The translations under genes were made by a program, and so were the position numbers. Below are positions 1 through 64,000 of a stretch of 64,000 nucleotides of DNA, one piece after another (within the stretch, counting starts at the first letter, position 1; every line of letters begins with the position of its first letter). Below the pieces are notes generated by a model that was not told the origin of the DNA, made no database searches, and saw only the letters and a program-made list of their open reading frames with translations. The stretch is from positions 124,001 to 188,000 of the IMG/VR virus record IMGVR_UViG_3300043570_001980; one strand, written 5' to 3'.

Positions 1-1083
1 AAAAAACATCAAGTCATCAGATGTGAAGCATATATCTTTCAAGGAGATACTTTTTCCGTTGAACAGGCTGAAAATTTTCTTAAAGAGTACGACACAGACT
101 GTGATACTATTTTAGCTAGTGTGTGGGAAGTACCTTATTATAAAATGTCTACTAACTGGAGACAAGGGTATAAAAACCTAGTACAAACAGCAAAAAGAAA
201 ATTAAAAGGAAGAATTTTTGTTATACTTGATTCCTGGTATCAACCATATTACCAAGACTTGTTAGATCCAGCTGTTGATGATGTTTTGTTAATTGATTAT
301 TTCTTGGTTAGAATCTATAACGAAGTTGTAGTTAAAAAACTATGCGATTTTAAAAAAATACCCGATGTAAAAAATCCATTTTTATTCTTAACTGGCAAAC
401 CATCTAAACTCAACAGAACTCGATTGTTATATAAGTTACAACAGAAGAATTTGTTAGAAAACAGCATATGGTCGTTTTATCCAATTAAAGATAAAATTAA
501 TCAAGAACATTCAACTGTGCCTGAAATAACAGTTGACGAATACATTGATTTTACAAACAAATATCAACGTCAACCAGATAGTGTTAAATTTAAACCGTCT
601 GGCCACTCTTATTTTTTTCTTCCGGTACCTTACGACGTTAAACTTTATGATAGTACAGGTTTTTCAATTGTACCCGAAACTATATTTAATAATACAAATT
701 CGTTTGATACTGTTTTTTTCACAGAAAAAACCTGGATTCCAATATTAAATAATCATGCTTTTATAATTGCTGGAATTCCTGGTGTACTCAAACAACTATC
801 AACTATGGGGTTCAAAACCTTTGAAGAATATTTGCCAGTTAAATATGACAACATACTTAACCACGAACAACGATTAAATGCAATTGTTGAAAACGTGGAA
901 TTTTTAGTTAATAACATCGATGCCCTAGAGAATGATTTAATTAACGATATCAAACACAATCATCAAAATTTAATAAAATTAGCTTGCAATAATGTTGATA
1001 ATATTCTCAATCTTGCCAAACAGCATCAATGGCAAATTAAACAGTTTGACGACCTAGTTAACACCGCTGATAAAATTCTATAA
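1..1083 (+). CDS. Glycosyltransferase-like protein of the ET..TEK paralog family (5' truncated by window edge)
   Basis: Frame is open from base 1; motif FSIVPET...FFTEKTWIPILNNHAFIIAG...GFKTF shared with ORFs at 9222, 31970, 33085 and 46967. Confidence 0.55.
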   Translation, partial: KKHQVIRCEAYIFQGDTFSVEQAENFLKEYDTDCDTILASVWEVPYYKMSTNWRQGYKNLVQTAKRKLKGRIFVILDSWYQPYYQDLLDPAVDDVLLIDYFLVRIYNEVVVKKLCDFKKIPDVKNPFLFLTGKPSKLNRTRLLYKLQQKNLLENSIWSFYPIKDKINQEHSTVPEITVDEYIDFTNKYQRQPDSVKFKPSGHSYFFLPVPYDVKLYDSTGFSIVPETIFNNTNSFDTVFFTEKTWIPILNNHAFIIAGIPGVLKQLSTMGFKTFEEYLPVKYDNILNHEQRLNAIVENVEFLVNNIDALENDLINDIKHNHQNLIKLACNNVDNILNLAKQHQWQIKQFDDLVNTADKIL

Positions 1084-1114
1084 CAATTACAGATTATGGA
1101 TATATAATAGTACT

Positions 1115-1219
1115 ATGAACTATCAATCATTGTCCATGTACACCAAGTGTGACGCACGAGATTTCGTGAGTTACAACTATGAGCACATGTGCAATGCGGG
1201 TCTTGGGAAATCTAGATAA
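1115..1219 (+). CDS. Putative attenuator leader peptide 1 (34 aa, MNYQSLSMYTKCDARDFVSYNYEHMCNAGLGKSR)
   Basis: ATG starts 7 nt after TATAAT (1103-1108), i.e. leaderless; 3' end GCGGGTCTT (1196-1204) is complementary to terminator arm AAGACCCGC (1239-1247). Confidence 0.55.
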   Translation: MNYQSLSMYTKCDARDFVSYNYEHMCNAGLGKSR

Positions 1220-1238
1220 CTAGAAAGTACTGCTAATA

Positions 1239-1270
1239 AAGACCCGCCAACTAGGCGGGTTTTCTTTTTG
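1239..1270 (+). terminator. Intrinsic terminator (attenuator 1)
   Basis: AAGACCCGCC-aacta-GGCGGGTTTT followed by a T-rich tail. Confidence 0.85.
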
Positions 1271-1274
1271 TAGG

Positions 1275-1303
1275 TAGACCAGAATTGACAGATCTAGTAC
1301 AAT
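1275..1303 (+). promoter_or_regulatory. Sigma70-type promoter
   Basis: TAGACC-17 nt-TACAAT. Confidence 0.55.
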
Positions 1304-1339
1304 AGAAACATGAAGGAAGCAATTCCGGGCAACAACAGA

Positions 1340-1358
1340 GTGTTGTAAAAATACAACA
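1340..1358. promoter_or_regulatory. Palindromic operator-like site TGTTGTA-N4-TACAACA
   Basis: Inverted repeat just upstream of a -35 box; recurs at 2656 and, degenerate, at 16701. Confidence 0.6.
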
Positions 1359-1367
1359 AACAAGTAG

Positions 1368-1396
1368 TTGACAAAAATTGCAAAGTATCATATAAT
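1368..1396 (+). promoter_or_regulatory. Consensus sigma70 promoter for tRNA block 1
   Basis: TTGACA-17 nt-TATAAT, perfect consensus. Confidence 0.9.
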
Positions 1397-1406
1397 TGAT
1401 GCATAC

Positions 1407-1434
1407 GTTGAGAAATCAACAATGTTCTTTAACA
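1407..1434 (+). promoter_or_regulatory. boxB-like hairpin plus boxA (rrn-type Nus antitermination site)
   Basis: GTTGA-GAAA-TCAAC hairpin followed by TGTTCTTTAACA (1423-1434), one mismatch from rrn boxA TGCTCTTTAACA, right after the predicted start site. Confidence 0.7.
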
Positions 1435-1470
1435 ATGTTAGAGTTTTTGTATAGTAGCCCGCAAGGGTTG

Positions 1471-1685
1471 CTATATTAAAATGTATTAAAGGTTACCTAC
1501 ACCGTTAGGGATCTACAGCGAGGACAGTGGGGCCGCCCACGCTCAAACTAGGTCTATGAAACCGGGCAGAAATGTCCAGAAAAGCGGCGGAGCATGTAGG
1601 CAGTAATGACCGTGCAGGCCTATACAAGACGGTTGTATAGGTAGACATAGATGCACAATGGTTCCTTTAGTATTTTTTAATATAG
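1471..1685 (+). ncRNA. Unidentified structured RNA A closed by a 22-bp stem
   Basis: 1471-1492 pairs with 1664-1685; GC-rich interior with several hairpins (GTGGG/CCCAC, GGCA-GAAA-TGTC, CCTATACAA/TTGTATAGG). Confidence 0.6.
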
Positions 1686-1693
1686 TAAATTTT

Positions 1694-1783
1694 GGAGCGG
1701 TGGCCGAACGGTAAGGCAGCGGATTGCTAATCCGTACAACGTGTTAAAGCGTTGACTGGGTTCGACTCCCAGTCGCTCCGCCA
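1694..1783 (+). tRNA. tRNA-Ser(GCT)
   Basis: Cloverleaf, long variable arm, anticodon loop TT-GCT-AA, CCA end. Confidence 0.95.
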
Positions 1784-1789
1784 AGTTTT

Positions 1790-1854
1790 GAGAGTCACAT
1801 CGCCTGGATACTTCCTTTGGTAACAAAGCACTAGGTCCTGCAACCGTGGCTCTC
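1790..1854 (+). ncRNA. Unidentified small structured RNA B
   Basis: Nested stems GAGAGTCAC/GTGGCTCTC, CCTGG/CTAGG and CTTTG-GTAA-CAAAG (GNRA loop) between two tRNAs. Confidence 0.5.
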
Positions 1855-1862
1855 CCTTATTT

Positions 1863-1937
1863 GCTCGATTCGTCTATCGGTTAGGACATGCGGTTTTCAT
1901 CCGCATAAGAGCGGTTCGACTCCGCTATCGAGTACCA
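1863..1937 (+). tRNA. tRNA-Glu(TTC)
   Basis: Cloverleaf, TGCGG-TT-TTC-AT-CCGCA, CCA. Confidence 0.95.
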
Positions 1938-1942
1938 GACAT

Positions 1943-2028
1943 GGAGATGTGGCCGAGTGGCTGAAGGCGGCAGACTGTAAATCTGTTCTGTAAAAAGCGC
2001 GGTGGTTCGAATCCATCCATCTCCACCA
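1943..2028 (+). tRNA. tRNA-Tyr(GTA)
   Basis: Cloverleaf with variable arm, CT-GTA-AA loop, CCA. Confidence 0.95.
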
Positions 2029-2030
2029 GA

Positions 2031-2222
2031 ACGTTCCGGATTAGTCTCTGGATACTGTGACCCACAGGATGAGAAGTAGTGTGACAACTACGGGTGGTAG
2101 TCTTTAAACCCAAAGGCCGCTGGCAATGCGATAACGGTTCCTGTCGGGAAGCGGGTGGAAGGAGTGTGTGATGGGTATGATAGCGTCATATCTTGATACT
2201 CTATAATTACCGCCGGGGGATG
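2031..2222 (+). ncRNA. Unidentified structured RNA C (~190 nt)
   Basis: GC-rich, no credible ORF; helices TTCCGG/CCGGGG, CTGTG/CACAG, GTAGT/ACTAC, GGTGGTAG/TTACCGCC, GGAGTGT/ATACTCT. Confidence 0.55.
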
Positions 2223-2318
2223 CAGAGCATTTTTAAGTACATACCCTACGCCTACTTGGAATAGGAGATAGTGTCCATAGCACTGAAGAAAGGTTTAAAT
2301 GTACTTAAAAATGTTTTG
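2223..2318 (+). ncRNA. Unidentified structured RNA D closed by a 20-bp stem
   Basis: 2223-2242 pairs with 2299-2318; two internal hairpins with complementary loops (TGG/CCA). Confidence 0.5.
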
Positions 2319-2471
2319 TTTTTATAGTCAAGCATCGATAAGGTATCGTGTATGGACGCATACACTATTCGGGTCACAGCGGCCGGCGACTGATCCTGAT
2401 ATAACTGCATCGGCTTTGACACGGAAGCACCGGACGTCTAAATTGGCATTCTCGGTGCTTGACTATAAAAA
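2319..2471 (+). ncRNA. Unidentified structured RNA E closed by a 20-bp stem
   Basis: 2319-2338 pairs with 2452-2471; GTGTATG-GACG-CATACAC hairpin whose loop can pair with downstream CGTC. Confidence 0.6.
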
Positions 2472-2474
2472 TTT

Positions 2475-2550
2475 GGTCTTAAAGTGTTCATGGACGCACG
2501 ACGGCTTGTCACGCCGTAAGAGTGGGGATCGTTACCCCCTAAGACCGCCA
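2475..2550 (+). tRNA. tRNA-Asp(GTC)
   Basis: Cloverleaf, TT-GTC-AC loop, atypical T-loop ATCGTTA, CCA. Confidence 0.9.
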
Positions 2551-2572
2551 ACATAAAAACTCTAACTTTTAC

Positions 2573-2647
2573 CGCGGGGTACGTCAGTGGTAGACCGCCA
2601 GGCTCATAACCTGGAAGCCGGAGGTTCGAGTCCTTCCCCCGCAACCA
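2573..2647 (+). tRNA. Initiator tRNA-fMet(CAT)
   Basis: C1-A72 mismatch, CGCGGGG 5' end, CT-CAT-AA loop, CCA. Confidence 0.92.
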
Positions 2648-2655
2648 ACACAGGA

Positions 2656-2675
2656 GTGTTGTATAAATACAACAC
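2656..2675. promoter_or_regulatory. Palindromic operator-like site GTGTTGTA-TAAA-TACAACAC
   Basis: Perfect 8-bp inverted repeat upstream of the promoter at 2695. Confidence 0.6.
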
Positions 2676-2694
2676 AAAATTTTTACCTTAGAGG

Positions 2695-2723
2695 TTGACT
2701 CTAAGACATAAATAAAGTACAAT
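2695..2723 (+). promoter_or_regulatory. Sigma70 promoter for leader 2 / tRNA block 2
   Basis: TTGACT-17 nt-TACAAT; the -35 box sits inside the inverted repeat CTTAGAG/CTCTAAG. Confidence 0.8.
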
Positions 2724-2733
2724 AGAAACTAAG

Positions 2734-2865
2734 ATGAACAAGCATTTCACATTATCGTTGAAACCCATTATGCACCAGACAGCATCTGCCTGGTCACGCG
2801 GTTTTAATTTTAACTGTGGGATTACAATTCCAGGTACGCAGGGGTCCGTAGGAGACAAGATGTAA
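2734..2865 (+). CDS. Putative attenuator leader peptide 2 (43 aa, MNKHFTLSLKPIMHQTASAWSRGFNFNCGITIPGTQGSVGDKM)
   Basis: ATG near the predicted start site; GGGGTCC (2841-2847) is complementary to terminator arm GGACCCC (2889-2895); the stop codon lies inside the alternative hairpin. Confidence 0.6.
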   Translation: MNKHFTLSLKPIMHQTASAWSRGFNFNCGITIPGTQGSVGDKM

Positions 2866-2888
2866 TAAAAATACATCAAATTCTAAAA

Positions 2889-2924
2889 GGACCCCAGGAC
2901 TAAAAACCCTGGGGTTTTGTTTTT
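2889..2924 (+). terminator. Intrinsic terminator (attenuator 2)
   Basis: GGACCCCAGG-loop-CCTGGGGTTT followed by a T tract. Confidence 0.85.
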
Positions 2925-2933
2925 AAGGAACAA

Positions 2934-3119
2934 ATGATTAGAGAAGAAAGTAAAACTGAACATAAGTGTGTTTACACAGAAATTGATCAAAGAGCCAACG
3001 AAGGACTAGGGTACGCACTCACTCCCGAGATGACAAAAAAATTGATTGAAGGTAAATTCACAAGAATGCAACTGCTAACAGGCAATCGAAATAGAGTGAT
3101 TGAAACTAGCAAAGCATAA
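2934..3119 (+). CDS. Hypothetical protein (61 aa)
   Basis: AAGGA Shine-Dalgarno before ATG; first gene after attenuator 2. Confidence 0.6.
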   Translation: MIREESKTEHKCVYTEIDQRANEGLGYALTPEMTKKLIEGKFTRMQLLTGNRNRVIETSKA

Positions 3120-3293
3120 AGTGTGCATAGGCAACGCGAGCCTGACCTGCACTTAAAACATGGGCAAATGGGCGGCCTGTAGGATGAAGCTTCTTTTGTG
3201 AAGTGAAAAATTACAGCGTATTAAAGCATTCTTTAAGAACAGGCAGCCTAAGTATTTTAGAGTGCTTTAATACATACATTCCTCGGAGTGTGT
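3119..3293 (+). ncRNA. Structured intergenic RNA F including a 15-bp processing-type stem
   Basis: GTGCA/TGCAC, AGGC/GCCT and CTGTA/TACAG helices; 3218-3232 pairs with 3259-3273. Confidence 0.4.
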
Positions 3294-3305
3294 TAACTAT
3301 TTTAT

Positions 3306-3381
3306 TCCTTGATAGCTCAGTTGGTAGAGCACTTGACTGTTAATCAAGTTGTCCCTGGTTCGAGCCCAGGTCGAGGAGCCA
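3306..3381 (+). tRNA. tRNA-Asn(GTT)
   Basis: Cloverleaf, CT-GTT-AA, CCA. Confidence 0.95.
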
Positions 3382-3387
3382 GATATA

Positions 3388-3463
<76 letters not shown>

Positions 3464-3468
3464 TTTAT

Positions 3469-3545
3469 ACCACCTTAGCTCATTTGGATAGAGCACCAGG
3501 CTACGAACTTGGGGGTAGGGCGTTCAACTCGCTCAGGTGGTACCA
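3469..3545 (+). tRNA. tRNA-Arg(ACG)
   Basis: Cloverleaf, CT-ACG-AA, CCA. Confidence 0.92.
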
Positions 3546-3551
3546 GTTTTT

Positions 3552-3626
3552 GGGGGATTGGTATAGTTGGGAACACAGTAGCTTTGCAAGCTTCAGTCAG
3601 CGGTTCGACCCCGCTATCCTCCACCA
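3552..3626 (+). tRNA. tRNA-Ala(TGC)
   Basis: G3-U70 pair, TT-TGC-AA, CCA. Confidence 0.93.
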
Positions 3627-3679
3627 ACAAATTTTTAAGGAGAGTCCAAATGGACAGTGATAAGAGTGGTAAGATTTGT

Positions 3680-3755
3680 GGGACGTTAGCTCAGTTGGTA
3701 GAGCAGTAGACTTTTAATCTATTGGTCATTGGTTCGAATCCAATACGTCCTACCA
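3680..3755 (+). tRNA. tRNA-Lys(TTT)
   Basis: Cloverleaf, CT-TTT-AA, CCA. Confidence 0.95.
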
Positions 3756-3872
3756 TATAAAAGCATTCTTGGCGTAAGTCAAAGCGGGAGAAGAAGCTGA
3801 GTATCTGCAGATGCAAAAGTTTCAGCAACTAGATTGCCTCCTAGGCCTGCTGTTGAGAGTGCCTCTATATGG
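3753..3872 (+). ncRNA. Unidentified structured RNA G closed by a ~22-bp stem
   Basis: CCATATAAAAGCATTCTTGGCG pairs with TGTTGAGAGTGCCTCTATATGG; internal GCTGA/TCAGC and CTAG/CTAG helices. Confidence 0.5.
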
Positions 3873-3946
3873 TAATATAGCATAGTGGCTAATGCAGTTG
3901 CTTCATACGCAACCTATCGTTGGTTCGAGTCCAACTATTACCACCA
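3871..3946 (+). tRNA. tRNA-Met(CAT), elongator (Ile2 not excluded)
   Basis: Fully paired acceptor stem, TT-CAT-AC, CCA. Confidence 0.85.
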
Positions 3947-3954
3947 GGCTTTGT

Positions 3955-4031
3955 TGGAGATTCGCCAAGTTGGTCAAGGCATCGGATTTTGATTCCGACA
4001 CGCATAGGTTCGAATCCTATATCTCCTGCCA
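3955..4031 (+). tRNA. tRNA-Gln(TTG)
   Basis: Cloverleaf, unpaired 1-72, TT-TTG-AT, CCA. Confidence 0.93.
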
Positions 4032-4037
4032 GATTTT

Positions 4038-4112
4038 AGCCGTGTAGCTCAGAGGAAGAGCATTGTCTTGATAAGGCAAGGGTCGACATTTCGAAACTGT
4101 CCATGGCTACCA
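4038..4112 (+). tRNA. tRNA-Ile(GAT)
   Basis: Cloverleaf, TT-GAT-AA, atypical T-stem, CCA. Confidence 0.88.
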
Positions 4113-4130
4113 ATATAAGTAAATTACAAT

Positions 4131-4204
4131 GCGGGGTTCGTATAGTGGTAATACCTGAGCCTTCCAAGCTCATGCGGAGAGTTCGATTCTCTTACCCCGC
4201 TCCA
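4131..4204 (+). tRNA. tRNA-Gly(TCC)
   Basis: Cloverleaf, CT-TCC-AA, U73, CCA. Confidence 0.95.
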
Positions 4205-4210
4205 GGTTTA

Positions 4211-4285
4211 GGGTGATTAGCTCAGCGGTAGAGTCGCTGCCTTACACGCAGTTTGTCGGGAGTTCGATCCTCTCATCACCCACCA
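4211..4285 (+). tRNA. tRNA-Val(TAC)
   Basis: Cloverleaf, CT-TAC-AC, CCA. Confidence 0.95.
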
Positions 4286-4291
4286 GTTATT

Positions 4292-4368
4292 CGGAGTGTA
4301 GCACAGCCTGGTAGTGCGCCTGGTTTGGGACCAGGAGGTCGTAGGTTCGAATCCTACTATTCCGACCA
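4292..4368 (+). tRNA. tRNA-Pro(TGG)
   Basis: Cloverleaf, TT-TGG-GA, CCA. Confidence 0.95.
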
Positions 4369-4373
4369 ATTAT

Positions 4374-4451
4374 GCAACGGTGGCAGAGTGGTCAAATGCA
4401 ACGGATTGCAAATCCGTAAAGTCGTGAGTTCAAATCTCACCCGTTGTTCCA
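4374..4451 (+). tRNA. tRNA-Cys(GCA)
   Basis: Cloverleaf, TT-GCA-AA, U73, CCA. Confidence 0.93.
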
Positions 4452-4455
4452 ATTT

Positions 4456-4529
4456 GTATCCATAGTGTAATGGCAGCATTGCGGTCTCCAAAACCGTCAG
4501 TCTAGGTTCAAGTCCTAGTGGGTACGCCA
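4456..4529 (+). tRNA. tRNA-Trp(CCA)
   Basis: Cloverleaf, CT-CCA-AA, CCA end. Confidence 0.93.
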
Positions 4530-4551
4530 GTATTAAATATAAGAAAGCCAT

Positions 4552-4989
4552 ATGATAAAAGAAACACAAACAAGAACAATAGTAAAAGCAGTTATATACA
4601 GATTTTTCTCAGTGGTAGCTATCATGTTGTTATCACTGCTATTCGGCGCTAGCATGGCATCGGCTGGCATAGTCGGACTAATTGTAATTGTGGTAGGTAC
4701 AGCAATTTATTACGTACATGACAGGTTGTGGTTGCTTACTGGATGGGCAAGAAACGATTCAGGGGTTGACGATATCAAACGTAGTGTAATTAAAACCATT
4801 ATCTATCGTGCAATCACCATGACGGTTTCTTACTTGATTGCAATATTCATTATTAAAAGCAGTGGGTCCAACGCTGTGCTATTTGCAATAGCACAGGCAT
4901 TGACAAATATGACTTTTTTCTTTATTGTTGAGAGAGTATTTAATTTTATTGAATGGGGAAAAATTAAACCTGAATCTCAGGTAAATTAA
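4552..4989 (+). CDS. Membrane protein with two DUF2061-like repeats
   Basis: Tandem RTIVKAVIYR...YYVHDRLW and RSVIKTIIYR...FFIVERVFNFIEWG units. Confidence 0.75.
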   Translation: MIKETQTRTIVKAVIYRFFSVVAIMLLSLLFGASMASAGIVGLIVIVVGTAIYYVHDRLWLLTGWARNDSGVDDIKRSVIKTIIYRAITMTVSYLIAIFIIKSSGSNAVLFAIAQALTNMTFFFIVERVFNFIEWGKIKPESQVN

Positions 4990-4992
4990 TTA

Positions 4993-5084
4993 GGAAGCGT
5001 GGTCGAGTCAGGTTTATGGCAACAGTCTTGAAAACTGTCGGCTCTTAACAGGGTCCGTGAGTTCGAATCTCACCGCTTCCACCA
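4993..5084 (+). tRNA. tRNA-Ser(TGA)
   Basis: Long variable arm, CT-TGA-AA, CCA. Confidence 0.95.
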
Positions 5085-5098
5085 AATTGGAGTATTCA

Positions 5099-5383
5099 AT
5101 GTCAAACGAAACCGATAAATTCAAACATAGCAAGCGTCTACAGAAAGACAAAAACGCTGTTAACAAACAAATCAAAATTGCCAAAGAATTTGGGATACCA
5201 GTTGAAGAGCCACATAAGTTTGCCAAACATCATGCCATGAACTGTGGCACCCCAAATTGTGTGATGTGCAGTAATCCTAGAAAAACCTTTAAAGAGTTGA
5301 CACAGCAAGAGAAACGAATGTTTCAGGACACCGATACTCCTCGTGATCGACACAGCAATGGATTGCCGCCTGATCAAGATTAA
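5099..5383 (+). CDS. Hypothetical basic phage protein with a C-x4-C-x2-C motif
   Basis: GGAG SD then ATG at 5099; HAMNCGTPNCVMCSNPR. Confidence 0.75.
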   Translation: MSNETDKFKHSKRLQKDKNAVNKQIKIAKEFGIPVEEPHKFAKHHAMNCGTPNCVMCSNPRKTFKELTQQEKRMFQDTDTPRDRHSNGLPPDQD

Positions 5384-5388
5384 TCTAT

Positions 5389-5464
5389 GGTGACTATAGT
5401 GTAACGGTCAACACCACGGATTGTGATTCCGTTAATATGGGTTCGATTCCCATTAGTTACCCCA
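5389..5464 (+). tRNA. tRNA-His(GTG)
   Basis: G-1:C73 pair, TT-GTG-AT, CCA. Confidence 0.95.
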
Positions 5465-5466
5465 AT

Positions 5467-5542
5467 GCCAAGATAGCTCAGTTGGTAGAGCACCGGACTG
5501 AAAATCCGGGTGTGGGCGGTTCGATCCCGTCTCTTGGTACCA
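5467..5542 (+). tRNA. tRNA-Phe(GAA)
   Basis: Cloverleaf, CT-GAA-AA, CCA. Confidence 0.95.
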
Positions 5543-5543
5543 A

Positions 5544-6008
5544 TTACTGAGTGATCTGGCCTGTTACAGCATCTACATGCACAGGTTGGCGACCATCAAA
5601 TGTAAAATCATAAAAAGGATTTCCTCGATAATCAACAGTTTGACGCAACCTGCAAAACAGCCAGGTGTCTGTAATACCTGCTTTGGTCATGGCCTGCTGT
5701 GCCTGATTACAACTCAGGGTAGGTGGATATACAAATGCCTGACACTCAGCCACACGGGAGTCATCAAACGTGGGGCCAGTAGCATGTCCTGTAATGTCAA
5801 CAGTTATAGCATAAGGTTTGGTATCTTCGGATCCTTGCCAGCAGGTATACATAGTTCCATTACGGTCAGCCTCAGCAAGATAAAATTTAGATCCGTTTTG
5901 ATGTAGATCCATAAGGCTCTTGGCTCCCCAGATCTGTTGATCAAAACTCAAGGGAGACAACAACCCTAGTCGTCGAAAATATTGTCTTATAAGTGTTATT
6001 ATTGACAT
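5544..6008 (-). CDS. Hypothetical protein with a PepSY-like C-terminus, inserted antisense in the tRNA array
   Basis: AAGGA SD, TAAATA upstream; C-terminus ...VHVDAVTGQI. Confidence 0.7.
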   Translation of the reverse strand: MSIITLIRQYFRRLGLLSPLSFDQQIWGAKSLMDLHQNGSKFYLAEADRNGTMYTCWQGSEDTKPYAITVDITGHATGPTFDDSRVAECQAFVYPPTLSCNQAQQAMTKAGITDTWLFCRLRQTVDYRGNPFYDFTFDGRQPVHVDAVTGQITQ

Positions 6009-6034
6009 AATTACATTTCCTTTTGTTGATATAT

Positions 6035-6238
6035 TTATCTGGTTAGAATAGCGGCCTTTAGAGGTTCGATTCCGTCTCTTGGTACCAACAATGGATCAGG
6101 AATAAACTTAGGTTTGGATGTATTCAACAGTGGGTCAGGAACAAATACACGATGTGTACTATGGTAAGTTGGAGAAATATAAGACTGTTTTGCCGATTTC
6201 TCATACAATATGTCAGTAGATGTGTTACAATCAATCAT
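6035..6238 (-). CDS. Hypothetical protein (67 aa) with a F(V/I)PDPLL repeat
   Basis: TAAATA-cagt-ATG context; C-terminus reads antisense through the duplicated tRNA-Phe 3' end. Confidence 0.45.
   Translation of the reverse strand: MIDCNTSTDILYEKSAKQSYISPTYHSTHRVFVPDPLLNTSKPKFIPDPLLVPRDGIEPLKAAILTR
6063..6088 (+). repeat. Direct repeat of the tRNA-Phe 3' end (att-like scar)
   Basis: GGTTCGATTCCGTCTCTTGGTACCAA matches 5518-5543 at 25/26 positions. Confidence 0.85.
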
Positions 6239-6250
6239 ACTGTATTTAAA

Positions 6251-6327
6251 GCCCCGGTGACGGAATTGGTATACGTGTTGGTCTTAGAAGCCAAATTTTA
6301 GGAGTTCGAGTCTCCTCTGGGGCACCA
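6251..6327 (+). tRNA. tRNA-Leu(TAG), short variable loop
   Basis: CT-TAG-AA loop, Leu-type D arm, A73, 77 nt only. Confidence 0.88.
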
Positions 6328-6360
6328 ATTTAGCATATATAATAGAACAAAGGAAGCATC

Positions 6361-7140
6361 ATGAAGAGACTTTTTGTAATGCTTGTATTACTTGTTAGCA
6401 TACCCTCTTATGCATTTCCTAGCAATTCAAGCATTCTGGTATTGGATGTAAATTCCAACCACCCACGATATGTACATAATGGCGAGCAAGTTCGTTCTAT
6501 TGCCAGCATTACTAAATTAATGACTGCAATGGTAACCCTTGACTACGATAAAGATCTAAGTAGAAAACTTTTGCTCAGTAATCGTGTCACGAGCAGTTTA
6601 CCTAAACAATATTATACCAGACACGAGCTGTTAAATGCAATGTTGGTTCGCAGTGATAATGCCGCTGCCGAAACCATTGCTGAAGATTATCCTGGCGGTA
6701 GACACGCATTTGTTAAACAAATGAACCTACATGCCAAAATGTGGGATATGAACAATACTGCATTTATTGATCCAACTGGCCTGGGCGTGTTCAATGTCAG
6801 CACAGTATATGATGTGGCCAACATGATACAAACAGCATCCAGTTATTGGTTTATCAGAGAAACATCAGTTAAAAAGAATGTTGCCATTGCTACCCTAGCC
6901 AAAAAGAAAACACGAACTGTAAATTTAAACAATACCAATCAATCACTGTTATTTAAATTTGACAATATTGTAATCAGCAAAACTGGTCTTACCAGTGCCG
7001 CCGGTTGGTGTATGAGTTTGTTTGTAACGGAAAAAGACAAAGACTACATAATTGTAGTACTAGGAAGTAAAAACAAAAACGAAAGAACAGCTACAGTAAA
7101 GGACATCATGTATAGCCATGTACTTGATCCCAACTCGTAA
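6361..7140 (+). CDS. D-alanyl-D-alanine endo/carboxypeptidase (peptidase S11, PbpG/DacA-like)
   Basis: Signal peptide; SxxK (ASITK), SxN (SDN) and KTG motifs. Confidence 0.9.
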   Translation: MKRLFVMLVLLVSIPSYAFPSNSSILVLDVNSNHPRYVHNGEQVRSIASITKLMTAMVTLDYDKDLSRKLLLSNRVTSSLPKQYYTRHELLNAMLVRSDNAAAETIAEDYPGGRHAFVKQMNLHAKMWDMNNTAFIDPTGLGVFNVSTVYDVANMIQTASSYWFIRETSVKKNVAIATLAKKKTRTVNLNNTNQSLLFKFDNIVISKTGLTSAAGWCMSLFVTEKDKDYIIVVLGSKNKNERTATVKDIMYSHVLDPNS

Positions 7141-7151
7141 CCAAGGTAACC

Positions 7152-7622
7152 ATGAAAAAAATCAATCTAGAAGAAGTCAAGAGCTTTATTGAAGCACAAG
7201 GGCCAGATACTAAAATTTATCTAGGCTGTGACTCTGAACGTATGCGCATTGATGGTCAATGGCATGCTGACTATGTCTTGGCTGTTGTTGTACACATCAA
7301 CGGAAATAACGGTTGCAAGTTATTTGGTGAAGTACAACGTGAACGTGATTACGATCACAAAGTCCATAGGCCAGCAATGCGCCTTATGTCCGAAGTGTAT
7401 AAGGTCAGCGAGTTGTACCTAAAGCTAGCAGATGTACTTGAAGGTAGACAGGTTGAAGTACACTTAGACATTAACCCCGATGATCAATATGGATCTAGCT
7501 GTGTTATCAGCCAGGCCATTGGCTATATCAAAGGAACATGTAATGTTGTACCGTTTGTTAAACCCGATGCATTTGCTGCCAGCTATGCTGCCGATCGTTT
7601 CAAAAGTTTGAAAGTAGCCTAA
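7152..7622 (+). CDS. RNase H-like YkuK family protein
   Basis: KIYLGCDS...RLMSEV...EVHLDIN...KPDAFAASYAADR pattern. Confidence 0.75.
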   Translation: MKKINLEEVKSFIEAQGPDTKIYLGCDSERMRIDGQWHADYVLAVVVHINGNNGCKLFGEVQRERDYDHKVHRPAMRLMSEVYKVSELYLKLADVLEGRQVEVHLDINPDDQYGSSCVISQAIGYIKGTCNVVPFVKPDAFAASYAADRFKSLKVA

Positions 7623-7624
7623 GA

Positions 7625-7777
7625 ATGCCAATGTACGAAACCACTGTTAGAACACCGCAAGGTGAAGAGAAGAAAAGAATATATGCACAGGACGTAAAAG
7701 AAGCCAAAAAGCTTTTTGAACAACTGTATGGTGGACCAAGAGCAGTTCCGTACATTCCACATATGGTGCCAAGTTGA
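7625..7777 (+). CDS. Hypothetical protein (50 aa, not in the ORF track)
   Basis: MPMYETTVRTPQGEEKKRIYAQDVKEAKKLFEQLYGGPRAVPYIPHMVPS fills the gap between the YkuK gene and tRNA-Gly. Confidence 0.65.
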   Translation: MPMYETTVRTPQGEEKKRIYAQDVKEAKKLFEQLYGGPRAVPYIPHMVPS

Positions 7778-7778
7778 T

Positions 7779-7852
7779 GCGGGTATGGTGTAATGGTAAC
7801 CCGAAACCTTGCCAAGGTTTAGTTGAGAGTTCGATTCTCTCTGTCCGCTCCA
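7779..7852 (+). tRNA. tRNA-Gly(GCC)
   Basis: Cloverleaf, TT-GCC-AA, U73, CCA. Confidence 0.92.
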
Positions 7853-8544
7853 AGCTTCATTGACAATCGTTCAGCAAAAACTCGATGCCTGTCAATGCCC
7901 GGATGGCAAAGGTCTCTACCAAGTGAATTAGAGTAGCTTGATGTGAGTGCGTTAGCATTAACTGTAACACACTTGATTCCTTTGGCAGTACACAGCATTT
8001 GTATACCTAATGTATTTTTTTCAGTGTTGAAATAATTGTTATTTTCGTCTACTGTCCAAAGTTTAATAAACTCTTTTGTTGATGGATCTTCAATATCTAC
8101 ATTTTTAATATTATCGTTGGTTACCAGTTCACATCTTATGCCCGGAGGTTGCATAAAAATAACTGTGGTTGGATTAATTTTATCTAGCCATCCATGACAT
8201 AACCTAAATGCTGTATCAGCGGAGGAGCCGGCAATGCCAAGATTAACACATTGTAAATTTAGATTTGTTGATACTAACTCAGGCCAAATTAAGTCTACAG
8301 GTAACCCCATGCCCATTGTAAAACTACACCCAAGAAACATGATACTAGGTTTGTCAGTAAACTCTTTACACCTAAACCCATGTGAGTTAAATTCATATGT
8401 AAAGTGATTATCTATCCAGCCCTGTAGTACTAGATCACCGTGGCGTTTGTCAAGATTTTTCTTGTATAATTCTTCAGTGTCCATGGGCAACCAGTCTACA
8501 GTTTTGTTAGCAAGATTTTTATAAAAGGAATCATAATTAGGCAT
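7819..8544 (-). CDS. SGNH/GDSL-like hypothetical protein, antisense in the tRNA array
   Basis: FLGCSFTMG, NLGIAGSS and DLCHPG motifs; last codons overlap tRNA-Gly. Confidence 0.7.
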   Translation of the reverse strand: MPNYDSFYKNLANKTVDWLPMDTEELYKKNLDKRHGDLVLQGWIDNHFTYEFNSHGFRCKEFTDKPSIMFLGCSFTMGMGLPVDLIWPELVSTNLNLQCVNLGIAGSSADTAFRLCHGWLDKINPTTVIFMQPPGIRCELVTNDNIKNVDIEDPSTKEFIKLWTVDENNNYFNTEKNTLGIQMLCTAKGIKCVTVNANALTSSYSNSLGRDLCHPGIDRHRVFAERLSMKLGADRENRTLN

Positions 8545-8585
8545 GTTTTTATTTACACTAAAACTTTATCAATATTACAAATTCT

Positions 8586-8659
8586 GCTCTCATAGTATAA
8601 TGGCATTACACGCCCTTGGTAAGGGCGAAACACAAGTTCAATTCTTGTTGAGAGCACCA
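8586..8659 (+). tRNA. tRNA-Thr(GGT)
   Basis: Cloverleaf, TT-GGT-AA, CCA. Confidence 0.92.
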
Positions 8660-8662
8660 TAT

Positions 8663-8737
8663 CGGCCCTTGGTGAAATGGATATCATTCCAGGCTTCGAA
8701 CCTGGAGGTGGGAGTTCGATCCTCTCAGGGCCGGCCA
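8663..8737 (+). tRNA. tRNA-Arg(TCG)
   Basis: Cloverleaf, CCAGG-CT-TCG-AA-CCTGG, CCA. Confidence 0.9.
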
Positions 8738-8790
8738 TTATATTAGTCTTTAATATTAAATACACACATAACGTCATATATAAGGTTACC

Positions 8791-9225
8791 ATGCTACACT
8801 TTGTCCAATCATTCACAGATAACATCATTGAACTGCTCAAAGAAGATCCAGTTCGCCCTCACATCCCTACTAGTAGTCGCATAGGCACAAACAGAGATAT
8901 ATTTGTGCTTCGTGATGAAAATGGTAAAGCCAAAGCTATCACTTGTGCTAGCTATCAAAACATTATCCCGCTTGATGAAAGCGAATTATTTGAACCAGTT
9001 ACTGATCCTAGTGTAGTAGTTTTTTATACTATTTGGAGTTATGCACCCGGTGCAGGTCGTGAACTTATTCTAGACGCAGTCAAACACATAAGAGAAAACA
9101 AACCCAATATTAAAAGATTTGTTACTCTGAGTCCTCCCACAGAAATGGCTAAAAAATTCCATATTAAAAACGGTGCAAACACTTTTAGAATTAACAATTT
9201 GACTATCAATTACGAATACCCATGA
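8791..9225 (+). CDS. Hypothetical phage protein, GNAT-like fold suspected
   Basis: Start reassigned to ATG 8791 because the upstream extension overlaps a tRNA; FYTIWSYAPGAGRELI...FVTLSP...FHIKNGA. Confidence 0.65.
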   Translation: MLHFVQSFTDNIIELLKEDPVRPHIPTSSRIGTNRDIFVLRDENGKAKAITCASYQNIIPLDESELFEPVTDPSVVVFYTIWSYAPGAGRELILDAVKHIRENKPNIKRFVTLSPPTEMAKKFHIKNGANTFRINNLTINYEYP

Positions 9226-10397
9226 ACATCACCAACGAAGATGTTGTTAGGTACATTAGAACAAGTCAACAACCAACAGATTACAAAATAGTCTGTAGAA
9301 TTGGCGATGATTTGATATCCAACACTGATACGTTAAATTCGGCTGAATTAAAACAGTTTGTTTTTTCTACACTTGATACATTAACACAACATTTTGATTT
9401 TGGTACAAGTTTTGCACAGCCTGTGGCTATATTGTACCAAGAATACATCAGCGAAGAGTTAATGGTTTATCTGCATCAGTGGTTACGCACAAAATGTGCT
9501 GATATAGAAAACATCACTGTGGTGTTAGGTCAGAGTTTGGGAATGAAAGAATGGTGGAAAGAATGGTGTAGCATTTATCACGAAAAATCTTTTTTAATTG
9601 TTGAGTTGTCTTGGGCCTATTGCGAGTGTGCTTATCGTACTTGTTTTAGCCCGAGTGAATTTGTTAGTCATCCAGACATAGTCTCTGAAAAAAATAAAAT
9701 GATGCAATATCATTTTAGTTACTGGGCAGGTGGTACAAAACACTACAATGATAGATCATACATTGCCATGCGAGTATTGGAGTTTTTAGATTATTGTTTA
9801 TTTGATAGTCTGTATAAATTACCATCAAAACAACTGCTATTAGACTATGCAGAACAAATCACTTATTTTAAAAGTCAGGACACTATTGATTTAATATCAT
9901 CATTGTATGACACAAAAGTCAACAGCGATGGTGAGGTTAAAATAAAAAATATCAACAACAATACTGCAATTAAAAAAAGAGTTCAGCAATTTTGTTTTGT
10001 TGATAGTTTTACATGGAATAACAACCGCTGTTGCTTTGCTTCGGTGATCAGAGAAACAAAAAACAATGATTTACATCAAGAATTCACAGAGAAAACTATG
10101 AGAGCTTTTTGGCATCATTTGGTAGCTATACCTCTTTGTTATAATGCAGTAAGTAATTTAGAAGCACAAGGATTTTGGTTCCCGCATGACTTGATTGATT
10201 ACAGATATCAAGGAGTGCGTGATTTTCACGAAAGGGTATCATTGGCAATGCAATCAGTTAAAAAGTTAATTGCAGATCACAGCATTAATGATTTAAAAAA
10301 CTATTACAACAATCACACAGAACACTTTTATTACAATGCTAAATTAATAAAAGACTTAGGCGATGACTCGCAACGCCTACATCAAAAATACATTTAA
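9222..10397 (+). CDS. Glycosyltransferase-like protein, ET..TEK family
   Basis: ASVIRET...FTEKTMRAF...GFWFP motif. Confidence 0.55.
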   Translation: MNITNEDVVRYIRTSQQPTDYKIVCRIGDDLISNTDTLNSAELKQFVFSTLDTLTQHFDFGTSFAQPVAILYQEYISEELMVYLHQWLRTKCADIENITVVLGQSLGMKEWWKEWCSIYHEKSFLIVELSWAYCECAYRTCFSPSEFVSHPDIVSEKNKMMQYHFSYWAGGTKHYNDRSYIAMRVLEFLDYCLFDSLYKLPSKQLLLDYAEQITYFKSQDTIDLISSLYDTKVNSDGEVKIKNINNNTAIKKRVQQFCFVDSFTWNNNRCCFASVIRETKNNDLHQEFTEKTMRAFWHHLVAIPLCYNAVSNLEAQGFWFPHDLIDYRYQGVRDFHERVSLAMQSVKKLIADHSINDLKNYYNNHTEHFYYNAKLIKDLGDDSQRLHQKYI

Positions 10398-10405
10398 GGA
10401 TTAAC

Positions 10406-10654
10406 ATGGCAAGAATTACATCAGAAGATGCAGTAGAACAAGTTGGTAATCGATTTGATCTTGTGCTAATTGCAAGTCGCAGAGTTAGAGAACTTCGCAA
10501 CGGCTATCGCTCTCACATTGCTTCCACAAATGGAGCATTGGTTACTGCTCTTAAGGAAATTGAAACAGGACATGTGGGTAGAGAGTATTTGTTAAAACCT
10601 ACAGAAGTGAAAAATCCCGACCGTCGACCCAGACGTTCAGACAAAGTTTTTTAA
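10406..10654 (+). CDS. rpoZ: RNA polymerase omega subunit
   Basis: MARITSEDAVEQVGNRFDLVLIASRRVREL...ALKEI is the omega signature; AAGGA SD. Confidence 0.93.
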   Translation: MARITSEDAVEQVGNRFDLVLIASRRVRELRNGYRSHIASTNGALVTALKEIETGHVGREYLLKPTEVKNPDRRPRRSDKVF

Positions 10655-10657
10655 TGC

Positions 10658-10859
10658 AATAGTTAAAGGCGTGAGCGAAAGAAAGCCTAGCCAGCAGATC
10701 CTAACTACCAGGGAAGTGATCACCCATAGCCTACTGTAGCCGATATACTGGCCGAGCCAAGTGGCACTTGGTTGAACATGCTGATGGGAGTGTTACGGCA
10801 ACGCTGATACCGTTGATAAAACCTAATGCTTTAAACACAGGGTAGTGCCTTTAACTATT
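10658..10859 (+). ncRNA. Unidentified structured RNA H (~200 nt) after rpoZ
   Basis: AATAGTTAAAGGCG pairs with TGCCTTTAACTATT; GC-rich interior with hairpins; no ORF; strand assumed from context. Confidence 0.55.
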
Positions 10860-10876
10860 TTTTATTACAAAAACAG

Positions 10877-10905
10877 TTGACTGGTAACTCAAACAATTGT
10901 ATAAT
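10877..10905 (+). promoter_or_regulatory. Sigma70 promoter
   Basis: TTGACT-17 nt-TATAAT. Confidence 0.85.
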
Positions 10906-10926
10906 TTAAGTTAAAGAAAGGAGGGC

Positions 10927-11517
10927 ATGATGCCTAGTGTATTTTTAGTCAGCGACACGCACTTTGGTCACATGGGTGTCTGCCGCTTCACACGAGATGA
11001 CGGAGTTACAAAACTTCGTCCCTGGGATGATGCTGACGAAATGGATGAGGAAATGATCCGACGTTGGAACGACCGTGTGCGTCCCAGTGACAAGGTGTAT
11101 CACCTGGGCGATGTTGTTATCAATCGTCGAGCATTAAAGACATTACATCGATTAAACGGAGACAAGGTGTTGATCCGTGGAAACCATGATATCTTCCGCG
11201 ATGACGAATACAGAGAGTACTTTCGTGAACTTCGGGCATACCATGTGATGAACGGAATGATATTGAGTCATATCCCTATCCATACAGCAAGCCTGGGCAG
11301 ATTTGGTGTCAACATACATGGTCACCTTCATGCCAATCGTGTGATGATGGAACCTGTGGGCAAGTATGGCATCCCTGTAGTCGACGTTCGCTATCATTGT
11401 GTATGCGTGGAACAAACAGACTTTACACCTATCTTGTTTGAAGATGTGATCAAACGCATTGAGGCAGAAGGCGGTGTAGTTGGTTTTAAAAACGGCAACG
11501 GACCAAGTGTGGACTAA
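10927..11517 (+). CDS. Calcineurin-like metallophosphoesterase
   Basis: DTHFGH, GD, GNHD, SH and HGHLH motifs. Confidence 0.9.
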   Translation: MMPSVFLVSDTHFGHMGVCRFTRDDGVTKLRPWDDADEMDEEMIRRWNDRVRPSDKVYHLGDVVINRRALKTLHRLNGDKVLIRGNHDIFRDDEYREYFRELRAYHVMNGMILSHIPIHTASLGRFGVNIHGHLHANRVMMEPVGKYGIPVVDVRYHCVCVEQTDFTPILFEDVIKRIEAEGGVVGFKNGNGPSVD

Positions 11518-11518
11518 T

Positions 11519-11956
11519 ATGAAAGAAAAATTTATTCAAGCCTACATGGATGTTGCTAAAACATTTGCAGAACTCAGCCATGCTCGTAGATTACATGTGG
11601 GTGCTATTGTGGTCAAGGATGATAGAATTATCAGTATTGGCTACAATGGCATGCCTGCTGGTTGGGATAACAACTGTGAAGATGAGATTTGGGATAAAAC
11701 TGGTGATTATGAATTGAAAACAAAGCCAGAAGTACTTCACGCAGAAACCAACGCCATTGCAAAATTAGCCAAGAGCACAGAAAGCGGAGACGGTGCTGAT
11801 TTGTTTGTTACTCATGCTCCGTGCATTGAATGTGCCAAACTGATTTATCAATCCGGCATACGCAGAGTATTTTATGGCAAAGCATACCGAGATGATTCAG
11901 GCATAAAGTTTTTAGAGAAATCAGGAGTAACAGTCAATAAAACTGTTGACGTATAA
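11519..11956 (+). CDS. dCMP deaminase
   Basis: GYNG, HAE and PCxxC zinc motifs. Confidence 0.92.
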   Translation: MKEKFIQAYMDVAKTFAELSHARRLHVGAIVVKDDRIISIGYNGMPAGWDNNCEDEIWDKTGDYELKTKPEVLHAETNAIAKLAKSTESGDGADLFVTHAPCIECAKLIYQSGIRRVFYGKAYRDDSGIKFLEKSGVTVNKTVDV

Positions 11957-11964
11957 TCAATAAG

Positions 11965-12036
11965 TAAGAGTTATTGCTGTATGAAGCAAAGAGAAAAGTG
12001 TTCTGGACGGGGGTGCGAATCCCCCCAGGTCCACCA
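11965..12036 (+). ncRNA. ssrA: Two-piece (permuted) tmRNA, acceptor piece (5' end approximate)
   Basis: GGAC-GGGGG-TGCGAAT-CCCCC-CAGGTCC-A-CCA; pairs with downstream GGGCCTG giving G3-U70. Confidence 0.92.
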
Positions 12037-12047
12037 AAAGGATTTTT

Positions 12048-12173
12048 ATGTTTGAGAATTGGCATTGGGTTTATATGTGGGGCATCTTAGTTGTAGTCAA
12101 CTATATGTTTTGGATTATAAAAAGTCTTTTTGATGGGCCTGACCTAGATTCGACAGGGCAACAAGTAAATTAG
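12048..12173 (+). CDS. Putative 41-aa membrane micropeptide starting in the tmRNA intervening segment
   Basis: AAGGA SD 6 nt before ATG; MFENWHWVYMWGILVVVNYMFWIIKSLFDGPDLDSTGQQVN. Confidence 0.45.
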   Translation: MFENWHWVYMWGILVVVNYMFWIIKSLFDGPDLDSTGQQVN

Positions 12174-12316
12174 TGGACAGCTCGGCAATGCAGAAGCCGT
12201 AGGACAGGGGTAACCCGGTTGTAGAAGCAAAAAAAGTAAACGCAAACGACTCACAGTTCGCATTGGCAGCTTGATAAAAGCCGTCTAGGGTAAGACATAC
12301 CTCGTAACAGAAACTC
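12135..12316 (+). ncRNA. ssrA: Two-piece (permuted) tmRNA, coding piece; tag ANDSQFALAA
   Basis: GGGCCTGACCTAGATTCGAC 5' end; resume codon GCA at 12242; tandem stops TGA TAA at 12272-12277. Confidence 0.93.
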
Positions 12317-12317
12317 A

Positions 12318-12344
12318 GAGACCCGCTTCGGCGGGTTTTCTTTT
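12318..12344 (+). terminator. Intrinsic terminator after tmRNA
   Basis: GAGACCCGC-TTCG-GCGGGTTTT plus T tract. Confidence 0.9.
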
Positions 12345-12440
12345 GACCAAAATACCCCAAATTTTAATTGATGTTACCACAAACTCTAATACATAGTAGC
12401 GAATGATTTAAAGCTCATTCTCTTTTTAAGGAAAACAAAA

Positions 12441-12995
12441 ATGAAGAAAATTTTAGCAATTATTTCTATTGCGATCAGTAGCACAGCGTTTGCTGGTTCA
12501 ATTACAATTGAAGGCGGAAAAGGCGACACCATTGGCGGTAACGACCAAATGGGCACTAACTTTACATTGAGTGAAAGTATCAACAACACATTCAGTGTTC
12601 ACACGCAACTTGCATCTAGTCAGACTGATAACACAAATTCAGTTAGCACACGCTTAGAAGTCGGTGGTACTGCAACTACTCCATTGTTTGGTTCTGTCAA
12701 AGGTTATACCAAAGTAGCACTAGGCCAAAGATATGGCACTAGCGGTCAGTTTACATACTACTCTATTGAGCCTGGTATTGCTGTTCCTTTAACTCCTAGT
12801 CTAACAGCTAGAGTTGCTTACCGTTATCGCACAGCCACAGACAATGCCAATGTAAACAAAGACACTACTAATACAGTACGTGCTGGCGTAGCATATGCAA
12901 TCAACAAAAAGGATGCTGTGGGTTTTAGATTTGATAGAATCACCGGTGATTCACGTCAGAATGGTTACAATATGTTCTACACACGCAGTTTCTAA
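12441..12995 (+). CDS. Outer-membrane beta-barrel (porin-like) protein
   Basis: Signal peptide ending AFA, alternating beta-strand pattern, C-terminal YTRSF. Confidence 0.8.
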   Translation: MKKILAIISIAISSTAFAGSITIEGGKGDTIGGNDQMGTNFTLSESINNTFSVHTQLASSQTDNTNSVSTRLEVGGTATTPLFGSVKGYTKVALGQRYGTSGQFTYYSIEPGIAVPLTPSLTARVAYRYRTATDNANVNKDTTNTVRAGVAYAINKKDAVGFRFDRITGDSRQNGYNMFYTRSF

Positions 12996-13016
12996 TTTCT
13001 AGTAGATTAGATTAAA

Positions 13017-13043
13017 CAAGCCCACTAATTGGTGGGCTTTTTC
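13017..13043 (+). terminator. Intrinsic terminator
   Basis: AAGCCCACT-aatt-GGTGGGCTTTTT. Confidence 0.8.
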
Positions 13044-13081
13044 TTGACTGTGCATTCTTGTCTATGTTATACTAGTTGAGT

Positions 13082-13315
13082 ATGAAGTTAAATAGACAAG
13101 CAATAATCGAATGGACTGCTACCACAATTTCAATTGCTGGTGCGGTCTGCGTGTCTTTAGACTTTTATCCACTGGGTGCAATCATGTGTTTTTTAGAAAC
13201 CGGGTTGTGGTTGGCTGTTAGCATACAAATGCGTCACAAGTCAATGATCACATCCAATAGTGTATTGCTAACCATTTACACAGCTGGTATGTTATACAAA
13301 TATTATGTTGGATAA
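13082..13315 (+). CDS. Small membrane protein
   Basis: Three hydrophobic segments; TTGACT..TATACT promoter immediately upstream. Confidence 0.65.
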   Translation: MKLNRQAIIEWTATTISIAGAVCVSLDFYPLGAIMCFLETGLWLAVSIQMRHKSMITSNSVLLTIYTAGMLYKYYVG

Positions 13316-13345
13316 TGTTTGGCAAAAAACTTATTTTCCGTGACA

Positions 13346-13369
13346 AACTTGTGCGTGTACGCACAAGTT
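13346..13369. promoter_or_regulatory. Perfect 11-bp inverted repeat (operator-like)
   Basis: AACTTGTGCGT-gt-ACGCACAAGTT, 14 nt upstream of TTGACT at 13384. Confidence 0.5.
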
Positions 13370-13438
13370 CAGTTGATTTCTTGTTGACTGCATCAGTAGA
13401 AACACTATATACTACACTAGTTAATTTAAAGGAATATT

Positions 13439-14338
13439 ATGACTACAACAATTACAATCAAAGACAAAGCAGTTAATGCCACTTACCAAAATGTTACAGG
13501 CCTAACAGGCGGTACAGGCACTGGCGCCGCGTTTGATGTTACTAAAACTGATGGAGTATACTCCGTTGTTCTTGACAGCTTGGTAGCCAGTGCAGGCTCA
13601 GGTTATGCGGCAGGTGACACAATCACTCTTGCGGGTACAGCGTTGGGCGGTACAAGTACAAACAACTTGATCGTCACAGTTGCCACAGTTGGTACTGCTG
13701 GCAAAGTTGCTACATTCGGTGTAGTAGGTACCGGCCGTGTTGGTGATGGCACAGTTGACGTTGTTGTTGATGTTACTGGTACCGCTGGCATTGACACCTA
13801 CGCAATGGGCGGTAAAAGCACTGAGTTCACAACAACCAAAACTGCCGCTAAAGTCACTTTGGCCAGCACATTAGTCAGCAACATGGAATTCAATCTTGCT
13901 GACCATGAGCGTGTGGTGTTCACAGACAAAGCCGTTGCTTATGATGCCGCGGGTCGTGCAGGTGATGTATACGCTTTGTTAGCTGCCGCATTGGGCACAG
14001 CAGATGTAACCAACGCATACAAAGGTATTGGTATTCATCTTGCCGACGCAGGATGGACCAACAAGCAGTTGGCAGAAGTCCTGTTGAATACTTCAGTTTA
14101 CAAAGCAGATGCGGGTGGCATTAGCGATGAAACATTCATCAAGCACGTTTACAAAAATGTGTTCGGTACAGATGCTACATTGGCACAGGTCACAGACTAT
14201 ACAGCATGGATGACTAACAGCAAGTTGAGTCAAGCCGATGTACTAGTTGCTGCCAGTGAGTTGGCAGCGTTTGAAACCACTATTGGCCTAGTTGGCTTGG
14301 CCACAACAGGTATTGAATACACTCCGTTTGTAGCTTAA
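13439..14338 (+). CDS. S-layer-like protein with a DUF4214-like C-terminal domain
   Basis: Thr/Gly/Ala-rich N-terminus; ERVVFTDKAVAYD..GRAGDVYALL...SDETFIKHVYKNVFG resembles DUF4214 surface proteins. Confidence 0.65.
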   Translation: MTTTITIKDKAVNATYQNVTGLTGGTGTGAAFDVTKTDGVYSVVLDSLVASAGSGYAAGDTITLAGTALGGTSTNNLIVTVATVGTAGKVATFGVVGTGRVGDGTVDVVVDVTGTAGIDTYAMGGKSTEFTTTKTAAKVTLASTLVSNMEFNLADHERVVFTDKAVAYDAAGRAGDVYALLAAALGTADVTNAYKGIGIHLADAGWTNKQLAEVLLNTSVYKADAGGISDETFIKHVYKNVFGTDATLAQVTDYTAWMTNSKLSQADVLVAASELAAFETTIGLVGLATTGIEYTPFVA

Positions 14339-14342
14339 ATTA

Positions 14343-14370
14343 AAAAGCCCACCGAAGTGGGCTTTTTTTT
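14343..14370 (+). terminator. Intrinsic terminator
   Basis: AAAAGCCCAC-cgaa-GTGGGCTTTTTTTT. Confidence 0.9.
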
Positions 14371-14540
14371 GACCAGGTTATTTCAGTTTATAAATAATTT
14401 TGCAACGCCGGCAGGGCCGACGTCAGATCAAATCGACGCTTGACATAGTGATGTCTTTACTGTTATACTATAACAGAACGCCTACTGTAAGTGGAATTCT
14501 TTCACAAGCATTACAATTCAACTTTTTAAGGAAATATTAC

Positions 14541-15476
14541 ATGATTAAAAAATCATTATCATTTTGTTTTGGTTTATTGCTGTGCGCACTTTCAATGTCC
14601 AGCATGGCTAACCAGCCGCCCAAAGAAATCAAAATTATGGTGCAGTACTCCGCAGGCGGAAGTGCTGACCGTGTTGCTCGTGTGATTGAGTCAGCTATTG
14701 ACAAAAATCGATATCGAGTTCAAATTGAATACAAACTGGGAGCAGGTGGCGGGATTGCCCACGCTCACATGGCCACGCTAAAAACTCCAGGGGAAACTGT
14801 ACTGTTGGTTGCCGGACCTTCTTTGGTTAGTTTGCCTATTTTAAATCCAAGCACCAACGCTTATGATCCAAGCACGGATTTTGTTACTGTAGCGCATCTA
14901 GGAACAGAGCCTTCAGTAATAGTGGTTAATTCTCAAACTGGAATAAAGAATTGGCAGGACTTTGTGACCTATACCAAAACTAGAGAGGTAAACTACGGAA
15001 GCTCAGGGCTCGGTGGTGCTGGGCATACTATATCAGCATTGGTTGCTGGCGACAAAAAAAACTTTGTTCATATACCGTACAAAGGTCCTGCTATAGCAGA
15101 TCTTTTGGGAGGCCAATTAACTTATCTTAACGAATCCGCAATGTTGCTTGATCAGCACATCAGCTCTGGCAAACTAGTGCCTGTGGCTGTGGGTAGTCCT
15201 GCTAGAGTAGACGCTTTTAAAAATGTTCCTACCCTTCAAGAACTCAAAATCAACGATCATCAATACTACAGATGGTCATTGTTAATAGCCAATCGAGGAG
15301 CCGATCCTGAAGTTTTACAACATGTCAGGACCGTAGCCAGTTCTGCAGAAGTTCAACGTGAGTTAAAATCTCTATACATGGCACCTGCAAAAGACTTTTC
15401 CCCAGCTGAGTTCTTAAAAGAAGAGAAGAGAAAATTCTTAATTATTTCTAAACAGCTTAATTTACCAATTCAATGA
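14541..15476 (+). CDS. Bug/TctC tripartite tricarboxylate transporter substrate-binding protein
   Basis: AAGGA SD, signal peptide; YSAGGSADRVAR, GAGGGIA, YGSSGLG, HIPYKG, VPTLQE motifs. Confidence 0.9.
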   Translation: MIKKSLSFCFGLLLCALSMSSMANQPPKEIKIMVQYSAGGSADRVARVIESAIDKNRYRVQIEYKLGAGGGIAHAHMATLKTPGETVLLVAGPSLVSLPILNPSTNAYDPSTDFVTVAHLGTEPSVIVVNSQTGIKNWQDFVTYTKTREVNYGSSGLGGAGHTISALVAGDKKNFVHIPYKGPAIADLLGGQLTYLNESAMLLDQHISSGKLVPVAVGSPARVDAFKNVPTLQELKINDHQYYRWSLLIANRGADPEVLQHVRTVASSAEVQRELKSLYMAPAKDFSPAEFLKEEKRKFLIISKQLNLPIQ

Positions 15477-16642
15477 TTAATGGTATCAATCCCAAACTTG
15501 GGTTTTATACAGTTGGTGACCAGCAATACAGAAGCAAAATAGATGCATGTATTGCTGGGACCAAAATAAACAACTACCCACAGTGGCAGTTTTGTGATAA
15601 CGTCTGGAATACCGCTAATTGGACACACGAACCAGAGATTAGTATACTAGATCTGTATAAGATTCGAGCTCGACAGATACGAGAAAAATACGACTATGTT
15701 ATAGTAAATTATAGCGGTGGGAGTGACAGCCAAACTCTAGTTGATGCTTTTTTTGATGCTGGATGTCATATTGATGAAATTGTAACCATCTGGAATAGGT
15801 CACACACTCCTACTGTTATTGCCAATCGTGGTGTGACTGATGCAAGAAACATCGAAGCAGAATTTGAGTTAACAACTCGTATGGGACTAGACCAAATACG
15901 ATCTCGCAGTCCCAATACAAAAATAACCTATTACGATGTGTCGCAGGCAACTGTCAGTAGTTTTCAAAACTACGACGGGGAAGAGTGGTTAAAAACAACT
16001 AGAGAACATCTTAATCCTCACTTTGTAACTCGTTATTCAAACACTCGAGAAAAAGGACAATTAGTAAACTTGGACCGAGGATTAAAAACTGCAATTGTTG
16101 TGGGTATCGATAAACCTCGGGTGTGTATCAAGGACAACAAATATGCTGTTTATTTCCTAGATACTCTAGTTAACAATTGCCAAGGTGGACTGAATAATCA
16201 AGACTATGATAATGCAGAGTTGGTATTATTTTATTGGAGTCCAGACCTGCCTGAAATTATAATTAAACAGTCGCACATGATCATGACATGGTTTGAACAA
16301 AATCCAATGTTAAAATCTATACTGACCTGGCCCACTCCTGGTTTTGCAAGTCGACAAGCCTATGAAGTCATTTCTCGCGGTATAATCTATCCAAATTGGA
16401 AATTAGACACATTTCAAGTTCAAAAATCATCCAGCCCAATTTGGTGCGAGTGGGACGACTGGTTTTTTCAAGGGTTCAAAGATACCAAAGAGTATCAATG
16501 TTGGTTCAAGGGCATAGAACATATTGAAAAAAATATTGATAAAAAATATTTAAAATATACTTTTGACAACAAGTTTGATGGATTTGTGGGCATGCTAAAC
16601 GGTCATTTTTATCTACAAAAACATGGTCATTTAATGGCATAG
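15473..16642 (+). CDS. PP-loop (adenine nucleotide alpha-hydrolase-like) protein
   Basis: NYSGGSDS motif; ATGA coupling with the Bug gene. Confidence 0.6.
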   Translation: MINGINPKLGFYTVGDQQYRSKIDACIAGTKINNYPQWQFCDNVWNTANWTHEPEISILDLYKIRARQIREKYDYVIVNYSGGSDSQTLVDAFFDAGCHIDEIVTIWNRSHTPTVIANRGVTDARNIEAEFELTTRMGLDQIRSRSPNTKITYYDVSQATVSSFQNYDGEEWLKTTREHLNPHFVTRYSNTREKGQLVNLDRGLKTAIVVGIDKPRVCIKDNKYAVYFLDTLVNNCQGGLNNQDYDNAELVLFYWSPDLPEIIIKQSHMIMTWFEQNPMLKSILTWPTPGFASRQAYEVISRGIIYPNWKLDTFQVQKSSSPIWCEWDDWFFQGFKDTKEYQCWFKGIEHIEKNIDKKYLKYTFDNKFDGFVGMLNGHFYLQKHGHLMA

Positions 16643-16674
16643 ATTTGACAGACTGTTGCATTAAACCCACACAC

Positions 16675-16701
16675 AAAACCCTACAAAATGTAGGGTTTTT
16701 T
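16675..16701 (+). terminator. Intrinsic terminator
   Basis: AAAACCCTACA-aaa-TGTAGGGTTTTTT. Confidence 0.8.
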
Positions 16702-16728
16702 GTTGCAAAAATACCACAATTCCTGTGG

Positions 16729-16757
16729 TTGACCAGAATTTGCCCATTTGCTATAAT
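16729..16757 (+). promoter_or_regulatory. Early sigma70 promoter
   Basis: TTGACC-17 nt-TATAAT; degenerate operator TGTTGCAAAAATACCACA at 16701-16718. Confidence 0.88.
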
Positions 16758-16788
16758 ATACACATGTTAACACAAAAGGGAGCGAGAA

Positions 16789-17172
16789 ATGACTACAGTA
16801 AACTATGACAACTTTGCTAGTTTTGACATTAACGAGTGCTGTGACCACTTTGACAGTGAGAAGCAGAGCAACTGGAAGAAGATAAACAAGTTCATCGTGG
16901 CAGATGGACAAGAGTTTGCCCACATTATGGAAACAGAGTTTGACTTTGATGAAACAGGCGCAAACGAGTACGAGGCCTTCCAAGCAGGCGTTAAGTATGC
17001 CCTTACCAAAATGAACATTGCATTTGAAGCGGCCGCGGTGGACCTGCAGGTATGCGAGGTGGACTTGGTAGAGAGCATGGGCTTTGTGCTAGTCCGTGCA
17101 GATGACGAGCCCGAGGACTTTGTCAAACGAGTGATGAAGAAGCCCGTTATGATGGTTGACAGCTGGGTTTAA
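16789..17172 (+). CDS. Acidic hypothetical protein (early gene)
   Basis: GGGAG SD, own promoter. Confidence 0.75.
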   Translation: MTTVNYDNFASFDINECCDHFDSEKQSNWKKINKFIVADGQEFAHIMETEFDFDETGANEYEAFQAGVKYALTKMNIAFEAAAVDLQVCEVDLVESMGFVLVRADDEPEDFVKRVMKKPVMMVDSWV

Positions 17173-17178
17173 TTTTGG

Positions 17179-17207
17179 TTGACCGATATTTCCCAATTTG
17201 CTATAAT
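17179..17207 (+). promoter_or_regulatory. Early sigma70 promoter
   Basis: TTGACC-17 nt-TATAAT. Confidence 0.88.
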
Positions 17208-17236
17208 ATAGCATAGTTTAACAAAGAGGAGCCAGT

Positions 17237-17416
17237 ATGCAGACAATCACAGCAATTAAAGTTATACAAAAAGATGCAGAGTTTCTGGGTATGGGATTTT
17301 TGGAAATGATGCAATTTATCCAAAAAAGCCCACTTGCCCAAACACAAAAAACAATGGAAGCATATCGTGTAGTCATGGAAAACGGTAGCAAGATGTTTGC
17401 ACCAGTTGACCAGTAA
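17237..17416 (+). CDS. Hypothetical protein (59 aa, not in the ORF track)
   Basis: GAGGAG SD; MQTITAIKVIQKDAEFLGMGFLEMMQFIQKSPLAQTQKTMEAYRVVMENGSKMFAPVDQ. Confidence 0.75.
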   Translation: MQTITAIKVIQKDAEFLGMGFLEMMQFIQKSPLAQTQKTMEAYRVVMENGSKMFAPVDQ

Positions 17417-17434
17417 TTCTAATTCTATTATAAT
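17406..17434 (+). promoter_or_regulatory. Early sigma70 promoter
   Basis: TTGACC-17 nt-TATAAT, overlapping the end of the upstream gene. Confidence 0.88.
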
Positions 17435-17458
17435 ATACATATATTAAAGGAGTAGACT

Positions 17459-17689
17459 ATGACAGTTACACTTGAAATGCTACCACAGTTTGATCGCAAG
17501 CGCCACGGATCCTTGTACGATCGTGGTAGTGCCGATTCTTACTATCATCGCGACCGTAATCCTCACTGGTTCCCTGAAGGAACATACAATGGTGACAAGG
17601 TTACTGCTATGTCAGATGAAGAAATTGCAGAATACAATGCCGGTTACGACTGGAACGAACAATACGGTGACAAAAAGGACTGGGGTTAA
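17459..17689 (+). CDS. Hypothetical phage protein
   Basis: AAGGAG SD; HGSLYDRGSADSYYHR. Confidence 0.8.
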   Translation: MTVTLEMLPQFDRKRHGSLYDRGSADSYYHRDRNPHWFPEGTYNGDKVTAMSDEEIAEYNAGYDWNEQYGDKKDWG

Positions 17690-17692
17690 ACT

Positions 17693-17860
17693 ATGAGTAG
17701 AATGGCAGAATTATCAATCGAGATCAATGACTTGCTCGAAGAAGGCTACCTGCCTGTGACAGTGGCAAGAATTTTAGAAGTGCCGATTACATGGGTTTAT
17801 GAAGCTTCTGACTCTGACAGCGCCGAGGAACTTAGCCCTTATCAAACTGTTAACTCTTAA
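17693..17860 (+). CDS. Hypothetical protein (55 aa, possible HTH; not in the ORF track)
   Basis: MSRMAELSIEINDLLEEGYLPVTVARILEVPITWVYEASDSDSAEELSPYQTVNS. Confidence 0.7.
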   Translation: MSRMAELSIEINDLLEEGYLPVTVARILEVPITWVYEASDSDSAEELSPYQTVNS

Positions 17861-17869
17861 GGAATTGGT

Positions 17870-18301
17870 ATGACAATGCCCGCAGGAAAATATTACGTTG
17901 GTGATCTGTGCTATGTCATGCACGATGCCTGGGACGAATGTGTTGGTTTGTTCTTTCCGCCTGGATCACCAGGGCGGGGTGTAGAAGGTGAGTTTACACT
18001 AAAAGATGGTCGACGCTTTGCCAGTTTTGGTACTGCATACGGTGACGGTACTTACGGTTCCAATATGCGAACTAGTCACTCAGTGGATTCGGGCAGTATT
18101 GGTTGCATTCGTATCGAAGACATCCAAGATGAGGAATACTCACAAGAATTTTTGCAGGAACTTGGTGCATTCGTTGAATTTGAATACCCGTTTGAAGTTT
18201 CTGCAGATGCCGGGTTGCTCAAGTTTGGTCATATAGAAATTGAAACCTCTAGTGACTCAGACTGGGACAATGAAGAAGAAGAACTTGCAGAAAACAGTTG
18301 A
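17870..18301 (+). CDS. Hypothetical acidic phage protein
   Basis: AAGGA SD; GKYYVGDLCYVM...TAYGDG...VDSGSIG. Confidence 0.8.
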   Translation: MTMPAGKYYVGDLCYVMHDAWDECVGLFFPPGSPGRGVEGEFTLKDGRRFASFGTAYGDGTYGSNMRTSHSVDSGSIGCIRIEDIQDEEYSQEFLQELGAFVEFEYPFEVSADAGLLKFGHIEIETSSDSDWDNEEEELAENS

Positions 18302-18326
18302 CCAGTAAAACAGATTTTTGTATAAT
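18298..18326 (+). promoter_or_regulatory. Early sigma70 promoter
   Basis: TTGACC-17 nt-TATAAT. Confidence 0.88.
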
Positions 18327-18362
18327 ATTAGTATTGTAACAACTTAAGAAAGAAATAGCCCT

Positions 18363-19463
18363 ATGCCAAAAGTATCAGCATCAGATCACCGTACAGTTAC
18401 CTCAGAAGGTGCTCGTCGTGCAATTAAAAAATGTTTTGCTAAAAAACGTCCCTTGTTCTTGTGGGGTCCTCCCGGCATTGGCAAGTCCGACGTTGTTGCA
18501 GAGATTACCAAGGATCTCGGCGGCTTTATGATCGACCTTCGCTTGGGTCAAATGGATCCTACAGATATTCGAGGTATTCCGTTCTATAACAAAGAACTTG
18601 GTAAGATGGATTGGGCACCGCCCATTGACTTGCCCGATGAAGAGTTGGCCAGTAAGTATCCAGTTGTGGTTTTGTTCATGGATGAAATGAACTCGGCGGC
18701 TCCTGCTGTACAGGCCGCGGCTTACCAACTTGTTTTGAATCGTCGTATCGGCAAATATAAATTGCCCGACAATGTTGTAATGATTGCCGCAGGTAATCGT
18801 GAAAGCGACAAAGGTGTTACATATCGTATGCCTACTCCATTGGCAAACCGTTTTGTTCACGTGGAGATGCGTGTGGACTTTTCAAGCTGGCAAGACTGGG
18901 CTGTTCGCAATCAAATCCACAAAGACGTTGTTGGCTACATTACATTTGCCAAACAAGACTTGTACGACTTTGATGCCAAGAGCTCCAGCCGTGCCTTTGC
19001 TACACCACGTTCGTGGACCTTTGTTAGCGAACTGTTGGCAGACGAGGACACAGACGACACCACACTTACAGACTTAATTGCAGGTAGTGTTGGTGAAGGA
19101 CTTGCTGTTAAGTTTATGGCTCATCGCAAGATTGCTAGTAAACTGCCCAAGCCGGAAGATATCTTGCGTGGCAAAGAGACAGAACTAAAAGTCAAAGAAG
19201 TAAGTGCCATGTATTCGTTGGTAGTGTCAATGTGCTACGAACTTAAAGATGCTGTTGAGGCCAAGGTCGATGACAAGAAGTTCCATGAAATGGCAGACAA
19301 CTTTATTGGCTACATGATGAAAAACTTTGAAACAGAGTTGGTTGTTATGGGTGCTAGAATTGCGCTTACCACATACAACTTGCCGTTCATGCCTACCAAG
19401 CTCAAGAACTTTGACGAGTTTCATCAACGTTACGGCAAGTACATCTTGCAGGCTAACGGCTAA
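18363..19463 (+). CDS. MoxR-like AAA+ ATPase
   Basis: Walker A GPPGIGKS, Walker B LFMDE, AAGNR, LANRF, TPRSW. Confidence 0.9.
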   Translation: MPKVSASDHRTVTSEGARRAIKKCFAKKRPLFLWGPPGIGKSDVVAEITKDLGGFMIDLRLGQMDPTDIRGIPFYNKELGKMDWAPPIDLPDEELASKYPVVVLFMDEMNSAAPAVQAAAYQLVLNRRIGKYKLPDNVVMIAAGNRESDKGVTYRMPTPLANRFVHVEMRVDFSSWQDWAVRNQIHKDVVGYITFAKQDLYDFDAKSSSRAFATPRSWTFVSELLADEDTDDTTLTDLIAGSVGEGLAVKFMAHRKIASKLPKPEDILRGKETELKVKEVSAMYSLVVSMCYELKDAVEAKVDDKKFHEMADNFIGYMMKNFETELVVMGARIALTTYNLPFMPTKLKNFDEFHQRYGKYILQANG

Positions 19464-19506
19464 GTGTTTGGAGTCTGTTCAACTTCCTAAACGAAGGCAT
19501 AGGGCT

Positions 19507-19743
19507 ATGCATGAACAGACTCCCTCTTATGCTACTGTACGGATTAGTTTTGATCCGTACAGTCACCACCAGGTCCAGACTTTTCTCAAAAAAGTCTACC
19601 AAGATTTTGGCAGAGATAAAAGTCGTTGGTACTACCAAAGCCCAATCCTAAATATGGATACTCAAGTTGATACATGGACTGTGGATTTTATTTTTAGAGA
19701 TCCACACGATGCTACTTTATTTGGCCTTAAATATCTAAGATGA
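19507..19743 (+). CDS. Hypothetical protein
   Basis: Start reassigned to MHEQ; C-terminal FRDPHDATLFGLKY. Confidence 0.6.
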   Translation: MHEQTPSYATVRISFDPYSHHQVQTFLKKVYQDFGRDKSRWYYQSPILNMDTQVDTWTVDFIFRDPHDATLFGLKYLR

Positions 19744-20111
19744 AATACAATATATACAAATTAGACGGCCGCTATAGATACCGTAGTTGGTTTGAATACT
19801 ACGTTGGATTTAGTCAGCGCATGAGCAACGGAGAAGGGCCGTTGGCCTACAATCAAGCATTGCAATTTCTAACAGAAGCATATGGCTGGAGTGCCGAAGT
19901 TAGGCAATATGAAGAGATTCACAGTTGGTTAGTAACCAAAGTACCAATGATGGCAGTCAAAGGTGGTTGGGTTAAACCAAACTCCAAAGACCTACCTGTA
20001 GAATGTAATCCGCACTGGTCCTGGACCAATTGCTACAATGATTTGAGAATTTACCTGGCCACAGACAAAGAACTGGCCTATTTTCAACTGGCACATACAG
20101 TTGACCAATAA
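19740..20111 (+). CDS. Hypothetical protein
   Basis: ATGA coupling with the upstream ORF. Confidence 0.7.
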   Translation: MKYNIYKLDGRYRYRSWFEYYVGFSQRMSNGEGPLAYNQALQFLTEAYGWSAEVRQYEEIHSWLVTKVPMMAVKGGWVKPNSKDLPVECNPHWSWTNCYNDLRIYLATDKELAYFQLAHTVDQ

Positions 20112-20129
20112 ATCAATAATTGCTATAAT
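20101..20129 (+). promoter_or_regulatory. Early sigma70 promoter
   Basis: TTGACC-17 nt-TATAAT. Confidence 0.88.
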
Positions 20130-20155
20130 ACAGTATAGTTAAACAAGGAGCCTAA

Positions 20156-21448
20156 ATGAGTACTGCAACTACCGAAAACAAAAAAGAACTTTCTAAGAAG
20201 TTTAAAAATCTAATTGGACCGACAGATCCTAAATTGGATAGAGAAGTTCGTGAATTACTTGTTACTGCAAGAGTTGGCATGTTGCTCCGGACCAGTTTCT
20301 TTGGCAACCTGGCAACTCGTTTAAAACTTATCAATGCCGATGAGTGGTGTAGTACTGCCGCCACAGATGGCCGCAACTTCTACTATAATAGTCGCTTTAT
20401 TAAACTTTTGAAACCTAAAGAAATTGAGTTCTTGTTTGGACACGAAGTACTACATTGTGTCTACGATCACTTTGGACGTAAAGGCAACAGAGATCATCAA
20501 CTTTGGAATATTGCAAACGATTATTGTGTTAATGCAGACTTAAAGAAACACAAAGTAGGTGAATTCATCACCAGCGTACCATGTTTGTATGATCAAAAAT
20601 ATGAAGGTAAAAGTTCGGAAGAGATCTATGATATCTTGTACGAAAACGCAGAAAAACTCAATATAGATCAGCTCATTGACAAAATGCTCGATGAACACAT
20701 GGATGGCGATGATGAAAGTGACGGCAGTGGCGATGACGATGGTGATGGCGACAAAGAAGGCAAAGGACGACCAAAGCTTTCGCAAGAAGAAAAAGATCGC
20801 ATTCGTGACGAGATCAAGTCTGCTGTTTTAAGCGCCGCACAAACCTGCGATGCTGGCAATTTACCCGCAGGTGTCAAACGCATGCTTCAAGAATTGACAG
20901 AGCCTGTGATGGACTGGCGTGAGATGCTTCGTATGCAATTAGAAAGCACTATCAAAAGTGACTACTCCTGGATGCGTACCAGCCGCAAAGGTTGGGACAT
21001 GGATGCTGTAATGCCTGGCATGAAGACCAATGACGCCATTGACATTGCTGTGGCCATTGACACGTCGGGTTCAATTAGTACAGAACAATGCAAAGACTTC
21101 CTAAGTGAGATTCAAGGCATTATGGAATCGTTTGACTCGTATCGTATTCATGTGTTTACATTTGACACAGACACATACAACCCACAACAGTATGACAGCG
21201 ACAACTTGGAAGATATCACAGAATACAACATCCAAGGTGGTGGTGGTACAGAATTTGGCGCTATTTTTAAGTACCTCAAGGGTGCCGAAATTGAGCCTAA
21301 AAAACTTGTGGTATTCACAGACGGCTATCCGTTTGGTAGCTGGGGCGATCCCAATTACTGTGACACGCTATGGATCATACACGGTGACCGCAATCCTGAA
21401 CCACCATTTGGTGTTTGGGCATTGTACGGTGAAGGCGACCAAGACTAA
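20156..21448 (+). CDS. Metallopeptidase-like plus VWA domain protein (DUF2201-like MoxR partner)
   Basis: TAATDG, HEVLH, MIDAS DTSGS, GGGGT, FTDG. Confidence 0.88.
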   Translation: MSTATTENKKELSKKFKNLIGPTDPKLDREVRELLVTARVGMLLRTSFFGNLATRLKLINADEWCSTAATDGRNFYYNSRFIKLLKPKEIEFLFGHEVLHCVYDHFGRKGNRDHQLWNIANDYCVNADLKKHKVGEFITSVPCLYDQKYEGKSSEEIYDILYENAEKLNIDQLIDKMLDEHMDGDDESDGSGDDDGDGDKEGKGRPKLSQEEKDRIRDEIKSAVLSAAQTCDAGNLPAGVKRMLQELTEPVMDWREMLRMQLESTIKSDYSWMRTSRKGWDMDAVMPGMKTNDAIDIAVAIDTSGSISTEQCKDFLSEIQGIMESFDSYRIHVFTFDTDTYNPQQYDSDNLEDITEYNIQGGGGTEFGAIFKYLKGAEIEPKKLVVFTDGYPFGSWGDPNYCDTLWIIHGDRNPEPPFGVWALYGEGDQD

Positions 21449-21467
21449 TTTGTCCAAAACCCGTAAT

Positions 21468-21500
21468 AAACCCGGAGGATTTTATTCTTCCGGGTTTTTT
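21468..21500 (+). terminator. Intrinsic terminator
   Basis: AAACCCGGAG/CTTCCGGGTTTTTT. Confidence 0.75.
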
Positions 21501-21517
21501 ATTCAGTAAATATCAGT

Positions 21518-21721
21518 ATGGATGATACCGACAATCAAATTAAAATCACAGATCTTATTGTGATAAAGAACATCATAGATTTGGCTTGTAGCCGAGGCGC
21601 TTTTAGAGCCGACGAGATGAAATCAATTGGTGACGTATATGACAAACTTACTATTTTTGTAAACTCAGTTATATCACGTGCAGAGGCATCAATTGCCGAA
21701 GAAAACAACAAAGGAGAATGA
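21518..21721 (+). CDS. Hypothetical protein
   Basis: TAAATA-tcagt-ATG context; coupled to the next gene. Confidence 0.7.
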   Translation: MDDTDNQIKITDLIVIKNIIDLACSRGAFRADEMKSIGDVYDKLTIFVNSVISRAEASIAEENNKGE

Positions 21722-22410
21722 ATATGATCAAACATATTGGTAAACACGGTGACCGTAAGGTTGCTATTGTATTTCGAGAAGTGCCAGGAGAAGAGCACAT
21801 GGCGTTGGTTGTCTACCCAGACACCCTGGCAGTACATTTACATGATTCTATCATGCGTACATTAGAATCACCAGAGGGTCAGTCAGCAGAAAATCTTGGG
21901 GATGCATTATTCCGTACATTGTTTTCTGATGGTCGTCCCATGCTACAAACTTTACATGCAGAAGGCATGATTAAAAAGGTGCAGGCAAAACAGGTCACTG
22001 TTACTGCTAGTGCATCTAGCCATGTCAATCTTGAAGAAATGAATGGCATCATTCGTAAGATGAGGTTGGGAGAAAGTGCTATTCGTGAAATGGCCGACCT
22101 TGACAAAAATCGTGGAATGACTGGAAAAGTAAATCGCCGAGACGACTTTGGTCGTGAAGTTGGCTCAGGATCAAACCTACAACGAGGATCAAATGTTGCA
22201 GGATCTGATGCCGCACTAGCACTAGACGATGTACAACTTGCCCGTGATCGATTGGCTCAAGCAGATCGCATGGAAAGGGAAGCACAAGGCTTATTGGCTG
22301 AGAGTGCCAGATTAAAGTCTGAAGCCGCACAAATGTCAGGAGTACCACAAACTAAAACTACCACCAAACGCACTAGAACAAAAAAGGCGGTAGCGGATGC
22401 AACGAGGTGA
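21718..22410 (+). CDS. Hypothetical phage protein with a C-terminal coiled coil
   Basis: AAGGAG SD, 230-aa ORF. Confidence 0.75.
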   Translation: MNMIKHIGKHGDRKVAIVFREVPGEEHMALVVYPDTLAVHLHDSIMRTLESPEGQSAENLGDALFRTLFSDGRPMLQTLHAEGMIKKVQAKQVTVTASASSHVNLEEMNGIIRKMRLGESAIREMADLDKNRGMTGKVNRRDDFGREVGSGSNLQRGSNVAGSDAALALDDVQLARDRLAQADRMEREAQGLLAESARLKSEAAQMSGVPQTKTTTKRTRTKKAVADATR

Positions 22411-22699
22411 GGACTTTTTAAAAAAGTGGGAGGCGATTATCAATGATGTTGATTTAAATCATATTCCTCTTGAGTGTGTTAAGAAAATGGTTTTTAAACT
22501 TGTTGATAAAAAGCAAAAAACCATCAACTTTCAAACGTTAAAAAAGCAAGGCCTTAACATTGATGATATTCATGTAGTTGTTGAACGTTTTATTCAAGAA
22601 AACCAAGATGACATTGTTAACATGGATTTTATTCTTGACATTGAGGCTGTGGCTGATATTCTTCAACCCGAAACAGATAAACTATTAGGCAACTTATAA
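22397..22699 (+). CDS. Hypothetical protein
   Basis: Overlap-coupled ORF. Confidence 0.7.
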   Translation: MQRGEDFLKKWEAIINDVDLNHIPLECVKKMVFKLVDKKQKTINFQTLKKQGLNIDDIHVVVERFIQENQDDIVNMDFILDIEAVADILQPETDKLLGNL

Positions 22700-22704
22700 A
22701 TATC

Positions 22705-23376
22705 ATGGATGTTCAACTATTATCCTATTCACAGCCAACAGAGAGATTTGCAGATATGGGCATTGCAGATGCGCAAGAACTCATTGCGTATTGCGCCCGT
22801 GTCAGCAATCCCTCCAATCAGCTCAACACAGATACATCAGAAAAACTCATCCGATACTTGGTCAAGCACCAACACTGGAGCCCACTCGAAATGGTGTCAG
22901 CCTGCATGGAAATCACCACAACAAGAGACATTGCAAGACAAATCTTGCGACACAGAAGTTTTAGTTTTCAAGAATTCTCCCAGCGTTACGCTGATCCAAC
23001 AAAGGATCTTAACTTCGTACATAGAGAAGCACGACTCCAAGACACAAAGAATAGACAAAACAGCATAGAAACCGAAGACACCTTGTTGCAAAATGAATGG
23101 TTTCGTGCGCAACAACGAGTTATCTATGCGGCCCAACGTGAATACGAATGGGCTATTAAAAACGGCATAGCCAAAGAACAAGCCCGAGCTGTGTTACCCG
23201 AAGGACTAATTGAAAGTCGCTTGTACATGAATGGTACCTTGCGCTCATGGATTCACTTTATTGAATTGCGTTCAGCCAACGGCACACAAAAAGAACATCA
23301 AGAAATTGCAAGAGCTTGTGCTCAAGCCATCACAGCAATCTTCCCAATGGCGGATGATTTAGTAAAAAATGTTTAA
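22705..23376 (+). CDS. thyX: Flavin-dependent thymidylate synthase
   Basis: HWSPLE, RHRSFSFQEFSQRY, AKEQARAVLP, TQKEH. Confidence 0.96.
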   Translation: MDVQLLSYSQPTERFADMGIADAQELIAYCARVSNPSNQLNTDTSEKLIRYLVKHQHWSPLEMVSACMEITTTRDIARQILRHRSFSFQEFSQRYADPTKDLNFVHREARLQDTKNRQNSIETEDTLLQNEWFRAQQRVIYAAQREYEWAIKNGIAKEQARAVLPEGLIESRLYMNGTLRSWIHFIELRSANGTQKEHQEIARACAQAITAIFPMADDLVKNV

Positions 23377-24343
23377 CTTATTTGTTGGTGATGTGTTTGA
23401 GGAGTTAGCCACAGAGGCTAAAAATTTTGATCCTACAGCATACTTACTAACATTTGAGAATATAGATTCTTTCATAAACAATCCAATCGGTGCAACTGTC
23501 TATACGTCGGCAGCCGATATGGGTAATTTAAAAGAACTTGATAAAGTTTGCCGCAAGGCTGATAAGATATTTTATCGGCCGCCCAATGGCGTCTGGAGTG
23601 ACGAAACAAAAGATCATTTCAGCAAGCAAAGAGAATCCCTGCATACAATCTTACTTTTTCACGCACAAAGTGGAAAGGTCGATAATGCTGGTAAGTTATC
23701 TACGCCATATGATTTTTTGGCCGCAGATTTTCTGCAAGATCAAAGAGTAGCCAGTAAGCAATTTTGGGCAGTAGGATGCAGTATATCCTACGGAGTTGGT
23801 GTAACACAATTACAAACATGGAAACATCTAGTTTCACAAAAATTAAACTTACCATATAGTGATTTAACACTACCCGGTAGTAGTATTATATGGCAAAGTG
23901 ATCAGATTTCAAGATCTGACCTACGTCCCGGTGATATTGTCTTTTGGGGGATAACTACACAAAATAGAATGCCAGTGGTTACCGCCGACAAAACAATTTT
24001 GCATTTAAACCGTTCCAGATATGAACTCATTCCAACACTCAACAATGCTTTTCCTATTAACTTGATTGATAATCCTACGTTGTATTGGCAGAACGTTCTT
24101 GCTGTTAGAAGGGCTAGTAATTTTTGCCAAAAAGCAGGTGCAAAGTTAGTGGCAGTTGGATTGATGTTTGATCCACTGAGTATATATAAGCATTATAACA
24201 TACCTGAATTTGTTCAACTTCAATATCAGTATGACTTTTTAGATTTTGGTAGCGATAATGCTCATCCAGGACCGTTACAACATCAACATTACGCAGAACT
24301 TTATTTAAAATTATATAACACCAATTTAATTGCAAATAACTAA
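23369..24343 (+). CDS. SGNH-like hypothetical protein
   Basis: AVGCSISYG, PGSS and DNAHPG motifs. Confidence 0.65.
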   Translation: MFNLFVGDVFEELATEAKNFDPTAYLLTFENIDSFINNPIGATVYTSAADMGNLKELDKVCRKADKIFYRPPNGVWSDETKDHFSKQRESLHTILLFHAQSGKVDNAGKLSTPYDFLAADFLQDQRVASKQFWAVGCSISYGVGVTQLQTWKHLVSQKLNLPYSDLTLPGSSIIWQSDQISRSDLRPGDIVFWGITTQNRMPVVTADKTILHLNRSRYELIPTLNNAFPINLIDNPTLYWQNVLAVRRASNFCQKAGAKLVAVGLMFDPLSIYKHYNIPEFVQLQYQYDFLDFGSDNAHPGPLQHQHYAELYLKLYNTNLIANN

Positions 24344-24364
24344 ATCTTTGTGCTATAATAGCAT

Positions 24365-24688
24365 ATGGCAATAACAAGCACTTATCCAGACGAATACAAG
24401 CAATGGCAACCCGAACGTACCGAGATCATTGGGGACCGAGCAGTAACGTTCCGTGATGTGTGTGTACACCAGATCCGTATGGGAGACGTAGACGATCCTG
24501 ATTTGTATGTGGCACAACCTATATATGAGTGGCAGGAATCTGATGCCGGCAAGTTCATCATGGAACATGCTGTGGAGAAACCTTACTGGACTCGTCAAGC
24601 AGATATTTCTAGTTATGGGCACTTGTATCGTATAATGGCAAGACTAAGTGAACAAGATCAAACTTTTTGGAAACTCAAATGGGGATAA
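24365..24688 (+). CDS. Hypothetical phage protein
   Basis: TG-cTATAAT promoter directly upstream; MGDVDDPDLYVAQPIYEW. Confidence 0.75.
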   Translation: MAITSTYPDEYKQWQPERTEIIGDRAVTFRDVCVHQIRMGDVDDPDLYVAQPIYEWQESDAGKFIMEHAVEKPYWTRQADISSYGHLYRIMARLSEQDQTFWKLKWG

Positions 24689-24927
24689 ATATCTTTAGGT
24701 TTTTCAAATCAATTGAAAGTCCTGAGCCTTTGGTGGATGGAATGTACGCTGATCAATACAGTAATCAGCAGATTCGAGACTATATTCTTTCTAGCTATCA
24801 AAAAAGATTTCCAATACCTGCAGAAACTCCAGAAACACATCCCTGGAAGTTTGATCCGCTTGATCCGCCGCAGGACTGGAGATTTGACCCTTACTACGAA
24901 CTTTGGATAAAAGAAAAAAATGAATAA
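24679..24927 (+). CDS. Hypothetical protein
   Basis: Fills the gap; Pro/Trp-rich C-terminus; start uncertain. Confidence 0.5.
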   Translation: MGINIFRFFKSIESPEPLVDGMYADQYSNQQIRDYILSSYQKRFPIPAETPETHPWKFDPLDPPQDWRFDPYYELWIKEKNE

Positions 24928-25870
24928 ACAAATAATTTGGCCCGTTTGGGCAGGCGCAGTACTAATCTCATGGTTATACTTGATCTTGACTGGACCTGGA
25001 TTTGTGTTGTATGACACGCACTGGTTGTATGCGTTAATGATGGTGTTTGGTTCGGCCATTGCAGGGTTTACACCTGAAGGCGGTGGTGCAGTTGCTTTTC
25101 CAATCTTGAGTCTATATTTTAAAATTACTCCTATGGCAGCTAGAGACTTTAGTCTGGCTATACAAAGTATCGGCATGGTGTCTGCGGCTATTTGGATTCT
25201 AACTAGAAAAGGTCATAGTCTATCAACTTTCAAATGGGTTCCTTTTTATGCACTAGTTAACTTTGCTGGATTTATCTTTATGTCTAGCCTTTATCATTTA
25301 ATTGCGTTCAAAGTAGTTCAGATGCTGTTTGTGAGTATGGCGCTTTCGTTTATTGTAGCATATTTGGTAACACGCAATACCAGTGATCAAGATAGTGTAG
25401 ACATAGACAGCAAAGAACGATTGTTAAGTTTTAGTATTTGGTCATTTATTGGTGGATGTGCTAGTGCTATGTTTGGCACAGGATCTGACATGTTGATTTA
25501 TATTGCTCTTACATGTTATTATGGCATGAAGGAGAAAATCAGCACTGACATCAGTATTGTTCTCATGGCAGTTGTTACTGTGTTTGGTATTGCCTACAGA
25601 GGATTAGTGCTTGATGATGTACAGCCTGAAGTATATTACATGTGGTTGGCAGCGGCACCTGTGGTGTTATTTTTTGCACCATTTGGTAATATTTTATTAG
25701 GGTGGGTCAAGAAAGAAACAATGTTATGGACTGTGCTTGCTATGAATGGTGTAAACTATTTTTACTTCATGAGTAAAAATCTTCCATTGGTTGTTCCTGC
25801 AGTAGTAACTCTATGTACAATGTTAGCTATATTTGTAGGTAGCTTTTATCTGAAAAAGAAATTACAATAA
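24920..25870 (+). CDS. TauE/SafE (sulfite exporter) family membrane protein
   Basis: GFTPEGGGAVAFP, FSLAIQSIGM, FGTGSD; many TM segments. Confidence 0.8.
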   Translation: MNKQIIWPVWAGAVLISWLYLILTGPGFVLYDTHWLYALMMVFGSAIAGFTPEGGGAVAFPILSLYFKITPMAARDFSLAIQSIGMVSAAIWILTRKGHSLSTFKWVPFYALVNFAGFIFMSSLYHLIAFKVVQMLFVSMALSFIVAYLVTRNTSDQDSVDIDSKERLLSFSIWSFIGGCASAMFGTGSDMLIYIALTCYYGMKEKISTDISIVLMAVVTVFGIAYRGLVLDDVQPEVYYMWLAAAPVVLFFAPFGNILLGWVKKETMLWTVLAMNGVNYFYFMSKNLPLVVPAVVTLCTMLAIFVGSFYLKKKLQ

Positions 25871-25881
25871 GGCAATATAAA

Positions 25882-26850
25882 ATGAAAATATTAGTAACAG
25901 GTGGGTTGGGCCTTATTGGTCATAACGTCATCTCAAGATTACAAAATCTTGACCACACAACCTCAATCATTGATAACAAAACAACCTACGGAATTATTCC
26001 GCAGAGTGAGTTGGATTACTTGATGGAAGAGCGTATTAAAAAAATCCACCATCCTGGTTTTTATAATGCATCTATCGAGACTGCAGACACAGTTGATTAT
26101 GTGATGCAGGTGCAACAACCCGAAGTAGTTGTACACATGGCCAGTTTCCCCCGACAAAAAGTAGTCAATGCCAATCCAGCAAATGGCAGTCGTGTTATGA
26201 TGGAAGGCTTGATCAATCTGCTTGAGAGTGCCAAAAAGCATGGTGTTCGTCGATTTGTTTACATTAGTAGCTCAATGGTATATGGCGACTTTACTGATCA
26301 AGTCGAAGAAGATGCTGTGTGTAACCCACAGGGTCAGTATGGTATTATGAAGCTGGCAGGAGAGTGGTTGGTCAAAGACTATGCTCGACGAACTGGCATG
26401 GAATTTGTTATCATTCGTCCCAGTGCTGTGTACGGACCCTTGGATGTGGAAGATCGTGTGGTTGCTAAATTTATGCTTACTGCCATGCGTGGTGGGACGT
26501 TAAAAGTAAACGGTGCCAACGAAACACTAGACTTTACCTATGTTGACGATGCCGCCGATGGCATTGTCGCCGCGGCCACCATGCCCGGTGCTAAAAATCA
26601 CACATTCAACATTACTAAATCACACTCTGTGTCTTTATTGCAAGCGGCAGAAATGATTGTAAGTATAGTAGGCAGCGGCGAGATCGAGTGTAGAGATAGA
26701 GATGCAGACTTTCCCAGTCGCGGTGCGTTAAATATTAATCAGGCTCGTGCCATGTTAGGTTACGATCCCAAAGTTGATGTTCATGAAGGATTTCAAAATT
26801 ACTACAGCTGGCTTAACAATTCCCTTTACTGGGCTCCGAAAACAGTATAA
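25882..26850 (+). CDS. NAD-dependent nucleotide-sugar epimerase/dehydratase (extended SDR)
   Basis: TGGLGLIG, SSSMVYG, YGIMK (YxxxK), DFTYVDD. Confidence 0.92.
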   Translation: MKILVTGGLGLIGHNVISRLQNLDHTTSIIDNKTTYGIIPQSELDYLMEERIKKIHHPGFYNASIETADTVDYVMQVQQPEVVVHMASFPRQKVVNANPANGSRVMMEGLINLLESAKKHGVRRFVYISSSMVYGDFTDQVEEDAVCNPQGQYGIMKLAGEWLVKDYARRTGMEFVIIRPSAVYGPLDVEDRVVAKFMLTAMRGGTLKVNGANETLDFTYVDDAADGIVAAATMPGAKNHTFNITKSHSVSLLQAAEMIVSIVGSGEIECRDRDADFPSRGALNINQARAMLGYDPKVDVHEGFQNYYSWLNNSLYWAPKTV

Positions 26851-27880
26851 CAACATCAAAGAAGAAATTCTAGATGCCACAGATCGTGTATTGCGATCTG
26901 GTAATCTCATGAATGGAATCTATACCAAAGAATTTGAAACATGGTTAGCCAAGAAAAACAATAGCAAATATGCTATAACATGTCATAGCGGAACACAGGC
27001 ATTAGAAATAATCGCCCAATACTACATAACAAGAGACTGGGATAGCCGTTGCCATGTGTTAGTTCCAGCAATTACATATCCAGCTACCATCAATGCATTT
27101 TTGCGCTCAGGATGGGACGTTACTATTGTTGATACAGATGCATATGGGATAATGGATCGAGATCATGCCATGCCTGAATTAGTTAATTACAATGCTATTG
27201 TGTTAGTTGGACTGTACGGTGCACCTATACGCAACGGTTGGGAACTTATGGCAAATATCATAATTGAGGATGCCGCACAACATTGGCTAAGTGACCGTGG
27301 TCGACGAAAAGGTCATGCGGCAGCTATTAGTTTTGATCCAATGAAAAATCTAAGTTGTTACGGCAATGGTGGTGCAGTAATCACGGACGACCCAAAGTTA
27401 CACGAATATGCGCTGGGGTGGAGAGACAATGGAAAACCTGGACATACCATGACTGGCAGCAATAGTCGTATGAGTGAAGTTGATTGTGCAACAATGATGG
27501 TTAAAACAAAATACATTGATCAATGGCAACAGCGTAGAAGTAAAATTGCAGGATATTGGATTGAACATTTTTCAAAACAAAACATTAGAACATTAACTGA
27601 CAAATCAAATTATGTCGATCATTGTAATCACAAGTTTGTTGTTGACATAGACAGTCGAAACGAAGTTAAAAAAGAACTAATGCTTAGAAAAATTGAAACA
27701 AAAGTACACTACGAACTTCCGTTACACGAAATTCCATTATATGAATCAATTGTCGGCCCTGGAATGTTTTCTAAAGCCAGTGCATTGGCCAGACGAGTAT
27801 TGAGTTTACCCATATACCCTGAGCTGACAGACTTAGAAGTGGAATACATTGCAGATCAACTGATTGATATAGTTAAATGA
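26774..27880 (+). CDS. DegT/DnrJ/EryC1/StrS PLP-dependent sugar aminotransferase
   Basis: SGTQAL, EDAAQ, SFDPMKNL, GNGG, LSLPIYP; start uncertain. Confidence 0.92.
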   Translation: MMFMKDFKITTAGLTIPFTGLRKQYNNIKEEILDATDRVLRSGNLMNGIYTKEFETWLAKKNNSKYAITCHSGTQALEIIAQYYITRDWDSRCHVLVPAITYPATINAFLRSGWDVTIVDTDAYGIMDRDHAMPELVNYNAIVLVGLYGAPIRNGWELMANIIIEDAAQHWLSDRGRRKGHAAAISFDPMKNLSCYGNGGAVITDDPKLHEYALGWRDNGKPGHTMTGSNSRMSEVDCATMMVKTKYIDQWQQRRSKIAGYWIEHFSKQNIRTLTDKSNYVDHCNHKFVVDIDSRNEVKKELMLRKIETKVHYELPLHEIPLYESIVGPGMFSKASALARRVLSLPIYPELTDLEVEYIADQLIDIVK

Positions 27881-29259
27881 CAAGATTAGGTTACACACAC
27901 AGCAAAGTCGAAGGCCCGACAAATGCAGACATTTTGCACCTAGACCCTGTGTCTCAACAGGTGTGTAAGTTACTGTCAGATGATCCATTTATTACTCAAA
28001 GAGAAATTGCAAAACAGCTATCAATCTCTGCCAACGAACTACTAGTAATATCTAGTAAGATCAGAGAAGATCAACCAGCTCAGAATTACATATTGTATCA
28101 TGGTGGCGGCACAAAATATTGGACCAATACAATCACTCCATTGCTGACAAACGGATCATTACATGCGGCCATTGATCACAGTTACATGTACCCAAATCGT
28201 ATCGGACTGTACACTGGTATGAGCTGTATGTTCTACTGCAACTTTTGCGGACGAAATCCTGTGGCCAAATACGAAAAGAAATTTGAGCAATATGGATTTG
28301 ATGTTTTCAAACAGATTATTGATCAAGACATTAAAACTGATGCATTCTGGGATGACCGATTTCGTATCAGTGGGGGCCTAGAGCCGCTGACCAACAAGTA
28401 TCTAGGCAACATTATTACCTACGGTGCCGAACGTGGATATAAAATGCAATTATACACCAACGGCTATATGATGACTCGGAAATACATAGAACAACATCCA
28501 GGAATGAAAGACCTTCATGCTGTTCGTTTTAGTTTGTATGGTGTTGATGAACAAAGTGCATTTAAAGTAACTCGTCATTCTGAGAGTTATCATCGTATTG
28601 TTGAAAATATCATTGAGTATATCAATTCAACACACAATGTTCGTGTGGGAGTTAATTGGATCATACTGCCTGGCCACTCAAAGGATGTTGTTAAGTTATT
28701 AAACATCATTGACTATATTAATTCACGGACCGTGCGTCCTGTGGATTTTGTAACATTGAGAGAAGACTTTAGTCAAAATGTGCGCATCATCAGCGACGAA
28801 GAAAGAGTGCATCTTGTTGATATTTTTAATTTGATTAAAGATTTTAAAACAAATAAATGGCCGGCCACACATTGGGATTTTGGATATGCACTAGAACCGC
28901 TGGTGCATGGAAAAAATTCTGGACCATTGTCAATGATTTCCTGGAAAGAAATGGTGCCAACTAGCTTTCCTCAAGTGGCTGTAGCAGTTGACGTCAAGGG
29001 AGATGTATATGTCTATCACGAAAGTGGATTCTTAGATCGACCAGGTGCTGAAAGATATATAATTGGAAACACAGTTAACAGTAGCATAGAAACCGTAGTG
29101 CAAGAATTTGTTAACTCTAAAAAAACAATAAGACCGTCGCCACCTGATGTTGGATATTTAGATGCATTCGACCATGTGGTAAGTAGATTAATCAATCAAG
29201 CTCGAGACGATGAAAAATTTGGAATCTCGTGGAACCAAGGACCAGTAAAATGTCGATAA
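27877..29259 (+). CDS. desII: DesII-like radical SAM dTDP-4-amino-4,6-dideoxyglucose ammonia-lyase
   Basis: KYWTNTITPL, GLYTGMSCMFYCNFCGR, SGGLEPLTN, LYTNG, LREDFS, FDHVV match the DesII pattern as recalled. Confidence 0.82.
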   Translation: MTRLGYTHSKVEGPTNADILHLDPVSQQVCKLLSDDPFITQREIAKQLSISANELLVISSKIREDQPAQNYILYHGGGTKYWTNTITPLLTNGSLHAAIDHSYMYPNRIGLYTGMSCMFYCNFCGRNPVAKYEKKFEQYGFDVFKQIIDQDIKTDAFWDDRFRISGGLEPLTNKYLGNIITYGAERGYKMQLYTNGYMMTRKYIEQHPGMKDLHAVRFSLYGVDEQSAFKVTRHSESYHRIVENIIEYINSTHNVRVGVNWIILPGHSKDVVKLLNIIDYINSRTVRPVDFVTLREDFSQNVRIISDEERVHLVDIFNLIKDFKTNKWPATHWDFGYALEPLVHGKNSGPLSMISWKEMVPTSFPQVAVAVDVKGDVYVYHESGFLDRPGAERYIIGNTVNSSIETVVQEFVNSKKTIRPSPPDVGYLDAFDHVVSRLINQARDDEKFGISWNQGPVKCR

Positions 29260-30347
29260 CAATACCATACGCAAATTTATATAGCGAATACCTAGAAGTA
29301 AAAATTCCAGTTGACCAAGCCATTGAACGTTGTATTACAAACAGTTCATTCATTGGCGGGGAAGAAGTTTTAAAATTTGAAACTGCCTGGAAAGACTACA
29401 CGCAGTCAGAAGATTGTGCCGGAGTAAGCAGTGGCACAAGTGCATTGATGTTGTCTTTGTGGGCCGTGGGAGTTCGTCCCAGCGACGAAGTGCTTGTTCC
29501 AAGTATGAGCTTTGTTGCGTCAGCTGAGTGCGCTAGTCAACTAAATGCTCGTCCTCGTTTTATTGACATTGATCAATACTATACTATGGACCTTGATCAA
29601 ATTGAGTCAAAACTTACAAATAAAACCAAAGCAATTATTGTGGTGGATCTTTATGGTCAAACTGTGGATATAAAGAAGCTCAAGGAGATTGCCAACGGCA
29701 TCCCAATCATACAAGATGCGGCTCAAAGTTCTGGATGCAGGTACCTTGGAAATTCAATTGGCAGCCAGGCAGATTTAACATGTTTTAGTTTTTACCCAGG
29801 AAAAAATTTAAGTGCCATGGGAGATGCAGGTGCAGTTACAGGTCGTCAGGAATTAGTTAAACTTGTTAAAATGCTTAGAGATCACGGAAGAAAAGAAAAA
29901 TACGTACACGAGACTATTGGCTGGAATGAAAGACTAGATTCTATGCAGGCAGCGATTTTATCAGCCAAACTAGATCATTTAGATACCTGGAATCAACGAC
30001 GTATAGAAAATGCATCTGTTTATTACAATATGTTATCTAACTGTGACAAAATACAATTGCCAAAAGTAAACAGTAATGTGAGTACCCACGTTTATAATCA
30101 ATTTGTTATTGCAACAGATTGTAGAAATGAATTAAAAGAATTTCTTTCAAGTCGTGGAATTGAAACTGGTATACAATTTCCACTGGCATTACATAAACAA
30201 CCGGTGTATGCTAGAATGGCAGGTACGGATAGTTTTCCAAATAGTGAACGGCTAGCAGACTCGTGTTTGAGTTTGCCAGTACATGCACAAATTACCACTG
30301 CACAGGCAGAAACTGTGGCCAAAGCTGTAATAGATTTTTTTAACTAA
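29250..30347 (+). CDS. DegT/DnrJ/EryC1/StrS aminotransferase (DesV/FdtB-like)
   Basis: DAAQSSG, FSFYPGKNLSAMGDAG, GWNERLDSMQAAIL. Confidence 0.93.
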   Translation: MSITIPYANLYSEYLEVKIPVDQAIERCITNSSFIGGEEVLKFETAWKDYTQSEDCAGVSSGTSALMLSLWAVGVRPSDEVLVPSMSFVASAECASQLNARPRFIDIDQYYTMDLDQIESKLTNKTKAIIVVDLYGQTVDIKKLKEIANGIPIIQDAAQSSGCRYLGNSIGSQADLTCFSFYPGKNLSAMGDAGAVTGRQELVKLVKMLRDHGRKEKYVHETIGWNERLDSMQAAILSAKLDHLDTWNQRRIENASVYYNMLSNCDKIQLPKVNSNVSTHVYNQFVIATDCRNELKEFLSSRGIETGIQFPLALHKQPVYARMAGTDSFPNSERLADSCLSLPVHAQITTAQAETVAKAVIDFFN

Positions 30348-31971
30348 CGTTGCCGTAACGTTCTGAGAAATAATTTCTTAACCATTGCCAGTTAAAACTA
30401 TTTTTTCTGTATTCATAGTTGTCTTTATATGCTAGATAAAATTCTCGGCCGTCTTTGGCTCCTATCAATGCCCACTCAGCATAGTCGCCGTCAGCAACTG
30501 TTTCCCAAATATTAATTCTATAATCAGTTTCAATTGTTGGAGTTCGAGACTGTATATCATATAATTTACTGACTTCTCTAAATGCAGTTCTCCAGGTGTG
30601 GTATGGACTTGTGTTAAAATTACCATAGGTGCTGATAATTGGCACAACTTCGTGTGGGAAACTCATTGTATAATCTAGTCCAAATTCCTGGCCAATGTTA
30701 TCTAGTATAAGATTACAATTGTACATGATAACAGCCATTTCTCCGTAGACTAATTTGTTTACACGATTCTCGCTGTAAAAGATATAGTGTTTAGGCTGTT
30801 GAAAATAGTCAGGCTGGAATGTAAAATCAAAATCTGGGTGTAACTCTGTCTTGCCAAATACTGCAAAGTACCAGGGTGTTTGACTAGCCTTAGCAGCCTC
30901 GGCCAGAGCATTCTCCATTCCAACCACACCATGCACACGTTTAGCTCGAGGAAATTTTGTTAACAATTTTTCATAGTTTACATCTGCCTCGGGCTCATCG
31001 TAGCTAATAAACACAATATCTTGCAATGCAAGATCATGACTAATCTGAGTTTTATCAATGTACGGATAGTCGTAGACTTGTGTGTTAATTGTAGACAATG
31101 CTGTTCGTGGAATTAATGCACAATCGTTATTTGGGGACAATGTAATAACTGTCTTAGTTAGTTCTCTCCATAGATTAACAGTTGGGTACACCATTGGAGG
31201 ATTTTGAACAGTAAACAATCCTACCGGACCATAAAAAGAGTCAGGATCTAATGCAGTAACTTGTGTGTCGCAGGAATGTTGTATTACTGGTACTGGCCTG
31301 CGTTTAACTTGCAAGTCAACAAAGTTTAAATCATACCACTCGAGTAATTCTTTACCCTTAATTCTTTCAATAAACGTTGGCACATGCATTAAAAATGTAT
31401 CACCAAACTTTTGTTCATTGCTAGGAAATACATGTAACAACTCTTTTTGCCAAGGATCAGGATGCCATGTAAAATCAAAATTAGTATAATCACAGATTGT
31501 AGAGCAAATCCAAATGTATTCAAGATTGTCATTGCTAGCTGTTTTAGCAATGCGTGTTAGAGTGTCAAGATAATTGTCAAAATATCTAACCACTTTTTTA
31601 ATTGTGATTTTTTCCGACAGAGTATTCAATGCTAATTCTAGAGAATTATCCATATGATCTATTAAGTATATATCGCTAGATTGTCTAGTGAGAACAACCA
31701 TGTCTGTATGGTAATTGGTATCCGTGAATCCAGTTTTTGGTACTAGATAAGTACCCGAATCTTTTTGCCACTGACTAGGAAATACATGCTGTTGATTTGC
31801 TTGCCAGGGTGCTGGTTCCCAAAGAAAATTAAACTCAGAATAGCTCGATAAGTAATTTACGACCCAACAATATCGAGTGCGACTTAGTTCGCAGGCCTGC
31901 TCCGTGCTTGTTACTGCACGTTCATGCACAAACAATCCTGGTTTTTTTCCTATATAGAATATATCAAACAT
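30340..31971 (-). CDS. Multi-domain glycosyltransferase-like protein (paralog of 50067)
   Basis: C-terminal DIVFISYDEP...AKRVHGV...WRTAFRE; two internal F-x-W-x-P-x-PWQ...HVFPS repeats. Confidence 0.6.
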   Translation of the reverse strand: MFDIFYIGKKPGLFVHERAVTSTEQACELSRTRYCWVVNYLSSYSEFNFLWEPAPWQANQQHVFPSQWQKDSGTYLVPKTGFTDTNYHTDMVVLTRQSSDIYLIDHMDNSLELALNTLSEKITIKKVVRYFDNYLDTLTRIAKTASNDNLEYIWICSTICDYTNFDFTWHPDPWQKELLHVFPSNEQKFGDTFLMHVPTFIERIKGKELLEWYDLNFVDLQVKRRPVPVIQHSCDTQVTALDPDSFYGPVGLFTVQNPPMVYPTVNLWRELTKTVITLSPNNDCALIPRTALSTINTQVYDYPYIDKTQISHDLALQDIVFISYDEPEADVNYEKLLTKFPRAKRVHGVVGMENALAEAAKASQTPWYFAVFGKTELHPDFDFTFQPDYFQQPKHYIFYSENRVNKLVYGEMAVIMYNCNLILDNIGQEFGLDYTMSFPHEVVPIISTYGNFNTSPYHTWRTAFREVSKLYDIQSRTPTIETDYRINIWETVADGDYAEWALIGAKDGREFYLAYKDNYEYRKNSFNWQWLRNYFSERYGNVS

Positions 31972-33085
31972 GATTAGAATCGACGAAATTTATGGTAATA
32001 CTTTTTGGCCATTTATAAAAAATCAAGTGTCAAATACAAAATTGTACTGTTGTGATCCTCCAGGCAATACCAACCCTGACAGTTTGATTCACTTTGGCGG
32101 TAATAGCATAGATATGATTAATTATATATTCTTTCACGACCAAGAGCCAATTCATTTGGACATATACGCTGATTTATTTGCTGAGGTTTATGATAGAAAT
32201 CCATTGGATAACATTAGTTATGTTGATGCACAGAGGCGCCACGGAATAGTAACCAGTGAGTCTAACAGTGAATCAGTGGAGGAGCTGTGTAAAAAATACA
32301 ATTGGGAATTTTATTATTATTTTTTTCATGGATGGGCCGCGCTGGATTGGTATCGTGGGTACGACAAAACATTCCTGATTTCTCCTGCTAGCAAGCGCAA
32401 GATCACCAAAACATTTATTGCTCCAAATCGTATTATTGCCGGAGAACGTAAACACCGACTTGAAATGTTATATCATATATTTAAAAACCGTATGCTAGAC
32501 AATCATATCAGTTGTCCCGATACTTGTCCTGTAGAAAATATCAGTATACATGAAGCTATCAAACCCCTGGCAGAACGTTATCCTGACATTGAGTCGGTGT
32601 TTTCTCGCACACCTTTACCTATACAATTTGCTGGCGAGACTGATCATCCAATGCATTCGTGTTGGCTAAGCTTATTTGACGAAGCTGCCGAGAGTTTATT
32701 ATATTTGGTTACAGAAACTGTGTACACAGGACGCAGACATCATTTGACTGAAAAAACATTCAAACCCATAGCTCTGAGAATGCCGTTTGTGATTGTGGGT
32801 ACCAAAGGCAGCTTAAAGTACTTACGAAGTTATGGGTTTCGCACATTTGAAGGAATATGGGACGAAAGTTACGACGATTCAGAAGATGAAGATAGGATTA
32901 AGCACATTGCCAACCTATTGCGCAACCTTAACGAATTACCGCTGTCGGGCAAACAGGATCTATTTAATATGGCACAGGAAGTTATAGAGCACAATTGGAA
33001 TCACTTTTATAATGGCGGGTTTGAAGCTGTACTTTGGGCAGAGCTACAAGGAATGTTAGCAAAAATAAAAAAAGACTTTTATTAA
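31970..33085 (+). CDS. Glycosyltransferase-like protein, ET..TEK family
   Basis: LVTET...LTEKTFKPI...PFVIVG...GFRTF...DESYD. Confidence 0.6.
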   Translation: MIRIDEIYGNTFWPFIKNQVSNTKLYCCDPPGNTNPDSLIHFGGNSIDMINYIFFHDQEPIHLDIYADLFAEVYDRNPLDNISYVDAQRRHGIVTSESNSESVEELCKKYNWEFYYYFFHGWAALDWYRGYDKTFLISPASKRKITKTFIAPNRIIAGERKHRLEMLYHIFKNRMLDNHISCPDTCPVENISIHEAIKPLAERYPDIESVFSRTPLPIQFAGETDHPMHSCWLSLFDEAAESLLYLVTETVYTGRRHHLTEKTFKPIALRMPFVIVGTKGSLKYLRSYGFRTFEGIWDESYDDSEDEDRIKHIANLLRNLNELPLSGKQDLFNMAQEVIEHNWNHFYNGGFEAVLWAELQGMLAKIKKDFY

Positions 33086-34245
33086 TGATAAACTTTTGTT
33101 ACGATGAATTGTCTACTCCAAATATTGGATATCCAAATCTAGCAACTCTTAAAGCAGTTCCTTACACACCCAGTTGGAGAAAATTTGATAGCCAATGGCC
33201 TTATACTGTGCCATTGCGTCTTTTATATTATTTTCATTGCTATAAAATTCCTTACAACGTACATCTAGTGTCTAGTGCTCCACAGGGGTCAGTATACCCA
33301 ATATCAATAGGATGGTTTGATTTTCAATGCGATTATTTTTCTTTAATTCCTGTTAATACATTAAAAAAGATAAAAGACAAAGAAATACATGTTTTATTTT
33401 ATTATCACGAAGGCGATAACCCAACTAGAATAACACAAAGACTAGACAACTTGTGTCATCGACATAATATTGATATAAAATGTTACACATTTATAAGTGC
33501 TAATTCAGCGGCTGAAAATTACTTTTCAGACCATGAGTTTTTCTTTCGCTACATCAATAGAGATCAGGTGGCCGTTCCTATAACCACAGAAAAACGTCAG
33601 TATACATTTACTGCACTATGTAGGACTCACAAGTGGTGGAGGGCCACCTGCTTGGCAGACTTAGAACGCAAAGGATTATTAGAAAACAGTTTATGGAGTT
33701 ACAATACAAAATGCGTCATCGATGATAACTTTGATGATAACCCAATTCAAATTGATCACATAGAAATAAGAAATGAACTAGATTTTTTTATTAACAATGG
33801 TCCATATAGTTGTGACGATCAATCAGAAAAAGAACACAATGATCATCACATTGTCAATGCAAGTTTATACACACAATCCTACATACATATTATACTAGAA
33901 ACACATTTTGATGCTGATCAGAGTGGTGGCACATTTTTAACAGAAAAAACATGGAAGGCAATTAAATTTGGTCAGCCTTTTATAATTGTTGGTCCACCAA
34001 ATAGTCTAGCAACTCTTAGAGAACGTGGTTATAAAACCTTTGATCATTGTATTAACAACAAGTATGATAGTATACAGGATAATACTAATCGATGGATGGC
34101 AATTGTTGATACACTAACACAACTCAATTCTAATCCAGAATTGATTTATCAACAATGCATAGAAGATGTCAGACACAACCAGAGATTGTTTTTGTCCACA
34201 GGACATGAAGAGTTAAATAGAATAATAGGAAAATTAAATGTCTAA
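33085..34245 (+). CDS. Glycosyltransferase-like protein, ET..TEK family
   Basis: IILET...FLTEKTWKAI...PFIIVG...GYKTF. Confidence 0.6.
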   Translation: MINFCYDELSTPNIGYPNLATLKAVPYTPSWRKFDSQWPYTVPLRLLYYFHCYKIPYNVHLVSSAPQGSVYPISIGWFDFQCDYFSLIPVNTLKKIKDKEIHVLFYYHEGDNPTRITQRLDNLCHRHNIDIKCYTFISANSAAENYFSDHEFFFRYINRDQVAVPITTEKRQYTFTALCRTHKWWRATCLADLERKGLLENSLWSYNTKCVIDDNFDDNPIQIDHIEIRNELDFFINNGPYSCDDQSEKEHNDHHIVNASLYTQSYIHIILETHFDADQSGGTFLTEKTWKAIKFGQPFIIVGPPNSLATLRERGYKTFDHCINNKYDSIQDNTNRWMAIVDTLTQLNSNPELIYQQCIEDVRHNQRLFLSTGHEELNRIIGKLNV

Positions 34246-35299
34246 TATTATTAATAGTTACACCAGTTGGCAACCACTTGAAGAAGTAATTGTTGGTTGT
34301 GTTTATACGCCAGAATATTTTAACTTTATCCAGGATGAACAAGTTAAAGGTCAAATGACTAAAATACTCGAAGAGTCGGCTGAAGATTTGGATAATCTAC
34401 AAAAAGTAATTGAATCGTACGGAGCAGTAGTTAAGAGGCCAGATCTTCCAAAAATTAAACAATGGCAAAGTTTGCAAATAACAGATCAAGGTGTCCCAAT
34501 CCCACCACTAACACCTAGAGATTGGCAAATTACCCTGGGTGAAAAATTATTAAGAGTATTAAATGTTGCGGAAATGAATACTATATGTCGTGACTACGAA
34601 CAGAAACAACCAGGTAGCATAATTGATCCGCACAATAAAAATTCTGAATCACGCAATAACATATATGACCCTGACCACGTTATGGTAGACGCAGTGGCCA
34701 GTTGTATTGTTCGTGTGGGCACAGATGTATTCTTTGACAACAGCGAGTGGCTAACTGACGGTCAGATGGAATGGATTCGAAATAATGTACTAGATAGTCG
34801 ATATCGAATTCGTAGAGCTGTCACAAATGGGCACGGGGATAGTGTGTTTGCTATATTAAAACCGGGGGTAATATTAAGTACCATGCACGATGGTGATATC
34901 AACTACAAAGAAAATTTTCCCGGATGGGAAGTGTGTAAGATTTGGGACGCAAGTATTTTTGCTGCCATGGAGGTTGGAAAATTTCGTCAAGAAAACTTTA
35001 ATGGACGCTGGTATGTACAAGGTCAGAATCCAACTACTGAGTTTGCTAAGTTTGTTGACACTTATCTGACCAAATGGACTGGGTATGTTAAAGAAACTGT
35101 GTTTGATGTTAACTGTTTGGTGTTAGACGAGCAACATGTTATCTTTAGTTCTTACAACAAGATGGTTTTTGATTTTTGCAAAAAACATAACATTGAACCA
35201 ATAATTTCAGAGTTACGACACAAGTATTTCTTTGACGGGGGCATCAGTTGTTGCACTCAGGATATTCGTCGTCGAGGCGGATTAGAAACTTATCTATAA
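34238..35299 (+). CDS. Amidinotransferase family protein (StrB1/glycine amidinotransferase-like)
   Basis: NSYTSWQPLEEVIVG, PRD, HGD, FDVN, GGISCCTQDIRR. Confidence 0.82.
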   Translation: MSNIINSYTSWQPLEEVIVGCVYTPEYFNFIQDEQVKGQMTKILEESAEDLDNLQKVIESYGAVVKRPDLPKIKQWQSLQITDQGVPIPPLTPRDWQITLGEKLLRVLNVAEMNTICRDYEQKQPGSIIDPHNKNSESRNNIYDPDHVMVDAVASCIVRVGTDVFFDNSEWLTDGQMEWIRNNVLDSRYRIRRAVTNGHGDSVFAILKPGVILSTMHDGDINYKENFPGWEVCKIWDASIFAAMEVGKFRQENFNGRWYVQGQNPTTEFAKFVDTYLTKWTGYVKETVFDVNCLVLDEQHVIFSSYNKMVFDFCKKHNIEPIISELRHKYFFDGGISCCTQDIRRRGGLETYL

Positions 35300-35300
35300 A

Positions 35301-36539
35301 TTACAACAACTCAAAATGCTTGGCTTTGCTCCACCAATTAAAAGGTGAAAACATTCTTGTTAGTTCCCAGGCACCAACATCGGGTTGGCTGGCCCAAAAA
35401 CGTGTTAGTTCTTTAGTGTTTATTCTGCGTTCAAGGTCCTGATAATACTGCCAATGCTCAGTGTCGTTGCGTTGAGTCAATGTGTAATTGGTCAATACAA
35501 AATCATATAACTGCTTGGTTAGATTCAATGTTGCTTTGTTGTAGACTTTTGGATCTCGGCCAGTGTTGACAAATCTTGCAAACGCTTCAAGATAGTATTG
35601 CACAAGATATATGCTGGTTGCTTCCAATGGTTCCATAAATCCCGATGACAGCCCGACTGCCAGCACATTCTTTTCTAAAGGGTTATGTGAATACATGCTG
35701 TCATACTTGATAACTCGCAGTTTGTCCACATTTGTGTTAGGAAAATATGTTAAGTATTCAGCACGAGCTTGTTCGTCTGTGATAAACTGACTGCTGTAAG
35801 TATAACCACAACCTCTTCTATGAGCTAGCCCTGTGTCCCAGAGCCAGCCAGCTTTGCCTGCATAGGTAATTGTATACTGCGGTTGTGGGCCTGGATCAAG
35901 TTGTTGTGGACAAACCACAGCACGATCATTGAGTATGTCTCCATACTTGCTGAATTTAATTCCAACTTTATCTGCAAAAAGTCTAGCAGGACCTGAACAG
36001 TCAATATAAAAGTCTGCGCTTAATGTTTGCCCGTTGTCTAATAGCAAACCGCTGACATACCCATTTTCGTGTTGTTTGATATCAACAATGTGCGCTTGTA
36101 GATATTTTACTCCGGCTGGGTCAGCGACTCTGCGCTTTAGCATTTGTCCAAACGCTATTGCATCAATATGATAAGCATACTTGCCTTCTTTGACTGGCGG
36201 CAATATTCCCGACTCTAAATAATATTGTCCATTACAATTATTACGATCATAGCAGAAGAAGTGTTTCCATACAGTATCTTTTTCTCTAAGCCAATTGTAA
36301 TGGAAGATCCCTATTTTATGTCTGGCATTTGCTTCAGGCATCCATTCCTCTTCTTTTAATCCAAGAGAATCACAGAAAATACCGATTGCAGGCAAACAAC
36401 TTTCACCTACACCAATGGTAGGAACATCAGGACTTTCAACTAATGTTACATCAAATCCTTGCTTAACCATATAGCATGCACTCATCCAGCCAGCTGTACC
36501 ACCGCCTACAACCACAATGGATTTGATTTGATTGTTCAT
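35301..36539 (-). CDS. Flavin-dependent halogenase family protein (tryptophan halogenase-like)
   Basis: GGGTAGW, IGVGES, DCSG, GWLWDTG (variant of WxWxIP), GFMEPLEATSI. Confidence 0.85.
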   Translation of the reverse strand: MNNQIKSIVVVGGGTAGWMSACYMVKQGFDVTLVESPDVPTIGVGESCLPAIGIFCDSLGLKEEEWMPEANARHKIGIFHYNWLREKDTVWKHFFCYDRNNCNGQYYLESGILPPVKEGKYAYHIDAIAFGQMLKRRVADPAGVKYLQAHIVDIKQHENGYVSGLLLDNGQTLSADFYIDCSGPARLFADKVGIKFSKYGDILNDRAVVCPQQLDPGPQPQYTITYAGKAGWLWDTGLAHRRGCGYTYSSQFITDEQARAEYLTYFPNTNVDKLRVIKYDSMYSHNPLEKNVLAVGLSSGFMEPLEATSIYLVQYYLEAFARFVNTGRDPKVYNKATLNLTKQLYDFVLTNYTLTQRNDTEHWQYYQDLERRINTKELTRFWASQPDVGAWELTRMFSPFNWWSKAKHFELL

Positions 36540-37786
36540 GTTTGTTCTGCAGGAATCAGTTCATAACCATTTAACATTGCCCACCAACTGCATGGGAAAA
36601 ATAAATTGGTTGAATTCCATTGTTCGACATCTTTTTCTGCCGCTTTTTGTTTGACATAGTTCAGCGTGTTGATCTTTTTCTCAAGATCATTGTAATATCT
36701 CCAGTACTCAGTGTCGGTTCTGCCCGACAATGTATAATGACAAAGAACAAATTTTGCTGTGTGATCAAATACTTTTTTCTGGGATCTGTTAATAGCCCCA
36801 GCAGGACGTTCCCCTGATGCAAACATTTCTGATTGTACAATCATATACTGAGTTAAAAATATACTAGTAGCTTCTAATGGTTCAATAAATCCGCCAGCAA
36901 GTCCAACACAGATAACATTTTGATTTATAGGATTTAAACAAACTTCAGGTACAAATTTTAAAAAATTAATTTTGCTCTTATCGGTTCCTGGATAATGTTC
37001 ACAATATTCTTCAACGGCCTGCTCATCAGATATGTGTTTACTTGAATAAACATAACCACAGCCTCGTCTTGTGGTCAACGGTATTTCCCAAATCCATCCA
37101 GCTGATTTAGCAATTGTTGTTGTATATCTATTAATAGTAGGTAGACTTGGCTGTGCTGTTGTAACTGCACGATCGTTGAGCAAATGTTCGTAACGATGAT
37201 ATTCCATGCCAACTTTGCTTGCTAATAATTTGCGCCAACCAGTACAATCAATGTATAAATCAGCAGACAATTCAAGGCCAGTGCTGGTTATTAATTTTTC
37301 TATCCCTGATTCAGGGTTTCCAATAACATCAGTCACGTGACCAACAATGTGTTTACATCCGTGCTTGAGTGCAGTTGTTTTAGCAATAGTGTCGCCAAAT
37401 TTAAATGCATCAACATGATATCCGTATTCTAATTTTTCACGAGGGGGTAATGTGTTATTTTTTAAGTGCTCAAATTGTTCTTCATGTGTTGTACGATCAT
37501 AGATAAACCAATGCCACCAGTTTGAGTCTCGATTGTTCCAGCCTTCGTGCTTGATTGCCATTTTAAAAACTGAATCACTAAGTGGCATCCATTCTTCTTC
37601 TTCCATGCCTAAAAAATTTGCAAACCAGTTCATAGCAGGTAACGTGCTTTCTCCTACCCCTACTACATTAACGTCGGGACTTTCTATCAGCGTAACTGGG
37701 TATCCTTTTTTACTATAATATCCAGCGGCCATCCAGCCAGCTGTGCCGCCCCCAACTACTAAAATTGATTTATTTTGATTGTTCAT
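36536..37786 (-). CDS. Flavin-dependent halogenase family protein (tryptophan halogenase-like)
   Basis: GGGTAGW, VGVGEST, FKMAIK, GWIWEIPL, GFIEPLEATSI. Confidence 0.9.
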   Translation of the reverse strand: MNNQNKSILVVGGGTAGWMAAGYYSKKGYPVTLIESPDVNVVGVGESTLPAMNWFANFLGMEEEEWMPLSDSVFKMAIKHEGWNNRDSNWWHWFIYDRTTHEEQFEHLKNNTLPPREKLEYGYHVDAFKFGDTIAKTTALKHGCKHIVGHVTDVIGNPESGIEKLITSTGLELSADLYIDCTGWRKLLASKVGMEYHRYEHLLNDRAVTTAQPSLPTINRYTTTIAKSAGWIWEIPLTTRRGCGYVYSSKHISDEQAVEEYCEHYPGTDKSKINFLKFVPEVCLNPINQNVICVGLAGGFIEPLEATSIFLTQYMIVQSEMFASGERPAGAINRSQKKVFDHTAKFVLCHYTLSGRTDTEYWRYYNDLEKKINTLNYVKQKAAEKDVEQWNSTNLFFPCSWWAMLNGYELIPAEQT

Positions 37787-39260
37787 ATGTTTCATTTAGC
37801 AAGTACCTTTGTATTTTTCCATTGGTATTTTTGGGTAATTCCTTGGTTACACGAATGTACCTAGGGCACTTAAAATAATCCAATTTGTGTTTTATCAACG
37901 ATTTTAATTGGTGATCAAAATTTTCTGGGATTTCTACATCGGGTGCTAGTACAATGTATGCAACGATTTCTGTTAACCCATCACTGTTCTCAATACCCGA
38001 CACACCAGCTTCAAATACCAATTCGTGCGATATTAATAAATTTTCTATTTCTACTGGGCTGACCCAGTTGGCATTCACTTTTAGCATATCTTTAGAACGC
38101 CCAACAAACTGATATGTATCACCTTGTTGTATAAATTTGTCTCCTGTTTTACACCATTTACCTATAAAAGTTTCCTGGGACTTTTTGGTTTCATTTTGAT
38201 ATCTAAGAGCCATCGACGGACCATCAATATACAATTCTCCCACTTGATTTTGTACAACACAATCATTGGCATCTTTTACCATTCCTGAAAATCCTGGTAA
38301 TAATTTTCCTGACACAATAACCGGTGCTAGTAATTCGGTACTACCGTACCCGTCAACGATAGGTAATTTTGTTAACTCCTGCCATCGTTGTTGCATGGTA
38401 GATGTTATTGCCTCACCAGCACTTACGCACAATCTTAAAGACCCATAGTTAATTGGTAAATTTTCATTTAACAATCCAACATAAAAAGACGGAACTGATC
38501 CAAATAACGTGGGTTTGTGTTTTTTAAATATCCTTGCCGCAGTACTAGGAGTATGTAATTTACCATGCAATATTGTTGTGGCTCCCACAGTCAATGGAGA
38601 TATAAATGCACTACTTATTCCCCAACTAAAAAACAATTTTGATGTGGCAAAAACAATATCGTCGGACTTATAACCTACATCGATCCCGTAGCCTAACCCT
38701 ACACCAATCATTGATCTATGAGAATGTACAACTGATTTAGATTCTCCTGTACTGCCCGAGGTAAACAACCAAAATGCTTCGCCGTCTCTTAGAGTTGTTG
38801 GGGGATCAAAACTTGATGGAGTACTCAATATATTTAGTTGTTCAATAGATAACACATGCTTGGGCTTGTGTGTAGTTTCAGCAAGGTAACTGTCAATGGA
38901 TTGATTTTGTGTTGTTCTATTATTTGCAAAAATAATAACTTTTGCGGCGCTGGATTCAATAAAGTGACAAATAGTTTTTTTAGGCGACCACGGATTTCCG
39001 ATAACCGGAACAAATCCTCCTAATATACAGCCTAGTATTGCAATGCCGCATTCGATAGTGTCCGGCATTAATATTAACACACGATCTTCTCTTGTTAACC
39101 CCATGTCTGTGAGACTTTTAGCAAATCCCCGAGATCTATGCTCAAGCATTTCATAACTAATCGAGCTGGTATCATCAATTAATGCAATCTTATTTCCTAA
39201 TTTTTTTCCAAAAATGTGTTTGGCAAAATTAAATTTAACAGGTATATCTGTTAACTGCAT
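37770..39260 (-). CDS. Benzoate/aryl-CoA ligase family adenylating enzyme
   Basis: FWLFTSGSTGESKSVVH, SKLFFSWG, SAGE, DGYGSTE, TGDK, LPKNTNGKIQR. Confidence 0.88.
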   Translation of the reverse strand: MQLTDIPVKFNFAKHIFGKKLGNKIALIDDTSSISYEMLEHRSRGFAKSLTDMGLTREDRVLILMPDTIECGIAILGCILGGFVPVIGNPWSPKKTICHFIESSAAKVIIFANNRTTQNQSIDSYLAETTHKPKHVLSIEQLNILSTPSSFDPPTTLRDGEAFWLFTSGSTGESKSVVHSHRSMIGVGLGYGIDVGYKSDDIVFATSKLFFSWGISSAFISPLTVGATTILHGKLHTPSTAARIFKKHKPTLFGSVPSFYVGLLNENLPINYGSLRLCVSAGEAITSTMQQRWQELTKLPIVDGYGSTELLAPVIVSGKLLPGFSGMVKDANDCVVQNQVGELYIDGPSMALRYQNETKKSQETFIGKWCKTGDKFIQQGDTYQFVGRSKDMLKVNANWVSPVEIENLLISHELVFEAGVSGIENSDGLTEIVAYIVLAPDVEIPENFDHQLKSLIKHKLDYFKCPRYIRVTKELPKNTNGKIQRYLLNETYEQSK

Positions 39261-40747
39261 ACAGTTACTCCATATAATTTTTCAAATCTATCAGCATCGA
39301 CTCTATCATTAACCATGGGCTCTCCACGTATGTTTAAGCTGGTGTTTAACAGCATTGGGCAACCAGTCATCACGTACCACTTTGCCAACAATTGTCTAAT
39401 TCCCGATCCATCATTCGGAACTGTCTGAACACGACTAGTGCCATCAACGTGAACGATAGCAGGAAATATGTGAGGATGCCTGCAACGAGCGATGACTTGC
39501 ATATACCTACTGTCACTGAAGCCACGAGGCATATCAAAATACATATCAACATGCTCCTCCAGAATGACTGGCGCAAATGGTCTGAATTTTTGTCTGCGTT
39601 TGATTTCATTTACACGATCCTTTATTTCTGATCCTCTTGGGTCGGCCAATAAACTGCGGTTGCCCAGTGCTCTAGGACCAAACTCTGCTCTACCGCTAGC
39701 CACTCCAACAATTTGATTTTTAAGTAGCTCATCAAGTATACTGTTAACTGGATACGGTCCAGGAATGTCATGCCCAAGAAAAGCACTAGTCCAATTAACT
39801 CTGTGACCGTATGCCAAAGCGGCAGCGCCAAGACTGCTGCCTGCGTCGCCAGGATTAGGCATAATCCAAATATTATTAAAATAGTTTCCAAGATGTCTAT
39901 TTGCAAGGCAATTTAATGCCACGCCTCCCATGTATACAAGATTATCGCTCCAATTTAAAGACTTGGCACGTTTCATTACATTGACAATTAATTCTTCTAC
40001 TAGCTGTTGTGCTGATGCGGCAATGTCTTCATTGGTGGCAGCTTCTAAGTAAGTTGCATCTAATCCAGTGTGAAGATTATCTTTAAACTTGATAGTATCA
40101 AGATCTTCAATAAGACCCTGATTCATTTTTTCATACCACGAGGATTTCCCCCATCCCGACATGCCCATGGTAATGTATTCTTCGTCCATTGGGTGTAGTC
40201 CAATACGTTTAGTTATTGCACTATAAAACAACCCTATACTATGAGGATACCGTTGGCTCCACAACTTTTTATAAGTTGCTCGATGTGTAGAATCGTACAT
40301 TGCTCCCCAGATACTAATAGTATCCCATTCACCTATTGCGTCTATAACGACAACGGTGGCCTTGGTAAAGGGACTGGTTTGGAATCCTGCGGCAGCATGG
40401 GACAAATGATGTCCAGCATGTAAAAATAATGGCTCTTTATGAAAAGATACAGGTACATGTTTATGCAAATACTTACGAACAGTAATATCGGTAAAATCCA
40501 ACGCTTCATTATATTGTCCTGCGTAAAAGTTTCTTAGCTTTTTAAGCCAAGGTTTTTCGTAAAAAGCAACAACGTCTGGCTCGCCATACGATAATGCCTC
40601 TGCTACCAAGTCTTGATTGATATGAGGATCATGCTTGCTTTTACTGTAGCGTTCGGCGTGGCCGGCAAATAAAATATCGCCTTGATTAGCAATTACCGAT
40701 ACGGCAGCGTCATGAAAACCAGCACTTATACCTAGGTATTTTTTCAT
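39251..40747 (-). CDS. O-carbamoyltransferase (NodU/CmcH/TobZ family)
   Basis: HDAA, HHLSHA, GGVALN, EFGPRALGNRS, RPFAP, LNTSLN. Confidence 0.95.
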   Translation of the reverse strand: MKKYLGISAGFHDAAVSVIANQGDILFAGHAERYSKSKHDPHINQDLVAEALSYGEPDVVAFYEKPWLKKLRNFYAGQYNEALDFTDITVRKYLHKHVPVSFHKEPLFLHAGHHLSHAAAGFQTSPFTKATVVVIDAIGEWDTISIWGAMYDSTHRATYKKLWSQRYPHSIGLFYSAITKRIGLHPMDEEYITMGMSGWGKSSWYEKMNQGLIEDLDTIKFKDNLHTGLDATYLEAATNEDIAASAQQLVEELIVNVMKRAKSLNWSDNLVYMGGVALNCLANRHLGNYFNNIWIMPNPGDAGSSLGAAALAYGHRVNWTSAFLGHDIPGPYPVNSILDELLKNQIVGVASGRAEFGPRALGNRSLLADPRGSEIKDRVNEIKRRQKFRPFAPVILEEHVDMYFDMPRGFSDSRYMQVIARCRHPHIFPAIVHVDGTSRVQTVPNDGSGIRQLLAKWYVMTGCPMLLNTSLNIRGEPMVNDRVDADRFEKLYGVTVCS

Positions 40748-40845
40748 TTGTAGATAAATGGATCTCGTTTACGTAACTCTTTGAGTTTTTTTCTATATCT
40801 TATTTCAAGTTTAATTCTATTGATTAAGTTTTTTAACCAGTTCAT
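40744..40845 (-). CDS. Small basic peptide (33 aa, not in the ORF track)
   Basis: MNWLKNLINRIKLEIRYRKKLKELRKRDPFIYK; ATGA overlap with the carbamoyltransferase start. Confidence 0.7.
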   Translation of the reverse strand: MNWLKNLINRIKLEIRYRKKLKELRKRDPFIYK

Positions 40846-40846
40846 A

Positions 40847-41935
40847 TTAGTTCTTTCGATTGATTATGTTTATCTGACGGTCTATAAAGTCTGAGTCTGA
40901 CCAATGATAGTCGTATATAGCACAACTACTGCTGGTACTCACGCTGTATACATCTAGACTATTATTTAATTGATTCCAAACGGTCAGGTAATCTTCTGTG
41001 TTAAAACTACGTTTTAAATCTACTTGTCCCACTTGAGGATGCCCAATGGTTAATAGTTTATCATTAGGGTCAAACCCATTGACTATTAACCATTCTTTAA
41101 ATTCAGCTAGTTTAATTTGTTGCCAGCTGTGATTACCTGGATTATTTGCCCACTCAATATCAAAATCTCCAGCGGCTTCAGTCTGACTGCGCATAGAGGT
41201 AGTGACTAATTCACTAACTCGACTGTCACGGCCTTCGTCCATGAATACTTCCCAATGATGTTTTCCAATTGCCTTGTTAACTCCAACAAACACTCCTCCA
41301 AGACTGCGGTTTATTGTTTCAATACCAAATAAATCATAGTCATTTTCGTCAAGAGTAAATCTTGGCGCATTTAACCAACACATTAGTTGGCTGGGTCGTT
41401 GCCACTCAGGTGCTTCTATTTCTTTACGATAACTCAATGCCCATGTTTCAAACTCATGACAGAGTAAATTTAATTGTCTTATATGCCAGCGTATGTCAGC
41501 ACTGGCGTGATTAAAATAAACCGACATGCTACCGCTTACGCCCTGAAGGTCTTCAAAATAACGATGCAACCAATTCAAGCGTTCATGAATCATATTCCTA
41601 CCAACTGTTCTTGATCCTACAGGATCATCAGTGATAGTGTTTTCCATTGTAAAATAATCATCAATGGTATATCCAATATTTGCTTGATTAATTGCATTTA
41701 TTGATTTGTTTACCTGTTCAAGAATGTACCACCCATTGCGCTGACTTTGAGTAAATCCTAAAAAACAAAAATTTTTTTCTAAATGAGAGTCATTTGTTAA
41801 CAAACCGTTTAATGCATTTAACCATTTACGAGATAATGAACTATCATAGACGTCAATATAAACTGAGTGAAGATTATCTGTATTTCTATTTTTAAGTTCA
41901 ATTTTAATCTGTTCTAATATTTTTCCACCAGCCAT
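40847..41935 (-). CDS. Hypothetical protein
   Basis: 362-aa ORF in a tightly coupled operon. Confidence 0.75.
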   Translation of the reverse strand: MAGGKILEQIKIELKNRNTDNLHSVYIDVYDSSLSRKWLNALNGLLTNDSHLEKNFCFLGFTQSQRNGWYILEQVNKSINAINQANIGYTIDDYFTMENTITDDPVGSRTVGRNMIHERLNWLHRYFEDLQGVSGSMSVYFNHASADIRWHIRQLNLLCHEFETWALSYRKEIEAPEWQRPSQLMCWLNAPRFTLDENDYDLFGIETINRSLGGVFVGVNKAIGKHHWEVFMDEGRDSRVSELVTTSMRSQTEAAGDFDIEWANNPGNHSWQQIKLAEFKEWLIVNGFDPNDKLLTIGHPQVGQVDLKRSFNTEDYLTVWNQLNNSLDVYSVSTSSSCAIYDYHWSDSDFIDRQINIINRKN

Positions 41936-43208
41936 ATATTTTGTTATCCTGTTGTAGTATTTGGTCTAGCCCAAATGTATCATTTCTAATAGATTCCAAT
42001 TGTAACATTCTGAACTTTCCTCTTGCAAGACCTTTTTCCCAGGTGTCGGGCCATTGTTCTGCAAAAGTTGGGCGTGATTTTAGTTGTAGTAACACATCCT
42101 TCAACGCACCTGGAGGTAAGTTAGTTACTAGACGATCTACTGTGCTGTCTAATAACTCACGAGGCAATGCCAATGGACTCATAATGATGTCCGGGCTAAA
42201 ACTAAAAATCACCTTGGCTAATATATCAACCCCAAGCTCATTTGATAACTGCTGTATATTACCAACTTCAAATAGTCCAGGTAATGTGAGAGTAAAATCA
42301 ATTCGCATTTGCCTGCGATGTTTTTGTATCTCAATTCCCTGTTTAAAGTTTTTTAGAAAGGTGGAATATTCAAGCCCTGTGCGGATGTATTCTCCTGTGG
42401 CTCCTGTTCCGTCGAGGCTGGCACAGATTTGCCAATCGCGAACATTAGATAAAATATCACGATATAGATTAATACCCCGAAAATCAACGCGACTAAGATT
42501 GGTGTTATACCTGGCATATAATTGTCCTCCATCATTTAATTCAATAATACGTTTCATATACCGCCAATGTTGTTCATACATTAGAGGTTCACCGCCTACC
42601 CAATAGACTTCTTCAACTCTGTGTTCTTCTACTGCTTCTGCAAATTCTTTTTCAATTTGCGTGTCCTGGAATTTACTAATTTCTGTTCTTACTGCTGGTT
42701 TCATCCAGTTATTTCTTGGATCCGAATAGTCAATAAGATTGTGTTGACGTTCTTCGCTTTCCCAACTACTAGACAACATATCCCCACACATGCGACATTT
42801 GAAATTGCAAAGATTGCTAAATCTATAATCCCAACTTATTGGTTTCATAGTTGTAGATCCGTTAGGCTGTGTTTTTTCCATGGCCTCTTCATAACGATGT
42901 TTGAATAGGTGCCAGAAATATGTTCGATAGACATCAGTATTTAACAGTTTACTGTTACAAACATCACATTCGGGCAAAATTTCTCCTGCCATCATACGTT
43001 GTCTAACACTTTTCATATGATCGCTATTCCAGTGTTGATCTAGTGTGAGTGGAATATATTTTCCTGTGCCTGCTGATGTGTCAATGTACTGTTGAAAATT
43101 TTGTGCAGGTTCGCGGCTAGCACAACACATTCTGCGTTCGGTTTGAGGACTTAGATAGGTATGCACCCAGGGTGCCATACACAAAGATTCAGGTTTATTC
43201 ATAAGCAA
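41904..43208 (-). CDS. Radical SAM protein with an N-terminal twitch/SPASM-like domain
   Basis: CMAPW..CC..CDVC; CNFKCRMC; GGEP. Confidence 0.9.
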   Translation of the reverse strand: MLMNKPESLCMAPWVHTYLSPQTERRMCCASREPAQNFQQYIDTSAGTGKYIPLTLDQHWNSDHMKSVRQRMMAGEILPECDVCNSKLLNTDVYRTYFWHLFKHRYEEAMEKTQPNGSTTMKPISWDYRFSNLCNFKCRMCGDMLSSSWESEERQHNLIDYSDPRNNWMKPAVRTEISKFQDTQIEKEFAEAVEEHRVEEVYWVGGEPLMYEQHWRYMKRIIELNDGGQLYARYNTNLSRVDFRGINLYRDILSNVRDWQICASLDGTGATGEYIRTGLEYSTFLKNFKQGIEIQKHRRQMRIDFTLTLPGLFEVGNIQQLSNELGVDILAKVIFSFSPDIIMSPLALPRELLDSTVDRLVTNLPPGALKDVLLQLKSRPTFAEQWPDTWEKGLARGKFRMLQLESIRNDTFGLDQILQQDNKIYGWWKNIRTD

Positions 43209-44400
43209 TTGTTTTAGCCAACTCTGAATGATGTTGATTTAAATCTTGGCTTCTTCGTAGATCTATTTCTTTAATTTTTTCACGTAGTAAAGAACCATCA
43301 AGACTTGTTCCTTGCATCATAAATTGAATAATTTTTTCAAACTCCTGTTTTGTATTACCTAGAGTTGCTGTACTTTCCAATTTTTGTTTGACATATTGTT
43401 TTGACAGTTCAGGCAATGATCCTATGCTAAAATAATATGCTTCGTGCAACATATTCCAATAGATAAAATCAAAACTAGCCAACTTGTGCCAGGCCGCAAG
43501 CTCTTCAAGATACAGCACATTAAAAACATTAACAGTACTACAACATTGTAACTGTAGGTTAGGCATTGTAGATTGTAACAATTTAAACTTGTTAATGTTT
43601 TCGTTTACTTCTTTCCAACTAGCATTCATGCGTTGGTATTCAAATCTTGGTCCTACGTCATCTATGCTAAATGCAACTTCAACTGTTTTAAAGTGTCGCC
43701 AAATGTCAGGCGCACGTTCAGGAACTATGGTTCCGTTTGTATTGTAATGTATCTCTACTTGTCCAGCAATTCCTCTGTCTATAATTCCTTGTAACATATC
43801 AAAATGTTCGCTGATCATAAAAGGTTCGCCACCGGTGAATTCTATATAGTGTATGTCAGATAGGCATTGATCAATTTGTTGCCAAAATTGTTTATTTTCT
43901 CTTGGCCAACTACCAGCACGTAGCATCTGATAGGCAAATGTTTTTTTACGATCTTGGTGTGGTACAGCCATCATTTCTTCTGTTGCATACGAACTTGATG
44001 ACCACGAACCACATATACGGCATTTAAGATTACAGATATTTCCTAGTTTTAAATCCAAGAACATCATTGGTTTTTCATCTTCACTCCAGGACTGATTGCC
44101 AACAATATGTTTTAATCGATCAATAGTGTGCATTCGTTTACTTGTTCTACCTGAATCTTCTTCGTTCCAACACTTCTTACAGGTATTAGGTTTTTGTCCT
44201 GTCAGGAATTGCTGTCTAAGATTTTTCATGTAATCTGAATTTCTTATTTCAACGAAGTCGGCTTTGGTCAATTCAAATTTATTGCCATCATTGTCAATTA
44301 TTTCATCTTCGGCAAGACAGCAAGGACGTACAGTCCCGATGGGACTAGCTTCTAAACTGATCCAAGGCAGTACACAAAATTTATCCTGTGGTAATTTCAT
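43195..44400 (-). CDS. Radical SAM protein with an N-terminal twitch/SPASM-like domain
   Basis: CVLPW..PCC..CKKC; CNLKCRIC; GGEP. Confidence 0.9.
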   Translation of the reverse strand: MKLPQDKFCVLPWISLEASPIGTVRPCCLAEDEIIDNDGNKFELTKADFVEIRNSDYMKNLRQQFLTGQKPNTCKKCWNEEDSGRTSKRMHTIDRLKHIVGNQSWSEDEKPMMFLDLKLGNICNLKCRICGSWSSSSYATEEMMAVPHQDRKKTFAYQMLRAGSWPRENKQFWQQIDQCLSDIHYIEFTGGEPFMISEHFDMLQGIIDRGIAGQVEIHYNTNGTIVPERAPDIWRHFKTVEVAFSIDDVGPRFEYQRMNASWKEVNENINKFKLLQSTMPNLQLQCCSTVNVFNVLYLEELAAWHKLASFDFIYWNMLHEAYYFSIGSLPELSKQYVKQKLESTATLGNTKQEFEKIIQFMMQGTSLDGSLLREKIKEIDLRRSQDLNQHHSELAKTIAYE

Positions 44401-45662
44401 TTTAATGCCGTTAATTCTGGGATGATATCCAAGATGTTTTCGTTTCTAATACCGTCCAGATCATGCGTCTTACGCCAAAATTGATCTATTAACTGTGTGT
44501 TATCCGTGGCATTCATAAAGGTGATTGCACTTTTAAAACCTTGTGTGGCACGACCCAACGGATCTCCTACTTGTGTCAACCATTCGATATGATCATAATA
44601 CTGTGCTGTGAGTCTCTCTTTGTAGTTAGCAGGAGCAATATCAATTCTATAATGCACAGGATCTTGTAAAATGTTTACATTAAGATCCTGTGGTTTTAGT
44701 AGGCCTTGTTGTACCCATGCACGATGGAATTGTGTTAAATGCATGGCATTCATAATACTTAATGTAGGACTGATATAAAAATCCACGCCTGGACAGATTT
44801 CAATCATGTCTCTGCGATTTTGTTCTACCACTGCCCAATCAGTGCCTTTGCGTATGTATTCCGCACGTGGTCCCATTGCATCTAAACTTGCGCCAACTGC
44901 AACCGAATTAAATTGTTTCCAGTACTCAAATACGCTATTACCTTTAAGGTCTGTGTGCGTGAAGTTGGTGTTGTATATCAGTCTAACATCAAAGCGGCCA
45001 CGTTTGACCAGTTCGTCAAGAATGTTATAGTGCTCTTCCATCAGCAAGGGTTCGCCGCCAGCAAAGTAAATCTGCTCCACATAGTCCAGGTGTGGCTCTA
45101 GTTGTTGCCACATGTCTGTTTCGGTGCGGCCGGCATAGTTGAGTACTTTATTACGATCTTTCCAATCACCGCCGGCCAGTTTGGCCTGGTCTTGATACCA
45201 CTGTGAACTAAAGATGTGTCCACATGATCTGCACTTTAAGTTGCACAAATTACTAAAGCGAATGTCCCAGTAAGTCATTTCAAAGGGATTTTCTTCCAGT
45301 TTCTTTATCTGATGTCCGTGATGCTTGTTGGCGCTTTTGCGGCCACTAAAGAATCCAGATTCTTCTTGTTCATAACAGCGTGTGCAGGCGGCGTGTGGAG
45401 TTTCGCTCAACATGTCTGCACGTAGTTTCTGCATGGGTTTGTCGCGCCATATTTCTTCTAGTGTGTTTGTGCGACAATTACCCACAACACCGGGCTTCAT
45501 TTCAGCATGACAGCAAGGATATGCTTCTCCGGTGGGATAAGCGTGTAAATGTATCCAGGGATAGATGCAGAACGTTTTAGAATCTTCTAATAGAAAACGC
45601 TCACGCTCGGTGAGTTCTGTAGAACGCACTAGGTCTGTACTGTTATACTTGTATTGAGTCAT
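44397..45662 (-). CDS. Radical SAM protein with an N-terminal twitch/SPASM-like domain
   Basis: CIYPW..PCC..CTRC; CNLKCRSC; GGEP; start reassigned to MTQY. Confidence 0.9.
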   Translation of the reverse strand: MTQYKYNSTDLVRSTELTERERFLLEDSKTFCIYPWIHLHAYPTGEAYPCCHAEMKPGVVGNCRTNTLEEIWRDKPMQKLRADMLSETPHAACTRCYEQEESGFFSGRKSANKHHGHQIKKLEENPFEMTYWDIRFSNLCNLKCRSCGHIFSSQWYQDQAKLAGGDWKDRNKVLNYAGRTETDMWQQLEPHLDYVEQIYFAGGEPLLMEEHYNILDELVKRGRFDVRLIYNTNFTHTDLKGNSVFEYWKQFNSVAVGASLDAMGPRAEYIRKGTDWAVVEQNRRDMIEICPGVDFYISPTLSIMNAMHLTQFHRAWVQQGLLKPQDLNVNILQDPVHYRIDIAPANYKERLTAQYYDHIEWLTQVGDPLGRATQGFKSAITFMNATDNTQLIDQFWRKTHDLDGIRNENILDIIPELTALK

Positions 45663-46974
45663 ACCATTCTTTAAGATTAGGAAATGCCTGAGCAAAATCT
45701 TTACCGCGGCGCTGATCATATTGTGCATGAAACTTGTAAAAATCATTCAGCAATTTAGGCATGTCAAACGCATCCGAGTGCGGAGTTTTTACCACGTCTA
45801 GATAATCAATTAATCGCTGAGTGTGATTAATTTCGTGTTCGTGCAAATAGCTGTGACCTTTGTGTTTACCCATCCAGTCAATTAAATCTTGTTTGTATTG
45901 ATTTCTTAAAGATTCACCGAGTACCAATGCACTTTGGAAACTGGGGAATCGCAGGATATTCAGTGTAAAATTAATATAGTCACGACCGTAGATTTTTTTC
46001 CATTCAATCAGTTGGTCTAAATGTTTAGGAAGGCTATCCAGGCACAAAGCATTAATAGTACACATACAATGTACCACTATACCAGCATCCAATAGTTTCA
46101 GCACATTAGCACACCACGCTTGATAGTCTAGACCGTCTCGAATGTATTCTGCTTGTGTACCCACTGCTTCCATGCTTGTGTATATTTCTACTTGCAAGCC
46201 TTTAATACTGTCTAGTAAACGATCTATGTCTACTTCAGCACCTAAATTTGAATTAATTGCCAATTGTGTGTGGCTACGCCCGGGATTGTTTTTAAACCAG
46301 TCAATCAGTTTCCAGGTCTCACCTGACATCAATGGCTCACCACCGGTTATTCTGAGCTCCTGAAGAGTTTGGTGGAGGTCGCTTTCCCACCAAGCAAAGA
46401 ATGCGTCCACATAAGGATTTTGTTCTCCAAACTTGTAAAGTTGGGAGGCAGCGTGATCATGAGTAAAATGATTCCTGCCATCGCTAACCAAGCCCTGGTA
46501 AGCGCCGTTGTTTCGTATATCTTTAACCCATGTACTACTAAAAGCAGGATTACAGTAGCTACAAGCAAACTGGCAAGTGCGATCAAACGCAATCTCTAGT
46601 GTTCGAAGATTGATGTCATTGCTGGCCGGAGTGCGGAAAGCATGATTTAAGTCCTCTATAGGGTAAATTTTACTTTTGTATACACGGTCACTGATTGCAT
46701 CTCGGCCAATGTCTTCAATTTTCCAGCAGTATTCACAACCGCTAGGACGCTCACCTTTCTGCATCATTTCTCTATCGGCTTTTTTTCTCTGTGTGTTATG
46801 TAACGCTGATGGGTTGCGTTTAATATCATCTACATCAATAGCGTGTGCCGGTGGATGATGACAGCTAGTTGTTTGGCCTGATCCTAGCCATATAGTAGCA
46901 TTGTACCATTTGGCCGCACAGAAACTAGAACTTTTGGTATCTAATATTTGTTGTCGGAATTCTAAATCATTCAT
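45643..46974 (-). CDS. Radical SAM protein with an N-terminal twitch-like domain
   Basis: CAAKW..SCHHP..CEYC; CQFACSYC; GGEP; start reassigned to MNDL. Confidence 0.9.
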   Translation of the reverse strand: MNDLEFRQQILDTKSSSFCAAKWYNATIWLGSGQTTSCHHPPAHAIDVDDIKRNPSALHNTQRKKADREMMQKGERPSGCEYCWKIEDIGRDAISDRVYKSKIYPIEDLNHAFRTPASNDINLRTLEIAFDRTCQFACSYCNPAFSSTWVKDIRNNGAYQGLVSDGRNHFTHDHAASQLYKFGEQNPYVDAFFAWWESDLHQTLQELRITGGEPLMSGETWKLIDWFKNNPGRSHTQLAINSNLGAEVDIDRLLDSIKGLQVEIYTSMEAVGTQAEYIRDGLDYQAWCANVLKLLDAGIVVHCMCTINALCLDSLPKHLDQLIEWKKIYGRDYINFTLNILRFPSFQSALVLGESLRNQYKQDLIDWMGKHKGHSYLHEHEINHTQRLIDYLDVVKTPHSDAFDMPKLLNDFYKFHAQYDQRRGKDFAQAFPNLKEWYDSIQV

Positions 46975-48118
46975 CGAAGTGACTTTGTTTAATAAATTGC
47001 AGGAATCGTCTAGGAAATTCTTTACGCACAGTTTGGCGCATTTCAAGCAGATGTTGTTGATTGTATTTACATACATTATAACACGATTTGAGGAATTCAT
47101 CAAGATCTTGCTTACACAAATCTTCAACTATTTGTGTAATACGTGTGAGTCTATCCTGCGTATTGTCAATTTCATCAAAACTTTCATCAATCACATGTGA
47201 AAATGTTTGAAATCCTAGATTGCGCATGTCTCGATAGTATCCTCGATTGGCTGCCGCTATCCACGGGTGTCCAATAGCCACAGGTTTCCAAATTTTTTCA
47301 GTTCTAAAACTATACGGATAGTCACATACTGTTTCGGAAACTAGACTAAAATATGTATCAATATAAGGTTCTGCTTTGAGATAGATTTCTCCCCATTCTT
47401 GATCAAACAGATTGTGTTTAATAAAGCCTAATTTGGGCACTAGATCAATGTTGTTACAATAACGATCAACTTCGTATTTGGATGGCAACAGGTGTGGTTC
47501 TCTCAAAGTAAACATCTGATCCTGCCCATTAAATGGCACAGATAAATTTGAGTACATACTTTTTCTTGATTCAAGACTAGTCCACAGACTTTGATCTAAC
47601 AGTCCCATTAAATCAAGTTTTTCTATTAGGAATTTTCTATGTCCTCTCAAGCGGCCATTTAAAAACAAAAATTTAAAAGGCTTGTTGGGCGTGGAGTACA
47701 AGGCCTCTGACCGATTAATCTCTATTAGATTTTGTTTATAGTCATGTATCTTGGGCAAGAAACTATCATAGACTAAACACGGCCAGTCTGGCTCCATGTC
47801 TCCGCCACCGATTAATAAAATACGCCCTTGCACAACAAGATCGGCAATGTTATGCACACTCTCACAATGTGCTTTTAACGTTTCGCTACCTTCAGCTGGA
47901 TTGCTTAATACAACACGTATAGTGTCAGATTCAACTAACTCACGAATTCTCTCTTTATTCAAATTAAATTGTGTTCGACCTATAATATAAATTGCACCCG
48001 GAACAATAGTGTGATTACTAAAATCATAAAAAGACTCATCTTCCCAGGGTAGTAGTTGATCGTAGACTTCGCAAAATGTATCTAGAATAAGTTTACGTTT
48101 GTCTAGCATGGTACTCAC
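46967..48118 (-). CDS. Glycosyltransferase-like protein, ET..TEK family
   Basis: FSLVSET...RTEKIWKPV...GFQTF...DESFD. Confidence 0.6.
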   Translation of the reverse strand: MSTMLDKRKLILDTFCEVYDQLLPWEDESFYDFSNHTIVPGAIYIIGRTQFNLNKERIRELVESDTIRVVLSNPAEGSETLKAHCESVHNIADLVVQGRILLIGGGDMEPDWPCLVYDSFLPKIHDYKQNLIEINRSEALYSTPNKPFKFLFLNGRLRGHRKFLIEKLDLMGLLDQSLWTSLESRKSMYSNLSVPFNGQDQMFTLREPHLLPSKYEVDRYCNNIDLVPKLGFIKHNLFDQEWGEIYLKAEPYIDTYFSLVSETVCDYPYSFRTEKIWKPVAIGHPWIAAANRGYYRDMRNLGFQTFSHVIDESFDEIDNTQDRLTRITQIVEDLCKQDLDEFLKSCYNVCKYNQQHLLEMRQTVRKEFPRRFLQFIKQSHFDE

Positions 48119-49508
48119 ATTCTTTCCACCAATCTGACATTTCAGGAAATGTTTTTAAAAAATCTGTTCCTCGTCGAGAGTCGTGTTCGTTAAAAAATCT
48201 ATAAAAATCAGCACGATTTTTATTAACGTAACCTTGTTGCAACTTCTGTCCATCTTTCATCCAGGCAATATCTCTGCGCAGGCGTTGTACTTCGTAGTCT
48301 TTAAATCCGTGAAATGGGTTGCTAGGGGTTTCTAAATTAATTTCCATCCAATCAGCAATTCGTTCAAGTATGCTTGCATAGGCTGGTGGAAGTATTTGTA
48401 GACTTTGCCAGGTTGGTTGTCTAAGAAGAGGCGTATCAAACCAAACACGCTGATAGGTATGGCTATGTTGTTTTCGTAATTCTAATATCCATTCCAATTG
48501 TGTTTTTAACCCTAACACACTTAGATTGTTCATGGTAATAATAAATGTCAAACTATTACGATTAGGAATGTCCAACAAGAAATGATTTACACGGCTTTGC
48601 ACACGATAAAAATCCATGCCATGGCGAATGTATTCAGCATGCTCTGGTATGCCTGAATCCAAACTAACATACTGCATAAAATGTTCAATGTTGGTGTTAC
48701 ATAACTGTTTAACATAATCAAAATACTTGTTCCATAACTGCGGTTCTACGCTAAAGTTACTGGTAACATTTAAATGCAACTCAGGGTTGGGTAGTGCTAG
48801 CACATAGTCAAATACCTTGTAGGTATTTTTATCCATTAGAGGCTCGCCACCAGTCATGCGAAAATGTTTTAGTTTAGGATATAATGTAGGCCACCACTTC
48901 CAGAACGCTTCCACATAAGGGTTCTCGTGACTAGCTGGTATAGGTCGATTGCGGCCAGTGAAGTGGCTAGGATCATTATGGATAATACTAGTAGGATATC
49001 CGCCTGAGCGTTGTACTTCTGCTTGCCAGGTGCTACTAAATTGTGGACTGCAATAGCTACAAGATAGATTACAAGCGTGATTAAAATTAACTTCGACATA
49101 ACTAGGCACAACATCTTCATTGCCTGTTGAGTTTTTTATTTGTTCAAAATCCATTGCGGCCCAAGGTTCACCGCTACGATAGTGTCTATCACTTAGTTTT
49201 CCTAGATCCTCCATGGTCCAGCAATAACTACACTCCGAAGGTCGCTCGCCGTTGAGCATCATTTTACGCTGTTCTTTTTTATATGGAGTATTGTGTAATG
49301 CTCCAGGATTATGTCCAATTTCTTCTATGGGTATTCTATGCAATGGTGGATGATAACAACTGTTGTTCATTCCGGTGGGCAGATGAAGGCTAACTTGTTT
49401 CCACTTGGCCAAACACAAGCTAGGTCCTAGCACAGTTTTCATATCTTCTGCAGAACTTAAAAATTCAGATTTAAAGTCTGTTAATTTTGTGTCAACTTTA
49501 TTATTCAT
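48093..49508 (-). CDS. Radical SAM protein with an N-terminal twitch-like domain
   Basis: CLAKW..SCYHP..CSYC; CNLSCSYC; GGEP. Confidence 0.9.
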   Translation of the reverse strand: MNNKVDTKLTDFKSEFLSSAEDMKTVLGPSLCLAKWKQVSLHLPTGMNNSCYHPPLHRIPIEEIGHNPGALHNTPYKKEQRKMMLNGERPSECSYCWTMEDLGKLSDRHYRSGEPWAAMDFEQIKNSTGNEDVVPSYVEVNFNHACNLSCSYCSPQFSSTWQAEVQRSGGYPTSIIHNDPSHFTGRNRPIPASHENPYVEAFWKWWPTLYPKLKHFRMTGGEPLMDKNTYKVFDYVLALPNPELHLNVTSNFSVEPQLWNKYFDYVKQLCNTNIEHFMQYVSLDSGIPEHAEYIRHGMDFYRVQSRVNHFLLDIPNRNSLTFIITMNNLSVLGLKTQLEWILELRKQHSHTYQRVWFDTPLLRQPTWQSLQILPPAYASILERIADWMEINLETPSNPFHGFKDYEVQRLRRDIAWMKDGQKLQQGYVNKNRADFYRFFNEHDSRRGTDFLKTFPEMSDWWKECEYHARQT

Positions 49509-50073
49509 TTAAAATATTTTGTAAAAAATCAAAAAGTTGCTCGGTACCTTTAACATTTAGATGTCCGTCATCAAGTCGACCATTTGGACCAATCATGGGA
49601 TATTCTAACTGGCGAACCGTTTTTCTGTTTTCCCAGGAAAATCCAAGAACTTTTTTGTTACAAGAATTTAAAAAACTAATTGATGTGTCGATTAACATGT
49701 CACTTAAATTTTCACTATACGGAGGACCAAAAACAGAATAAAAATATTTGTACATCTCAGTGTGTGCAATATCAAGTGTTGCTGGCTCAAGAGCCAGTCC
49801 TTTACCGTGAAACCCTGTAAAAAAATCTAAATTCTGATCGTTATATTTTAATCCAAATCTAGACGAATATGTAAAACCTAATACAAATATATCGGCATTT
49901 TGAAAATTTTGATAAGCATCAAATGCAATAGACATATTACTTTTACCTTGCCTTGAGTTGTCAATTACTTGATACCCGCCGCGAGTATTAAATAGGCTTC
50001 CTAAAGAATCTTGTCTTTTAAGACCTTGCCCGTAGGTCAAACTACATCCGTCAAGGTATAATCGTGTTACCAT
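49501..50073 (-). CDS. SGNH-like hypothetical protein
   Basis: DGCSLTYG, GKSN and DDGH motifs. Confidence 0.65.
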   Translation of the reverse strand: MVTRLYLDGCSLTYGQGLKRQDSLGSLFNTRGGYQVIDNSRQGKSNMSIAFDAYQNFQNADIFVLGFTYSSRFGLKYNDQNLDFFTGFHGKGLALEPATLDIAHTEMYKYFYSVFGPPYSENLSDMLIDTSISFLNSCNKKVLGFSWENRKTVRQLEYPMIGPNGRLDDGHLNVKGTEQLFDFLQNILNE

Positions 50074-50993
50074 CCTTCTTGTTCCCTTATTACATCTAGT
50101 TCGCGTGTCATTATACCTCGGTTGTGCCAGTTGCTCAGATAATGATGTTTAAAAAATTCACTTTCTTCTCGACCCAACACAATGACAGGTAAATCCAGTT
50201 GTTGATTTAGATCGGCAGCAATTCTATCAAACACGATTTCTGGAGTGTGATCTTTGACAGTATCCCACAAAGTTGCTAACGCATCAAAATTTTGAACTAG
50301 CCGATAATCCCAGTCGGTTAGCATGGTCATGTAAGTGCCCATTCTGCTGCCGGCAATGGCCCAGGCACCGTTTTCAGCATCAGTTCCTACATTATGCCAA
50401 ATTGTAAGATGATCAAAATTACGTTTATGCACACGATCTCTAAATTCAGCCACTGATGGTTTATGACCTTTGTCTAGGCACATCTTGACACCTTCTCTAA
50501 ATCCTGCTCGCCAGGCCTGGAACGGTGTTCCGTTTGGATAGGTAGTACTGTAACAATCATACATGGCAAAGTAATTAGGCTCAAAACAAAACTCAACAAG
50601 ACTTTCATCTCGTCCATCTGTGTTTTCATGAGTTTTCATATTCCACACAAACTCTCGAGTCCAAGAACTTAATCCTCCATTACCATACATTAATCCGTTG
50701 ATATGATTACGTGCTCTCCAACGAAACACTGAATTGTGTTTATCATCATCTTTAAAATCTAATGTTAGATTAAAAAATTTCGAATCTGGCAAATTGTCGC
50801 CGTCGATTAAAATAAATCGTTCTGTTTCGCTGACATCACCAGCGGCTTTGTGTGCGGCATCTGAGCCTTTAACACCATCCACACGTTTGGCCCAGGGAAC
50901 CATGTTTTTAATCTTGACCCAGAATTCTTCTTTCTGTGGTTCATCATAGCTGAGGTAAATCACATCAAGATCAGCAATATCAACTTGTTTCAT
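50067..50993 (-). CDS. GT-A fold glycosyltransferase-like protein
   Basis: DVIYLSYDEP, FILIDGD (DxD), YGNGG, WRAGFREG. Confidence 0.65.
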   Translation of the reverse strand: MKQVDIADLDVIYLSYDEPQKEEFWVKIKNMVPWAKRVDGVKGSDAAHKAAGDVSETERFILIDGDNLPDSKFFNLTLDFKDDDKHNSVFRWRARNHINGLMYGNGGLSSWTREFVWNMKTHENTDGRDESLVEFCFEPNYFAMYDCYSTTYPNGTPFQAWRAGFREGVKMCLDKGHKPSVAEFRDRVHKRNFDHLTIWHNVGTDAENGAWAIAGSRMGTYMTMLTDWDYRLVQNFDALATLWDTVKDHTPEIVFDRIAADLNQQLDLPVIVLGREESEFFKHHYLSNWHNRGIMTRELDVIREQEGW

Positions 50994-51327
50994 TAGTTCT
51001 TAAACTCCATTTTATATTAGGTATAGAATTATCTACAACAACACAGATATCCCTAGGATCACAGGGTATTCCTGTGTCTCCTGGCACCAATTTATTAGTG
51101 ATAGTGTGTTTTATATAGATTAATTTATTGTCGACTACTCGAACATTACTTGGCAACAAGGAAAATGTTTCTCTGTCGATTTCAATATAATTACCTGGCA
51201 CATCCTCCATGCTATAAAATAAAGGAAAGCCTGCATCATCATGATATAAACGATAAAATATTGGTTTTGGTGTCGGTAGATCCCATTCGTTGAATGCTTT
51301 CCAAAAATTTTCTGTAGTTTCATTCAT
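50980..51327 (-). CDS. Hypothetical protein
   Basis: Coupled ORF. Confidence 0.7.
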   Translation of the reverse strand: MNETTENFWKAFNEWDLPTPKPIFYRLYHDDAGFPLFYSMEDVPGNYIEIDRETFSLLPSNVRVVDNKLIYIKHTITNKLVPGDTGIPCDPRDICVVVDNSIPNIKWSLRTNETS

Positions 51328-52099
51328 TGGCTGTGGCCCAATCTTTTATATGATAATGAAAGAATCCACTTTGTGTAATTGTGTGTATCCTTAATCCAGG
51401 GTCTGCATTTTCCCAGACTAGTTCTTTGCTCCAATTGCCGGTATGTGTGGGTATAATATAACGCTTCATATGAACAATTGTAGGACCAAAATTTGTTGGT
51501 AATACACAATTCTCAATGCCGACTATTTTGGCAGCCATGGCATATACTAAATCAGTTGTAGGGATATCGTCGGGGAATTTTAATAATTTTTTAAAGGACT
51601 CCCAGTCAGAAAATATTGCCCTTACTAAATCAAAAAATTCCTTGGCTGTTTTACTCACACGCCAGTAAGTTATAGCATTGTAAACATCAGGCAAGTTGTT
51701 AGAATCAAAAACTTTTCTGTAATATCTTGACTTACTTATCTGTCCGTAAAAATCTCTACAGCCTTGACTGATTGCCACATCTTGGTGTTCAAACAATGTC
51801 CACCAGTGGTCCACAGCACTTGTGGCAATCATGTCTGCTTCTAGTTTAATAGTTTGTCTATAAGGACTAGCGGCAAATACTTGCCAGTCGTTGGCATATC
51901 CTCCTAGGTCACCGTGTGGCAACGGAATCACATGATCGAACACAGGGTCACTGCATTGTTTTACTGACAGTACAGAGATATTGGCATCTGGATGCCACTG
52001 GCGAATAGATCTAGCAAGTTGTACAGCACAACCCAAGTAGTCAACAGAGTCAGTGTCAATTGCCGGAATAAGATAACCACGTTCAGCAAGGATTGGCAA
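51320..52099 (-). CDS. GT-A (GT8-like) glycosyltransferase-like protein
   Basis: DYLGCAVQLARSI, SPYRQTIKLEAD, VHMK. Confidence 0.6.
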   Translation of the reverse strand: MPILAERGYLIPAIDTDSVDYLGCAVQLARSIRQWHPDANISVLSVKQCSDPVFDHVIPLPHGDLGGYANDWQVFAASPYRQTIKLEADMIATSAVDHWWTLFEHQDVAISQGCRDFYGQISKSRYYRKVFDSNNLPDVYNAITYWRVSKTAKEFFDLVRAIFSDWESFKKLLKFPDDIPTTDLVYAMAAKIVGIENCVLPTNFGPTIVHMKRYIIPTHTGNWSKELVWENADPGLRIHTITQSGFFHYHIKDWATANE

Positions 52100-52889
52100 C
52101 GATGGCTCCTAGTTGTTGTTTGCCCATGGCGTGAAAGTCACAGTTTTTAATATCCACCCAACGAGGTTTTCCTTCACTGTTATTAAAATCAATTCTATAA
52201 TAGTCTTGACTAACTTGTGACAGTTTATGTGAAGGTGTTACACTGGCCAAACTCCAGGGAATTGCTGGATGATCCGTTGTGTGTCCATTTAACATGCAAA
52301 GAGAAATACTTAGTGCATGGTCGTTACGATAAACAGACCTACCTGTTCCGTAGATATTTTTATAATGTTGCCAATTTTGTTTAATCATTGTCATTGACTC
52401 AAATAGCAATTGTGATTCTTGGCTGCGTTTAAAATACATCACTGTGGCCCACCACATGGGCATTTTATGTCGACCGAAATAATTTAAATCTTCAAAGTCT
52501 TGTGTGCCTGTGAGGTCGTAGGCCCACCGATGACATAAAAAATTTTGAGTTGTATTCAATGCACATTTTAATTGATTACTAGCTACTACATAATCGGCGT
52601 CAAGCACTAATGTGTTATCCCAGGGACTTAGACTATATGCATCGGTTCTGTTAGAATTAAACCACGGTACAGACTTACCAATGTCATCAAAGAAACGATA
52701 GCCGCCGGCATCAGTTGATGCAGTGATCACTTGATCAAACTTATTAAGATAACCCGAATCGGACACGTTGGTGACCACTGCTACCGGAATACCCAGGTGA
52801 CGTTTTATATTATCAGCTGACCAGGCCGCTAGGGCAAGATAATCAATGTTGCTGTTGTTGAATGCAAAGATCAACGCACCAGTTGTCAT
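52083..52889 (-). CDS. GT-A (GT8-like) glycosyltransferase-like protein
   Basis: DYLALA, SPWDNTLVLDADY (DxD), RND, HAMGK. Confidence 0.65.
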   Translation of the reverse strand: MTTGALIFAFNNSNIDYLALAAWSADNIKRHLGIPVAVVTNVSDSGYLNKFDQVITASTDAGGYRFFDDIGKSVPWFNSNRTDAYSLSPWDNTLVLDADYVVASNQLKCALNTTQNFLCHRWAYDLTGTQDFEDLNYFGRHKMPMWWATVMYFKRSQESQLLFESMTMIKQNWQHYKNIYGTGRSVYRNDHALSISLCMLNGHTTDHPAIPWSLASVTPSHKLSQVSQDYYRIDFNNSEGKPRWVDIKNCDFHAMGKQQLGAIVANPC

Positions 52890-53194
52890 CTTTTTTTGCC
52901 TAATTCTTCATACTCGAGTAACCATGCATTCATTTGTTCCTGCCAGCGACCAAGGGCCAAGTATTGTAATTCTGTTGGATTGATTTTTACAGGATTACCA
53001 TACAAATCTAAAATTACAATATCATCGTCCACTGAGCAGGCATGTAACAATGTCAATAACTCAGGACCTGCCTGCCACATTCCTCCGTTATAAGCAAATA
53101 TCATTTTGCCCTGGTACTTTTCTTTAAGGATGCGTTTTGTGGCCGCATGTTCAAAACGGGCACGTGAGTGTGCAATCAAGTTGTCATTATTCAT
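52886..53194 (-). CDS. Hypothetical protein (possible tail-fibre assembly factor)
   Basis: First gene after the structural block; coupled to the GT gene. Confidence 0.6.
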   Translation of the reverse strand: MNNDNLIAHSRARFEHAATKRILKEKYQGKMIFAYNGGMWQAGPELLTLLHACSVDDDIVILDLYGNPVKINPTELQYLALGRWQEQMNAWLLEYEELGKKR

Positions 53195-53219
53195 ATAGTC
53201 AATTATACAGGGTATATTG

Positions 53220-53248
53220 AAAAAAGTAAAGGGCCCAGAGGCCCTTTT
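53220..53248 (-). terminator. Intrinsic terminator (possibly bidirectional)
   Basis: AAAGGGCC-caga-GGCCCTTT with flanking A/T tracts. Confidence 0.7.
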
Positions 53249-53266
53249 GGTAAGATCGTTACAATA

Positions 53267-54253
53267 TTAAGATACTGTTGCAGCCACAGTTGGGGTTCCC
53301 CAGGCGGCCGTAGTAAGATAAGTTGTTGATGGTGGAATATACGATACCAGTGTAGCCGGAGCAGAGCCAAAAGATACACCAGAGCTGTCAGTCCCGCCAC
53401 TGATGTTATCAGGACCAAAGCTACTGCCCGGATCAACCCAGGTTGTTGTTAATACCAACTGTGTTCCTGATCCAGCTGTTCTAGCATTAAGTTCAATATA
53501 TTGATTGGTATATGGTGCAGTATCAGCAAACTGTTTATATAGTACAGTATTACTGGTTGTTAATTGATACCATCCAGTGGTAGTTGCTAGTGTAGTAGGC
53601 GATCCTGATCCACCAGATTTTGTAGTGCCAGTATAACTTGTGCCATTGATAGTCTGGGCGGCACTATTAACTCGTCCTGTGATAAAAATACTACCGCACA
53701 GGGTTGAAGCCAAGTCATTCCATTCAGTATCAGCAACTGTGCCAGTTGACGACTTGCCAACTTGCCATTTAACTATGCCGCCAGCATTCCAAAAGTAACG
53801 TGCGGCATCTGCTGATGCAAATGTAACAGTATTAGTAAATGTAATTGTCCAAGCAGACGCACCTGAACCAGTTCCTGAAGTTTTTGCACTTGTGCCTGTC
53901 CAGGCAGTATACTGAGTTCCACTGCCGACTGCATTACCTCTGTTGGTGGTTAAATTGGTCAAGTCTGTGTTTAAATTTGATAAGATGTTAATTGTATCAC
54001 CAGCAGTAGGCGCTGATCTCGATGTAATTCCTGTGCCTTGGTGGCTGGCCATGCTTGATATGTTATTAACCAGTGTTGCCCACTGAGTGGCTGATACTAT
54101 TCCCAAGGCACTCACTGTTGACACAGCACTCTGACCGTATCCCTTGTCAGTTGACCCTGCCGCCCAAATATCGTTAACGTTGGCACCTGCTGTAGTGCTA
54201 ACAAAACCGTTGTAGTCGGTTGCCTGAATTAATCCACCTGATGAGTACGTCAT
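53267..54253 (-). CDS. Virion structural protein (tail/baseplate-associated)
   Basis: Thr/Gly/Ser-rich; GYGQ, TVTFASADAARYFWNAGG. Confidence 0.7.
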   Translation of the reverse strand: MTYSSGGLIQATDYNGFVSTTAGANVNDIWAAGSTDKGYGQSAVSTVSALGIVSATQWATLVNNISSMASHQGTGITSRSAPTAGDTINILSNLNTDLTNLTTNRGNAVGSGTQYTAWTGTSAKTSGTGSGASAWTITFTNTVTFASADAARYFWNAGGIVKWQVGKSSTGTVADTEWNDLASTLCGSIFITGRVNSAAQTINGTSYTGTTKSGGSGSPTTLATTTGWYQLTTSNTVLYKQFADTAPYTNQYIELNARTAGSGTQLVLTTTWVDPGSSFGPDNISGGTDSSGVSFGSAPATLVSYIPPSTTYLTTAAWGTPTVAATVS

Positions 54254-54274
54254 TTTCTGTTGTCCTAGTTATTT

Positions 54275-55705
54275 TTATTTGGTTGCAACAATGGCTTCCA
54301 CTGTGCCTTCGTTGATGTCTAATTTGTCTTCCAAGGAACGACCGATAACATTAAATGCTGACGCTTCTCCAGGTTTGGCTGAACGAGCTAACCCAAAACC
54401 TGCTGAAACTAATCTGTCGCCTTTACGAACCATACCAACCACACGAACCGGAACTCGACCTGTCATTGCAATTGGTGGATGTGTTTCGTCTGTGCCGGCA
54501 GCTGAATTCATTAGATAGGCTGCTTGTGTACTTATAACACCAAACACATTTTCTGACAATTCAGTAAGAGAAACAGTGATTTCGGCAATGCCGCCGAGCT
54601 CAACAACTGTTCCAGCTGGGTAGGTAGTGTCTGAAGCAAAACGTTCAGCAACGTCAGCATATTGAGCTGAAGTAGCCTTGGCAAATACAGTATTAAAGTA
54701 ACCACTGCTTGAACCAATATTGCCAACACCGTTGCCGGCAGCATTGACAATGCTACCAAGCGTCACAGAACCAGTGGTTACACTTAGGTTTCCACCAGTG
54801 ACATTACCTGTTACTGCAAGAGTGGTTGGAATAGACACAGCAGAAGTTGCACCATTTACTGCCAGTACTGTGGTTACTACGCCTCCATCATTGACTTTGA
54901 GTGTTAGGTTGGCATCTTGTGTTTGATTCTGAAGAACAACTTCTGAAGTGGCTGTTGTAACAGAAATCTTTGCATCCTGGTCAGCGCCGACAGTTAACCC
55001 TGTGTCATTTAAGATACCCAGTGTTCCTGAAGTTGTATCATTGCTGACGGCACTTAAAAAGTCTGTGCTGTCAAGTCCATCTAGAGTTTGTGCATTAGTA
55101 GCACTTCCACGGAACAATGCGCTTGTAACAGTGGTGCTTAGTTGTATACCTGGACCAACTGTGCTGAATCCAGTGATTGCAACTTGGGGAGTGAATGTTG
55201 CATCTTTTGAAACAATACCAACAACAGTATCTTCAACGTATAGTTTAACAACCACGTGATCTATTGAAACGTTATCTGTTACTGTTTCGACCACAGCACC
55301 CGACGTTCCTTGGCCAGCAGTTGATGCTGGACCAATTAAAATAAAGGCGCTACCGTTGTAGGCTTTAAGTTGTTGATTTACTGTGTCAAACCATAAATCT
55401 CCAGCTACGTTACTAGTTGGTGCTGTAGAACTTGCAGTTGAAGCTGAGATAACTTTAAATGTTGTACCATTGTACACTTTCATTGTGGCGGTAGTTTTAT
55501 CCCACCAAAGTTGTCCAGTTAAAGGTGCACCTGGTGCAACAGTATTTGCTCCACTTTCTAACAAGTGTATAAAGTTTTCGTCTAAAAACTCACCGTAACC
55601 AGCATAGTTTTTACCCACTAGGGTCATGCTAGAACTAGTATTGATGGTACCATCTGCAATTGTTGCAAAGATTGATCCATCAGTTAAATTGATTGTATAT
55701 GCCAT
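54275..55705 (-). CDS. Tail fibre-like protein with a C-terminal chaperone-type domain
   Basis: LVGKNYAGYGE..ENFIHLLE, G(Q/D)LW(W/F)D repeats, SAQYADVAERF...GRVPVRV. Confidence 0.75.
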   Translation of the reverse strand: MAYTINLTDGSIFATIADGTINTSSSMTLVGKNYAGYGEFLDENFIHLLESGANTVAPGAPLTGQLWWDKTTATMKVYNGTTFKVISASTASSTAPTSNVAGDLWFDTVNQQLKAYNGSAFILIGPASTAGQGTSGAVVETVTDNVSIDHVVVKLYVEDTVVGIVSKDATFTPQVAITGFSTVGPGIQLSTTVTSALFRGSATNAQTLDGLDSTDFLSAVSNDTTSGTLGILNDTGLTVGADQDAKISVTTATSEVVLQNQTQDANLTLKVNDGGVVTTVLAVNGATSAVSIPTTLAVTGNVTGGNLSVTTGSVTLGSIVNAAGNGVGNIGSSSGYFNTVFAKATSAQYADVAERFASDTTYPAGTVVELGGIAEITVSLTELSENVFGVISTQAAYLMNSAAGTDETHPPIAMTGRVPVRVVGMVRKGDRLVSAGFGLARSAKPGEASAFNVIGRSLEDKLDINEGTVEAIVATK

Positions 55706-55732
55706 TTTTAATTCACTCCATCCTGATAATAG

Positions 55733-55740
55733 TATTTATA
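55733..55740 (-). promoter_or_regulatory. T4-like late promoter TATAAATA
   Basis: Upstream of the tail fibre gene with a GGAG SD. Confidence 0.6.
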
Positions 55741-55760
55741 GCAGAATTCTCTACTCATAT

Positions 55761-56366
55761 TTATGCTGAACTCAAGTTAGTTAGAGTCTGGATTCGTACA
55801 GTATAGTCGATTTGAATCTGCCTATTCAAACTCTTTTGTACTGGGTGAAAAATAACATGAGTAATTAACATCAAGTTATCATTTGCACCTTCCCAGGCTT
55901 TTAATCCTAGTTCGTCAAACACAAATTCGCCATTGAAATTAGTTGAATTATCAAAGGCCTGTTGTCCAGCTGGCTCACCGTAGTCTAGTAAACAAGTTAC
56001 TAAAACGTCGGTATAAACTTTGCCAGATGTATGTAAAACTGTTAAATTGTTTCTTGTTGGATCCGTGTTAGCAGGAGAATTATTATCTACTACTTTTAGG
56101 TATGTTTGATTATATAAGTCAGCATTTTGTCCGGTGGTATTTGGCGGCAAATATGTAATTACACCTGTGGGGTCTACGGATGCTCCACCATTACCAAATG
56201 CCATGGCATAGATGAAACCAAGATTTTTATTGGCAATGCTCTGTGCCAGCGCAATACTCATATTTTCATAATGAATAGCATTATGCTTGTCTACAAATAT
56301 TTCTTTAGAATTAGGATCGTGGATCTTTAAGAATCCTTCGACCAAAACAGGACCCAAAGACATCAT
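55761..56366 (-). CDS. Virion structural protein (baseplate-associated)
   Basis: NAIHYEN, FDELGL, THVIFHPVQKSLNR; structural gene context. Confidence 0.7.
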   Translation of the reverse strand: MMSLGPVLVEGFLKIHDPNSKEIFVDKHNAIHYENMSIALAQSIANKNLGFIYAMAFGNGGASVDPTGVITYLPPNTTGQNADLYNQTYLKVVDNNSPANTDPTRNNLTVLHTSGKVYTDVLVTCLLDYGEPAGQQAFDNSTNFNGEFVFDELGLKAWEGANDNLMLITHVIFHPVQKSLNRQIQIDYTVRIQTLTNLSSA

Positions 56367-56515
56367 GCTCGTTTCTCCACAAAAGTTTCTTTAGTGTTTG
56401 GGTCAAATATTTTGATATGACCTTCTATGCTGAACGCCCCGGTTTCGTTGGGTTTTGGAGCAGGATTTTGCGCCTGCTGTCCAGCGGGTTTATTTGGTTG
56501 CGTTTGTTGAATCAT
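56363..56515 (-). CDS. Small protein (50 aa, not in the ORF track) resembling the N-terminus of the downstream gene
   Basis: MIQQTQPNKPAGQQAQNPAPKPNETGAFSIEGHIKIFDPNTKETFVEKRA; ATGA coupling. Confidence 0.7.
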   Translation of the reverse strand: MIQQTQPNKPAGQQAQNPAPKPNETGAFSIEGHIKIFDPNTKETFVEKRA

Positions 56516-56531
56516 ACTTTATTTACCACGT

Positions 56532-59500
56532 TTATTCACCCATGATAAACCTTGCTGCCTGCGTATTGGTAACTTGTAGTGCTTGCCCGTTGCTTGCAGT
56601 AGTTGTTCCTGGTTCGTACCAACTCTTTCCTTGACGTACTCGTATAGAAACTTGATAATTTTGCACAGGTGCGGTATTGAACTCAACAGTAACCGGCGCA
56701 ATAGAAGTTACTGTGTATCCACCAGCTTGTAGTGTTCCTGCAACATACACCTGTACAGCATTTTCAAGTAAGTCTATATCTCCAGTCAAGCTGATGTTTT
56801 CTGCAACAAACACAGTTTGGGTACCAGCAGATAGGTAATTTTGATAAACTATTTTATCTTGATATTCCAATGGCAGGGCATTTGAAAAACCTGAATTAAT
56901 TACATCATCTCCAACGGAGTGACTGGCAACAGCAGTACCGGCTGTGCCTCGACGCAGACCGCTGATGGTGTTTAATCCTGTGTCTTTAGATCTGTAGGTA
57001 ATTCGTTCACCTTCGATTATTACAATACCAAAAATACCATTTGGTAAATCTGGATCACTTAAATGTGACGCATCATCAACATAAATTATGTCAGCATTTT
57101 CCTGTACCGACTGTACTAGAACAGTTGACGTGTTGGTAGTGACTCGATAGGTAGTTTGTAGGCCTCTCATGTCTTGGAATATACGGAATTCAGTGCCGCC
57201 TGGGATAACGCTGTCTGTATAACTAGCAATAGTCACAACTGAGGCAGCGCCAATTGGTGGGCCTGCAATGATAATGTATTGTCCGTCAACATAATAGTCA
57301 TTGTTTTCAAACAAGTATCTTCCGTCAAGTGTTACGCTCACGCGGGCGCCGTTGGCAATAGGTCTACCAGTATCAAATTTATTAGTTTGAATTAAAATAC
57401 CTTGGCTATAATCATACGACCCTGGATCATTATTAATTGTTCCTAAATCATAGACTGTTTCGTCATAACTTTCTGTTATCACTGCGCCTTGTGTTTCAGG
57501 ACCAACAAACACCTGAGTTAACAATTCTTGTTGTGCTGTATCGTTAAATGTTGTAACACTGATTACATCGCCAAGCACTGGGATAACTCCACCATTGGGT
57601 TTGAAGATCAGTTGGTTGCCGTTGAGGTAATACGGAGATGCAGTTCTGACTGAGATTAACACCGTTGATCCTATGGCAGGCAATGAACTCAGAGTAATAG
57701 TTCTATCGTTTCCAGCAACATACGGATCAACTACATAACCAACTCCAAGAATTAACGGTACTGTGTCAATGTAAACTGCTACATCGTTGTCAGCCACTAG
57801 TGATTGACTATATGCTCCTCGACTTGGCAAATAATACTGTAGACTTGATCCATCTGAAATATATTCGGCCCCTTCGGCTGGTCTTACTCGAATACCATTT
57901 TTCTCAACAATGATGTTTGCTGGATTAGTTCCTGACAAACTCTCAGATAGTGTAAACGATAGTGCTGTTCCATTAGACACAAAATATTGTGTCAGTGGAG
58001 TGCTCCATTGATATGTGTAGTTTGTGGTACCAGCTGTGTACCCCATTGCAGTTACTACCACAAGGTCGGACACTTGATAGGTATTGTTCAATGTCAACAA
58101 TGTTGATGGCAGACCGCGAACATCTGCTGTGGGTGTAAATGTAAAGTCTGTGTCTAATTCTCCATTGACAAAAATTGCAAATGTTGCTATTAAACTATAA
58201 CCAATTGGAATTACAATTCCGTTATTGACCACTGCACCATTAAATGCATATTTGTACAATTGATTGCCGCCACCAATGCCGTATACGCTGATAGAAACAT
58301 TATCACCAGTGGAAATATTTGATGTAACTGTTATTGTTCTTGCTACCCAATTAACAATATAGTGGTCTCCAAGAATCAACTGTTGCCCAGTTGTTGCATT
58401 CCACACACGTACTTGATCTGGATAATCAACCAGGCCAGCAAAACTGAAGTTATTGTCAATGCCGTCATATGCGTAGGCAACATCAACTTTTGGGAATCCA
58501 TGCCCGTTAAGGTCCCAGTCTGATCCAGGCGTAGTTACCACACGAATGTCCAGAGTGTCAAAAATTGCACCTGGTACTAATTCTTCTGGGGCATAACTTG
58601 AATAAGTGTCAATAAATTCTCCGCCAACTACATTGACATCAGTTGGACGAATGCCCAGATAACTGTCTATAAATTCGCTTTCATAGATTGCATCAAGTAT
58701 AGAAGGGTCATAACTTGGCTGTCCGTCAGGTCCAACTGAGATGTTATCAAACGGGTTAATATCATAATTACCAACATCGTACCCTGTATTTGATGCAAAG
58801 CTGGGCGCGGCAACTTGTACTCCAGGATACGTTACTCCTGAGATTAATAGTCCAAGATCAAGTCCTGGTTCATTGGCAGTTGGAACATAATATCCCATGG
58901 TACGGTCAGCACCTTGCAACTCACCAGCTGGTCTTATCTCCCACTCTGATGGGTCAAATGTACTGCTTTGCACTCCTGTGCTGTCGCTTGAATCAGCTAT
59001 CCAAACACGATTATCATAACGCACTAATGTGCCGTTGCTGTAATTAACGTTGGGTTCCCAAGCAACCACTATACTGCTGTATTGACAACGATCGTATTTA
59101 ATTGTGGTGGTTAACTCACGCACCATTGCGTTGCCCATCACAGCAACAACAATGGCACCAGATCCGTTGCCGCCAGACAAGGTAATAATTGCAGTGGTTT
59201 GATATCCAACGCCTGGATTGATAATTTCAATTGCAACCACTTGACCGGCACTATTGATTAATGCTGTCATCACTGCTGGCGTCTGGCAATCACCTGTGAC
59301 AATTACATCAGGTGCAATGGTATAACCCGAACCGCCATTGACAATGGTAACATCTTCTATGCTTAATAGATAATTATTAACCCACTGAGTAAACGGCCAG
59401 GTTGACCACACTGGGTCAGTAATAGGAGCCAGTGATTCTGAGTCAGAATAAATTAGGCCGTTGTACTCGAGTATTGGACTGATAAATTTATTCAGAGCTG

Positions 59501-62500
59501 TGTTATAGTATGCTGGAACGTCAAAGTCAGTCAAGTTGCCTTGGAAAATATCGTCTCCTTGGTAACGCAGGTTAAACTCTCTGATCTGTGTGTGGTAGGG
59601 TTTTACTTCTTGAATATAGTTTAACACAAAGTCTTGATTGTCCGCACGGTAAACCTGGTATGGTTCAAGATTACGCACAGTATGATCAACGTCAATTAAA
59701 CTGGTCTTGGTTAGCCAAAGTGGTGCTTCTTGTTCAGATAATATATAATTAAACATTAATATCAATAGACGATTACGTTCAATTAATAAATCACCAACAA
59801 ATAATTCTTGATTTATACTCTGTATAATTTTGCGTGTTTCGGTAACTGGTTCTTGGTCGTAATATTGAGCATCAAAAACCTCAACGTCAAATCCAAAACG
59901 TCCAATTGAGTAATTCCATAGCGTGGCTGAAAATTCAATTGTTCCGTCTTGCAATCCAACTCTATTCCACACTCCATTTTCAAGCAAATAAATTTCCCAT
60001 TTGCCCTGAGCATTTGCAGTAACTTTAATACTACTTCCATTAGGAACTGAAATTGTTGTTAACGCAGAATATGTTGGGACTTCTATTAAAATTCTAGTCA
60101 ACGGGTTATAACCCGGAAGGTACCAGTCGATATAATTCCAATATTTTTTAGTATTATAACTTTGTACACGAACCAACGACAATACTTTCTCTCCTGGGAT
60201 AAATCCCGGAGTTGTTTCGTAGATTGTCCATAAACCATTGTTGGTACTATCGCTGTCTACTAGATACGTGTATCCATACGGTACTTCGGCCAGATTCTGA
60301 TAGCTTAATTCTTCAATATTGGCAACACGTTTATCCCATGTGCCAGAAGCCACCGACGGCTGTGGTTCTTCGCTGTTTAACAAAGATAAATTTCTGTTTT
60401 CAGAAATTGGATACTGAGCTAAAATTATATTACTACGTTGCAGATAGTTTTGTAAAGCCAAAAATCTGTTGACAAACATACTCTGGCGTGGGCGAAACTG
60501 AACGCCATATTGGTCGCTTGGGCTCAAGAACGGGTCAGGTACAGGACTACCTGCGGTGTCTTCTCCACAGAAACTGTCTTGTAGTTTACGATACAGTGAA
60601 TCAATCAAGAAACCATCAGGACGATCTTGAGGGATCAACTGATACTCAATGTGAATTTCGTTTTCTGTTCGTTCTCTGTCAAATTCAACGTGTAGCACAG
60701 TATCTTGTGCTGAAATAAAATCCAGGCCGTTGTAAATTGCAATAGTGCTTGCATTAATTGGAGCAATGTATGGAATTCCACTGGCACGTGGATTTTCAAT
60801 GTATCGTGTGATTGCTTCAGGACTTAGTGTTTTTCTTGCAGTCTTACTAACTGTGGTAATTCCTTTTACCCAGAAGTAATAAGTTGTAACAAACACACCT
60901 TGCTCATTCAACGAAGAAGTGACTACATATTGGTCAGTGGCATACACAGTTCCTGGTCCTGTATAGTTAACTGGTGCTACATCAGTGGCAGTCCACTGGT
61001 AAACATCAACAGAGCTACCTGGGAAAATCTGTCCCCATCGTCGACTTGCATATACAATATCGTCCTGGTTGGGGTCAATGAATCGAACATTGGTTGTGTT
61101 CCACCAGATTTTTCCAACACGTTCCTGAGCCCAACTACTTCCATAATTATTCACTGTGCCAACATTATATGCGGCAGGATCAACTGCTCCTGTGTAATCA
61201 ATGTTCTGTTCAATTACTCCCAACATTCGTCCCTGCAATGGATTAAAGTAGTCAAAATAATTCTTGGCAGCACCAGTCACACGATCATACATGAATACTG
61301 TGTTCATTGATGCTATATCAACCATTGGTTGTTGAATATGTTTAACTGCCCAGGCCTGTGATCTTGTTGGGTTTTCGATCTGCAATACTTTACCATAGTT
61401 AACCTGGCTATCGCCTAGATCTGCACCGGGTGCTCCAATAAAAATATGCCCTGAAGTATAATCGACTGCCGCTCCTAGTGCATCTAGTGGCTGAATTGTA
61501 TCTTCAAATATCTGCTGACCAAATACCCATTTTCCAGGATTTGTGGCACTTGGGTTGGCCGACGGCAAGAAATCATACTCGTAGACAACTCCGCTTTGTT
61601 TAACAGGATCAAAGAAATTACTGCTGTAATCATCAAAGTACGTGGTGCCATTATCAAATGTTGTTGGTGCAACAATTGATCCATTTGGTGCGCCAATGAT
61701 TAACATTGTACTTTCGGTGTTGATAGAAATTGCCTTGCCAAAATTAGCATAATCTTGTATCACTGGCGGTGAGATATCTTGCAACCAGACATACGTATTA
61801 ATTCCAAGACTATCAAATAAAGTACCATGACATGGTAATACTGTTAGTCTATAAGAAGGAGTTGATGCTTCAAAGTTTTTAACTCCAATGGTTAATCTTC
61901 CTGCTACAACTCTGATGGGATCGTATAACCCAGGAGCAAGCATGAATGTAATCTGTTTGTTATCACTGCTATAAGTGTAGTTAACATTCAACGTTTGCAA
62001 TACATTTCTTACATACACCACCGGGGTGTACGAATATGCGTCTGAGTATATGTTTCCAACATCAAATATTTTTGTTGTTCCATCTCCAAATAATTCAACA
62101 TCAGGAATAGTCAAAACTGTCACATTTGGAATGTCAGCGGCAATAATATCGTCTGCTAACTCTGCAACAGTTGTTCCTGAGCACTCGACCACAGTATTGT
62201 TAATACGTATAGAATCTCCCGGAGTCAATGTTGGATTGGCCACAGTAGTGGTGGTGGTTCCGTACATTCCGCTCTGATTAATGTAATATTCAACTGCGCC
62301 ACCCTGTGGACTACGATCGCCATTTAATGGCGCTCCCACAAACAAATTACAACCACTTAAACATTGTTCAACTGTGTATCCAAAATTAGCAAATGCTGGT
62401 TGATCTTCATCTTCAACAGTTTGGATTAGATTAAATTGATTTGTATCAATTTCTATGATGTCACCAACATTTAACGCGGCTGTGATTGTTACAGTATTTC

Positions 62501-64000
62501 CAGCCACTGAGAATGTTCCGTTGATGTTTTCGTCGGTGTTTAATAAGAACGCACCATTTAAAGTAACTGCGGTTGGACCAACAAGGGTTTCTGCAGTTGT
62601 ATACGAAGTAACTGCTGAATCAGTAACAATAAATCTTTCCACTGCTCGATCAAACACATAGGCCTGGCCAGCATTGGTTGCATTTGGTGCTCCGATAATC
62701 ACAGTACCACCTGTCTTTGGTGTGACCACACTCTGGCCAAATCTTGCTGTGTTGACTAATCCAGGAACAGTAAGCGCAGTTACAAATGTATAGTAAGTTT
62801 TACTTGTTACTGTAATCGACGAGTCTGCAGGTGGAATGGTGTTGAACACCAAATCCAGTGAGCTCAGTGCGCTGTCACTATTGAAATCATAGTCAATGAA
62901 CGGTCTGTACAGTTGTCCGTTAACTGTGACAGTGAATGAAAAGATATCTGTAGCGGTGTACAAATAAGGATCAAGTGGAAATACTGAAGTATTTGAAACT
63001 CCACTGCCTGACTGTGTGAATGAGACTATGCCTCCTGTTACCACTTCAGTTACGGTGATTGTCAGGTCATTGGCAGGGCTTGTACCACCACCAATGGTTG
63101 CGGCATCAATGACAATTGTGTTTGCAACTGCATAGGCTGTACCCGGTGAAGTCAATGTTACATAGTATACACCGCGATTTCTCCAGATGGTAAATTCAGC
63201 TCCTGATCCTGATCCTGAAGTTACATCTTGTGTGACATTATAATAAACCTGTTGATCAAGATTAACCGAACTATTACGTGTAACAACTAGTGGAAGACCA
63301 GCAGTTGGAACAGTACCAAGTACCACATTTTCTAGCGTTACTGTATAATCATCACCGTACACTAAAATTTCATCGCCAAGGGTTACTGTTATTTGTTCGT
63401 CGCTGTCAATAATAATACTGTTACTGTAGTTGTAAACATAGCTCACGCCGTCAGTGACATATCTGACTCTTTGTTCTGGTATATCAACTTGAGTAAACGC
63501 ATATACTTTATTGTTGCCCGGGGCACCAATGTACATCCATTGGTCGTTGGCGCTGACTACAACGCTGTGACCAAACTCGCCTTGGCCAAAATCCTGGTCA
63601 GGTGAAACCAATAGTTGTCTCTGTTCAAATACATTGCTAGAAGGATATTGATAAATTACACCAACATAACCTTGATTGTTATTGCTTTGACTGGCGCCGG
63701 CTGCGGCCCAATTTTCTCCGCCGATGTCAATGGCATTTCCATAGCCAACAGTTCCGGTGGCTCCTAGTTGAAGTAGTGTGTTCTGAATATATTGATCATT
63801 TTCAGCTTTGACATAGCTGTACACTCCGCCCGGGGCATCAACATTGTTGTTGGGATTGTATCCTGGAGCACCAACTAGAGCACCAATATTTTCAAAACCT
63901 TGGCTTACGCTAGCACCGAATCGTGAATTTTCAACGCTAACTGCTGGTGTTAAAATTGTCTTGAGTGCAAATGGACTTGTTTTTTCAATTACTATCCAGT
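56532..64000 (-). CDS. Very large virion structural protein (baseplate/adhesin-like) with FG-GAP-like propeller repeats; 5' truncated
   Basis: Frame is open to the window edge (>2480 aa); repeated FG.SV...IGAP motifs; YIQEVKPYHTQIRE. Confidence 0.8.
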   Translation of the reverse strand, partial: WIVIEKTSPFALKTILTPAVSVENSRFGASVSQGFENIGALVGAPGYNPNNNVDAPGGVYSYVKAENDQYIQNTLLQLGATGTVGYGNAIDIGGENWAAAGASQSNNNQGYVGVIYQYPSSNVFEQRQLLVSPDQDFGQGEFGHSVVVSANDQWMYIGAPGNNKVYAFTQVDIPEQRVRYVTDGVSYVYNYSNSIIIDSDEQITVTLGDEILVYGDDYTVTLENVVLGTVPTAGLPLVVTRNSSVNLDQQVYYNVTQDVTSGSGSGAEFTIWRNRGVYYVTLTSPGTAYAVANTIVIDAATIGGGTSPANDLTITVTEVVTGGIVSFTQSGSGVSNTSVFPLDPYLYTATDIFSFTVTVNGQLYRPFIDYDFNSDSALSSLDLVFNTIPPADSSITVTSKTYYTFVTALTVPGLVNTARFGQSVVTPKTGGTVIIGAPNATNAGQAYVFDRAVERFIVTDSAVTSYTTAETLVGPTAVTLNGAFLLNTDENINGTFSVAGNTVTITAALNVGDIIEIDTNQFNLIQTVEDEDQPAFANFGYTVEQCLSGCNLFVGAPLNGDRSPQGGAVEYYINQSGMYGTTTTTVANPTLTPGDSIRINNTVVECSGTTVAELADDIIAADIPNVTVLTIPDVELFGDGTTKIFDVGNIYSDAYSYTPVVYVRNVLQTLNVNYTYSSDNKQITFMLAPGLYDPIRVVAGRLTIGVKNFEASTPSYRLTVLPCHGTLFDSLGINTYVWLQDISPPVIQDYANFGKAISINTESTMLIIGAPNGSIVAPTTFDNGTTYFDDYSSNFFDPVKQSGVVYEYDFLPSANPSATNPGKWVFGQQIFEDTIQPLDALGAAVDYTSGHIFIGAPGADLGDSQVNYGKVLQIENPTRSQAWAVKHIQQPMVDIASMNTVFMYDRVTGAAKNYFDYFNPLQGRMLGVIEQNIDYTGAVDPAAYNVGTVNNYGSSWAQERVGKIWWNTTNVRFIDPNQDDIVYASRRWGQIFPGSSVDVYQWTATDVAPVNYTGPGTVYATDQYVVTSSLNEQGVFVTTYYFWVKGITTVSKTARKTLSPEAITRYIENPRASGIPYIAPINASTIAIYNGLDFISAQDTVLHVEFDRERTENEIHIEYQLIPQDRPDGFLIDSLYRKLQDSFCGEDTAGSPVPDPFLSPSDQYGVQFRPRQSMFVNRFLALQNYLQRSNIILAQYPISENRNLSLLNSEEPQPSVASGTWDKRVANIEELSYQNLAEVPYGYTYLVDSDSTNNGLWTIYETTPGFIPGEKVLSLVRVQSYNTKKYWNYIDWYLPGYNPLTRILIEVPTYSALTTISVPNGSSIKVTANAQGKWEIYLLENGVWNRVGLQDGTIEFSATLWNYSIGRFGFDVEVFDAQYYDQEPVTETRKIIQSINQELFVGDLLIERNRLLILMFNYILSEQEAPLWLTKTSLIDVDHTVRNLEPYQVYRADNQDFVLNYIQEVKPYHTQIREFNLRYQGDDIFQGNLTDFDVPAYYNTALNKFISPILEYNGLIYSDSESLAPITDPVWSTWPFTQWVNNYLLSIEDVTIVNGGSGYTIAPDVIVTGDCQTPAVMTALINSAGQVVAIEIINPGVGYQTTAIITLSGGNGSGAIVVAVMGNAMVRELTTTIKYDRCQYSSIVVAWEPNVNYSNGTLVRYDNRVWIADSSDSTGVQSSTFDPSEWEIRPAGELQGADRTMGYYVPTANEPGLDLGLLISGVTYPGVQVAAPSFASNTGYDVGNYDINPFDNISVGPDGQPSYDPSILDAIYESEFIDSYLGIRPTDVNVVGGEFIDTYSSYAPEELVPGAIFDTLDIRVVTTPGSDWDLNGHGFPKVDVAYAYDGIDNNFSFAGLVDYPDQVRVWNATTGQQLILGDHYIVNWVARTITVTSNISTGDNVSISVYGIGGGNQLYKYAFNGAVVNNGIVIPIGYSLIATFAIFVNGELDTDFTFTPTADVRGLPSTLLTLNNTYQVSDLVVVTAMGYTAGTTNYTYQWSTPLTQYFVSNGTALSFTLSESLSGTNPANIIVEKNGIRVRPAEGAEYISDGSSLQYYLPSRGAYSQSLVADNDVAVYIDTVPLILGVGYVVDPYVAGNDRTITLSSLPAIGSTVLISVRTASPYYLNGNQLIFKPNGGVIPVLGDVISVTTFNDTAQQELLTQVFVGPETQGAVITESYDETVYDLGTINNDPGSYDYSQGILIQTNKFDTGRPIANGARVSVTLDGRYLFENNDYYVDGQYIIIAGPPIGAASVVTIASYTDSVIPGGTEFRIFQDMRGLQTTYRVTTNTSTVLVQSVQENADIIYVDDASHLSDPDLPNGIFGIVIIEGERITYRSKDTGLNTISGLRRGTAGTAVASHSVGDDVINSGFSNALPLEYQDKIVYQNYLSAGTQTVFVAENISLTGDIDLLENAVQVYVAGTLQAGGYTVTSIAPVTVEFNTAPVQNYQVSIRVRQGKSWYEPGTTTASNGQALQVTNTQAARFIMGE

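What the first reader, a model, noticed from the sequence alone, without database searches (positions are those of the whole stretch)
25882..30347. Phage-encoded desosamine-like pathway: SDR, aminotransferase, DesII, aminotransferase
Seen: four overlapping genes, with a DesII-like radical SAM enzyme flanked by two DegT-family enzymes. Established: in Streptomyces venezuelae DesI (4-aminotransferase), DesII (radical deaminase) and DesV (3-aminotransferase) make TDP-3-amino-3,4,6-trideoxyglucose, which DesVI dimethylates for macrolides. No N-methyltransferase is visible here. Inference: the phage makes a rare 4,6-dideoxy-3-amino sugar, with the amine possibly acylated or amidinated by neighbouring enzymes, for virion, DNA or cell-surface glycosylation.
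Basis: partly seen in the sequence, partly recalled or inferred. Interest (0 to 1): 0.8.

Follow-up and report, generated by a model that had tools for sequence, protein, structure and literature searches.

The report
Jumbo-phage DesII-like amino-sugar operon
A roughly 342-kb uncultured phage carries a tightly packed operon for remodelling an activated sugar with a radical enzyme related to DesII of antibiotic-sugar synthesis, next to likely sugar-transferring enzymes; no sequenced isolate phage has this enzyme, but the exact sugar and its target are not known.

Summary
Four same-strand, overlapping genes at 25882-30347 encode an extended SDR, a DegT aminotransferase, a DesII-family radical SAM enzyme and a second DegT. 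The context is a jumbo phage (100% match to a 341,990-bp IMG/VR contig).

- **Radical SAM enzyme:** its only solved relatives are DesII (E 2.4e-68). It keeps the cluster cysteines, the SAM motifs and the E408/D456 equivalents. However, it scores 340 bits against a 450-bit equivalog cut-off and lies outside the actinomycete DesII clade (AU p 0.0004).
- **Downstream DegT:** DesV-like (258 bits).
- **Upstream DegT:** not a DesI orthologue (DesV 133 bits, DesI 45 bits).
- **SDR:** lacks the acid dyad of 4,6-dehydratases and looks epimerase-like, so "4,6-dideoxy" is unproven.

Across related phage contigs the conserved core is SDR + DesII-like + DesV-like DegT. The upstream DegT is accessory. Neighbours that recur across these contigs are a tandem GT-A-fold protein, possible further glycosyltransferases, an amidinotransferase homologue and a carbamoyltransferase.

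Best reading: a phage pathway to a 3-amino, probably 4-deoxy, NDP-sugar that may be N-amidinated or carbamoylated and is transferred to an unknown acceptor. It is a new variant of a known kind.

The parts
25882..26850 (+). Extended SDR, epimerase-type (GxxGxxG, YISSSMVYGD, YGIMK). Not a canonical 4,6-dehydratase.
   Evidence: PF01370 E 1.5e-44. TIGR01181 scores 117 bits against a cut-off of 365. Best PDB hits are GalE 4zrm (103 bits), UXS and GlcA 4-epimerases; DesIV 1r66 scores only 55 bits. The motif is invariant in the phage orthologues.
26777..27880 (+). DegT aminotransferase 1 (the ORF opens at TTG 26774). Divergent, from the C-3-aminotransferase lineage. Accessory within the phage lineage.
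   Evidence: PF01041 196 bits. PDB scores: 7b0d 148, QdtB 135, DesV 133, against ArnB 53, DesI 45 and PseC 44 bits. The PLP lysine (ISFDPMKN) and DAAQ motif are kept in all orthologues. Tree; absent or replaced in L066, L068, L079 and L081.
27877..29259 (+). DesII-family radical SAM enzyme (C117/C121/C124, GGLE 166-169, R217/S219/Y221, D297, E382, D429).
   Evidence: TIGR04426 E 2.6e-101. The only PDB hits are DesII 8HZV and 8HZY, E 2.4e-68. Residues were mapped to DesII C141/145/148, G187-E190, R238/S240/Y242, D323, E408 and D456 from PMC11434129. They are conserved across 109 family members.
29250..30347 (+). DegT aminotransferase 2 (the ORF opens at GTG 29229). DesV-like, and part of the conserved core.
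   Evidence: PF01041 330 bits. PDB scores: 7b0d 267, DesV 2oga 258, QdtB 233 bits. It clusters with an Amycolatopsis DesV-like gene. It is present in every phage variant examined.
30340..31971 (-). Virus-only protein with three degenerate GT-A-like repeats: a probable glycosyltransferase. A homologue is always adjacent to the cassette.
   Evidence: No Pfam or PHROG hit. AF2 model has pLDDT 75 and pTM 0.44. Foldseek against the PDB gives 28 hits at E<=1e-3, all GT-A glycosyltransferases (LH3, K4CP, SunS, WrtF, RmlT), with low TM-scores of 0.14-0.23. Synteny.
31970..33085 (+). Member of a phage-only paralogue family (also 33034-34245, 46967-48118(-) and 121-1083). Candidate glycosyltransferase, not proven.
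   Evidence: The paralogues share the motif ET..TEKT[FW]KPI..G.PF. The nearest named Atlas cluster is Glyco_transf_10, at score 0.79 only. Structural relatives in other phages are fused to SDR, methyltransferase or UDP-glucose dehydrogenase domains. Foldseek PDB top hits are GT-B enzymes at E 0.03-0.3, which is not significant.
33034..34245 (+). Second paralogue of the same candidate glycosyltransferase family.
   Evidence: conserved in L001, L002, L066 and L073.
34238..35299 (+). Amidinotransferase homologue (AGAT/StrB1/SxtG type) that keeps the catalytic His (NGHGD) and Cys (GGISCCTQD).
   Evidence: PDB hits: AGAT E 1.1e-12, SxtG 6.4e-11, StrB1 1.7e-10, HsvA 6.6e-9. The motifs are kept in the orthologues. 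Present in window-type contigs, L001, L002 and L066 only.
39251..40747 (-). NodU/CmcH-type carbamoyltransferase. It accompanies the cassette in most related phage contigs.
   Evidence: PF02543 and PF16861; phrog_1601 E 1.2e-94; synteny.
40847..43208 (-). Conserved unknown protein (362 aa) and a radical SAM enzyme that accompany the cassette in most related phage contigs. Their link to the sugar pathway is not shown.

Best explanation
A jumbo phage operon that remodels a host-supplied nucleotide sugar.

Proposed steps:
1. The DesII-family radical SAM enzyme abstracts the hydrogen next to a C-OH and expels the neighbouring substituent. In the DesII precedent this is a C-4 ammonium group, here installed by the upstream DegT. 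The product is a 3-keto-4-deoxy sugar.
2. The DesV-like downstream DegT converts this to a 3-amino-3,4-dideoxy sugar. It would be 6-deoxy only if the host supplies a 4-keto-6-deoxy precursor.
3. The epimerase-type SDR prepares or adjusts the sugar's C-4 configuration or oxidation state. It does not act as a 4,6-dehydratase.
4. The amine may then be amidinated or carbamoylated by the neighbouring enzymes.
5. The adjacent GT-A-fold protein transfers the sugar to an acceptor that is not identified (virion protein, DNA or a host envelope carrier).

Shown: the gene identities, the conserved catalytic residues, the synteny and the phage context. Inferred: the order of steps, the regiochemistry, the nucleotide carrier, the tailoring reactions and the acceptor.
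For: - DesII is the only solved relative (E 2.4e-68). All SAM, cluster and catalytic residues are kept, including the D456 equivalent whose mutation inactivates DesII.
- DegT2 scores 258 bits to DesV.
- Both DegTs keep the PLP lysine.
- The genes overlap and the cassette is conserved over 47-100% protein identity in contigs of up to 345 kb.
- The neighbour that is always present has a GT-A fold.
- An amidinotransferase homologue with its catalytic Cys and His lies nearby, as does a carbamoyltransferase.
- Cellular relatives of the DesII-like gene sit in glycan loci with glycosyltransferases.
Against: - DegT1 is not DesI-like and is dispensable in related phages. A DesI-type amination before the radical step therefore rests on gene order alone.
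- The SDR lacks dehydratase residues, and no nucleotidyltransferase or 4,6-dehydratase was found in the window.
- The DesII-like protein is below the equivalog cut-off and outside the actinomycete clade.
- DesII itself switches to dehydrogenation on a 4-OH substrate.
- No acceptor is identified.
- The glycosyltransferase assignments rest on modest-confidence models.
Confidence: 0.5

Rival explanations
1. A DesI-independent route. The conserved triad (SDR, DesII-like, DesV-like DegT) works without prior amination. The radical SAM enzyme acts on a hydroxy sugar in one of two ways. It could act as a C-3 dehydrogenase, as DesII does with TDP-quinovose. Or it could act as a dehydratase on an axial 4-OH made by the epimerase-type SDR. 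Either way it makes a 3-keto sugar that DegT2 aminates. DegT1, where present, adds a second amine or serves another sugar.
For: - Related phages have only SDR-DesII-DegT2 (L079) or SDR-DegT2type-DesII (L066, L081).
- The SDR is GalE-like.
- DesII dehydrogenates TDP-quinovose and partly dehydrates TDP-fucose, according to PMC11434129.
- DegT1 belongs to the C-3 lineage.
- Many cellular homologues have no adjacent DegT and pair instead with Gfo/Idh/MocA oxidoreductases.
Against: - In the window and several relatives a DegT sits directly upstream of the radical enzyme with a 4-nt overlap, as desI does upstream of desII in the actinomycete loci.
- No enzyme of this family is known whose native role is dehydrogenation or dehydration.
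- The host could supply a 4-amino sugar in the phages that have only the triad.
Confidence: 0.27
2. An aminocyclitol or aminoglycoside-like small-molecule pathway rather than glycan decoration. On this reading the DegT enzymes act on inosose-type ketones and a StrB1-like amidinotransferase makes guanidino groups. The carbamoyltransferase, halogenases, AMP-ligase and radical SAM enzymes then tailor a secreted or intracellular metabolite.
For: - The amidinotransferase matches StrB1 and SxtG.
- The carbamoyltransferase, two Trp-halogenase-family genes, an AMP-binding enzyme and five radical SAM/SPASM genes lie within 15 kb.
- A cyanophage paper reads a DegT, radical SAM and amidinotransferase set as antibiotic genes (PMC12801897).
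Against: - The radical SAM enzyme is specifically DesII-like, which is an NDP-sugar enzyme.
- DegT2 is closest to DesV, QdtB and WbpE.
- No inositol dehydrogenase, cyclase or kinase was found.
- GT-A-fold and other candidate transferases are conserved with the cassette.
- The halogenases and the ligase occur only in the window's closest relatives.
Confidence: 0.1
3. The PLP and radical SAM enzymes modify a nucleobase side chain directly (thymidine hypermodification), as in other large phages. The location next to thymidylate synthase would then be functional.
For: The cassette always lies just downstream of ThyX or DHFR+ThyA. I recall that PLP and radical SAM enzymes occur in known thymidine hypermodification pathways; this was not checked here.
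Against: - Full-length, high-scoring matches to the NDP-sugar enzymes DesII and DesV.
- An SDR of the nucleotide-sugar type.
- No hydroxymethyl-pyrimidine kinase or DNA-directed transferase was detected among the ORFs scanned.
- ThyX here scores as an ordinary FAD-dependent thymidylate synthase (TIGR02170, 158 bits).
Confidence: 0.05

Closest known systems
TDP-desosamine pathway of Streptomyces venezuelae (DesIV, DesI, DesII, DesV, DesVI)
   Same: A DesII-family radical SAM enzyme with the same cluster, SAM and acid/base residues. It is followed by a DesV-like C-3 aminotransferase and preceded by a DegT enzyme and an SDR, so the gene order follows the Des step order.
   Different: The phage enzyme lies outside the actinomycete clade and below the equivalog cut-off. 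The upstream DegT is not DesI-type. The SDR lacks dehydratase residues. There is no DesVI methyltransferase and no DesIII nucleotidyltransferase. An amidinotransferase and a carbamoyltransferase are present instead. The setting is a phage, not a macrolide cluster.
DesII-like genes in surface-glycan loci of uncultured marine and soil microbes (SAR11, Marine Group I thaumarchaeotes, Elusimicrobia, Cytophagaceae, Acidobacteriota)
   Same: The same wider family (322-409 bits to TIGR04426) with conserved catalytic residues and glycosyltransferases nearby. The thaumarchaeote clade is the nearest cellular group to the phage clade.
   Different: The cellular genes pair with or are fused to Gfo/Idh/MocA oxidoreductases and usually lack flanking DegT pairs. 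As far as I could find, none has been characterised.
Virus-encoded amino-sugar pathways and virion or DNA glycosylation (giant-virus viosamine and bacillosamine pathways; mycobacteriophage virion glycosylation; phage DNA glycosylation). Named from memory and from citations seen.
   Same: A virus encodes its own nucleotide-sugar tailoring enzymes (SDR, DegT) together with glycosyltransferases.
   Different: I found no report of a radical SAM sugar lyase in any of them. tblastn of the DesII-like protein against 50,697 phage records gave no hit.
Amidinotransferases AGAT, StrB1, SxtG and HsvA
   Same: The neighbour at 34238-35299 shares the C-terminal catalytic Cys motif and the His motif.
   Different: It is very divergent: there is no Pfam hit and only 51 bits to AGAT. 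Its substrate is unknown, and a link to the amino sugar is inferred from synteny only. A distant homologue in cyanophage S-SCSM2R sits beside KdsA and KdsB.

Membership tests
DesII (TIGR04426, dTDP-4-amino-4,6-dideoxy-D-glucose ammonia-lyase) | CX3CX2C cluster motif plus the GGE, ribose and beta-6 SAM-binding motifs | tested here: met
   C117/C121/C124, GGLE 166-169, R217/S219/Y221 and D297 align to DesII C141/145/148, G187-E190, R238/S240/Y242 and D323. They are 100% conserved in 109 sequences, except D297 at 105 of 109.
DesII (TIGR04426, dTDP-4-amino-4,6-dideoxy-D-glucose ammonia-lyase) | Active-site acids E408 and D456 (the D456A mutant is inactive) | tested here: met
   E382 and D429 align to them. 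They are kept in 103 of 109 and 108 of 109 family members.
DesII (TIGR04426, dTDP-4-amino-4,6-dideoxy-D-glucose ammonia-lyase) | Score above the curated equivalog cut-off (450 bits) | tested here: not met
   339.7 bits. Actinomycete DesII scores 720-728 bits. All phage, SAR11, thaumarchaeote, Elusimicrobia and Acidobacteriota relatives score 322-409 bits.
DesII (TIGR04426, dTDP-4-amino-4,6-dideoxy-D-glucose ammonia-lyase) | Placement inside the clade of characterised (actinomycete) DesII | tested here: not met
   The phage clade (99*) groups with the thaumarchaeote clade. Actinomycetes form a separate 100* clade. The AU test rejects a phage plus actinomycete clade, p 0.0004. The group was named after the tree had been seen.
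DesII (TIGR04426, dTDP-4-amino-4,6-dideoxy-D-glucose ammonia-lyase) | Partnered with a DesI-type 4-aminotransferase that makes its substrate | tested here: not met
   The upstream DegT scores 45 bits to DesI against 133 to DesV. It falls in the DesV-like clade, apart from the actinomycete DesI clade. It is absent or replaced in related phages.
DesII (TIGR04426, dTDP-4-amino-4,6-dideoxy-D-glucose ammonia-lyase) | Radical deamination of a TDP-4-amino-4,6-dideoxyhexose to the 3-keto sugar | not testable with these tools
   This needs anaerobic reconstitution and LC-MS.
DesV-type NDP-3-keto-sugar aminotransferase (DegT family) | Fold-type I DegT enzyme with the Schiff-base lysine, and closest to characterised C-3 aminotransferases | tested here: met
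   DegT2 scores 330 bits to PF01041. PDB scores: DesV 258, QdtB 233, WbpE 210 bits. FSFYPGKN and DAAQ are kept in 16 orthologues. The regiochemistry itself is untested.
NDP-hexose 4,6-dehydratase (DesIV/RmlB) | Ser/Thr-Tyr-Lys triad plus the Asp/Glu acid-base pair after the catalytic Thr (the TDE motif, quoted from memory) | tested here: not met
   The SDR has YISSSMVYGD and YGIMK with no acid pair, and this is invariant in phage orthologues. TIGR01181 scores 117 bits against a cut-off of 365. DesIV 1r66 scores 55 bits against 103 for GalE 4zrm.
Amidinotransferase (AGAT/StrB1) | Catalytic Cys near the C-terminus and catalytic His | tested here: met
   alignment: GGISCCTQDIRRRG against GGFHCWTCDVRRRG, and NGHGDSVF against NPHIDATF. 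Both are conserved in 5 orthologues. The third triad residue (Asp) was not mapped. There is no Pfam hit.
GT-A fold glycosyltransferase (for 30340-31971) | GT-A Rossmann-like fold with a DxD-type metal site | tested here: inconclusive
   28 Foldseek PDB hits at E<=1e-3, all GT-A enzymes, with probability 0.95-1.0. However, TM-scores are 0.14-0.23 and the model pTM is 0.44. A candidate D-F-D lies in the conserved C-terminal repeat. There is no sequence-level family hit.

The most novel reading that the evidence does not exclude
A lineage of jumbo phages uses a DesII-family radical SAM enzyme, so far characterised only in actinomycete antibiotic-sugar pathways, to build a 3-amino-4-deoxy sugar. 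The route may be a three-enzyme, DesI-independent one: epimerase-type SDR, radical dehydratase or dehydrogenase, then C-3 aminotransferase. The phage may then convert the amine to a guanidino or ureido group and attach the sugar to its virion or DNA. This would be a new sugar modification and the first radical SAM sugar-deoxygenation pathway known in a virus.
Probability: 0.2. Interest if true: 0.8.

Novelty: new variant of a known kind. Interest (0 to 1): 0.62.

Why it matters
- DesII chemistry has been studied as a curiosity of macrolide sugar biosynthesis. This analysis shows that the family is widespread in uncultured marine and soil microbes and in a lineage of 250-345-kb phages, where it forms the core of a conserved glycosylation-type module.
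- If the product decorates virions or DNA, it would be a new kind of phage surface or genome modification, with consequences for host recognition and for evasion of defence systems.
- The phage variants with and without the upstream aminotransferase form a natural experiment on whether DesII-type enzymes act as deaminases, dehydrogenases or dehydratases in vivo.
- The enzymes could also be a source of new amino-deoxy sugar biocatalysts.

Tried and rejected
- **DNA and protein searches of isolate phages.** blastn of the cassette and tblastn of the DesII-like protein against 50,697 isolate and GenBank phage records found nothing.
- **Family scans of the neighbours.** Pfam at E<=5 and PHROGs gave no usable family for 30340-31971, 31970-33085 or 33034-34245.
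- **The GT10 (fucosyltransferase) idea for the 31970-33085 family.** This came from a remembered motif and stayed a lead only: Atlas score 0.79, Foldseek PDB E 0.03-0.3 to GT-B enzymes, and BFVD fucosyltransferase hits at E about 0.1-0.3. The AF2 model is poor over residues 1-121.
- **The SDR as a 4,6-dehydratase or a UXS/ArnA-type decarboxylase.** Rejected on motif grounds.
- **DegT1 as a DesI orthologue.** Rejected.
- **Promoter and terminator scans.** Uninformative.
- **Literature.** A paper on large aquatic 'moraphages' could not be tied to this lineage. Searches found no report of a phage DesII.
- **Ralstonia phage RsoM2USA.** It has a homologue of the GT-A-like protein, but the region is annotated only as hypothetical proteins.
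- **Not done.** The remaining ~280 kb of the phage genome was not examined, so RmlA/RmlB-type genes elsewhere cannot be excluded.

Full report
**1. Observation.** Four + strand ORFs fill 25882-30347: 25882-26850, 26774-27880, 27877-29259 and 29229-30347. The likely true starts are ATG 26777 or 26783 and ATG 29250. That gives overlaps of about 68 nt, 4 nt (ATGA) and 10 nt, and the last gene overlaps a convergent gene by 8 nt. Pfam and NCBIfam identify an extended SDR (PF01370, E 1.5e-44), a DegT aminotransferase (196 bits), a radical SAM protein and a second DegT (330 bits). The radical SAM protein's best family by far is TIGR04426 rSAM_desII (E 2.6e-101, 339.7 bits, model positions 40-459 of 468).

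**2. Phage context.**
- The window holds a 2430-aa ORF that matches a virion structural PHROG and proteins of RaK2-, Atu_ph07- and phiKZ-like jumbo phages.
- It also holds a tail-fibre-like gene, 25 tRNAs and a tmRNA, ThyX and a MoxR/VWA pair.
- The DesII-like gene is 100% identical to genes on IMG/VR contigs of 98,550 and 341,990 bp, and 96% identical to genes on contigs of 262 and 345 kb.
- Contigs of 254 and 342 kb from other samples carry the same neighbourhood at 63-66% identity.
- This is an uncultured jumbo phage lineage. No isolate phage among 50,697 records has a detectable homologue of the radical SAM gene.

**3. The radical SAM enzyme.** Its only relatives with solved structures are DesII 8HZV and 8HZY (E 2.4e-68 over residues 74-449). 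I mapped the residues described in the DesII structure paper (PMC11434129).

| Feature | DesII | Window protein |
|---|---|---|
| Cluster cysteines | C141/C145/C148 | C117/C121/C124 |
| GGE motif | G187-E190 | GGLE 166-169 |
| Ribose motif | R238/S240/Y242 | R217/S219/Y221 |
| Beta-6 motif | D323 | D297 |
| Proposed general base | E408 | E382 |
| Essential acid (D456A inactive) | D456 | D429 |

In an alignment of 109 family members, the cysteines, the GGE motif positions checked (G, G and E) and the ribose R and S are invariant. The ribose Tyr is kept in 108 of 109, E382 in 103 of 109 and D429 in 108 of 109.

Membership of the strict DesII group fails on two counts:
- The score is below the 450-bit equivalog cut-off. 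Actinomycete genes found next to DesI-like genes score 720-728 bits. Every phage, SAR11, thaumarchaeote, Elusimicrobia and Acidobacteriota relative scores 322-409 bits.
- In a 67-row tree the phage clade (99*) groups with a Marine Group I thaumarchaeote clade. Actinomycetes form a separate clade with Acidobacteriota and others. An AU test rejects joining phages with actinomycetes (p 0.0004; the group was chosen after seeing the tree).

So it works like DesII as far as sequence can show, but it belongs to an uncharacterised sister lineage.

**4. The aminotransferases.**
- DegT2 is DesV-like. It scores 258 bits to DesV 2oga, 233 to QdtB and 210 to WbpE.
- DegT1 is more divergent. Its best matches are also C-3 aminotransferases (7b0d 148, QdtB 135, DesV 133 bits). 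The C-4 enzymes score far lower: ArnB 53, perosamine synthase 50, WecE 46, DesI 45 and PseC 44 bits.
- In a tree, both phage DegTs and an Amycolatopsis DesV-like gene form one clade (95*). The DegT genes lying immediately upstream of actinomycete DesII, which I presume to be DesI, form a separate clade (99*).
- Both DegTs keep the PLP lysine and the DAAQ motif in all orthologues, so both are probably active.
- DegT1 is therefore not a DesI orthologue. A DesI-like role rests on its position alone.

**5. The SDR.** It has GxxGxxG, YISSSMVYGD and YGIMK. The Asp/Glu pair that follows the catalytic Thr in 4,6-dehydratases (recalled from the literature) is absent, and the motif is invariant in phage orthologues. 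Best solved relatives are UDP-glucose 4-epimerases, UDP-GlcA 4-epimerases and UXS (86-103 bits). DesIV scores 55 bits. TIGR01181 scores 117 bits against a cut-off of 365. I found no nucleotidyltransferase or 4,6-dehydratase among the window ORFs scanned. The carrier nucleotide and the 6-deoxy state are therefore open, and the keto-sugar precursor probably comes from the host.

**6. Comparative architecture.** The cassette always lies downstream of a VWA/DUF2201 gene and a thymidylate synthase (ThyX, or DHFR plus ThyA).

| Loci | Gene order |
|---|---|
| Window-type, L001, L002, L068, L073/74, the P0071 contig | SDR-DegT-DesII-DegT |
| L068 (upstream DegT only 27% identical to the window's) | SDR-DegT-DesII-DegT |
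| L079 | SDR-DesII-DegT2 |
| L066, L080/81 | SDR-DegT2type-DesII, with no second DegT |
| The P0058 contig | A metallophosphoesterase in place of the SDR |

The DesII-like gene and a DesV-type DegT are present in every variant. The SDR accompanies them in all but the P0058 contig, and the upstream DegT is labile. This weakens the strict DesI-DesII-DesV reading. It also raises a rival: the radical enzyme may act on a hydroxy sugar as a dehydrogenase. DesII does this with TDP-quinovose, and it partly dehydrates the C-4 epimer TDP-fucose. The epimerase-type SDR could set the C-4 configuration.

**7. Neighbours.**
- *30340-31971 (-).* A homologue of this virus-only protein always abuts the cassette. 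It has three degenerate repeats. Its AF2 model (pLDDT 75, pTM 0.44) matches only GT-A glycosyltransferases at E<=1e-3, including LH3, K4CP, SunS, WrtF, ppGalNAc-T and the TDP-rhamnose transferase RmlT. TM-scores are low, so I call it a probable tandem GT-A transferase.
- *31970-33085 and 33034-34245.* With 46967-48118 and 121-1083 they form a phage-only paralogue family. In other phages the relatives are fused to SDR, methyltransferase or UDP-glucose dehydrogenase domains. Fold matches to GT-B and fucosyltransferases are not significant.
- *34238-35299.* An amidinotransferase homologue (AGAT E 1.1e-12, SxtG, StrB1, HsvA) with the catalytic Cys and His conserved. It is present in a subset of the lineage.
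- *Other recurring neighbours.* A carbamoyltransferase, a conserved 362-aa unknown and several radical SAM/SPASM genes accompany the cassette in most related phage contigs.
- *Window-type only.* The two halogenase-family genes and the AMP-binding enzyme occur only in the window's closest relatives.

**8. Cellular relatives.** DesII-like genes occur in SAR11 single-cell genomes, a Marine Group I thaumarchaeote, Elusimicrobia, Cytophagaceae, Gloeocapsa, Omnitrophota and Acidobacteriota. Where I looked they lie among glycosyltransferases. They are fused to a Gfo/Idh/MocA oxidoreductase in L005 and adjacent to one in L046. This points to surface-glycan roles for the wider family.

**9. Conclusion.**
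- Best explanation (0.5): a phage nucleotide-sugar pathway yielding a 3-amino, probably 4-deoxy sugar through DesII-type radical chemistry. The sugar may be amidinated or carbamoylated, and it is transferred by adjacent transferases to an unknown acceptor.
- Main rival (0.27): the same module working without a DesI step.
- Minor rivals: an aminocyclitol-like metabolite pathway (0.1) and direct nucleobase hypermodification (0.05).
- I found no prior report of a phage DesII-like enzyme. A cyanophage paper notes an amidinotransferase, a DegT-family gene and a radical SAM gene as 'antibiotic genes'. In that genome the amidinotransferase lies by KdsA and KdsB, and no DesII homologue is detectable.
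- Novelty: a new variant of a known kind.

Noticed in passing
window 1694-8737 and 11944-12365: An array of 25 tRNA genes covering nearly all amino acids, plus a tmRNA gene (tag ANDSQFALAA). This is typical of very large phages.
   Followed up: no
window 35301-39260 (-): Two tandem tryptophan-halogenase-family genes (308-310 bits) and an AMP-binding enzyme. They occur only in the window's closest relatives: both halogenases in L069/L072, one in L070/L071, and none in L001, L002 or more distant relatives. Their substrate is unknown.
   Followed up: partly
window 41904-49508 (-): A run of five radical SAM genes, two of them with an N-terminal SPASM domain, interleaved with a paralogue of the candidate glycosyltransferase family. 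Homologues of several of them occur in most related phage contigs. Their function is unknown.
   Followed up: partly
window 24920-25870 (+): A TauE/SafE-like membrane protein sits between ThyX and the SDR in this phage only. The 96%-identical relatives carry a radical-SAM-like ORF in that slot, so the insertion point is variable.
   Followed up: partly
window 6361-7140, 12441-12995, 14400-15476, 18363-21448: A D-Ala-D-Ala carboxypeptidase (S11), a weak outer-membrane beta-barrel match, a TctC-type periplasmic receptor and a MoxR AAA ATPase with a DUF2201/VWA partner. They may carry clues to the host.
   Followed up: no
L004 759-3482, L005 6816-9428, L006 6777-9380: In Gloeocapsa, Cytophagaceae and Omnitrophota genomes the DesII-like domain lies in the C-terminal half of an ORF of about 870-900 aa. 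In L005 the N-terminal half is a Gfo/Idh/MocA oxidoreductase. I am not aware that such a fusion has been described.
   Followed up: partly
L007-L027, L033, L038, L050 (Pelagibacteraceae single-cell genomes): DesII-like genes (33-39% identity) are common in SAR11 genomes. In L007 the gene lies beside glycosyltransferases and an ABC transporter, which suggests a C-4-deoxygenated or C-3-modified sugar in SAR11 surface glycans.
   Followed up: partly
L080-L085 (IMG/VR contigs): Some phage DesII-like proteins are about 400 aa long and lack the roughly 75-residue N-terminal helical domain present in the window protein and in DesII.
   Followed up: no
L111 8677-9570 (Synechococcus phage S-SCSM2R): Apart from two marine single-cell virus contigs, this is the only phage record with a homologue of the amidinotransferase. 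The gene lies beside KdsA, KdsB, a glycosyltransferase and 2OG-Fe(II) oxygenases. That hints at a sugar-related role for phage amidinotransferases.
   Followed up: partly

What the first reader, a model, noticed from the sequence alone, without database searches (positions are those of the whole stretch)
34238..40845. Natural-product-like tailoring module: amidinotransferase, tandem halogenases, aryl-CoA ligase, carbamoyltransferase
Seen: two adjacent short (~415 aa) halogenase paralogs, one with canonical WxWxIP and one with WLWDTG, coupled to a benzoate-CoA-ligase-like enzyme and a NodU/TobZ enzyme; a convergent amidinotransferase. Established: these families decorate aminoglycosides and other glycosylated antibiotics, and a viral flavin-dependent halogenase (VirX1) is known. 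Inference: synthesis of a halogenated aroyl group plus carbamoyl/amidino groups for a glycan or small molecule. No flavin reductase, carrier protein or acyltransferase is evident; the SGNH-like proteins are candidate transferases.
Basis: partly seen in the sequence, partly recalled or inferred. Interest (0 to 1): 0.75.

Follow-up and report, generated by a model that had tools for sequence, protein, structure and literature searches.

The report
Phage halogenase–aryl ligase sugar-tailoring island
A 342-kb lake-water jumbo phage carries a conserved aryl-acid ligase plus halogenase gene pair, inside a 25-kb island for making and decorating an unusual amino sugar, so it probably builds a halogenated, acylated sugar conjugate whose product and target are unknown.

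Summary
All five genes exist at the stated coordinates, intact and tightly packed.

**New evidence**
- The ligase–halogenase adjacency recurs in three further phage lineages (ligase 72–95% identical). One has no carbamoyltransferase or radical SAM gene nearby.
- These halogenase-linked ligases form their own subfamily. Three of BadA's six benzoate-pocket residues are changed (Y228W, H333A, I334P) and a 10-residue loop is deleted.
- The two halogenases belong to different, deeply separated viral clades. They are not a recent duplication. The nearest relative (about 95%) lacks exactly the second one.
- The surrounding island encodes a desosamine-like route: a 4,6-dehydratase, a DesI-like aminotransferase, a DesII-family radical SAM enzyme and a second aminotransferase. 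It also encodes a GT-A-fold glycosyltransferase and five N-terminal-twitch radical SAM paralogs.

**Corrections and gaps**
- The "SGNH-like transferase" idea is not supported.
- The genome has no flavin reductase, carrier protein, lipid-carrier priming transferase or flippase.

**Verdict**
- Most likely the island tailors a deoxyamino-sugar conjugate with a halogenated aroyl group plus carbamoyl and amidino groups.
- Substrate, product and acceptor are inferred, not shown.
- Iyer et al. (2021) predicted a similar halogenase–carbamoyltransferase cluster in cyanophages, so this is a new variant of a known kind.

The parts
24920..25870 (+). TauE/SafE-family membrane protein (anion transporter-like) at the edge of the island
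   Evidence: Pfam TauE 1.8e-13
25882..26850 (+). NDP-hexose 4,6-dehydratase/epimerase (SDR family)
   Evidence: Pfam Epimerase 1.5e-44. The best NCBIfam match is dTDP-glucose 4,6-dehydratase at 7e-34, below the equivalog cutoff. Conserved in L017 (99%), L104 (76%) and L013 (49%).
26774..27880 (+). DegT/DnrJ/EryC1 sugar aminotransferase 1 (DesI/PseC-like)
   Evidence: Pfam 1.5e-57; NCBIfam PseC 1.3e-40 and DesI 5.5e-18, both below cutoffs
27877..29259 (+). Radical SAM enzyme of the DesII family (dTDP-4-amino-4,6-dideoxyglucose ammonia-lyase-like)
   Evidence: TIGR04426 2.6e-101, 339.7 bits against a cutoff of 450, matched over 420 residues
29229..30347 (+). DegT-family sugar aminotransferase 2
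   Evidence: Pfam 2.8e-98; NCBIfam PseC 8.3e-62 and LegC 2e-52, below cutoffs
30340..31971 (-). GT-A-fold glycosyltransferase candidate (543 aa); a paralog lies at 50067-50993
   Evidence: AF2 model pLDDT 70, C-terminal domain about 80. Foldseek against PDB: Mimivirus R699 1.8e-6, LH3, K4CP, SunS, ppGalNAcT and PBCV-1 A64R. Homologs lie next to halogenases in L013, L106 and L007.
31970..34245 (+). Two paralogous viral proteins of unknown function (371 and 403 aa). Their shared C-terminal domain is also present in 46967-48118 and in four other genome sites. There is a weak lead to a GT10-like glycosyltransferase.
   Evidence: Paralogy shown by tblastn. Atlas: nearest clusters are all viral and unnamed; Glyco_transf_10 appears only at 0.80. 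No Pfam hit even at E=5.
34238..35299 (+). Amidinotransferase-superfamily protein. It overlaps the upstream gene by 8 nt and converges on Hal1.
   Evidence: PDB phmmer: AGAT 1e-12, SxtG, StrB1, HsvA. Cys338 aligns with AGAT Cys407. His in GHGD and Cys in SCCT are invariant in the family and in the paralogs; the Asp254 equivalent is unclear. The family has 1551 clusters, and the top 120 are 67-100% identical.
35301..36539 (-). Hal1: short flavin-dependent halogenase of the ligase-linked clade
   Evidence: Pfam 1.3e-91. The clade has 100/100 support and contains every ligase-adjacent halogenase. Lys75 and FMEPLEAT are conserved; the clade-specific motif is GW[LIF]W[ND][TV][AG]L.
36536..37795 (-). 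Hal2: short flavin-dependent halogenase of a different viral clade, occupying a variable slot
   Evidence: Pfam 3.8e-92. It falls in a separate clade with 100/100 support. It is absent from L017, where the indel runs from window 37729 to 36540 between the homologous 5' ends of the two halogenase genes. It is present in four independent runs.
37770..39260 (-). Aryl-acid adenylating ligase (benzoate-CoA ligase family, halogenase-linked subfamily)
   Evidence: TIGR02262 372.6 bits; 2v7b 5e-87, aligned end to end. The subfamily signature is FFSWGISS plus a 10-aa loop deletion. BadA pocket residues Y228/H333/I334 become W/A/P (with PMC7277991).
39251..40747 (-). NodU/TobZ-type carbamoyltransferase
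   Evidence: Carbam_trans_N 4.5e-36 and Carbam_trans_C 6.8e-48; phrog_1601 1.2e-94. Conserved next to the ligase in L017 (86%) and L104 (69%).
40847..41935 (-). Conserved protein of unknown function and unmatched fold
   Evidence: 341 representative clusters. AF2 model pLDDT 94. No PDB match by Foldseek; only uncharacterised AFDB clusters. Invariant H124, N156, H160 and K225; near-invariant E128 and E163. Syntenic in L017, L013 and L104.
41904..49508 (-). Five radical SAM genes with an N-terminal twitch domain (41904-43208, 43195-44400, 44397-45746, 45643-47127, 48093-49508), plus one GT10-like-domain paralog (46967-48118)
   Evidence: NF033640 scores 284-395 bits against a cutoff of 170 for all five. 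Eight such genes exist in the genome.

Best explanation
The five genes are part of a roughly 25-kb phage island (about 24.9-51 kb of the window) that makes a deoxyamino sugar and decorates a sugar conjugate.

**Shown**
- The gene identities and the intact catalytic motifs.
- The conserved ligase-halogenase gene pair.
- The remodelled acyl pocket of the ligase.
- The desosamine-like operon.
- A GT-A-fold glycosyltransferase.
- The absence from the genome of a flavin reductase, a carrier protein, a lipid-carrier priming transferase and a Wzx flippase.

**Inferred**
1. The 4,6-dehydratase, the first aminotransferase, the DesII-type radical SAM enzyme and the second aminotransferase convert a host NDP-hexose into an NDP-3-amino-3,4,6-trideoxyhexose or a close relative.
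2. The ligase adenylates an aryl or heteroaryl acid bulkier than benzoate. It then either makes the CoA thioester or passes the acyl group directly to an amine, as ANL-family amide synthetases do.
3. Hal1, and Hal2 where present, halogenate the electron-rich ring, using FADH2 made by a host reductase, O2 and halide. The catalytic Lys and Glu are conserved. The tryptophan-binding C-terminal module of RebH and PrnA is missing, so free tryptophan is an unlikely substrate and a larger or tethered substrate is more likely. Hal2 is dispensable, because the 95% relative lacks it. It probably adds a second halogen or a different position.
4. The carbamoyltransferase adds a carbamoyl group to a hydroxyl.
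5. The amidinotransferase-like enzyme, transcribed separately with glycosyltransferase-like genes, converts an amine to a guanidine or performs a related guanidino-group reaction.
6. Cytoplasmic glycosyltransferases attach the sugar to a soluble acceptor. This is most plausibly a virion or other protein, by analogy with the giant-virus enzymes the GT-A model resembles.
For: - **Families and motifs:**
- **Translational coupling:** gene overlaps of 4, 26 and 10 nt.
- **Ligase-Hal1 adjacency:** conserved in L017/L101, L104/L105 and L095, the last in a different neighbourhood.
- **Halogenase clade:** every ligase-adjacent halogenase falls in one clade with 100/100 support.
- **Ligase subfamily:** the halogenase-linked ligases alone carry FFSWGISS and the loop deletion. 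The 42-47% relatives without a halogenase (L096, L097) keep the bacterial FFAYG motif and the loop.
- **Pocket residues:** H333 and I334 of BadA become A and P, which resembles the engineered H333A/I334A mutant that accepts bulkier acids (PMC7277991).
- **Sugar pathway and glycosyltransferase:** DesII family at 2.6e-101, flanked by two DegT aminotransferases and a dehydratase. GT-A fold.
- **Association with sugar genes elsewhere:** halogenases lie next to DegT or GT-A homologs in L013 and L106.
- **Recurrence in a distant phage:** L067/L070 carry a carbamoyltransferase, an amidinotransferase-like gene and four N-twitch radical SAM genes around a halogenase.
- **Absent machinery:** no Bac_transf, Glycos_transf_4 or Wzx.
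Against: - No biochemical data exist.
- No transcript data exist: no RNA run holds the sequence.
- No acyltransferase or carrier protein links the ligase product to a sugar.
- Outside this lineage the halogenase family sits in varied contexts, including nucleotide-metabolism genes.
- The ligase occurs only in this lineage among the 90 halogenase loci.
- In L095 the ligase-halogenase pair stands without a carbamoyltransferase, an N-twitch radical SAM gene or a DegT gene within reach. The pair could therefore make a free small molecule.
- A predicted ligase-Hal1 complex gave no answer.
- DesII, the dehydratase and the aminotransferases all score below NCBIfam equivalog cutoffs, so the exact sugar is uncertain.
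Confidence: 0.45

Rival explanations
1. The island makes a free, diffusible small molecule. This would be an aminoglycoside- or aminocoumarin-like halogenated glycoside, used against competing microbes or phages, rather than a decoration of a macromolecule.
For: - The enzyme set mirrors antibiotic tailoring: an ANL ligase, a carbamoyltransferase and a halogenase as in aminocoumarins; an amidinotransferase, DegT aminotransferases and a twitch radical SAM enzyme as in aminoglycosides; a DesI/DesII-like route as in macrolide sugars (pathway parallels come from established knowledge).
- A TauE-like transporter sits at the island edge.
- In L095 the ligase-halogenase pair stands alone.
- Similar speculation has been published.
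Against: - No aglycone or core scaffold genes were found: no PKS, NRPS, cyclitol synthase or carrier protein.
- Several glycosyltransferase-like paralogs are spread over the genome. The GT-A model matches protein- and polymer-glycosylating enzymes.
- A lytic jumbo phage has little time to benefit from an exported antibiotic.
Confidence: 0.2
2. The genes are independent auxiliary metabolic genes. The halogenases act on free tryptophan, indoles or other host metabolites as broad-range enzymes like VirX1, and the adjacency to the ligase, the carbamoyltransferase and the sugar genes has no pathway meaning.
For: - Viral halogenases are very common: at least 572 IMG/VR loci. Their neighbours vary.
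- The carbamoyltransferase accompanies them in only 13 of 90 loci.
- VirX1 is a PDB hit at 1e-49.
Against: - The ligase-Hal1 pair is conserved with overlapping reading frames in four lineages, and the ligase subfamily signature occurs only when a halogenase is adjacent.
- The proteins lack the C-terminal substrate module of tryptophan halogenases: 412-419 aa against 511-550 aa, with alignment ending near RebH residue 445.
Confidence: 0.12
3. The module modifies nucleotides or phage DNA, as a base hypermodification, rather than a glycan.
For: - Hal2-clade relatives sit in a phosphoribosyltransferase-halogenase-MazG-like trio near GTP cyclohydrolase I and PTPS (L009, L010, L014).
- ThyX lies 12 kb away. 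ThyA and DHFR lie near halogenases in L007 and L013.
- L095 has a PP-loop ATPase directly upstream of the ligase.
Against: - No DNA transglycosylase, hmdU kinase or DNA glycosyltransferase signature was seen in the island.
- The nearest genes form a classical NDP-deoxyaminosugar route.
- Hal1, the ligase-linked enzyme, belongs to a different clade from the nucleotide-context halogenases.
Confidence: 0.08
4. The radical SAM genes, the halogenases and the amidinotransferase-like genes modify a peptide or protein directly, in RiPP-like or virion-protein side-chain chemistry, and the sugar genes are a separate system.
For: - SPASM and twitch radical SAM enzymes are typical peptide maturases, and weak NCBIfam hits to such maturases were seen.
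- Peptide tryptophan halogenases exist (one search lists one).
- An amidinotransferase-like protein was detected in a cyanophage virion proteome (PMC12801897).
- The guanidino-modifying superfamily includes protein-arginine enzymes (established knowledge).
Against: - No precursor-peptide gene is evident. The only gap in the minus-strand block is 99 bp.
- The radical SAM genes belong to one uncharacterised family, NF033640, not to a known maturase family.
- An aryl-acid ligase has no obvious role in this scheme.
Confidence: 0.07

Closest known systems
Jumbo-cyanophage carbamoyltransferase-halogenase cluster predicted by Iyer et al. 2021 (S-SSM6a type; PMC7824862, section 3.4.10)
   Same: It is a phage gene cluster that combines NodU/CmcH-type carbamoyltransferases with a flavin-dependent halogenase and sugar-modifying enzymes. 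It was predicted to give a halogenated, sugar-derived metabolite or a capsule decoration.
   Different: - That cluster uses 2OG-Fe dioxygenases, a HemK-like methylase, cupins and HAD phosphatases.
- This island instead has a benzoate-CoA-ligase-family enzyme coupled to the halogenase, a DesI/DesII-like aminosugar route, five N-twitch radical SAM genes and an amidinotransferase-like gene.
- Cultured cyanophage halogenases are only about 30% identical.
- No cultured phage has a genuine homolog of the ligase.
Tryptophan-type flavin-dependent halogenases (RebH, PrnA, PyrH, Thal) and the viral VirX1
   Same: Same Pfam family. The FAD motif, the catalytic Lys and the EPLE Glu are conserved. Best PDB hits score 1e-59 to 1e-63.
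   Different: - They are about 100-130 residues shorter. An internal segment of about 60 residues and the C-terminal substrate-binding module are missing.
- Hal1 replaces WxWxIP with WLWDTG, which is a clade-wide signature.
- The natural substrate is unknown.
Benzoate-CoA ligases BadA (4eat) and BCL of Paraburkholderia xenovorans (2v7b)
   Same: The alignment runs end to end at about 37% identity, and all ANL core motifs are present.
   Different: - The score falls just below the TIGR02262 cutoff.
- Pocket residues Y228, H333 and I334 become W, A and P, and a 10-residue loop is deleted.
- It sits in a biosynthetic phage island rather than a catabolic operon.
Desosamine pathway of macrolide producers (DesIV, DesI, DesII, DesV)
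   Same: The same order of enzyme types is encoded in one plus-strand operon: a 4,6-dehydratase, a PLP aminotransferase, a DesII-family radical SAM enzyme and a second PLP aminotransferase.
   Different: - All four score below equivalog cutoffs.
- No DesVI-type N,N-dimethyltransferase was seen.
- The sugar nucleotide and the final sugar are not established.
Multi-radical-SAM plus glycine-amidinotransferase modules of Campylobacter phages CP220/CPt10 and the DegT-radical SAM-amidinotransferase genes of cyanophage S-SCSM2R
   Same: These are unexplained phage modules that pair several radical SAM genes with an amidinotransferase-like gene, in one case among glycosyltransferases (PMC2853527 and PMC12801897).
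   Different: - The N-twitch radical SAM family found here was not detected in those phages. Its only cultured-phage hits are weak ones in Vibrio and Ralstonia jumbo phages.
- The closest cultured-phage amidinotransferase-like gene is 34% identical over half its length.

Membership tests
Flavin-dependent (tryptophan-type) halogenase, Pfam PF04820 | Profile match above the curated cutoff | tested here: met
   308 and 310 bits against a cutoff of 21
Flavin-dependent (tryptophan-type) halogenase, Pfam PF04820 | N-terminal GxGxxG FAD-binding motif | tested here: met
   GGGTAG in both proteins
Flavin-dependent (tryptophan-type) halogenase, Pfam PF04820 | Catalytic lysine (PrnA K79) and glutamate (PrnA E346, in the EPLE motif) | tested here: met
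   K78 and E305 of Hal2, and K75 and E303 of Hal1, are invariant in 25- and 18-sequence alignments. Equating them with the PrnA numbering rests on the reporter's own knowledge of PrnA.
Flavin-dependent (tryptophan-type) halogenase, Pfam PF04820 | WxWxIP motif | tested here: inconclusive
   Hal2 has GWIWEIP, so the feature is met. Hal1 has GWLWDTG, so it is not. The Hal1 form is conserved across its clade, so it is a lineage signature rather than decay.
Flavin-dependent (tryptophan-type) halogenase, Pfam PF04820 | C-terminal tryptophan-binding module, as needed for a genuine tryptophan halogenase | tested here: not met
   The proteins are 412-419 aa against 511-550 aa for solved enzymes. The best aligned stretches end near RebH residue 445.
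Flavin-dependent (tryptophan-type) halogenase, Pfam PF04820 | Halogenating activity | not testable with these tools
   Needs an enzyme assay
Benzoate-CoA ligase family (TIGR02262) | Score at or above the curated cutoff | tested here: not met
   372.6 bits against 375.25, so just under
Benzoate-CoA ligase family (TIGR02262) | ANL core motifs (P-loop, GSTE, GD, hinge, C-terminal catalytic Lys) | tested here: met
   TSGSTGESK, GYGSTE, TGDKF, GRSKDMLKV and PKNTNGKIQR are all aligned to 2v7b
Benzoate-CoA ligase family (TIGR02262) | Benzoate pocket residues of BadA (Y228, G327, S328, T329, H333, I334) | tested here: not met
   G, S and T are kept. Y228 becomes W, H333 becomes A and I334 becomes P, and the following 10 residues are deleted. 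The residue list comes from PMC7277991.
NodU/CmcH/TobZ carbamoyltransferase | Both the Carbam_trans_N and Carbam_trans_C domains above their cutoffs | tested here: met
   125.4 bits against 24, and 162.9 bits against 27
NodU/CmcH/TobZ carbamoyltransferase | Equivalog-level identity with NodU | tested here: not met
   139 bits against a cutoff of 1000
Amidinotransferase (AGAT/StrB1 type) | Detectable sequence homology | tested here: met
   AGAT 1.1e-12, SxtG 6e-11 and StrB1 1.7e-10. There is no Pfam or NCBIfam hit.
Amidinotransferase (AGAT/StrB1 type) | Catalytic Cys (AGAT C407) and His (H303) | tested here: met
   C338 aligns with C407. His in GHGD aligns with H303. Both are invariant in the family and in the six paralogs.
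Amidinotransferase (AGAT/StrB1 type) | Third triad residue (AGAT D254) | tested here: inconclusive
   The aligned position is Val. A nearby Asp151 is not conserved in the family. No structure model was made.
DesII (dTDP-4-amino-4,6-dideoxy-D-glucose ammonia-lyase, TIGR04426) | Equivalog cutoff | tested here: not met
   339.7 bits against 450. It is the best hit by far, over 420 residues.
N-terminal-twitch radical SAM (NF033640) | Score above the curated cutoff | tested here: met
   Five genes in the island score 284-395 bits against a cutoff of 170. There are eight in the genome.

The most novel reading that the evidence does not exclude
A bacteriophage autonomously makes a halogenated aroyl-amido deoxysugar, further carbamoylated or amidinated, and attaches it to its own virion or to another macromolecule. 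That would be the first halogenated glycoconjugate attributed to a virus. The natural substrate of the large family of short viral halogenases would then be a sugar-linked or ligase-activated aryl group rather than tryptophan.
Probability: 0.3. Interest if true: 0.85.

Novelty: new variant of a known kind. Interest (0 to 1): 0.62.

Why it matters
- **Open question for viral halogenases.** They are among the most widespread auxiliary genes of aquatic phages: at least 572 IMG/VR loci and more than 6000 protein clusters. Their natural substrates are unknown. The only characterised example was studied on surrogate substrates (reporter's own knowledge; VirX1 literature listed).
- **A concrete handle.** A conserved two-gene cassette pairs one halogenase clade with a specialised aryl-acid ligase. 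The ligase's substrate can be screened directly, and it should point to the halogenase's substrate.
- **Phage glycobiology.** The island suggests that large phages can carry near-complete routes to macrolide-type deoxyamino sugars plus tailoring chemistry. This parallels the autonomous glycosylation systems of giant viruses.
- **Natural experiment.** The presence or absence of Hal2 between 95%-identical phages offers a natural test of mono- versus di-halogenation.
- **Uncharacterised families.** The island also holds the N-twitch radical SAM family, a 362-aa protein with no PDB fold match, and a highly conserved amidinotransferase-like family.

Tried and rejected
- **Promoter and terminator scans of 33000-50500.** Counts were no better than shuffled sequence: 65 against 59.7, and 13 against 11.3. 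Transcription units rest on gene overlaps only.
- **Complex prediction of the ligase with Hal1.** No answer, score 0.00. This is not evidence either way.
- **RNA evidence.** No RNA run holds the sequence.
- **GT10 assignment of the 31970, 33034 and 46967 paralogs.** The Pfam model was not found in the genome, but that control rang nowhere. There is no Pfam hit at E=5. It stays a weak lead.
- **Fold of the 362-aa protein at 40847-41935.** Foldseek against PDB found nothing. VIA-align gave only middling partial matches at Z 7-9, to cyclophilin-like barrels and helical bundles. AFDB hits are uncharacterised.
- **Close DNA relatives among cultured phages.** None.
- **Ligase homologs among cultured phages.** Only 25-28% hits, and the annotated ones are acetyl-CoA synthetase or NRPS genes that look like bacterial DNA within those records.
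- **"SGNH-like transferases".** Rejected for the one flanking protein modelled, which has a GT-A fold.
- **"Recent tandem duplication of halogenases".** Rejected by the tree.
- **My early assumption of a marine origin.** Corrected: the holding runs are lake-water metagenomes.

Full report
**Setting.** The window is bases 124001-188000 of a 341,990-bp virus record, about 95% complete by CheckV. At least 20 lake-water metagenome runs hold the studied stretch almost word for word. It is therefore a recurrent freshwater jumbo phage, and its host is unknown. No cultured phage is close at the DNA level.

**Check of the observation.** ORF calling and profile searches confirm every gene.
- Hal1 is at 35301-36539 (-), 412 aa, Trp_halogenase 1.3e-91.
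- Hal2 is at 36536-37795 (-), 419 aa, 3.8e-92.
- The ANL ligase is at 37770-39260 (-), 496 aa. TIGR02262 (benzoate-CoA ligase family) scores 372.6 bits against a cutoff of 375.25.
- The carbamoyltransferase is at 39251-40747 (-), 498 aa, and has both domains.
- The convergent gene at 34238-35299 (+) has no Pfam or NCBIfam hit. It matches the sequences of solved amidinotransferases: AGAT 1e-12, SxtG, StrB1 and HsvA.
- The four minus-strand genes overlap by 4, 26 and 10 nt.
- Contigs from four independent runs cover the region, and contigs from three of them bridge ligase-Hal2-Hal1 without a single difference. No joint skips Hal2.

**The halogenases.**
- Both keep the FAD motif, the lysine and the EPLE glutamate. 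These are invariant across the family.
- Their best solved relatives are tryptophan halogenases at 1e-59 to 1e-63, and VirX1 at 1e-49. The phage proteins are 100-130 residues shorter, and the alignments stop near RebH residue 445. The substrate-binding C-terminal module is therefore absent.
- The family is huge: more than 6000 clusters at E below 1e-10 and at least 572 IMG/VR loci.
- A maximum-likelihood tree of 93 sequences places Hal1 and Hal2 in two different clades, each with 100/100 support. They are 44% identical.
- Hal1's WLWDTG is the signature of its whole clade. Hal2's clade keeps WxWxIP.

I fetched about 100 loci and searched them with the island's proteins.
- The nearest relative is L017/L101 (345 kb and 262 kb records, proteins 78-100% identical). 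It is collinear but has a single halogenase, the Hal1 ortholog, directly after the ligase.
- At the DNA level, the missing piece is window 37729-36540. Its boundaries lie in the homologous 5' ends of the two halogenase genes. This is the footprint of recombination between tandem copies.
- L104/L105 (ligase 81%, carbamoyltransferase 69%) has two tandem halogenases, both from the Hal1 clade. It also has a convergent amidinotransferase gene (64%), the N-twitch radical SAM genes and the 362-aa unknown.
- L095 (ligase 72%, Hal1 84%) keeps only the overlapping ligase-halogenase pair. Its neighbours are unrelated: a phosphoesterase, a MazG-like gene, a subtilase and a PP-loop ATPase.
- Ligase relatives at 42-47% identity (L096, L097) have no halogenase.
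- The ligase-Hal1 pair is therefore a conserved cassette, and the slot for a second halogenase is plastic.
- The carbamoyltransferase is linked within this lineage and in L013 and L067/L070, but in only 13 of 90 halogenase loci overall.

**The ligase.**
- It aligns end to end with benzoate-CoA ligases (2v7b at 5e-87), and all ANL core motifs are present.
- Its nearest homologs form a separate clade of 493-503 aa. Below that clade, identity drops to about 37% for bacterial enzymes.
- The halogenase-linked members alone share FFSWGISS, where bacteria have FFAYGLGN, and a 10-residue deletion after the GSTE motif.
- Mapped on BadA, the pocket residues Y228, H333 and I334 become W, A and P. Those residues define the small benzoate cavity, and the engineered H333A/I334A mutant accepts bulkier acids (PMC7277991).
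- I infer a substrate larger than, or different from, benzoate.

**Carbamoyltransferase and amidinotransferase-like protein.**
- The carbamoyltransferase is a standard two-domain NodU/TobZ-type enzyme of a known phage family, phrog_1601.
- The amidinotransferase-like protein keeps the Cys and His of the AGAT triad. The Asp equivalent is unclear.
- It overlaps the upstream plus-strand gene by 8 nt, so it belongs to a different transcription unit from the halogenases.
- Its family is very abundant and unusually conserved: 1551 clusters, and the 120 best are 67-100% identical.
- The genome carries six further paralogs.

**The wider island.**
- Upstream on the plus strand lies an operon with a dTDP-glucose-4,6-dehydratase-like enzyme, a DegT aminotransferase, a DesII-family radical SAM enzyme (TIGR04426, 2.6e-101) and a second DegT aminotransferase. 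This is the enzyme order of the desosamine pathway up to the 3-amino-3,4,6-trideoxy sugar.
- The 543-aa protein at 30340-31971 models as GT-A domains. It matches Mimivirus R699, LH3, chondroitin polymerase, SunS, ppGalNAc transferases and PBCV-1 A64R. Its homologs sit next to halogenases in L013, L106 and L007.
- Upstream of the carbamoyltransferase on the minus strand lie a conserved 362-aa protein and five radical SAM genes. The 362-aa protein has a confident model and no PDB match. The five radical SAM genes belong to the N-terminal-twitch family NF033640, which has eight members in the genome.
- The genome lacks a flavin reductase, a PP-binding carrier, Bac_transf and Glycos_transf_4 priming enzymes, and a Wzx flippase.
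- That pattern fits cytoplasmic glycosylation of a soluble acceptor better than lipid-linked surface polysaccharide synthesis. The phage could still borrow host functions.

**Mechanism proposed, as inference.** A host NDP-hexose is converted to a deoxyamino sugar. The ligase activates a bulky aryl or heteroaryl acid. Hal1, and optionally Hal2, halogenates that ring using host-reduced flavin. The acyl group ends up on an amine of the sugar conjugate. The carbamoyltransferase and the amidinotransferase-like enzyme add further groups, and GT-A enzymes transfer the sugar to its acceptor. The order of steps, the acceptor and the missing acyl-transfer step are unknown. If no separate transferase exists, the ligase itself may act as an amide synthetase.

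**Comparison with what is known.**
- Sullivan et al. (2010) listed prnA and carbamoyltransferase genes in the same cyanomyophage genomes.
- Iyer et al. [quoted passage not shown]
- Campylobacter phages carry unexplained modules of five radical SAM genes plus a glycine amidinotransferase.
- Cyanophage S-SCSM2R has DegT, radical SAM and amidinotransferase genes among glycosyltransferases, and an amidinotransferase-like protein in its virion proteome.
- The general idea is therefore not new.
- New here are the conserved ligase-halogenase cassette with a remodelled ligase pocket, the desosamine-like route, the N-twitch radical SAM array and the Hal2 presence/absence polymorphism.

**Verdict.** This is a new variant of a known kind. 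Its interest lies mainly in making the natural substrate of viral halogenases experimentally approachable.

Noticed in passing
window 41904-49508; also genome 14322-15560, 302119-303231 and 303260-304312: The genome has eight radical SAM genes of the uncharacterised N-terminal-twitch family NF033640. Five stand in tandem. None of the 14 control genomes reaches the family cutoff. N-twitch radical SAM genes lie within 10 kb of a viral halogenase in about 22 of 90 loci.
   Followed up: partly
genome 41465-42556, 339613-340749, 216588-217865, 215177-216166 and 335607-336554 (outside the window), plus window 34238-35299: The genome has about six amidinotransferase-like genes, all keeping the Cys and His. 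The window's copy belongs to a family in which more than 100 clusters are 67-88% identical. That is far more conserved than its neighbours.
   Followed up: partly
window 40847-41935: A conserved 362-aa protein gave a very confident AF2 model (pLDDT 94) with no Foldseek match in PDB. H124, N156, H160 and K225 are invariant, and E128 and E163 nearly so, which suggests a metal or catalytic site. It is syntenic with the carbamoyltransferase in L013, L017 and L104.
   Followed up: partly
L009 9492-11625, L010 2964-5097 and L014 890-3074: Hal2-clade halogenases sit in a conserved trio of phosphoribosyltransferase, halogenase and MazG-like PRA-PH. In L009 and L010 the trio lies near PTPS, and in L009 also near GTP cyclohydrolase I and a B12-radical SAM gene. 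This hints at a nucleotide or pterin/deazapurine context for that clade.
   Followed up: no
window 37729-36540 against L017 10001-10066: The one-gene indel (Hal2) between 95%-related phages is bounded by the homologous 5' ends of the two halogenase genes. This points to unequal recombination between tandem copies.
   Followed up: yes
window 39334-39727: The C-terminal conserved part of the carbamoyltransferase gene attracts many short, divergent contigs in all four lake runs, with summed word depth of up to about 59 in a bin against a 5-9 background. Many related carbamoyltransferase-bearing genomes are therefore present in the same lakes.
   Followed up: no
window 56532-63824 and 54275-55705: A 2430-aa ORF has weak FG-GAP and CBM_5_12 hits. 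A 476-aa protein has a Peptidase_G2-like C-terminus, with two paralogous C-termini elsewhere in the genome. They are probably fibre or spike proteins, lying directly beside the sugar island, and are candidate acceptors.
   Followed up: no
window 31970-34245, 46967-48118 and 202-1011; genome 8415-8813, 275519-275890 and 332771-333748: This paralog family of viral proteins shares a C-terminal domain. In other viruses the domain is fused to epimerase or methyltransferase domains (Atlas structure rows). Only a weak lead points to GT10 fucosyltransferases.
   Followed up: partly
L013 5791-6411: In a related jumbo-phage contig, an APS-kinase gene lies next to the carbamoyltransferase. Sulfation may be another decoration in that lineage. 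The window has a TauE-like anion transporter at 24920-25870.
   Followed up: no
window 6361-7140, 14400-15476, 18363-21448 and 22705-23376: Other cargo genes include a D-Ala-D-Ala carboxypeptidase (Peptidase_S11), a TctC-like solute-binding protein, a MoxR-type AAA ATPase with a DUF2201/VWA partner, and ThyX. The DUF2201/VWA gene is conserved near halogenases in 14 loci.
   Followed up: no

What the first reader, a model, noticed from the sequence alone, without database searches (positions are those of the whole stretch)
41904..49508. Five radical SAM paralogs with an N-terminal twitch-like domain in one operon
Seen: five CxxxCxxC enzymes in two subtypes (C..PW/CC three times; C.AKW/SC.HP twice), with the auxiliary Cys cluster before the SAM domain rather than C-terminal, interleaved with GT-like genes. 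Established: twitch-domain enzymes such as BtrN oxidise sugar hydroxyls. Inference: serial radical tailoring of a glycan, a large Fe-S investment for a phage.
Basis: partly seen in the sequence, partly recalled or inferred. Interest (0 to 1): 0.65.

Follow-up and report, generated by a model that had tools for sequence, protein, structure and literature searches.

The report
Five-paralog radical SAM glycan cassette
A 342-kb lake-water jumbo phage carries a conserved operon of five very divergent radical SAM enzymes of an uncharacterised family (auxiliary iron-sulfur domain in front of the catalytic barrel), mixed with sugar-transfer and sugar-modifying genes, which most likely carries out a series of radical modifications on a sugar chain.

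Summary
Five minus-strand genes (41904-49508) each match NCBIfam NF033640, "twitch domain-containing radical SAM protein", at 285-395 bits (cut-off 170). Each has four invariant N-terminal Cys plus CxxxCxxC.

The one interleaved gene folds as a GT-B glycosyltransferase. The paralogs are only 17-31% identical to each other. Each has its own orthologues in more than 50 related 340-350-kb phage contigs, in a more distant phage lineage and in a Bacteriovoracaceae genome. The set is therefore an old multi-enzyme cassette, not a recent duplication.

The context points to sugars:
- A DesII-like, DegT and dehydratase amino-deoxysugar operon lies next door.
- A carbamoyltransferase is linked in both phages and bacteria.
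- Bacterial homologues sit beside glycosyltransferases, Wzm/Wzt-like ABC exporters, NDP-sugar enzymes and nucleotidyltransferases.

No member of the family is characterised. No equivalog or PDB sequence match was found. The fold matches cover only the generic radical SAM core (BlsE Z 14.1, anSME 13.6, BtrN 6.1).

The whole genome holds 15 radical SAM ORFs and two IscA-type genes. The exact chemistry and the acceptor (virion fibre, envelope or other) remain inferred.

The parts
41904..43202 (-). rS1: N-terminal-twitch radical SAM enzyme, subtype CxxPW/CC (ORF runs to TTG 43208; ATG at 43202)
   Evidence: NF033640 at 284.7 bits. Own orthologue clade with L085 and the Bacteriovoracaceae locus L105, SH-aLRT 100. 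Nine Cys kept in 56/56 orthologues.
43195..44400 (-). rS2: N-terminal-twitch radical SAM enzyme, subtype CxxPW/CC
   Evidence: NF033640 at 339.9 bits. Pfam SPASM at residues 9-78 followed by Radical_SAM at 119-273. ATGA start/stop overlap with rS3.
44397..45662 (-). rS3: N-terminal-twitch radical SAM enzyme, the most conserved and most widespread type (ORF runs to 45746; orthologues start at 45662)
   Evidence: NF033640 at 394.6 bits. AF2 model pLDDT 95. 10,013 clusters at 50% identity match at E<=1e-3. 75-100% identical in 80 phage loci.
45643..46974 (-). rS4: N-terminal-twitch radical SAM enzyme, subtype CxAKW/SCHHPP (ORF runs to 47127; ATG at 46974)
   Evidence: NF033640 at 299.6 bits. 31% identical to rS5. 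Own clade with SH-aLRT 100.
46967..48109 (-). Interleaved GT-B-fold glycosyltransferase-like protein (GTG at 48118 or ATG at 48109)
   Evidence: No Pfam, NCBIfam or PHROG hit. AF2 pLDDT 84. The top 50 VIA-align matches are all GT-B glycosyltransferases, best Z 13.2 with 274 residues aligned. Foldseek finds fucosyltransferase, exostosin and T4 BGT.
48093..49508 (-). rS5: N-terminal-twitch radical SAM enzyme, subtype CxAKW/SCYHPP
   Evidence: NF033640 at 317.1 bits. 65% identical to its L085 orthologue and 50% to the L105 one. Clade SH-aLRT 100.
49501..50073 (-). 190-aa ORF, variable; found in only a few related phages
   Evidence: Synteny table. No family hit.
50067..50993 (-). u308: highly conserved 308-aa protein with an LIDGDN motif; GT2-like is a lead only
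   Evidence: 69-74% identical across the clade and 61% in L085. Atlas feature score 0.99 to a viral cluster auto-named 'Glycosyltransferase 2-like'. hhalign against a bacterial GT2 profile gives no support.
50980..51327 (-). u115: small conserved ORF, function unknown
   Evidence: Conserved in synteny. No family hit.
51320..52889 (-). u259 and u268: two paralogous 260-aa proteins (LDADY motif in u268); GT-A/GT8-like is a hint only
   Evidence: Conserved in synteny, with orthologues in L085 and L102. Marginal glycogenin match at E about 1. phrog_1903, function unknown. hhalign probability below 1%.
52886..53194 (-). u102: first gene of the operon, small conserved ORF of unknown function
   Evidence: Synteny. 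No family hit.
53202..53247 (-). Terminator-like hairpin (53247-53228, 8 bp, T-run) overlapping a promoter-like site (53230-53202, 10 of 12). It lies in the only sizeable gap upstream of the operon, between the fibre gene and the glycan operon.
   Evidence: These are consensus matches only; the promoter count in the region is not above chance.
53267..55705 (-). Two fibre-like proteins just upstream: a 328-aa Ser/Thr/Gly-rich protein, and a 476-aa protein with a tail-fibre PHROG hit and a Peptidase_G2 chaperone-like C-terminus
   Evidence: Linkage to the cassette is kept even in the marine contig L102, at 30% and 41% identity.
40847..41935 (-). unk362: conserved 362-aa protein of unknown function between rS1 and the carbamoyltransferase
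   Evidence: Synteny. Found in phage-type contigs only. No family hit.
39251..40747 (-). NodU/CmcH-type carbamoyltransferase
   Evidence: Pfam Carbam_trans_N and Carbam_trans_C. Conserved in the clade, in L085 and in L098. A carbamoyltransferase lies within 10 kb in 9 of 53 bacterial loci.
35301..39260 (-). AMP-binding ligase (37770-39260) and two flavin-dependent Trp-halogenase-like genes (36536-37795 and 35301-36539). This is an accessory tail of the operon present only in the three closest relatives.
   Evidence: Pfam hits; synteny.
24920..30347 (+). Convergent amino-deoxysugar operon: TauE-like membrane protein, NDP-sugar epimerase/dehydratase, DegT aminotransferase, DesII-like radical SAM (27877-29259), DegT aminotransferase
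   Evidence: Pfam hits. TIGR04426 rSAM_desII at 339.7 bits, which is below the cut-off of 450.

Best explanation
**What it is.** The five genes encode genuine radical SAM enzymes of the uncharacterised N-terminal-twitch family (NF033640). Together they form an ancient, co-inherited multi-enzyme cassette that tailors a sugar or glycan.

**How each enzyme probably works.**
- The CxxxCxxC cluster binds SAM and generates the 5'-deoxyadenosyl radical.
- That radical abstracts a hydrogen from a sugar carbon.
- A second [4Fe-4S] cluster is held by four invariant Cys in the N-terminal, sequence-permuted twitch domain. It either takes up or returns the electron, or helps position the substrate.
- The five paralogs have long-separated, individually conserved sequences. 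This suggests five different positions or reaction types, for example epimerisation, dehydrogenation, deoxygenation or decarboxylation.

**How the operon probably works.** It runs from 53194 to 35301. It combines these enzymes with one GT-B glycosyltransferase, further GT-like candidates and a carbamoyltransferase. In this phage it also carries an acyl-AMP ligase and two halogenases. It draws on a neighbouring operon that makes an amino-deoxysugar through a DesII-type route.

**Acceptor.** The phage has no recognisable exporter or sugar nucleotidyltransferase, and the cassette always follows the tail-fibre genes. The acceptor I consider most likely is therefore a virion protein (fibre) glycosylated in the cytoplasm from host NDP-sugars.

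**Shown:** family membership, Cys motifs, fold, synteny, orthology and neighbourhoods.

**Inferred:** cluster binding, a sugar substrate, the division of labour among the paralogs and the virion acceptor.
For: **Enzyme identity.** NF033640 is matched above its cut-off by all five genes. Pfam places SPASM N-terminal to Radical_SAM. Seven Cys and the GGEP motif are invariant and are kept in all orthologues. The rS3 model has pLDDT 95 and a radical SAM core that matches BlsE at Z 14.1, anSME at 13.6 and viperin at 12.9.

**Operon structure.** Start and stop codons overlap or lie 4-32 nt apart throughout the block.

**Old cassette.**
- The paralogs are 17-31% identical to each other.
- Each has an orthologue at 57-86% identity in at least 50 related phage loci with the same gene order.
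- Each has an orthologue at 34-65% in L085, which carries eight such genes in a row.
- Each has an orthologue at 35-52% in the Bacteriovoracaceae locus L105, which also carries eight in a row and an Obg gene.
- A quick ML tree gives SH-aLRT 96-100 for the rS1, rS3, rS4 and rS5 clades.

**Sugar context in the phage.** The interleaved gene has a GT-B fold. DesII-like, two DegT and an epimerase/dehydratase lie next door. The carbamoyltransferase, DegT and epimerase are again linked in L085.

**Sugar context in bacteria.** Recurrent neighbours in 53 loci are GT4 (13 loci), ABC ATPase (12) with ABC-2 permease (6), carbamoyltransferase (9), NDP-sugar epimerase (9), GT2 (7) and UDP-glucose dehydrogenase (7). 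NTP_transferase heads the arrays in L082 and L105, and a PMT_2 GT-C is present in L170.

**Cytoplasmic acceptor.** The phage genome has no ABC_tran hit above the cut-off, and no ABC2_membrane or NTP_transferase hit. Fibre linkage is conserved down to 30% identity.
Against: - No member of the family has a known reaction, so the chemistry is inference only.
- Several of the best fold matches are peptide-modifying SPASM enzymes (anSME, SuiB, SkfB, CteB).
- 31 of the 53 bacterial loci had none of the recurrent glycan-type neighbours. Some 'MAG' contigs are probably mis-binned phage (L096-L098, L102).
- The GT assignment of u308 and u268 is unconfirmed: hhalign probability below 1% and PDB profile E about 1.
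- No RNA run holds the region, so expression is not shown.
- A terminator-like hairpin separates the fibre gene from the operon. Fibre adjacency may therefore be only positional.
- Two other family copies sit beside primase and helicase genes.
Confidence: 0.6

Rival explanations
1. The five enzymes are protein or peptide maturases (RiPP-like). They would introduce cross-links, epimerisations or oxidations into a phage protein, for example the adjacent Ser/Thr-rich fibre, or into a small peptide such as the products of 52886-53194 or 50980-51327. The GT, carbamoyltransferase, ligase and halogenases would act as further tailoring enzymes of that peptide.
For: Most characterised SPASM/twitch enzymes act on peptides. 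anSME, SuiB, SkfB, CteB, EpeE and PqqE are among the top fold matches. Weak NCBIfam hits go to peptide maturases. Fibre genes lie directly upstream, and two small conserved ORFs sit in the operon.
Against: - None of those equivalogs comes near its cut-off.
- There is no intergenic room for a precursor gene inside the rSAM block.
- The small ORFs are not Cys-, Ser- or Gly-repeat peptides.
- Bacterial homologues sit beside polysaccharide genes and exporters, not peptide, protease or transporter sets.
- The best structural match is the sugar-nucleoside enzyme BlsE.
Confidence: 0.15
2. The cassette builds or tailors a glycan on phage DNA (a base hypermodification) to evade host restriction.
For: The interleaved GT-B resembles the T4 beta- and alpha-glucosyltransferases (Z 12.6 and 11.8). 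Phages are known to decorate DNA with diverse glycans (cited in PMC12619734). Two further family copies lie next to primase and DnaB-like helicase genes.
Against: - The 95%-complete genome has no thymidylate-synthase-like hydroxymethylase.
- The GT-B matches to protein and lipid glycosyltransferases are equally good.
- Bacterial homologues are linked to surface-polysaccharide export.
- The operon lies in the fibre and structural region.
Confidence: 0.07
3. The cassette remodels the host cell envelope (LPS, O-antigen or capsule) during infection, for example to block superinfection or to stop progeny from sticking to debris, rather than decorating the virion.
For: Bacterial homologues lie in Wzm/Wzt-type polysaccharide loci. 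A TauE-like membrane protein is encoded in the neighbouring sugar operon.
Against: No ABC exporter, ABC-2 permease or nucleotidyltransferase was found in the phage genome. Linkage to fibre genes is strict across distant relatives. However, host export machinery could be used, so this rival is weakened and not excluded.
Confidence: 0.15

Closest known systems
NCBIfam NF033640 (N_Twi_rSAM, twitch domain-containing radical SAM protein)
   Same: All five proteins, and three more in the genome, match over their full length above the curated cut-off. They share the defining order: N-terminal twitch-like Cys domain, then the CxxxCxxC barrel.
   Different: The family is a bioinformatic subfamily with no assigned reaction. 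What is added here is a fixed five-type cassette shared by jumbo phages and Bdellovibrionota.
BlsE, cytosylglucuronate decarboxylase (PDB 7VOB)
   Same: Best structural match: Z 14.1, 222 residues aligned, rmsd 3.6. It is a radical SAM enzyme acting on a sugar nucleoside.
   Different: Only the radical SAM core aligns (model residues 117-392) at 15% identity. The NCBIfam BlsE model scores 16 bits against a cut-off of 400. Here the auxiliary-cluster domain precedes the core.
   Same: A radical SAM enzyme with one auxiliary cluster in a twitch domain that oxidises a sugar-like hydroxyl (established knowledge).
   Different: Weak fold match: Z 6.1 with 116 residues aligned. The twitch domain is C-terminal in BtrN. 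There is no sequence-family match.
SPASM peptide maturases (anSMEcpe, SuiB, SkfB, CteB)
   Same: Core fold matches at Z 12.5-13.6. The N-terminal domain is homologous to the first half of their SPASM domain: Pfam PF13186, and weak hits to the C-terminal parts of the StsB, NirJ2, mycofactocin and AlbA models.
   Different: Their domain is C-terminal and carries 7-8 Cys for two clusters. Here there are four invariant Cys, placed N-terminally. No RRE was found and there is no peptide context.
DesII (dTDP-4-amino-4,6-dideoxy-D-glucose ammonia-lyase)
   Same: A radical SAM enzyme acting on an NDP-sugar. A DesII-like gene (27877-29259) lies in the adjacent operon, showing that this island already uses radical sugar chemistry.
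   Different: DesII-type proteins form a different family without the N-terminal Cys domain. The five paralogs do not match TIGR04426.
Virus-encoded virion glycosylation systems (mycobacteriophage capsid and tail-tube glycans; giant-virus fibril glycans)
   Same: Viral gene clusters with sugar-nucleotide enzymes and glycosyltransferases that decorate virion proteins (Freeman et al. 2023 as cited in PMC12619734; otherwise my own knowledge).
   Different: As far as I know, none of those systems contains radical SAM enzymes. Virion glycosylation is not shown for this phage.

Membership tests
Radical SAM superfamily | CxxxCxxC motif for the SAM-binding [4Fe-4S] cluster | tested here: met
   Invariant in all five genes and in 56-62 of 56-62 orthologues of each. 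Pfam PF04055 hits.
Radical SAM superfamily | Partial TIM-barrel core with a GGE-type SAM-binding motif | tested here: met
   GGEP is invariant. The AF2 model has pLDDT 95 and its core aligns to many solved radical SAM enzymes at Z 10-14.
Radical SAM superfamily | Reductive cleavage of SAM to the 5'-deoxyadenosyl radical | not testable with these tools
   Needs anaerobic biochemistry.
NCBIfam NF033640 N_Twi_rSAM | Whole-protein HMM score above the curated cut-off (170 bits) | tested here: met
   284.7, 339.9, 394.6, 299.6 and 317.1 bits, each covering about 1-398 of 398 model positions (repeated).
NCBIfam NF033640 N_Twi_rSAM | Twitch (half-SPASM) Cys domain N-terminal to the radical SAM domain | tested here: met
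   Pfam SPASM lies at residues 9-78 (rS2) and 60-125 (rS3), ahead of Radical_SAM. The C-x12-G-x4-C ... CxxC pattern is present, with four invariant Cys.
NCBIfam NF033640 N_Twi_rSAM | One auxiliary [4Fe-4S] cluster actually bound by the N-terminal domain | not testable with these tools
   Only four invariant Cys are present, not the 7-8 of SPASM, which fits one cluster. EPR or Mossbauer spectroscopy is needed.
BtrN-type twitch dehydrogenases | C-terminal twitch domain after the barrel | tested here: not met
   The Cys domain is N-terminal. The C-terminal 80 residues are helical and carry no invariant Cys.
BtrN-type twitch dehydrogenases | Close sequence or structural similarity to BtrN | tested here: not met
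   Z 6.1 with 116 residues aligned. No PDB sequence hit at E<=1.
SPASM peptide maturases (anSME, sactisynthases, PqqE, MftC) | C-terminal seven-to-eight-Cys SPASM domain binding two auxiliary clusters | tested here: not met
   Only the first half of the motif is present, and it is N-terminal.
SPASM peptide maturases (anSME, sactisynthases, PqqE, MftC) | Equivalog HMM above its cut-off, or a cognate precursor peptide gene nearby | tested here: not met
   Best maturase hits score 15-29 bits against cut-offs of 265-850. Genes overlap, leaving no room for a precursor within the block.
GT-B glycosyltransferases (for the interleaved gene 46967-48109) | Two Rossmann-like domains with the GT-B topology | tested here: met
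   AF2 pLDDT 84. All 50 top VIA-align matches are GT-B enzymes, Z 13.2-9.1 with 250-299 residues aligned.
GT-B glycosyltransferases (for the interleaved gene 46967-48109) | Sequence-family membership or identified donor-binding residues | tested here: inconclusive
   No Pfam, NCBIfam or PHROG hit, and no PDB profile hit. The Atlas lead to GT10 scores only 0.79.
DesII (TIGR04426), for the neighbouring gene 27877-29259 | Equivalog score above the cut-off of 450 bits | tested here: not met
   339.7 bits at E 2.6e-101 over the full length. It is DesII-like, but equivalence is not established.

The most novel reading that the evidence does not exclude
The five paralogs form an obligate radical cascade carried out by a domain-permuted twitch family whose chemistry has never been described. 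It would produce a heavily rearranged or multiply epimerised/deoxygenated sugar, possibly carbamoylated and acylated with a halogenated group, that decorates the fibres of a globally abundant clade of lake and marine jumbo phages. The same cassette has been exchanged with predatory Bdellovibrionota, where it tailors their surface polysaccharide.
Probability: 0.3. Interest if true: 0.8.

Novelty: new variant of a known kind. Interest (0 to 1): 0.6.

Why it matters
**For enzymology.** The family is very large. It has 10,013 clusters at 50% identity, and 22% of the sampled genomes in the phylum of L105 carry it, with up to 11 copies each. It was not found in the 14 model-organism controls, and I found no paper describing a reaction for it. 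A conserved, compact phage operon with a defined neighbouring sugar pathway is a good entry point for discovering that reaction.

**For phage biology.** A phage that invests in 15 radical SAM enzymes and its own Fe-S carrier proteins, and that keeps five of them next to its fibre genes across distant relatives, probably depends on an elaborate glycan for adsorption, stability or evasion. That would extend virion glycosylation to aquatic jumbo phages and would add radical chemistry to it.

Tried and rejected
- Megablast of the region against 50,697 phage records found no match. A tblastn with rS3 found only three distant hits: Vibrio phages K566 and K567, and Ralstonia phage RsoM2USA.
- rS3 gave no PDB sequence hit at E<=1.
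- Literature searches for 'twitch domain-containing radical SAM', 'N-terminal SPASM', and radical SAM combined with carbamoyltransferase/jumbo phage or O-antigen/capsule found nothing on this family. The RadicalSAM.org paper only notes that some SPASM/twitch megacluster members carry N-terminal Cys. The 'moraphage' paper describes a different lineage (up to 307 kb) and does not mention radical SAM.
- The first genome-contig scan, with rS2, found nothing. Alignment A1 was too divergent to make search patterns.
- Relatives cannot be drawn for a virus record.
- PHROG, Pfam and NCBIfam scans left 40847-41935, 49501-52889 and 52886-53194 unannotated.
- Profile searches of u308, u268 and the GT-B against the PDB were null or marginal. 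hhalign of u308 and u268 against a bacterial GT2 profile gave probability below 1%. Their GT nature therefore stays a lead.
- DNA hypermodification was considered and down-weighted because no thymidylate-synthase-like gene was found.
- Only DNA runs hold the region, so read laying was not used and expression is untested.
- The careful ML tree did not finish; the quick tree is reported.

Full report
**Where the window lies**

The window is bases 124001-188000 of a 341,990-bp IMG/VR virus record that is estimated to be 95% complete. The virus encodes a T4-type major capsid protein: Pfam Gp23, E 1e-100. That protein is 66-67% identical to the capsid proteins of the jumbo myoviruses Vibrio phage 2.275.O, Sinorhizobium phage Phosso and the Pseudomonas PA5oct group. 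The stretch 43195-48118 is present almost word for word in at least 20 lake-water metagenome runs. None of those runs is RNA.

**The observation**

Between 41904 and 49508 the minus strand carries six tightly packed genes. Five of them match NCBIfam NF033640, "twitch domain-containing radical SAM protein", over the whole model. I call them rS1 to rS5.

| Gene | Coordinates | NF033640 bits (cut-off 170) |
|---|---|---|
| rS1 | 41904-43202 | 284.7 |
| rS2 | 43195-44400 | 339.9 |
| rS3 | 44397-45662 | 394.6 |
| rS4 | 45643-46974 | 299.6 |
| rS5 | 48093-49508 | 317.1 |

- Pfam finds Radical_SAM in all five. In rS2 and rS3 it finds a complete SPASM model N-terminal to it.
- Weak NCBIfam hits align the N-termini of rS2 and rS3 to the C-terminal SPASM parts of the StsB, NirJ2, mycofactocin and AlbA models. 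This directly shows the permuted domain order.
- The five-way alignment has seven invariant Cys, four N-terminal and three in CxxxCxxC, plus GGEP.
- The broader 93-sequence alignment keeps the same Cys and the motif C-x12-G-x4-C ... CxxC. This is the first half of a SPASM motif, that is, a twitch domain.
rS1-3 have CxxPW...CC. rS4 and rS5 have CxAKW...SC(H/Y)HPP, so the second Cys of the CC pair is missing.
- Every Fe-S Cys is kept in all 56-62 distinct orthologues of each paralog.
- Gene ends overlap by 4 to 32 nt, so the genes form an operon.

**Not a recent duplication**

The paralogs are 17-31% identical to each other. A scan of IMG/VR with rS3 found 223 related stretches. The 80 loci kept come from contigs of up to 352 kb.

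In essentially all loci long enough to show it, the gene order is the same. Read 5' to 3' along the minus-strand operon, it is: u102, u268, u259, u115, u308, rS5, GT-like gene, rS4, rS3, rS2, rS1, unk362, carbamoyltransferase. The rSAM genes are 57-86% identical across these loci.

- A more distant phage-like lineage (L085-L087) has eight such genes in a row. They include orthologues of rS5 (65%), rS4 (53%), rS1 (44%) and rS3 (42%), together with orthologues of u308, u259 and u268, a carbamoyltransferase, a DegT aminotransferase and an NDP-sugar epimerase.
- A Bacteriovoracaceae MAG contig (L105) also has eight in a row, with orthologues of all five types at 35-52%. It carries Obg and a nucleotidyltransferase, so it is bacterial.
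- A quick ML tree puts each window paralog with its L085 and L105 counterparts. SH-aLRT is 100 for rS1, rS4, rS5 and the rS4+rS5 superclade, 96 for rS3, and weaker for rS2.

The five types therefore diverged before the cassette spread, and they travel together. This is what one expects of enzymes that act in one pathway.

**The family at large**

rS3 has 10,013 matching clusters (50% identity) at E<=1e-3 and 1,389 at E<=1e-30. No solved structure matches by sequence. None of the 14 control genomes has a member above the cut-off.

- In genomes sampled from the phylum of L105 (Bdellovibrionota by its record label), 33 of 151 carry the family, with up to 11 copies each.
- In the phylum of L155 (Bacteroidota), 3 of 201 carry it.
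- Multi-copy arrays are typical. 35 of 53 bacterial or MAG loci have two to eight copies within 21 kb, and fused two-domain proteins occur.
- I found no paper that assigns a reaction to the family.

**Structure**

The rS3 model is confident: pLDDT 95.1, pTM 0.92. The best matches are BlsE (Z 14.1), anSMEcpe (13.6), SuiB and viperin (12.9), SkfB (12.7) and MoaA (12.4). DesII scores 11.6, AprD4 8.8 and BtrN only 6.1.

The alignments start near residue 117-130, so only the common radical SAM core is matched. The fold therefore confirms the superfamily and does not point to a specific reaction.

**Evidence that the substrate is a sugar**

1. The interleaved gene 46967-48109 has no sequence-family hit, but it folds (pLDDT 84) as a GT-B glycosyltransferase. 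All 50 best VIA-align matches are GT-B enzymes. They include protein O-glycosyltransferases, fucosyltransferases, a chlorovirus GT and the T4 DNA glucosyltransferases.
2. Converging on the operon, the plus strand (24920-30347) encodes five genes: a TauE-like membrane protein, an NDP-sugar epimerase/dehydratase, a DegT aminotransferase, a DesII-like radical SAM enzyme (340 bits, below the equivalog cut-off) and a second DegT. This gene set is that of a desosamine-type amino-deoxysugar route. That reading is my inference from established pathway knowledge.
3. A NodU/CmcH-type carbamoyltransferase follows the cassette here, in the whole clade, in L085 and in L098.
4. I clustered all ORFs of 53 bacterial or MAG loci around rS3-type genes. 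The recurrent neighbours were:
   - GT4 glycosyltransferases (13 loci);
   - ABC ATPase (12) with ABC-2 permease (6), the Wzm/Wzt-type pair;
   - PhyH dioxygenase/methyltransferase fusions (11);
   - carbamoyltransferase (9);
   - NDP-sugar epimerase (9);
   - GT2 (7);
   - UDP-glucose dehydrogenase (7);
   - WelO5-like oxygenases (6).
5. Nucleotidyltransferases head the arrays in L082 and L105. A GT-C (PMT_2) and the ABC pair lie among the three copies in L170.

One caveat applies. 31 of the 53 loci had none of these recurrent families, and some MAG contigs are clearly phage.

**Acceptor**

The phage genome has no ABC exporter above the cut-off, no ABC-2 permease and no sugar nucleotidyltransferase. 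It must therefore use host NDP-sugars, and it has no obvious way to export a glycan.

The cassette is always found just downstream of fibre genes, even in a marine contig whose fibre proteins are only 30-41% identical. This favours cytoplasmic glycosylation of virion proteins. The point is positional only, because a terminator-like hairpin and a promoter-like site lie between the fibre gene and u102. Remodelling of the host envelope using host export machinery is not excluded.

A DNA-glycan role is less likely, because no thymidylate-synthase-like hydroxymethylase was found.

**Fe-S investment**

The genome holds eight NF033640 genes. Five are in the cassette, one lies at C1:14292-15599, and a divergent pair at C1:302113-304315 sits beside primase and DnaB-like helicase genes. 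In addition there are the DesII-like gene, three B12-radical-SAM-like genes and three small SPASM-like genes. That makes 15 radical SAM ORFs. There are also two IscA/HesB-type Fe-S carrier genes.

**Verdict**

It is not supported in its chemical detail or its acceptor.

The architecture is already catalogued as NF033640, so this is not a new kind of protein. The new findings are:
- a fixed five-type cassette conserved across an abundant aquatic jumbo-phage clade;
- its sharing with Bdellovibrionota;
- its consistent sugar context.

Together these make an uncharacterised, very large enzyme family experimentally approachable.

No alternative genetic code was used.

Noticed in passing
window 1694-8737 and 11944-12365: An array of 25 tRNA genes covering all 20 amino acids, followed by a permuted tmRNA gene with tag peptide ANDSQFALAA.
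   Followed up: no
window 24920-30347 (+): An amino-deoxysugar operon: a DesII-like radical SAM gene between two DegT aminotransferases, an NDP-sugar epimerase/dehydratase and a TauE-like membrane protein. The genome has no sugar nucleotidyltransferase, so the pathway must start from a host NDP-sugar.
   Followed up: partly
window 35301-39260 (-): Two flavin-dependent tryptophan-halogenase-like genes and an AMP-binding ligase end the operon. They are present only in the three closest relatives (L001-L003), so they are a recent add-on to the conserved cassette.
   Followed up: partly
window 56532-63998 (-): A giant ORF of at least 2,430 aa that runs off the window end. It lies upstream of the fibre genes and its only Pfam hit is a weak FG-GAP repeat.
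   Followed up: no
G000:C1:302113-304315 (L090:6114-8316): Two further divergent N-twitch radical SAM genes, arranged tail to tail, lie directly after Toprim primase and DnaB-like helicase genes. Their role in a replication-gene neighbourhood is unexplained.
   Followed up: partly
G000:C1:42602-42904 and 312065-312367: Two IscA/HesB-type Fe-S biogenesis genes are encoded by the phage. Three B12-binding radical SAM-like genes lie at C1:104221-106101, 211509-213086 and 250229-251746.
   Followed up: partly
L096, L097 (NZ_JBBAKG010000001.1 and NZ_JBBAKG010000003.1): Two contigs of 183 kb and 148 kb, filed under a Haliscomenobacter sp. MAG, carry the whole cassette at about 83% identity (rS3). They look like jumbo-phage DNA binned with a bacterial genome. 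At best this is a hint to the host.
   Followed up: partly
L131, L137 and about 15 other contigs of Elusimicrobia MAG MJ-2014_bin-0981: One MAG has family members on many contigs. L131 has eight consecutive ORFs of 495-1078 aa that all belong to the family, several of them fused multi-domain proteins. The 1106-aa protein P0122 in L082 joins two copies through TPR repeats, in an array of about eleven radical SAM genes headed by a nucleotidyltransferase.
   Followed up: no
window 30340-31971 (-) and 33034-34245 (+): The 543-aa minus-strand ORF shares about 28% identity with u308. The 403-aa ORF shows weak similarity to the GT-B gene (27% through its L097 orthologue). The sugar island therefore holds further paralogs of the unannotated GT-like genes.
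   Followed up: no
rS1 C262, rS2 C287, rS3 C290, rS4 C312, rS5 C270 (protein positions): Each paralog has one additional fully conserved Cys in the second half of the barrel. These Cys lie at positions that do not align between paralogs. They could be paralog-specific hydrogen-atom donors, but this was not tested.
   Followed up: no
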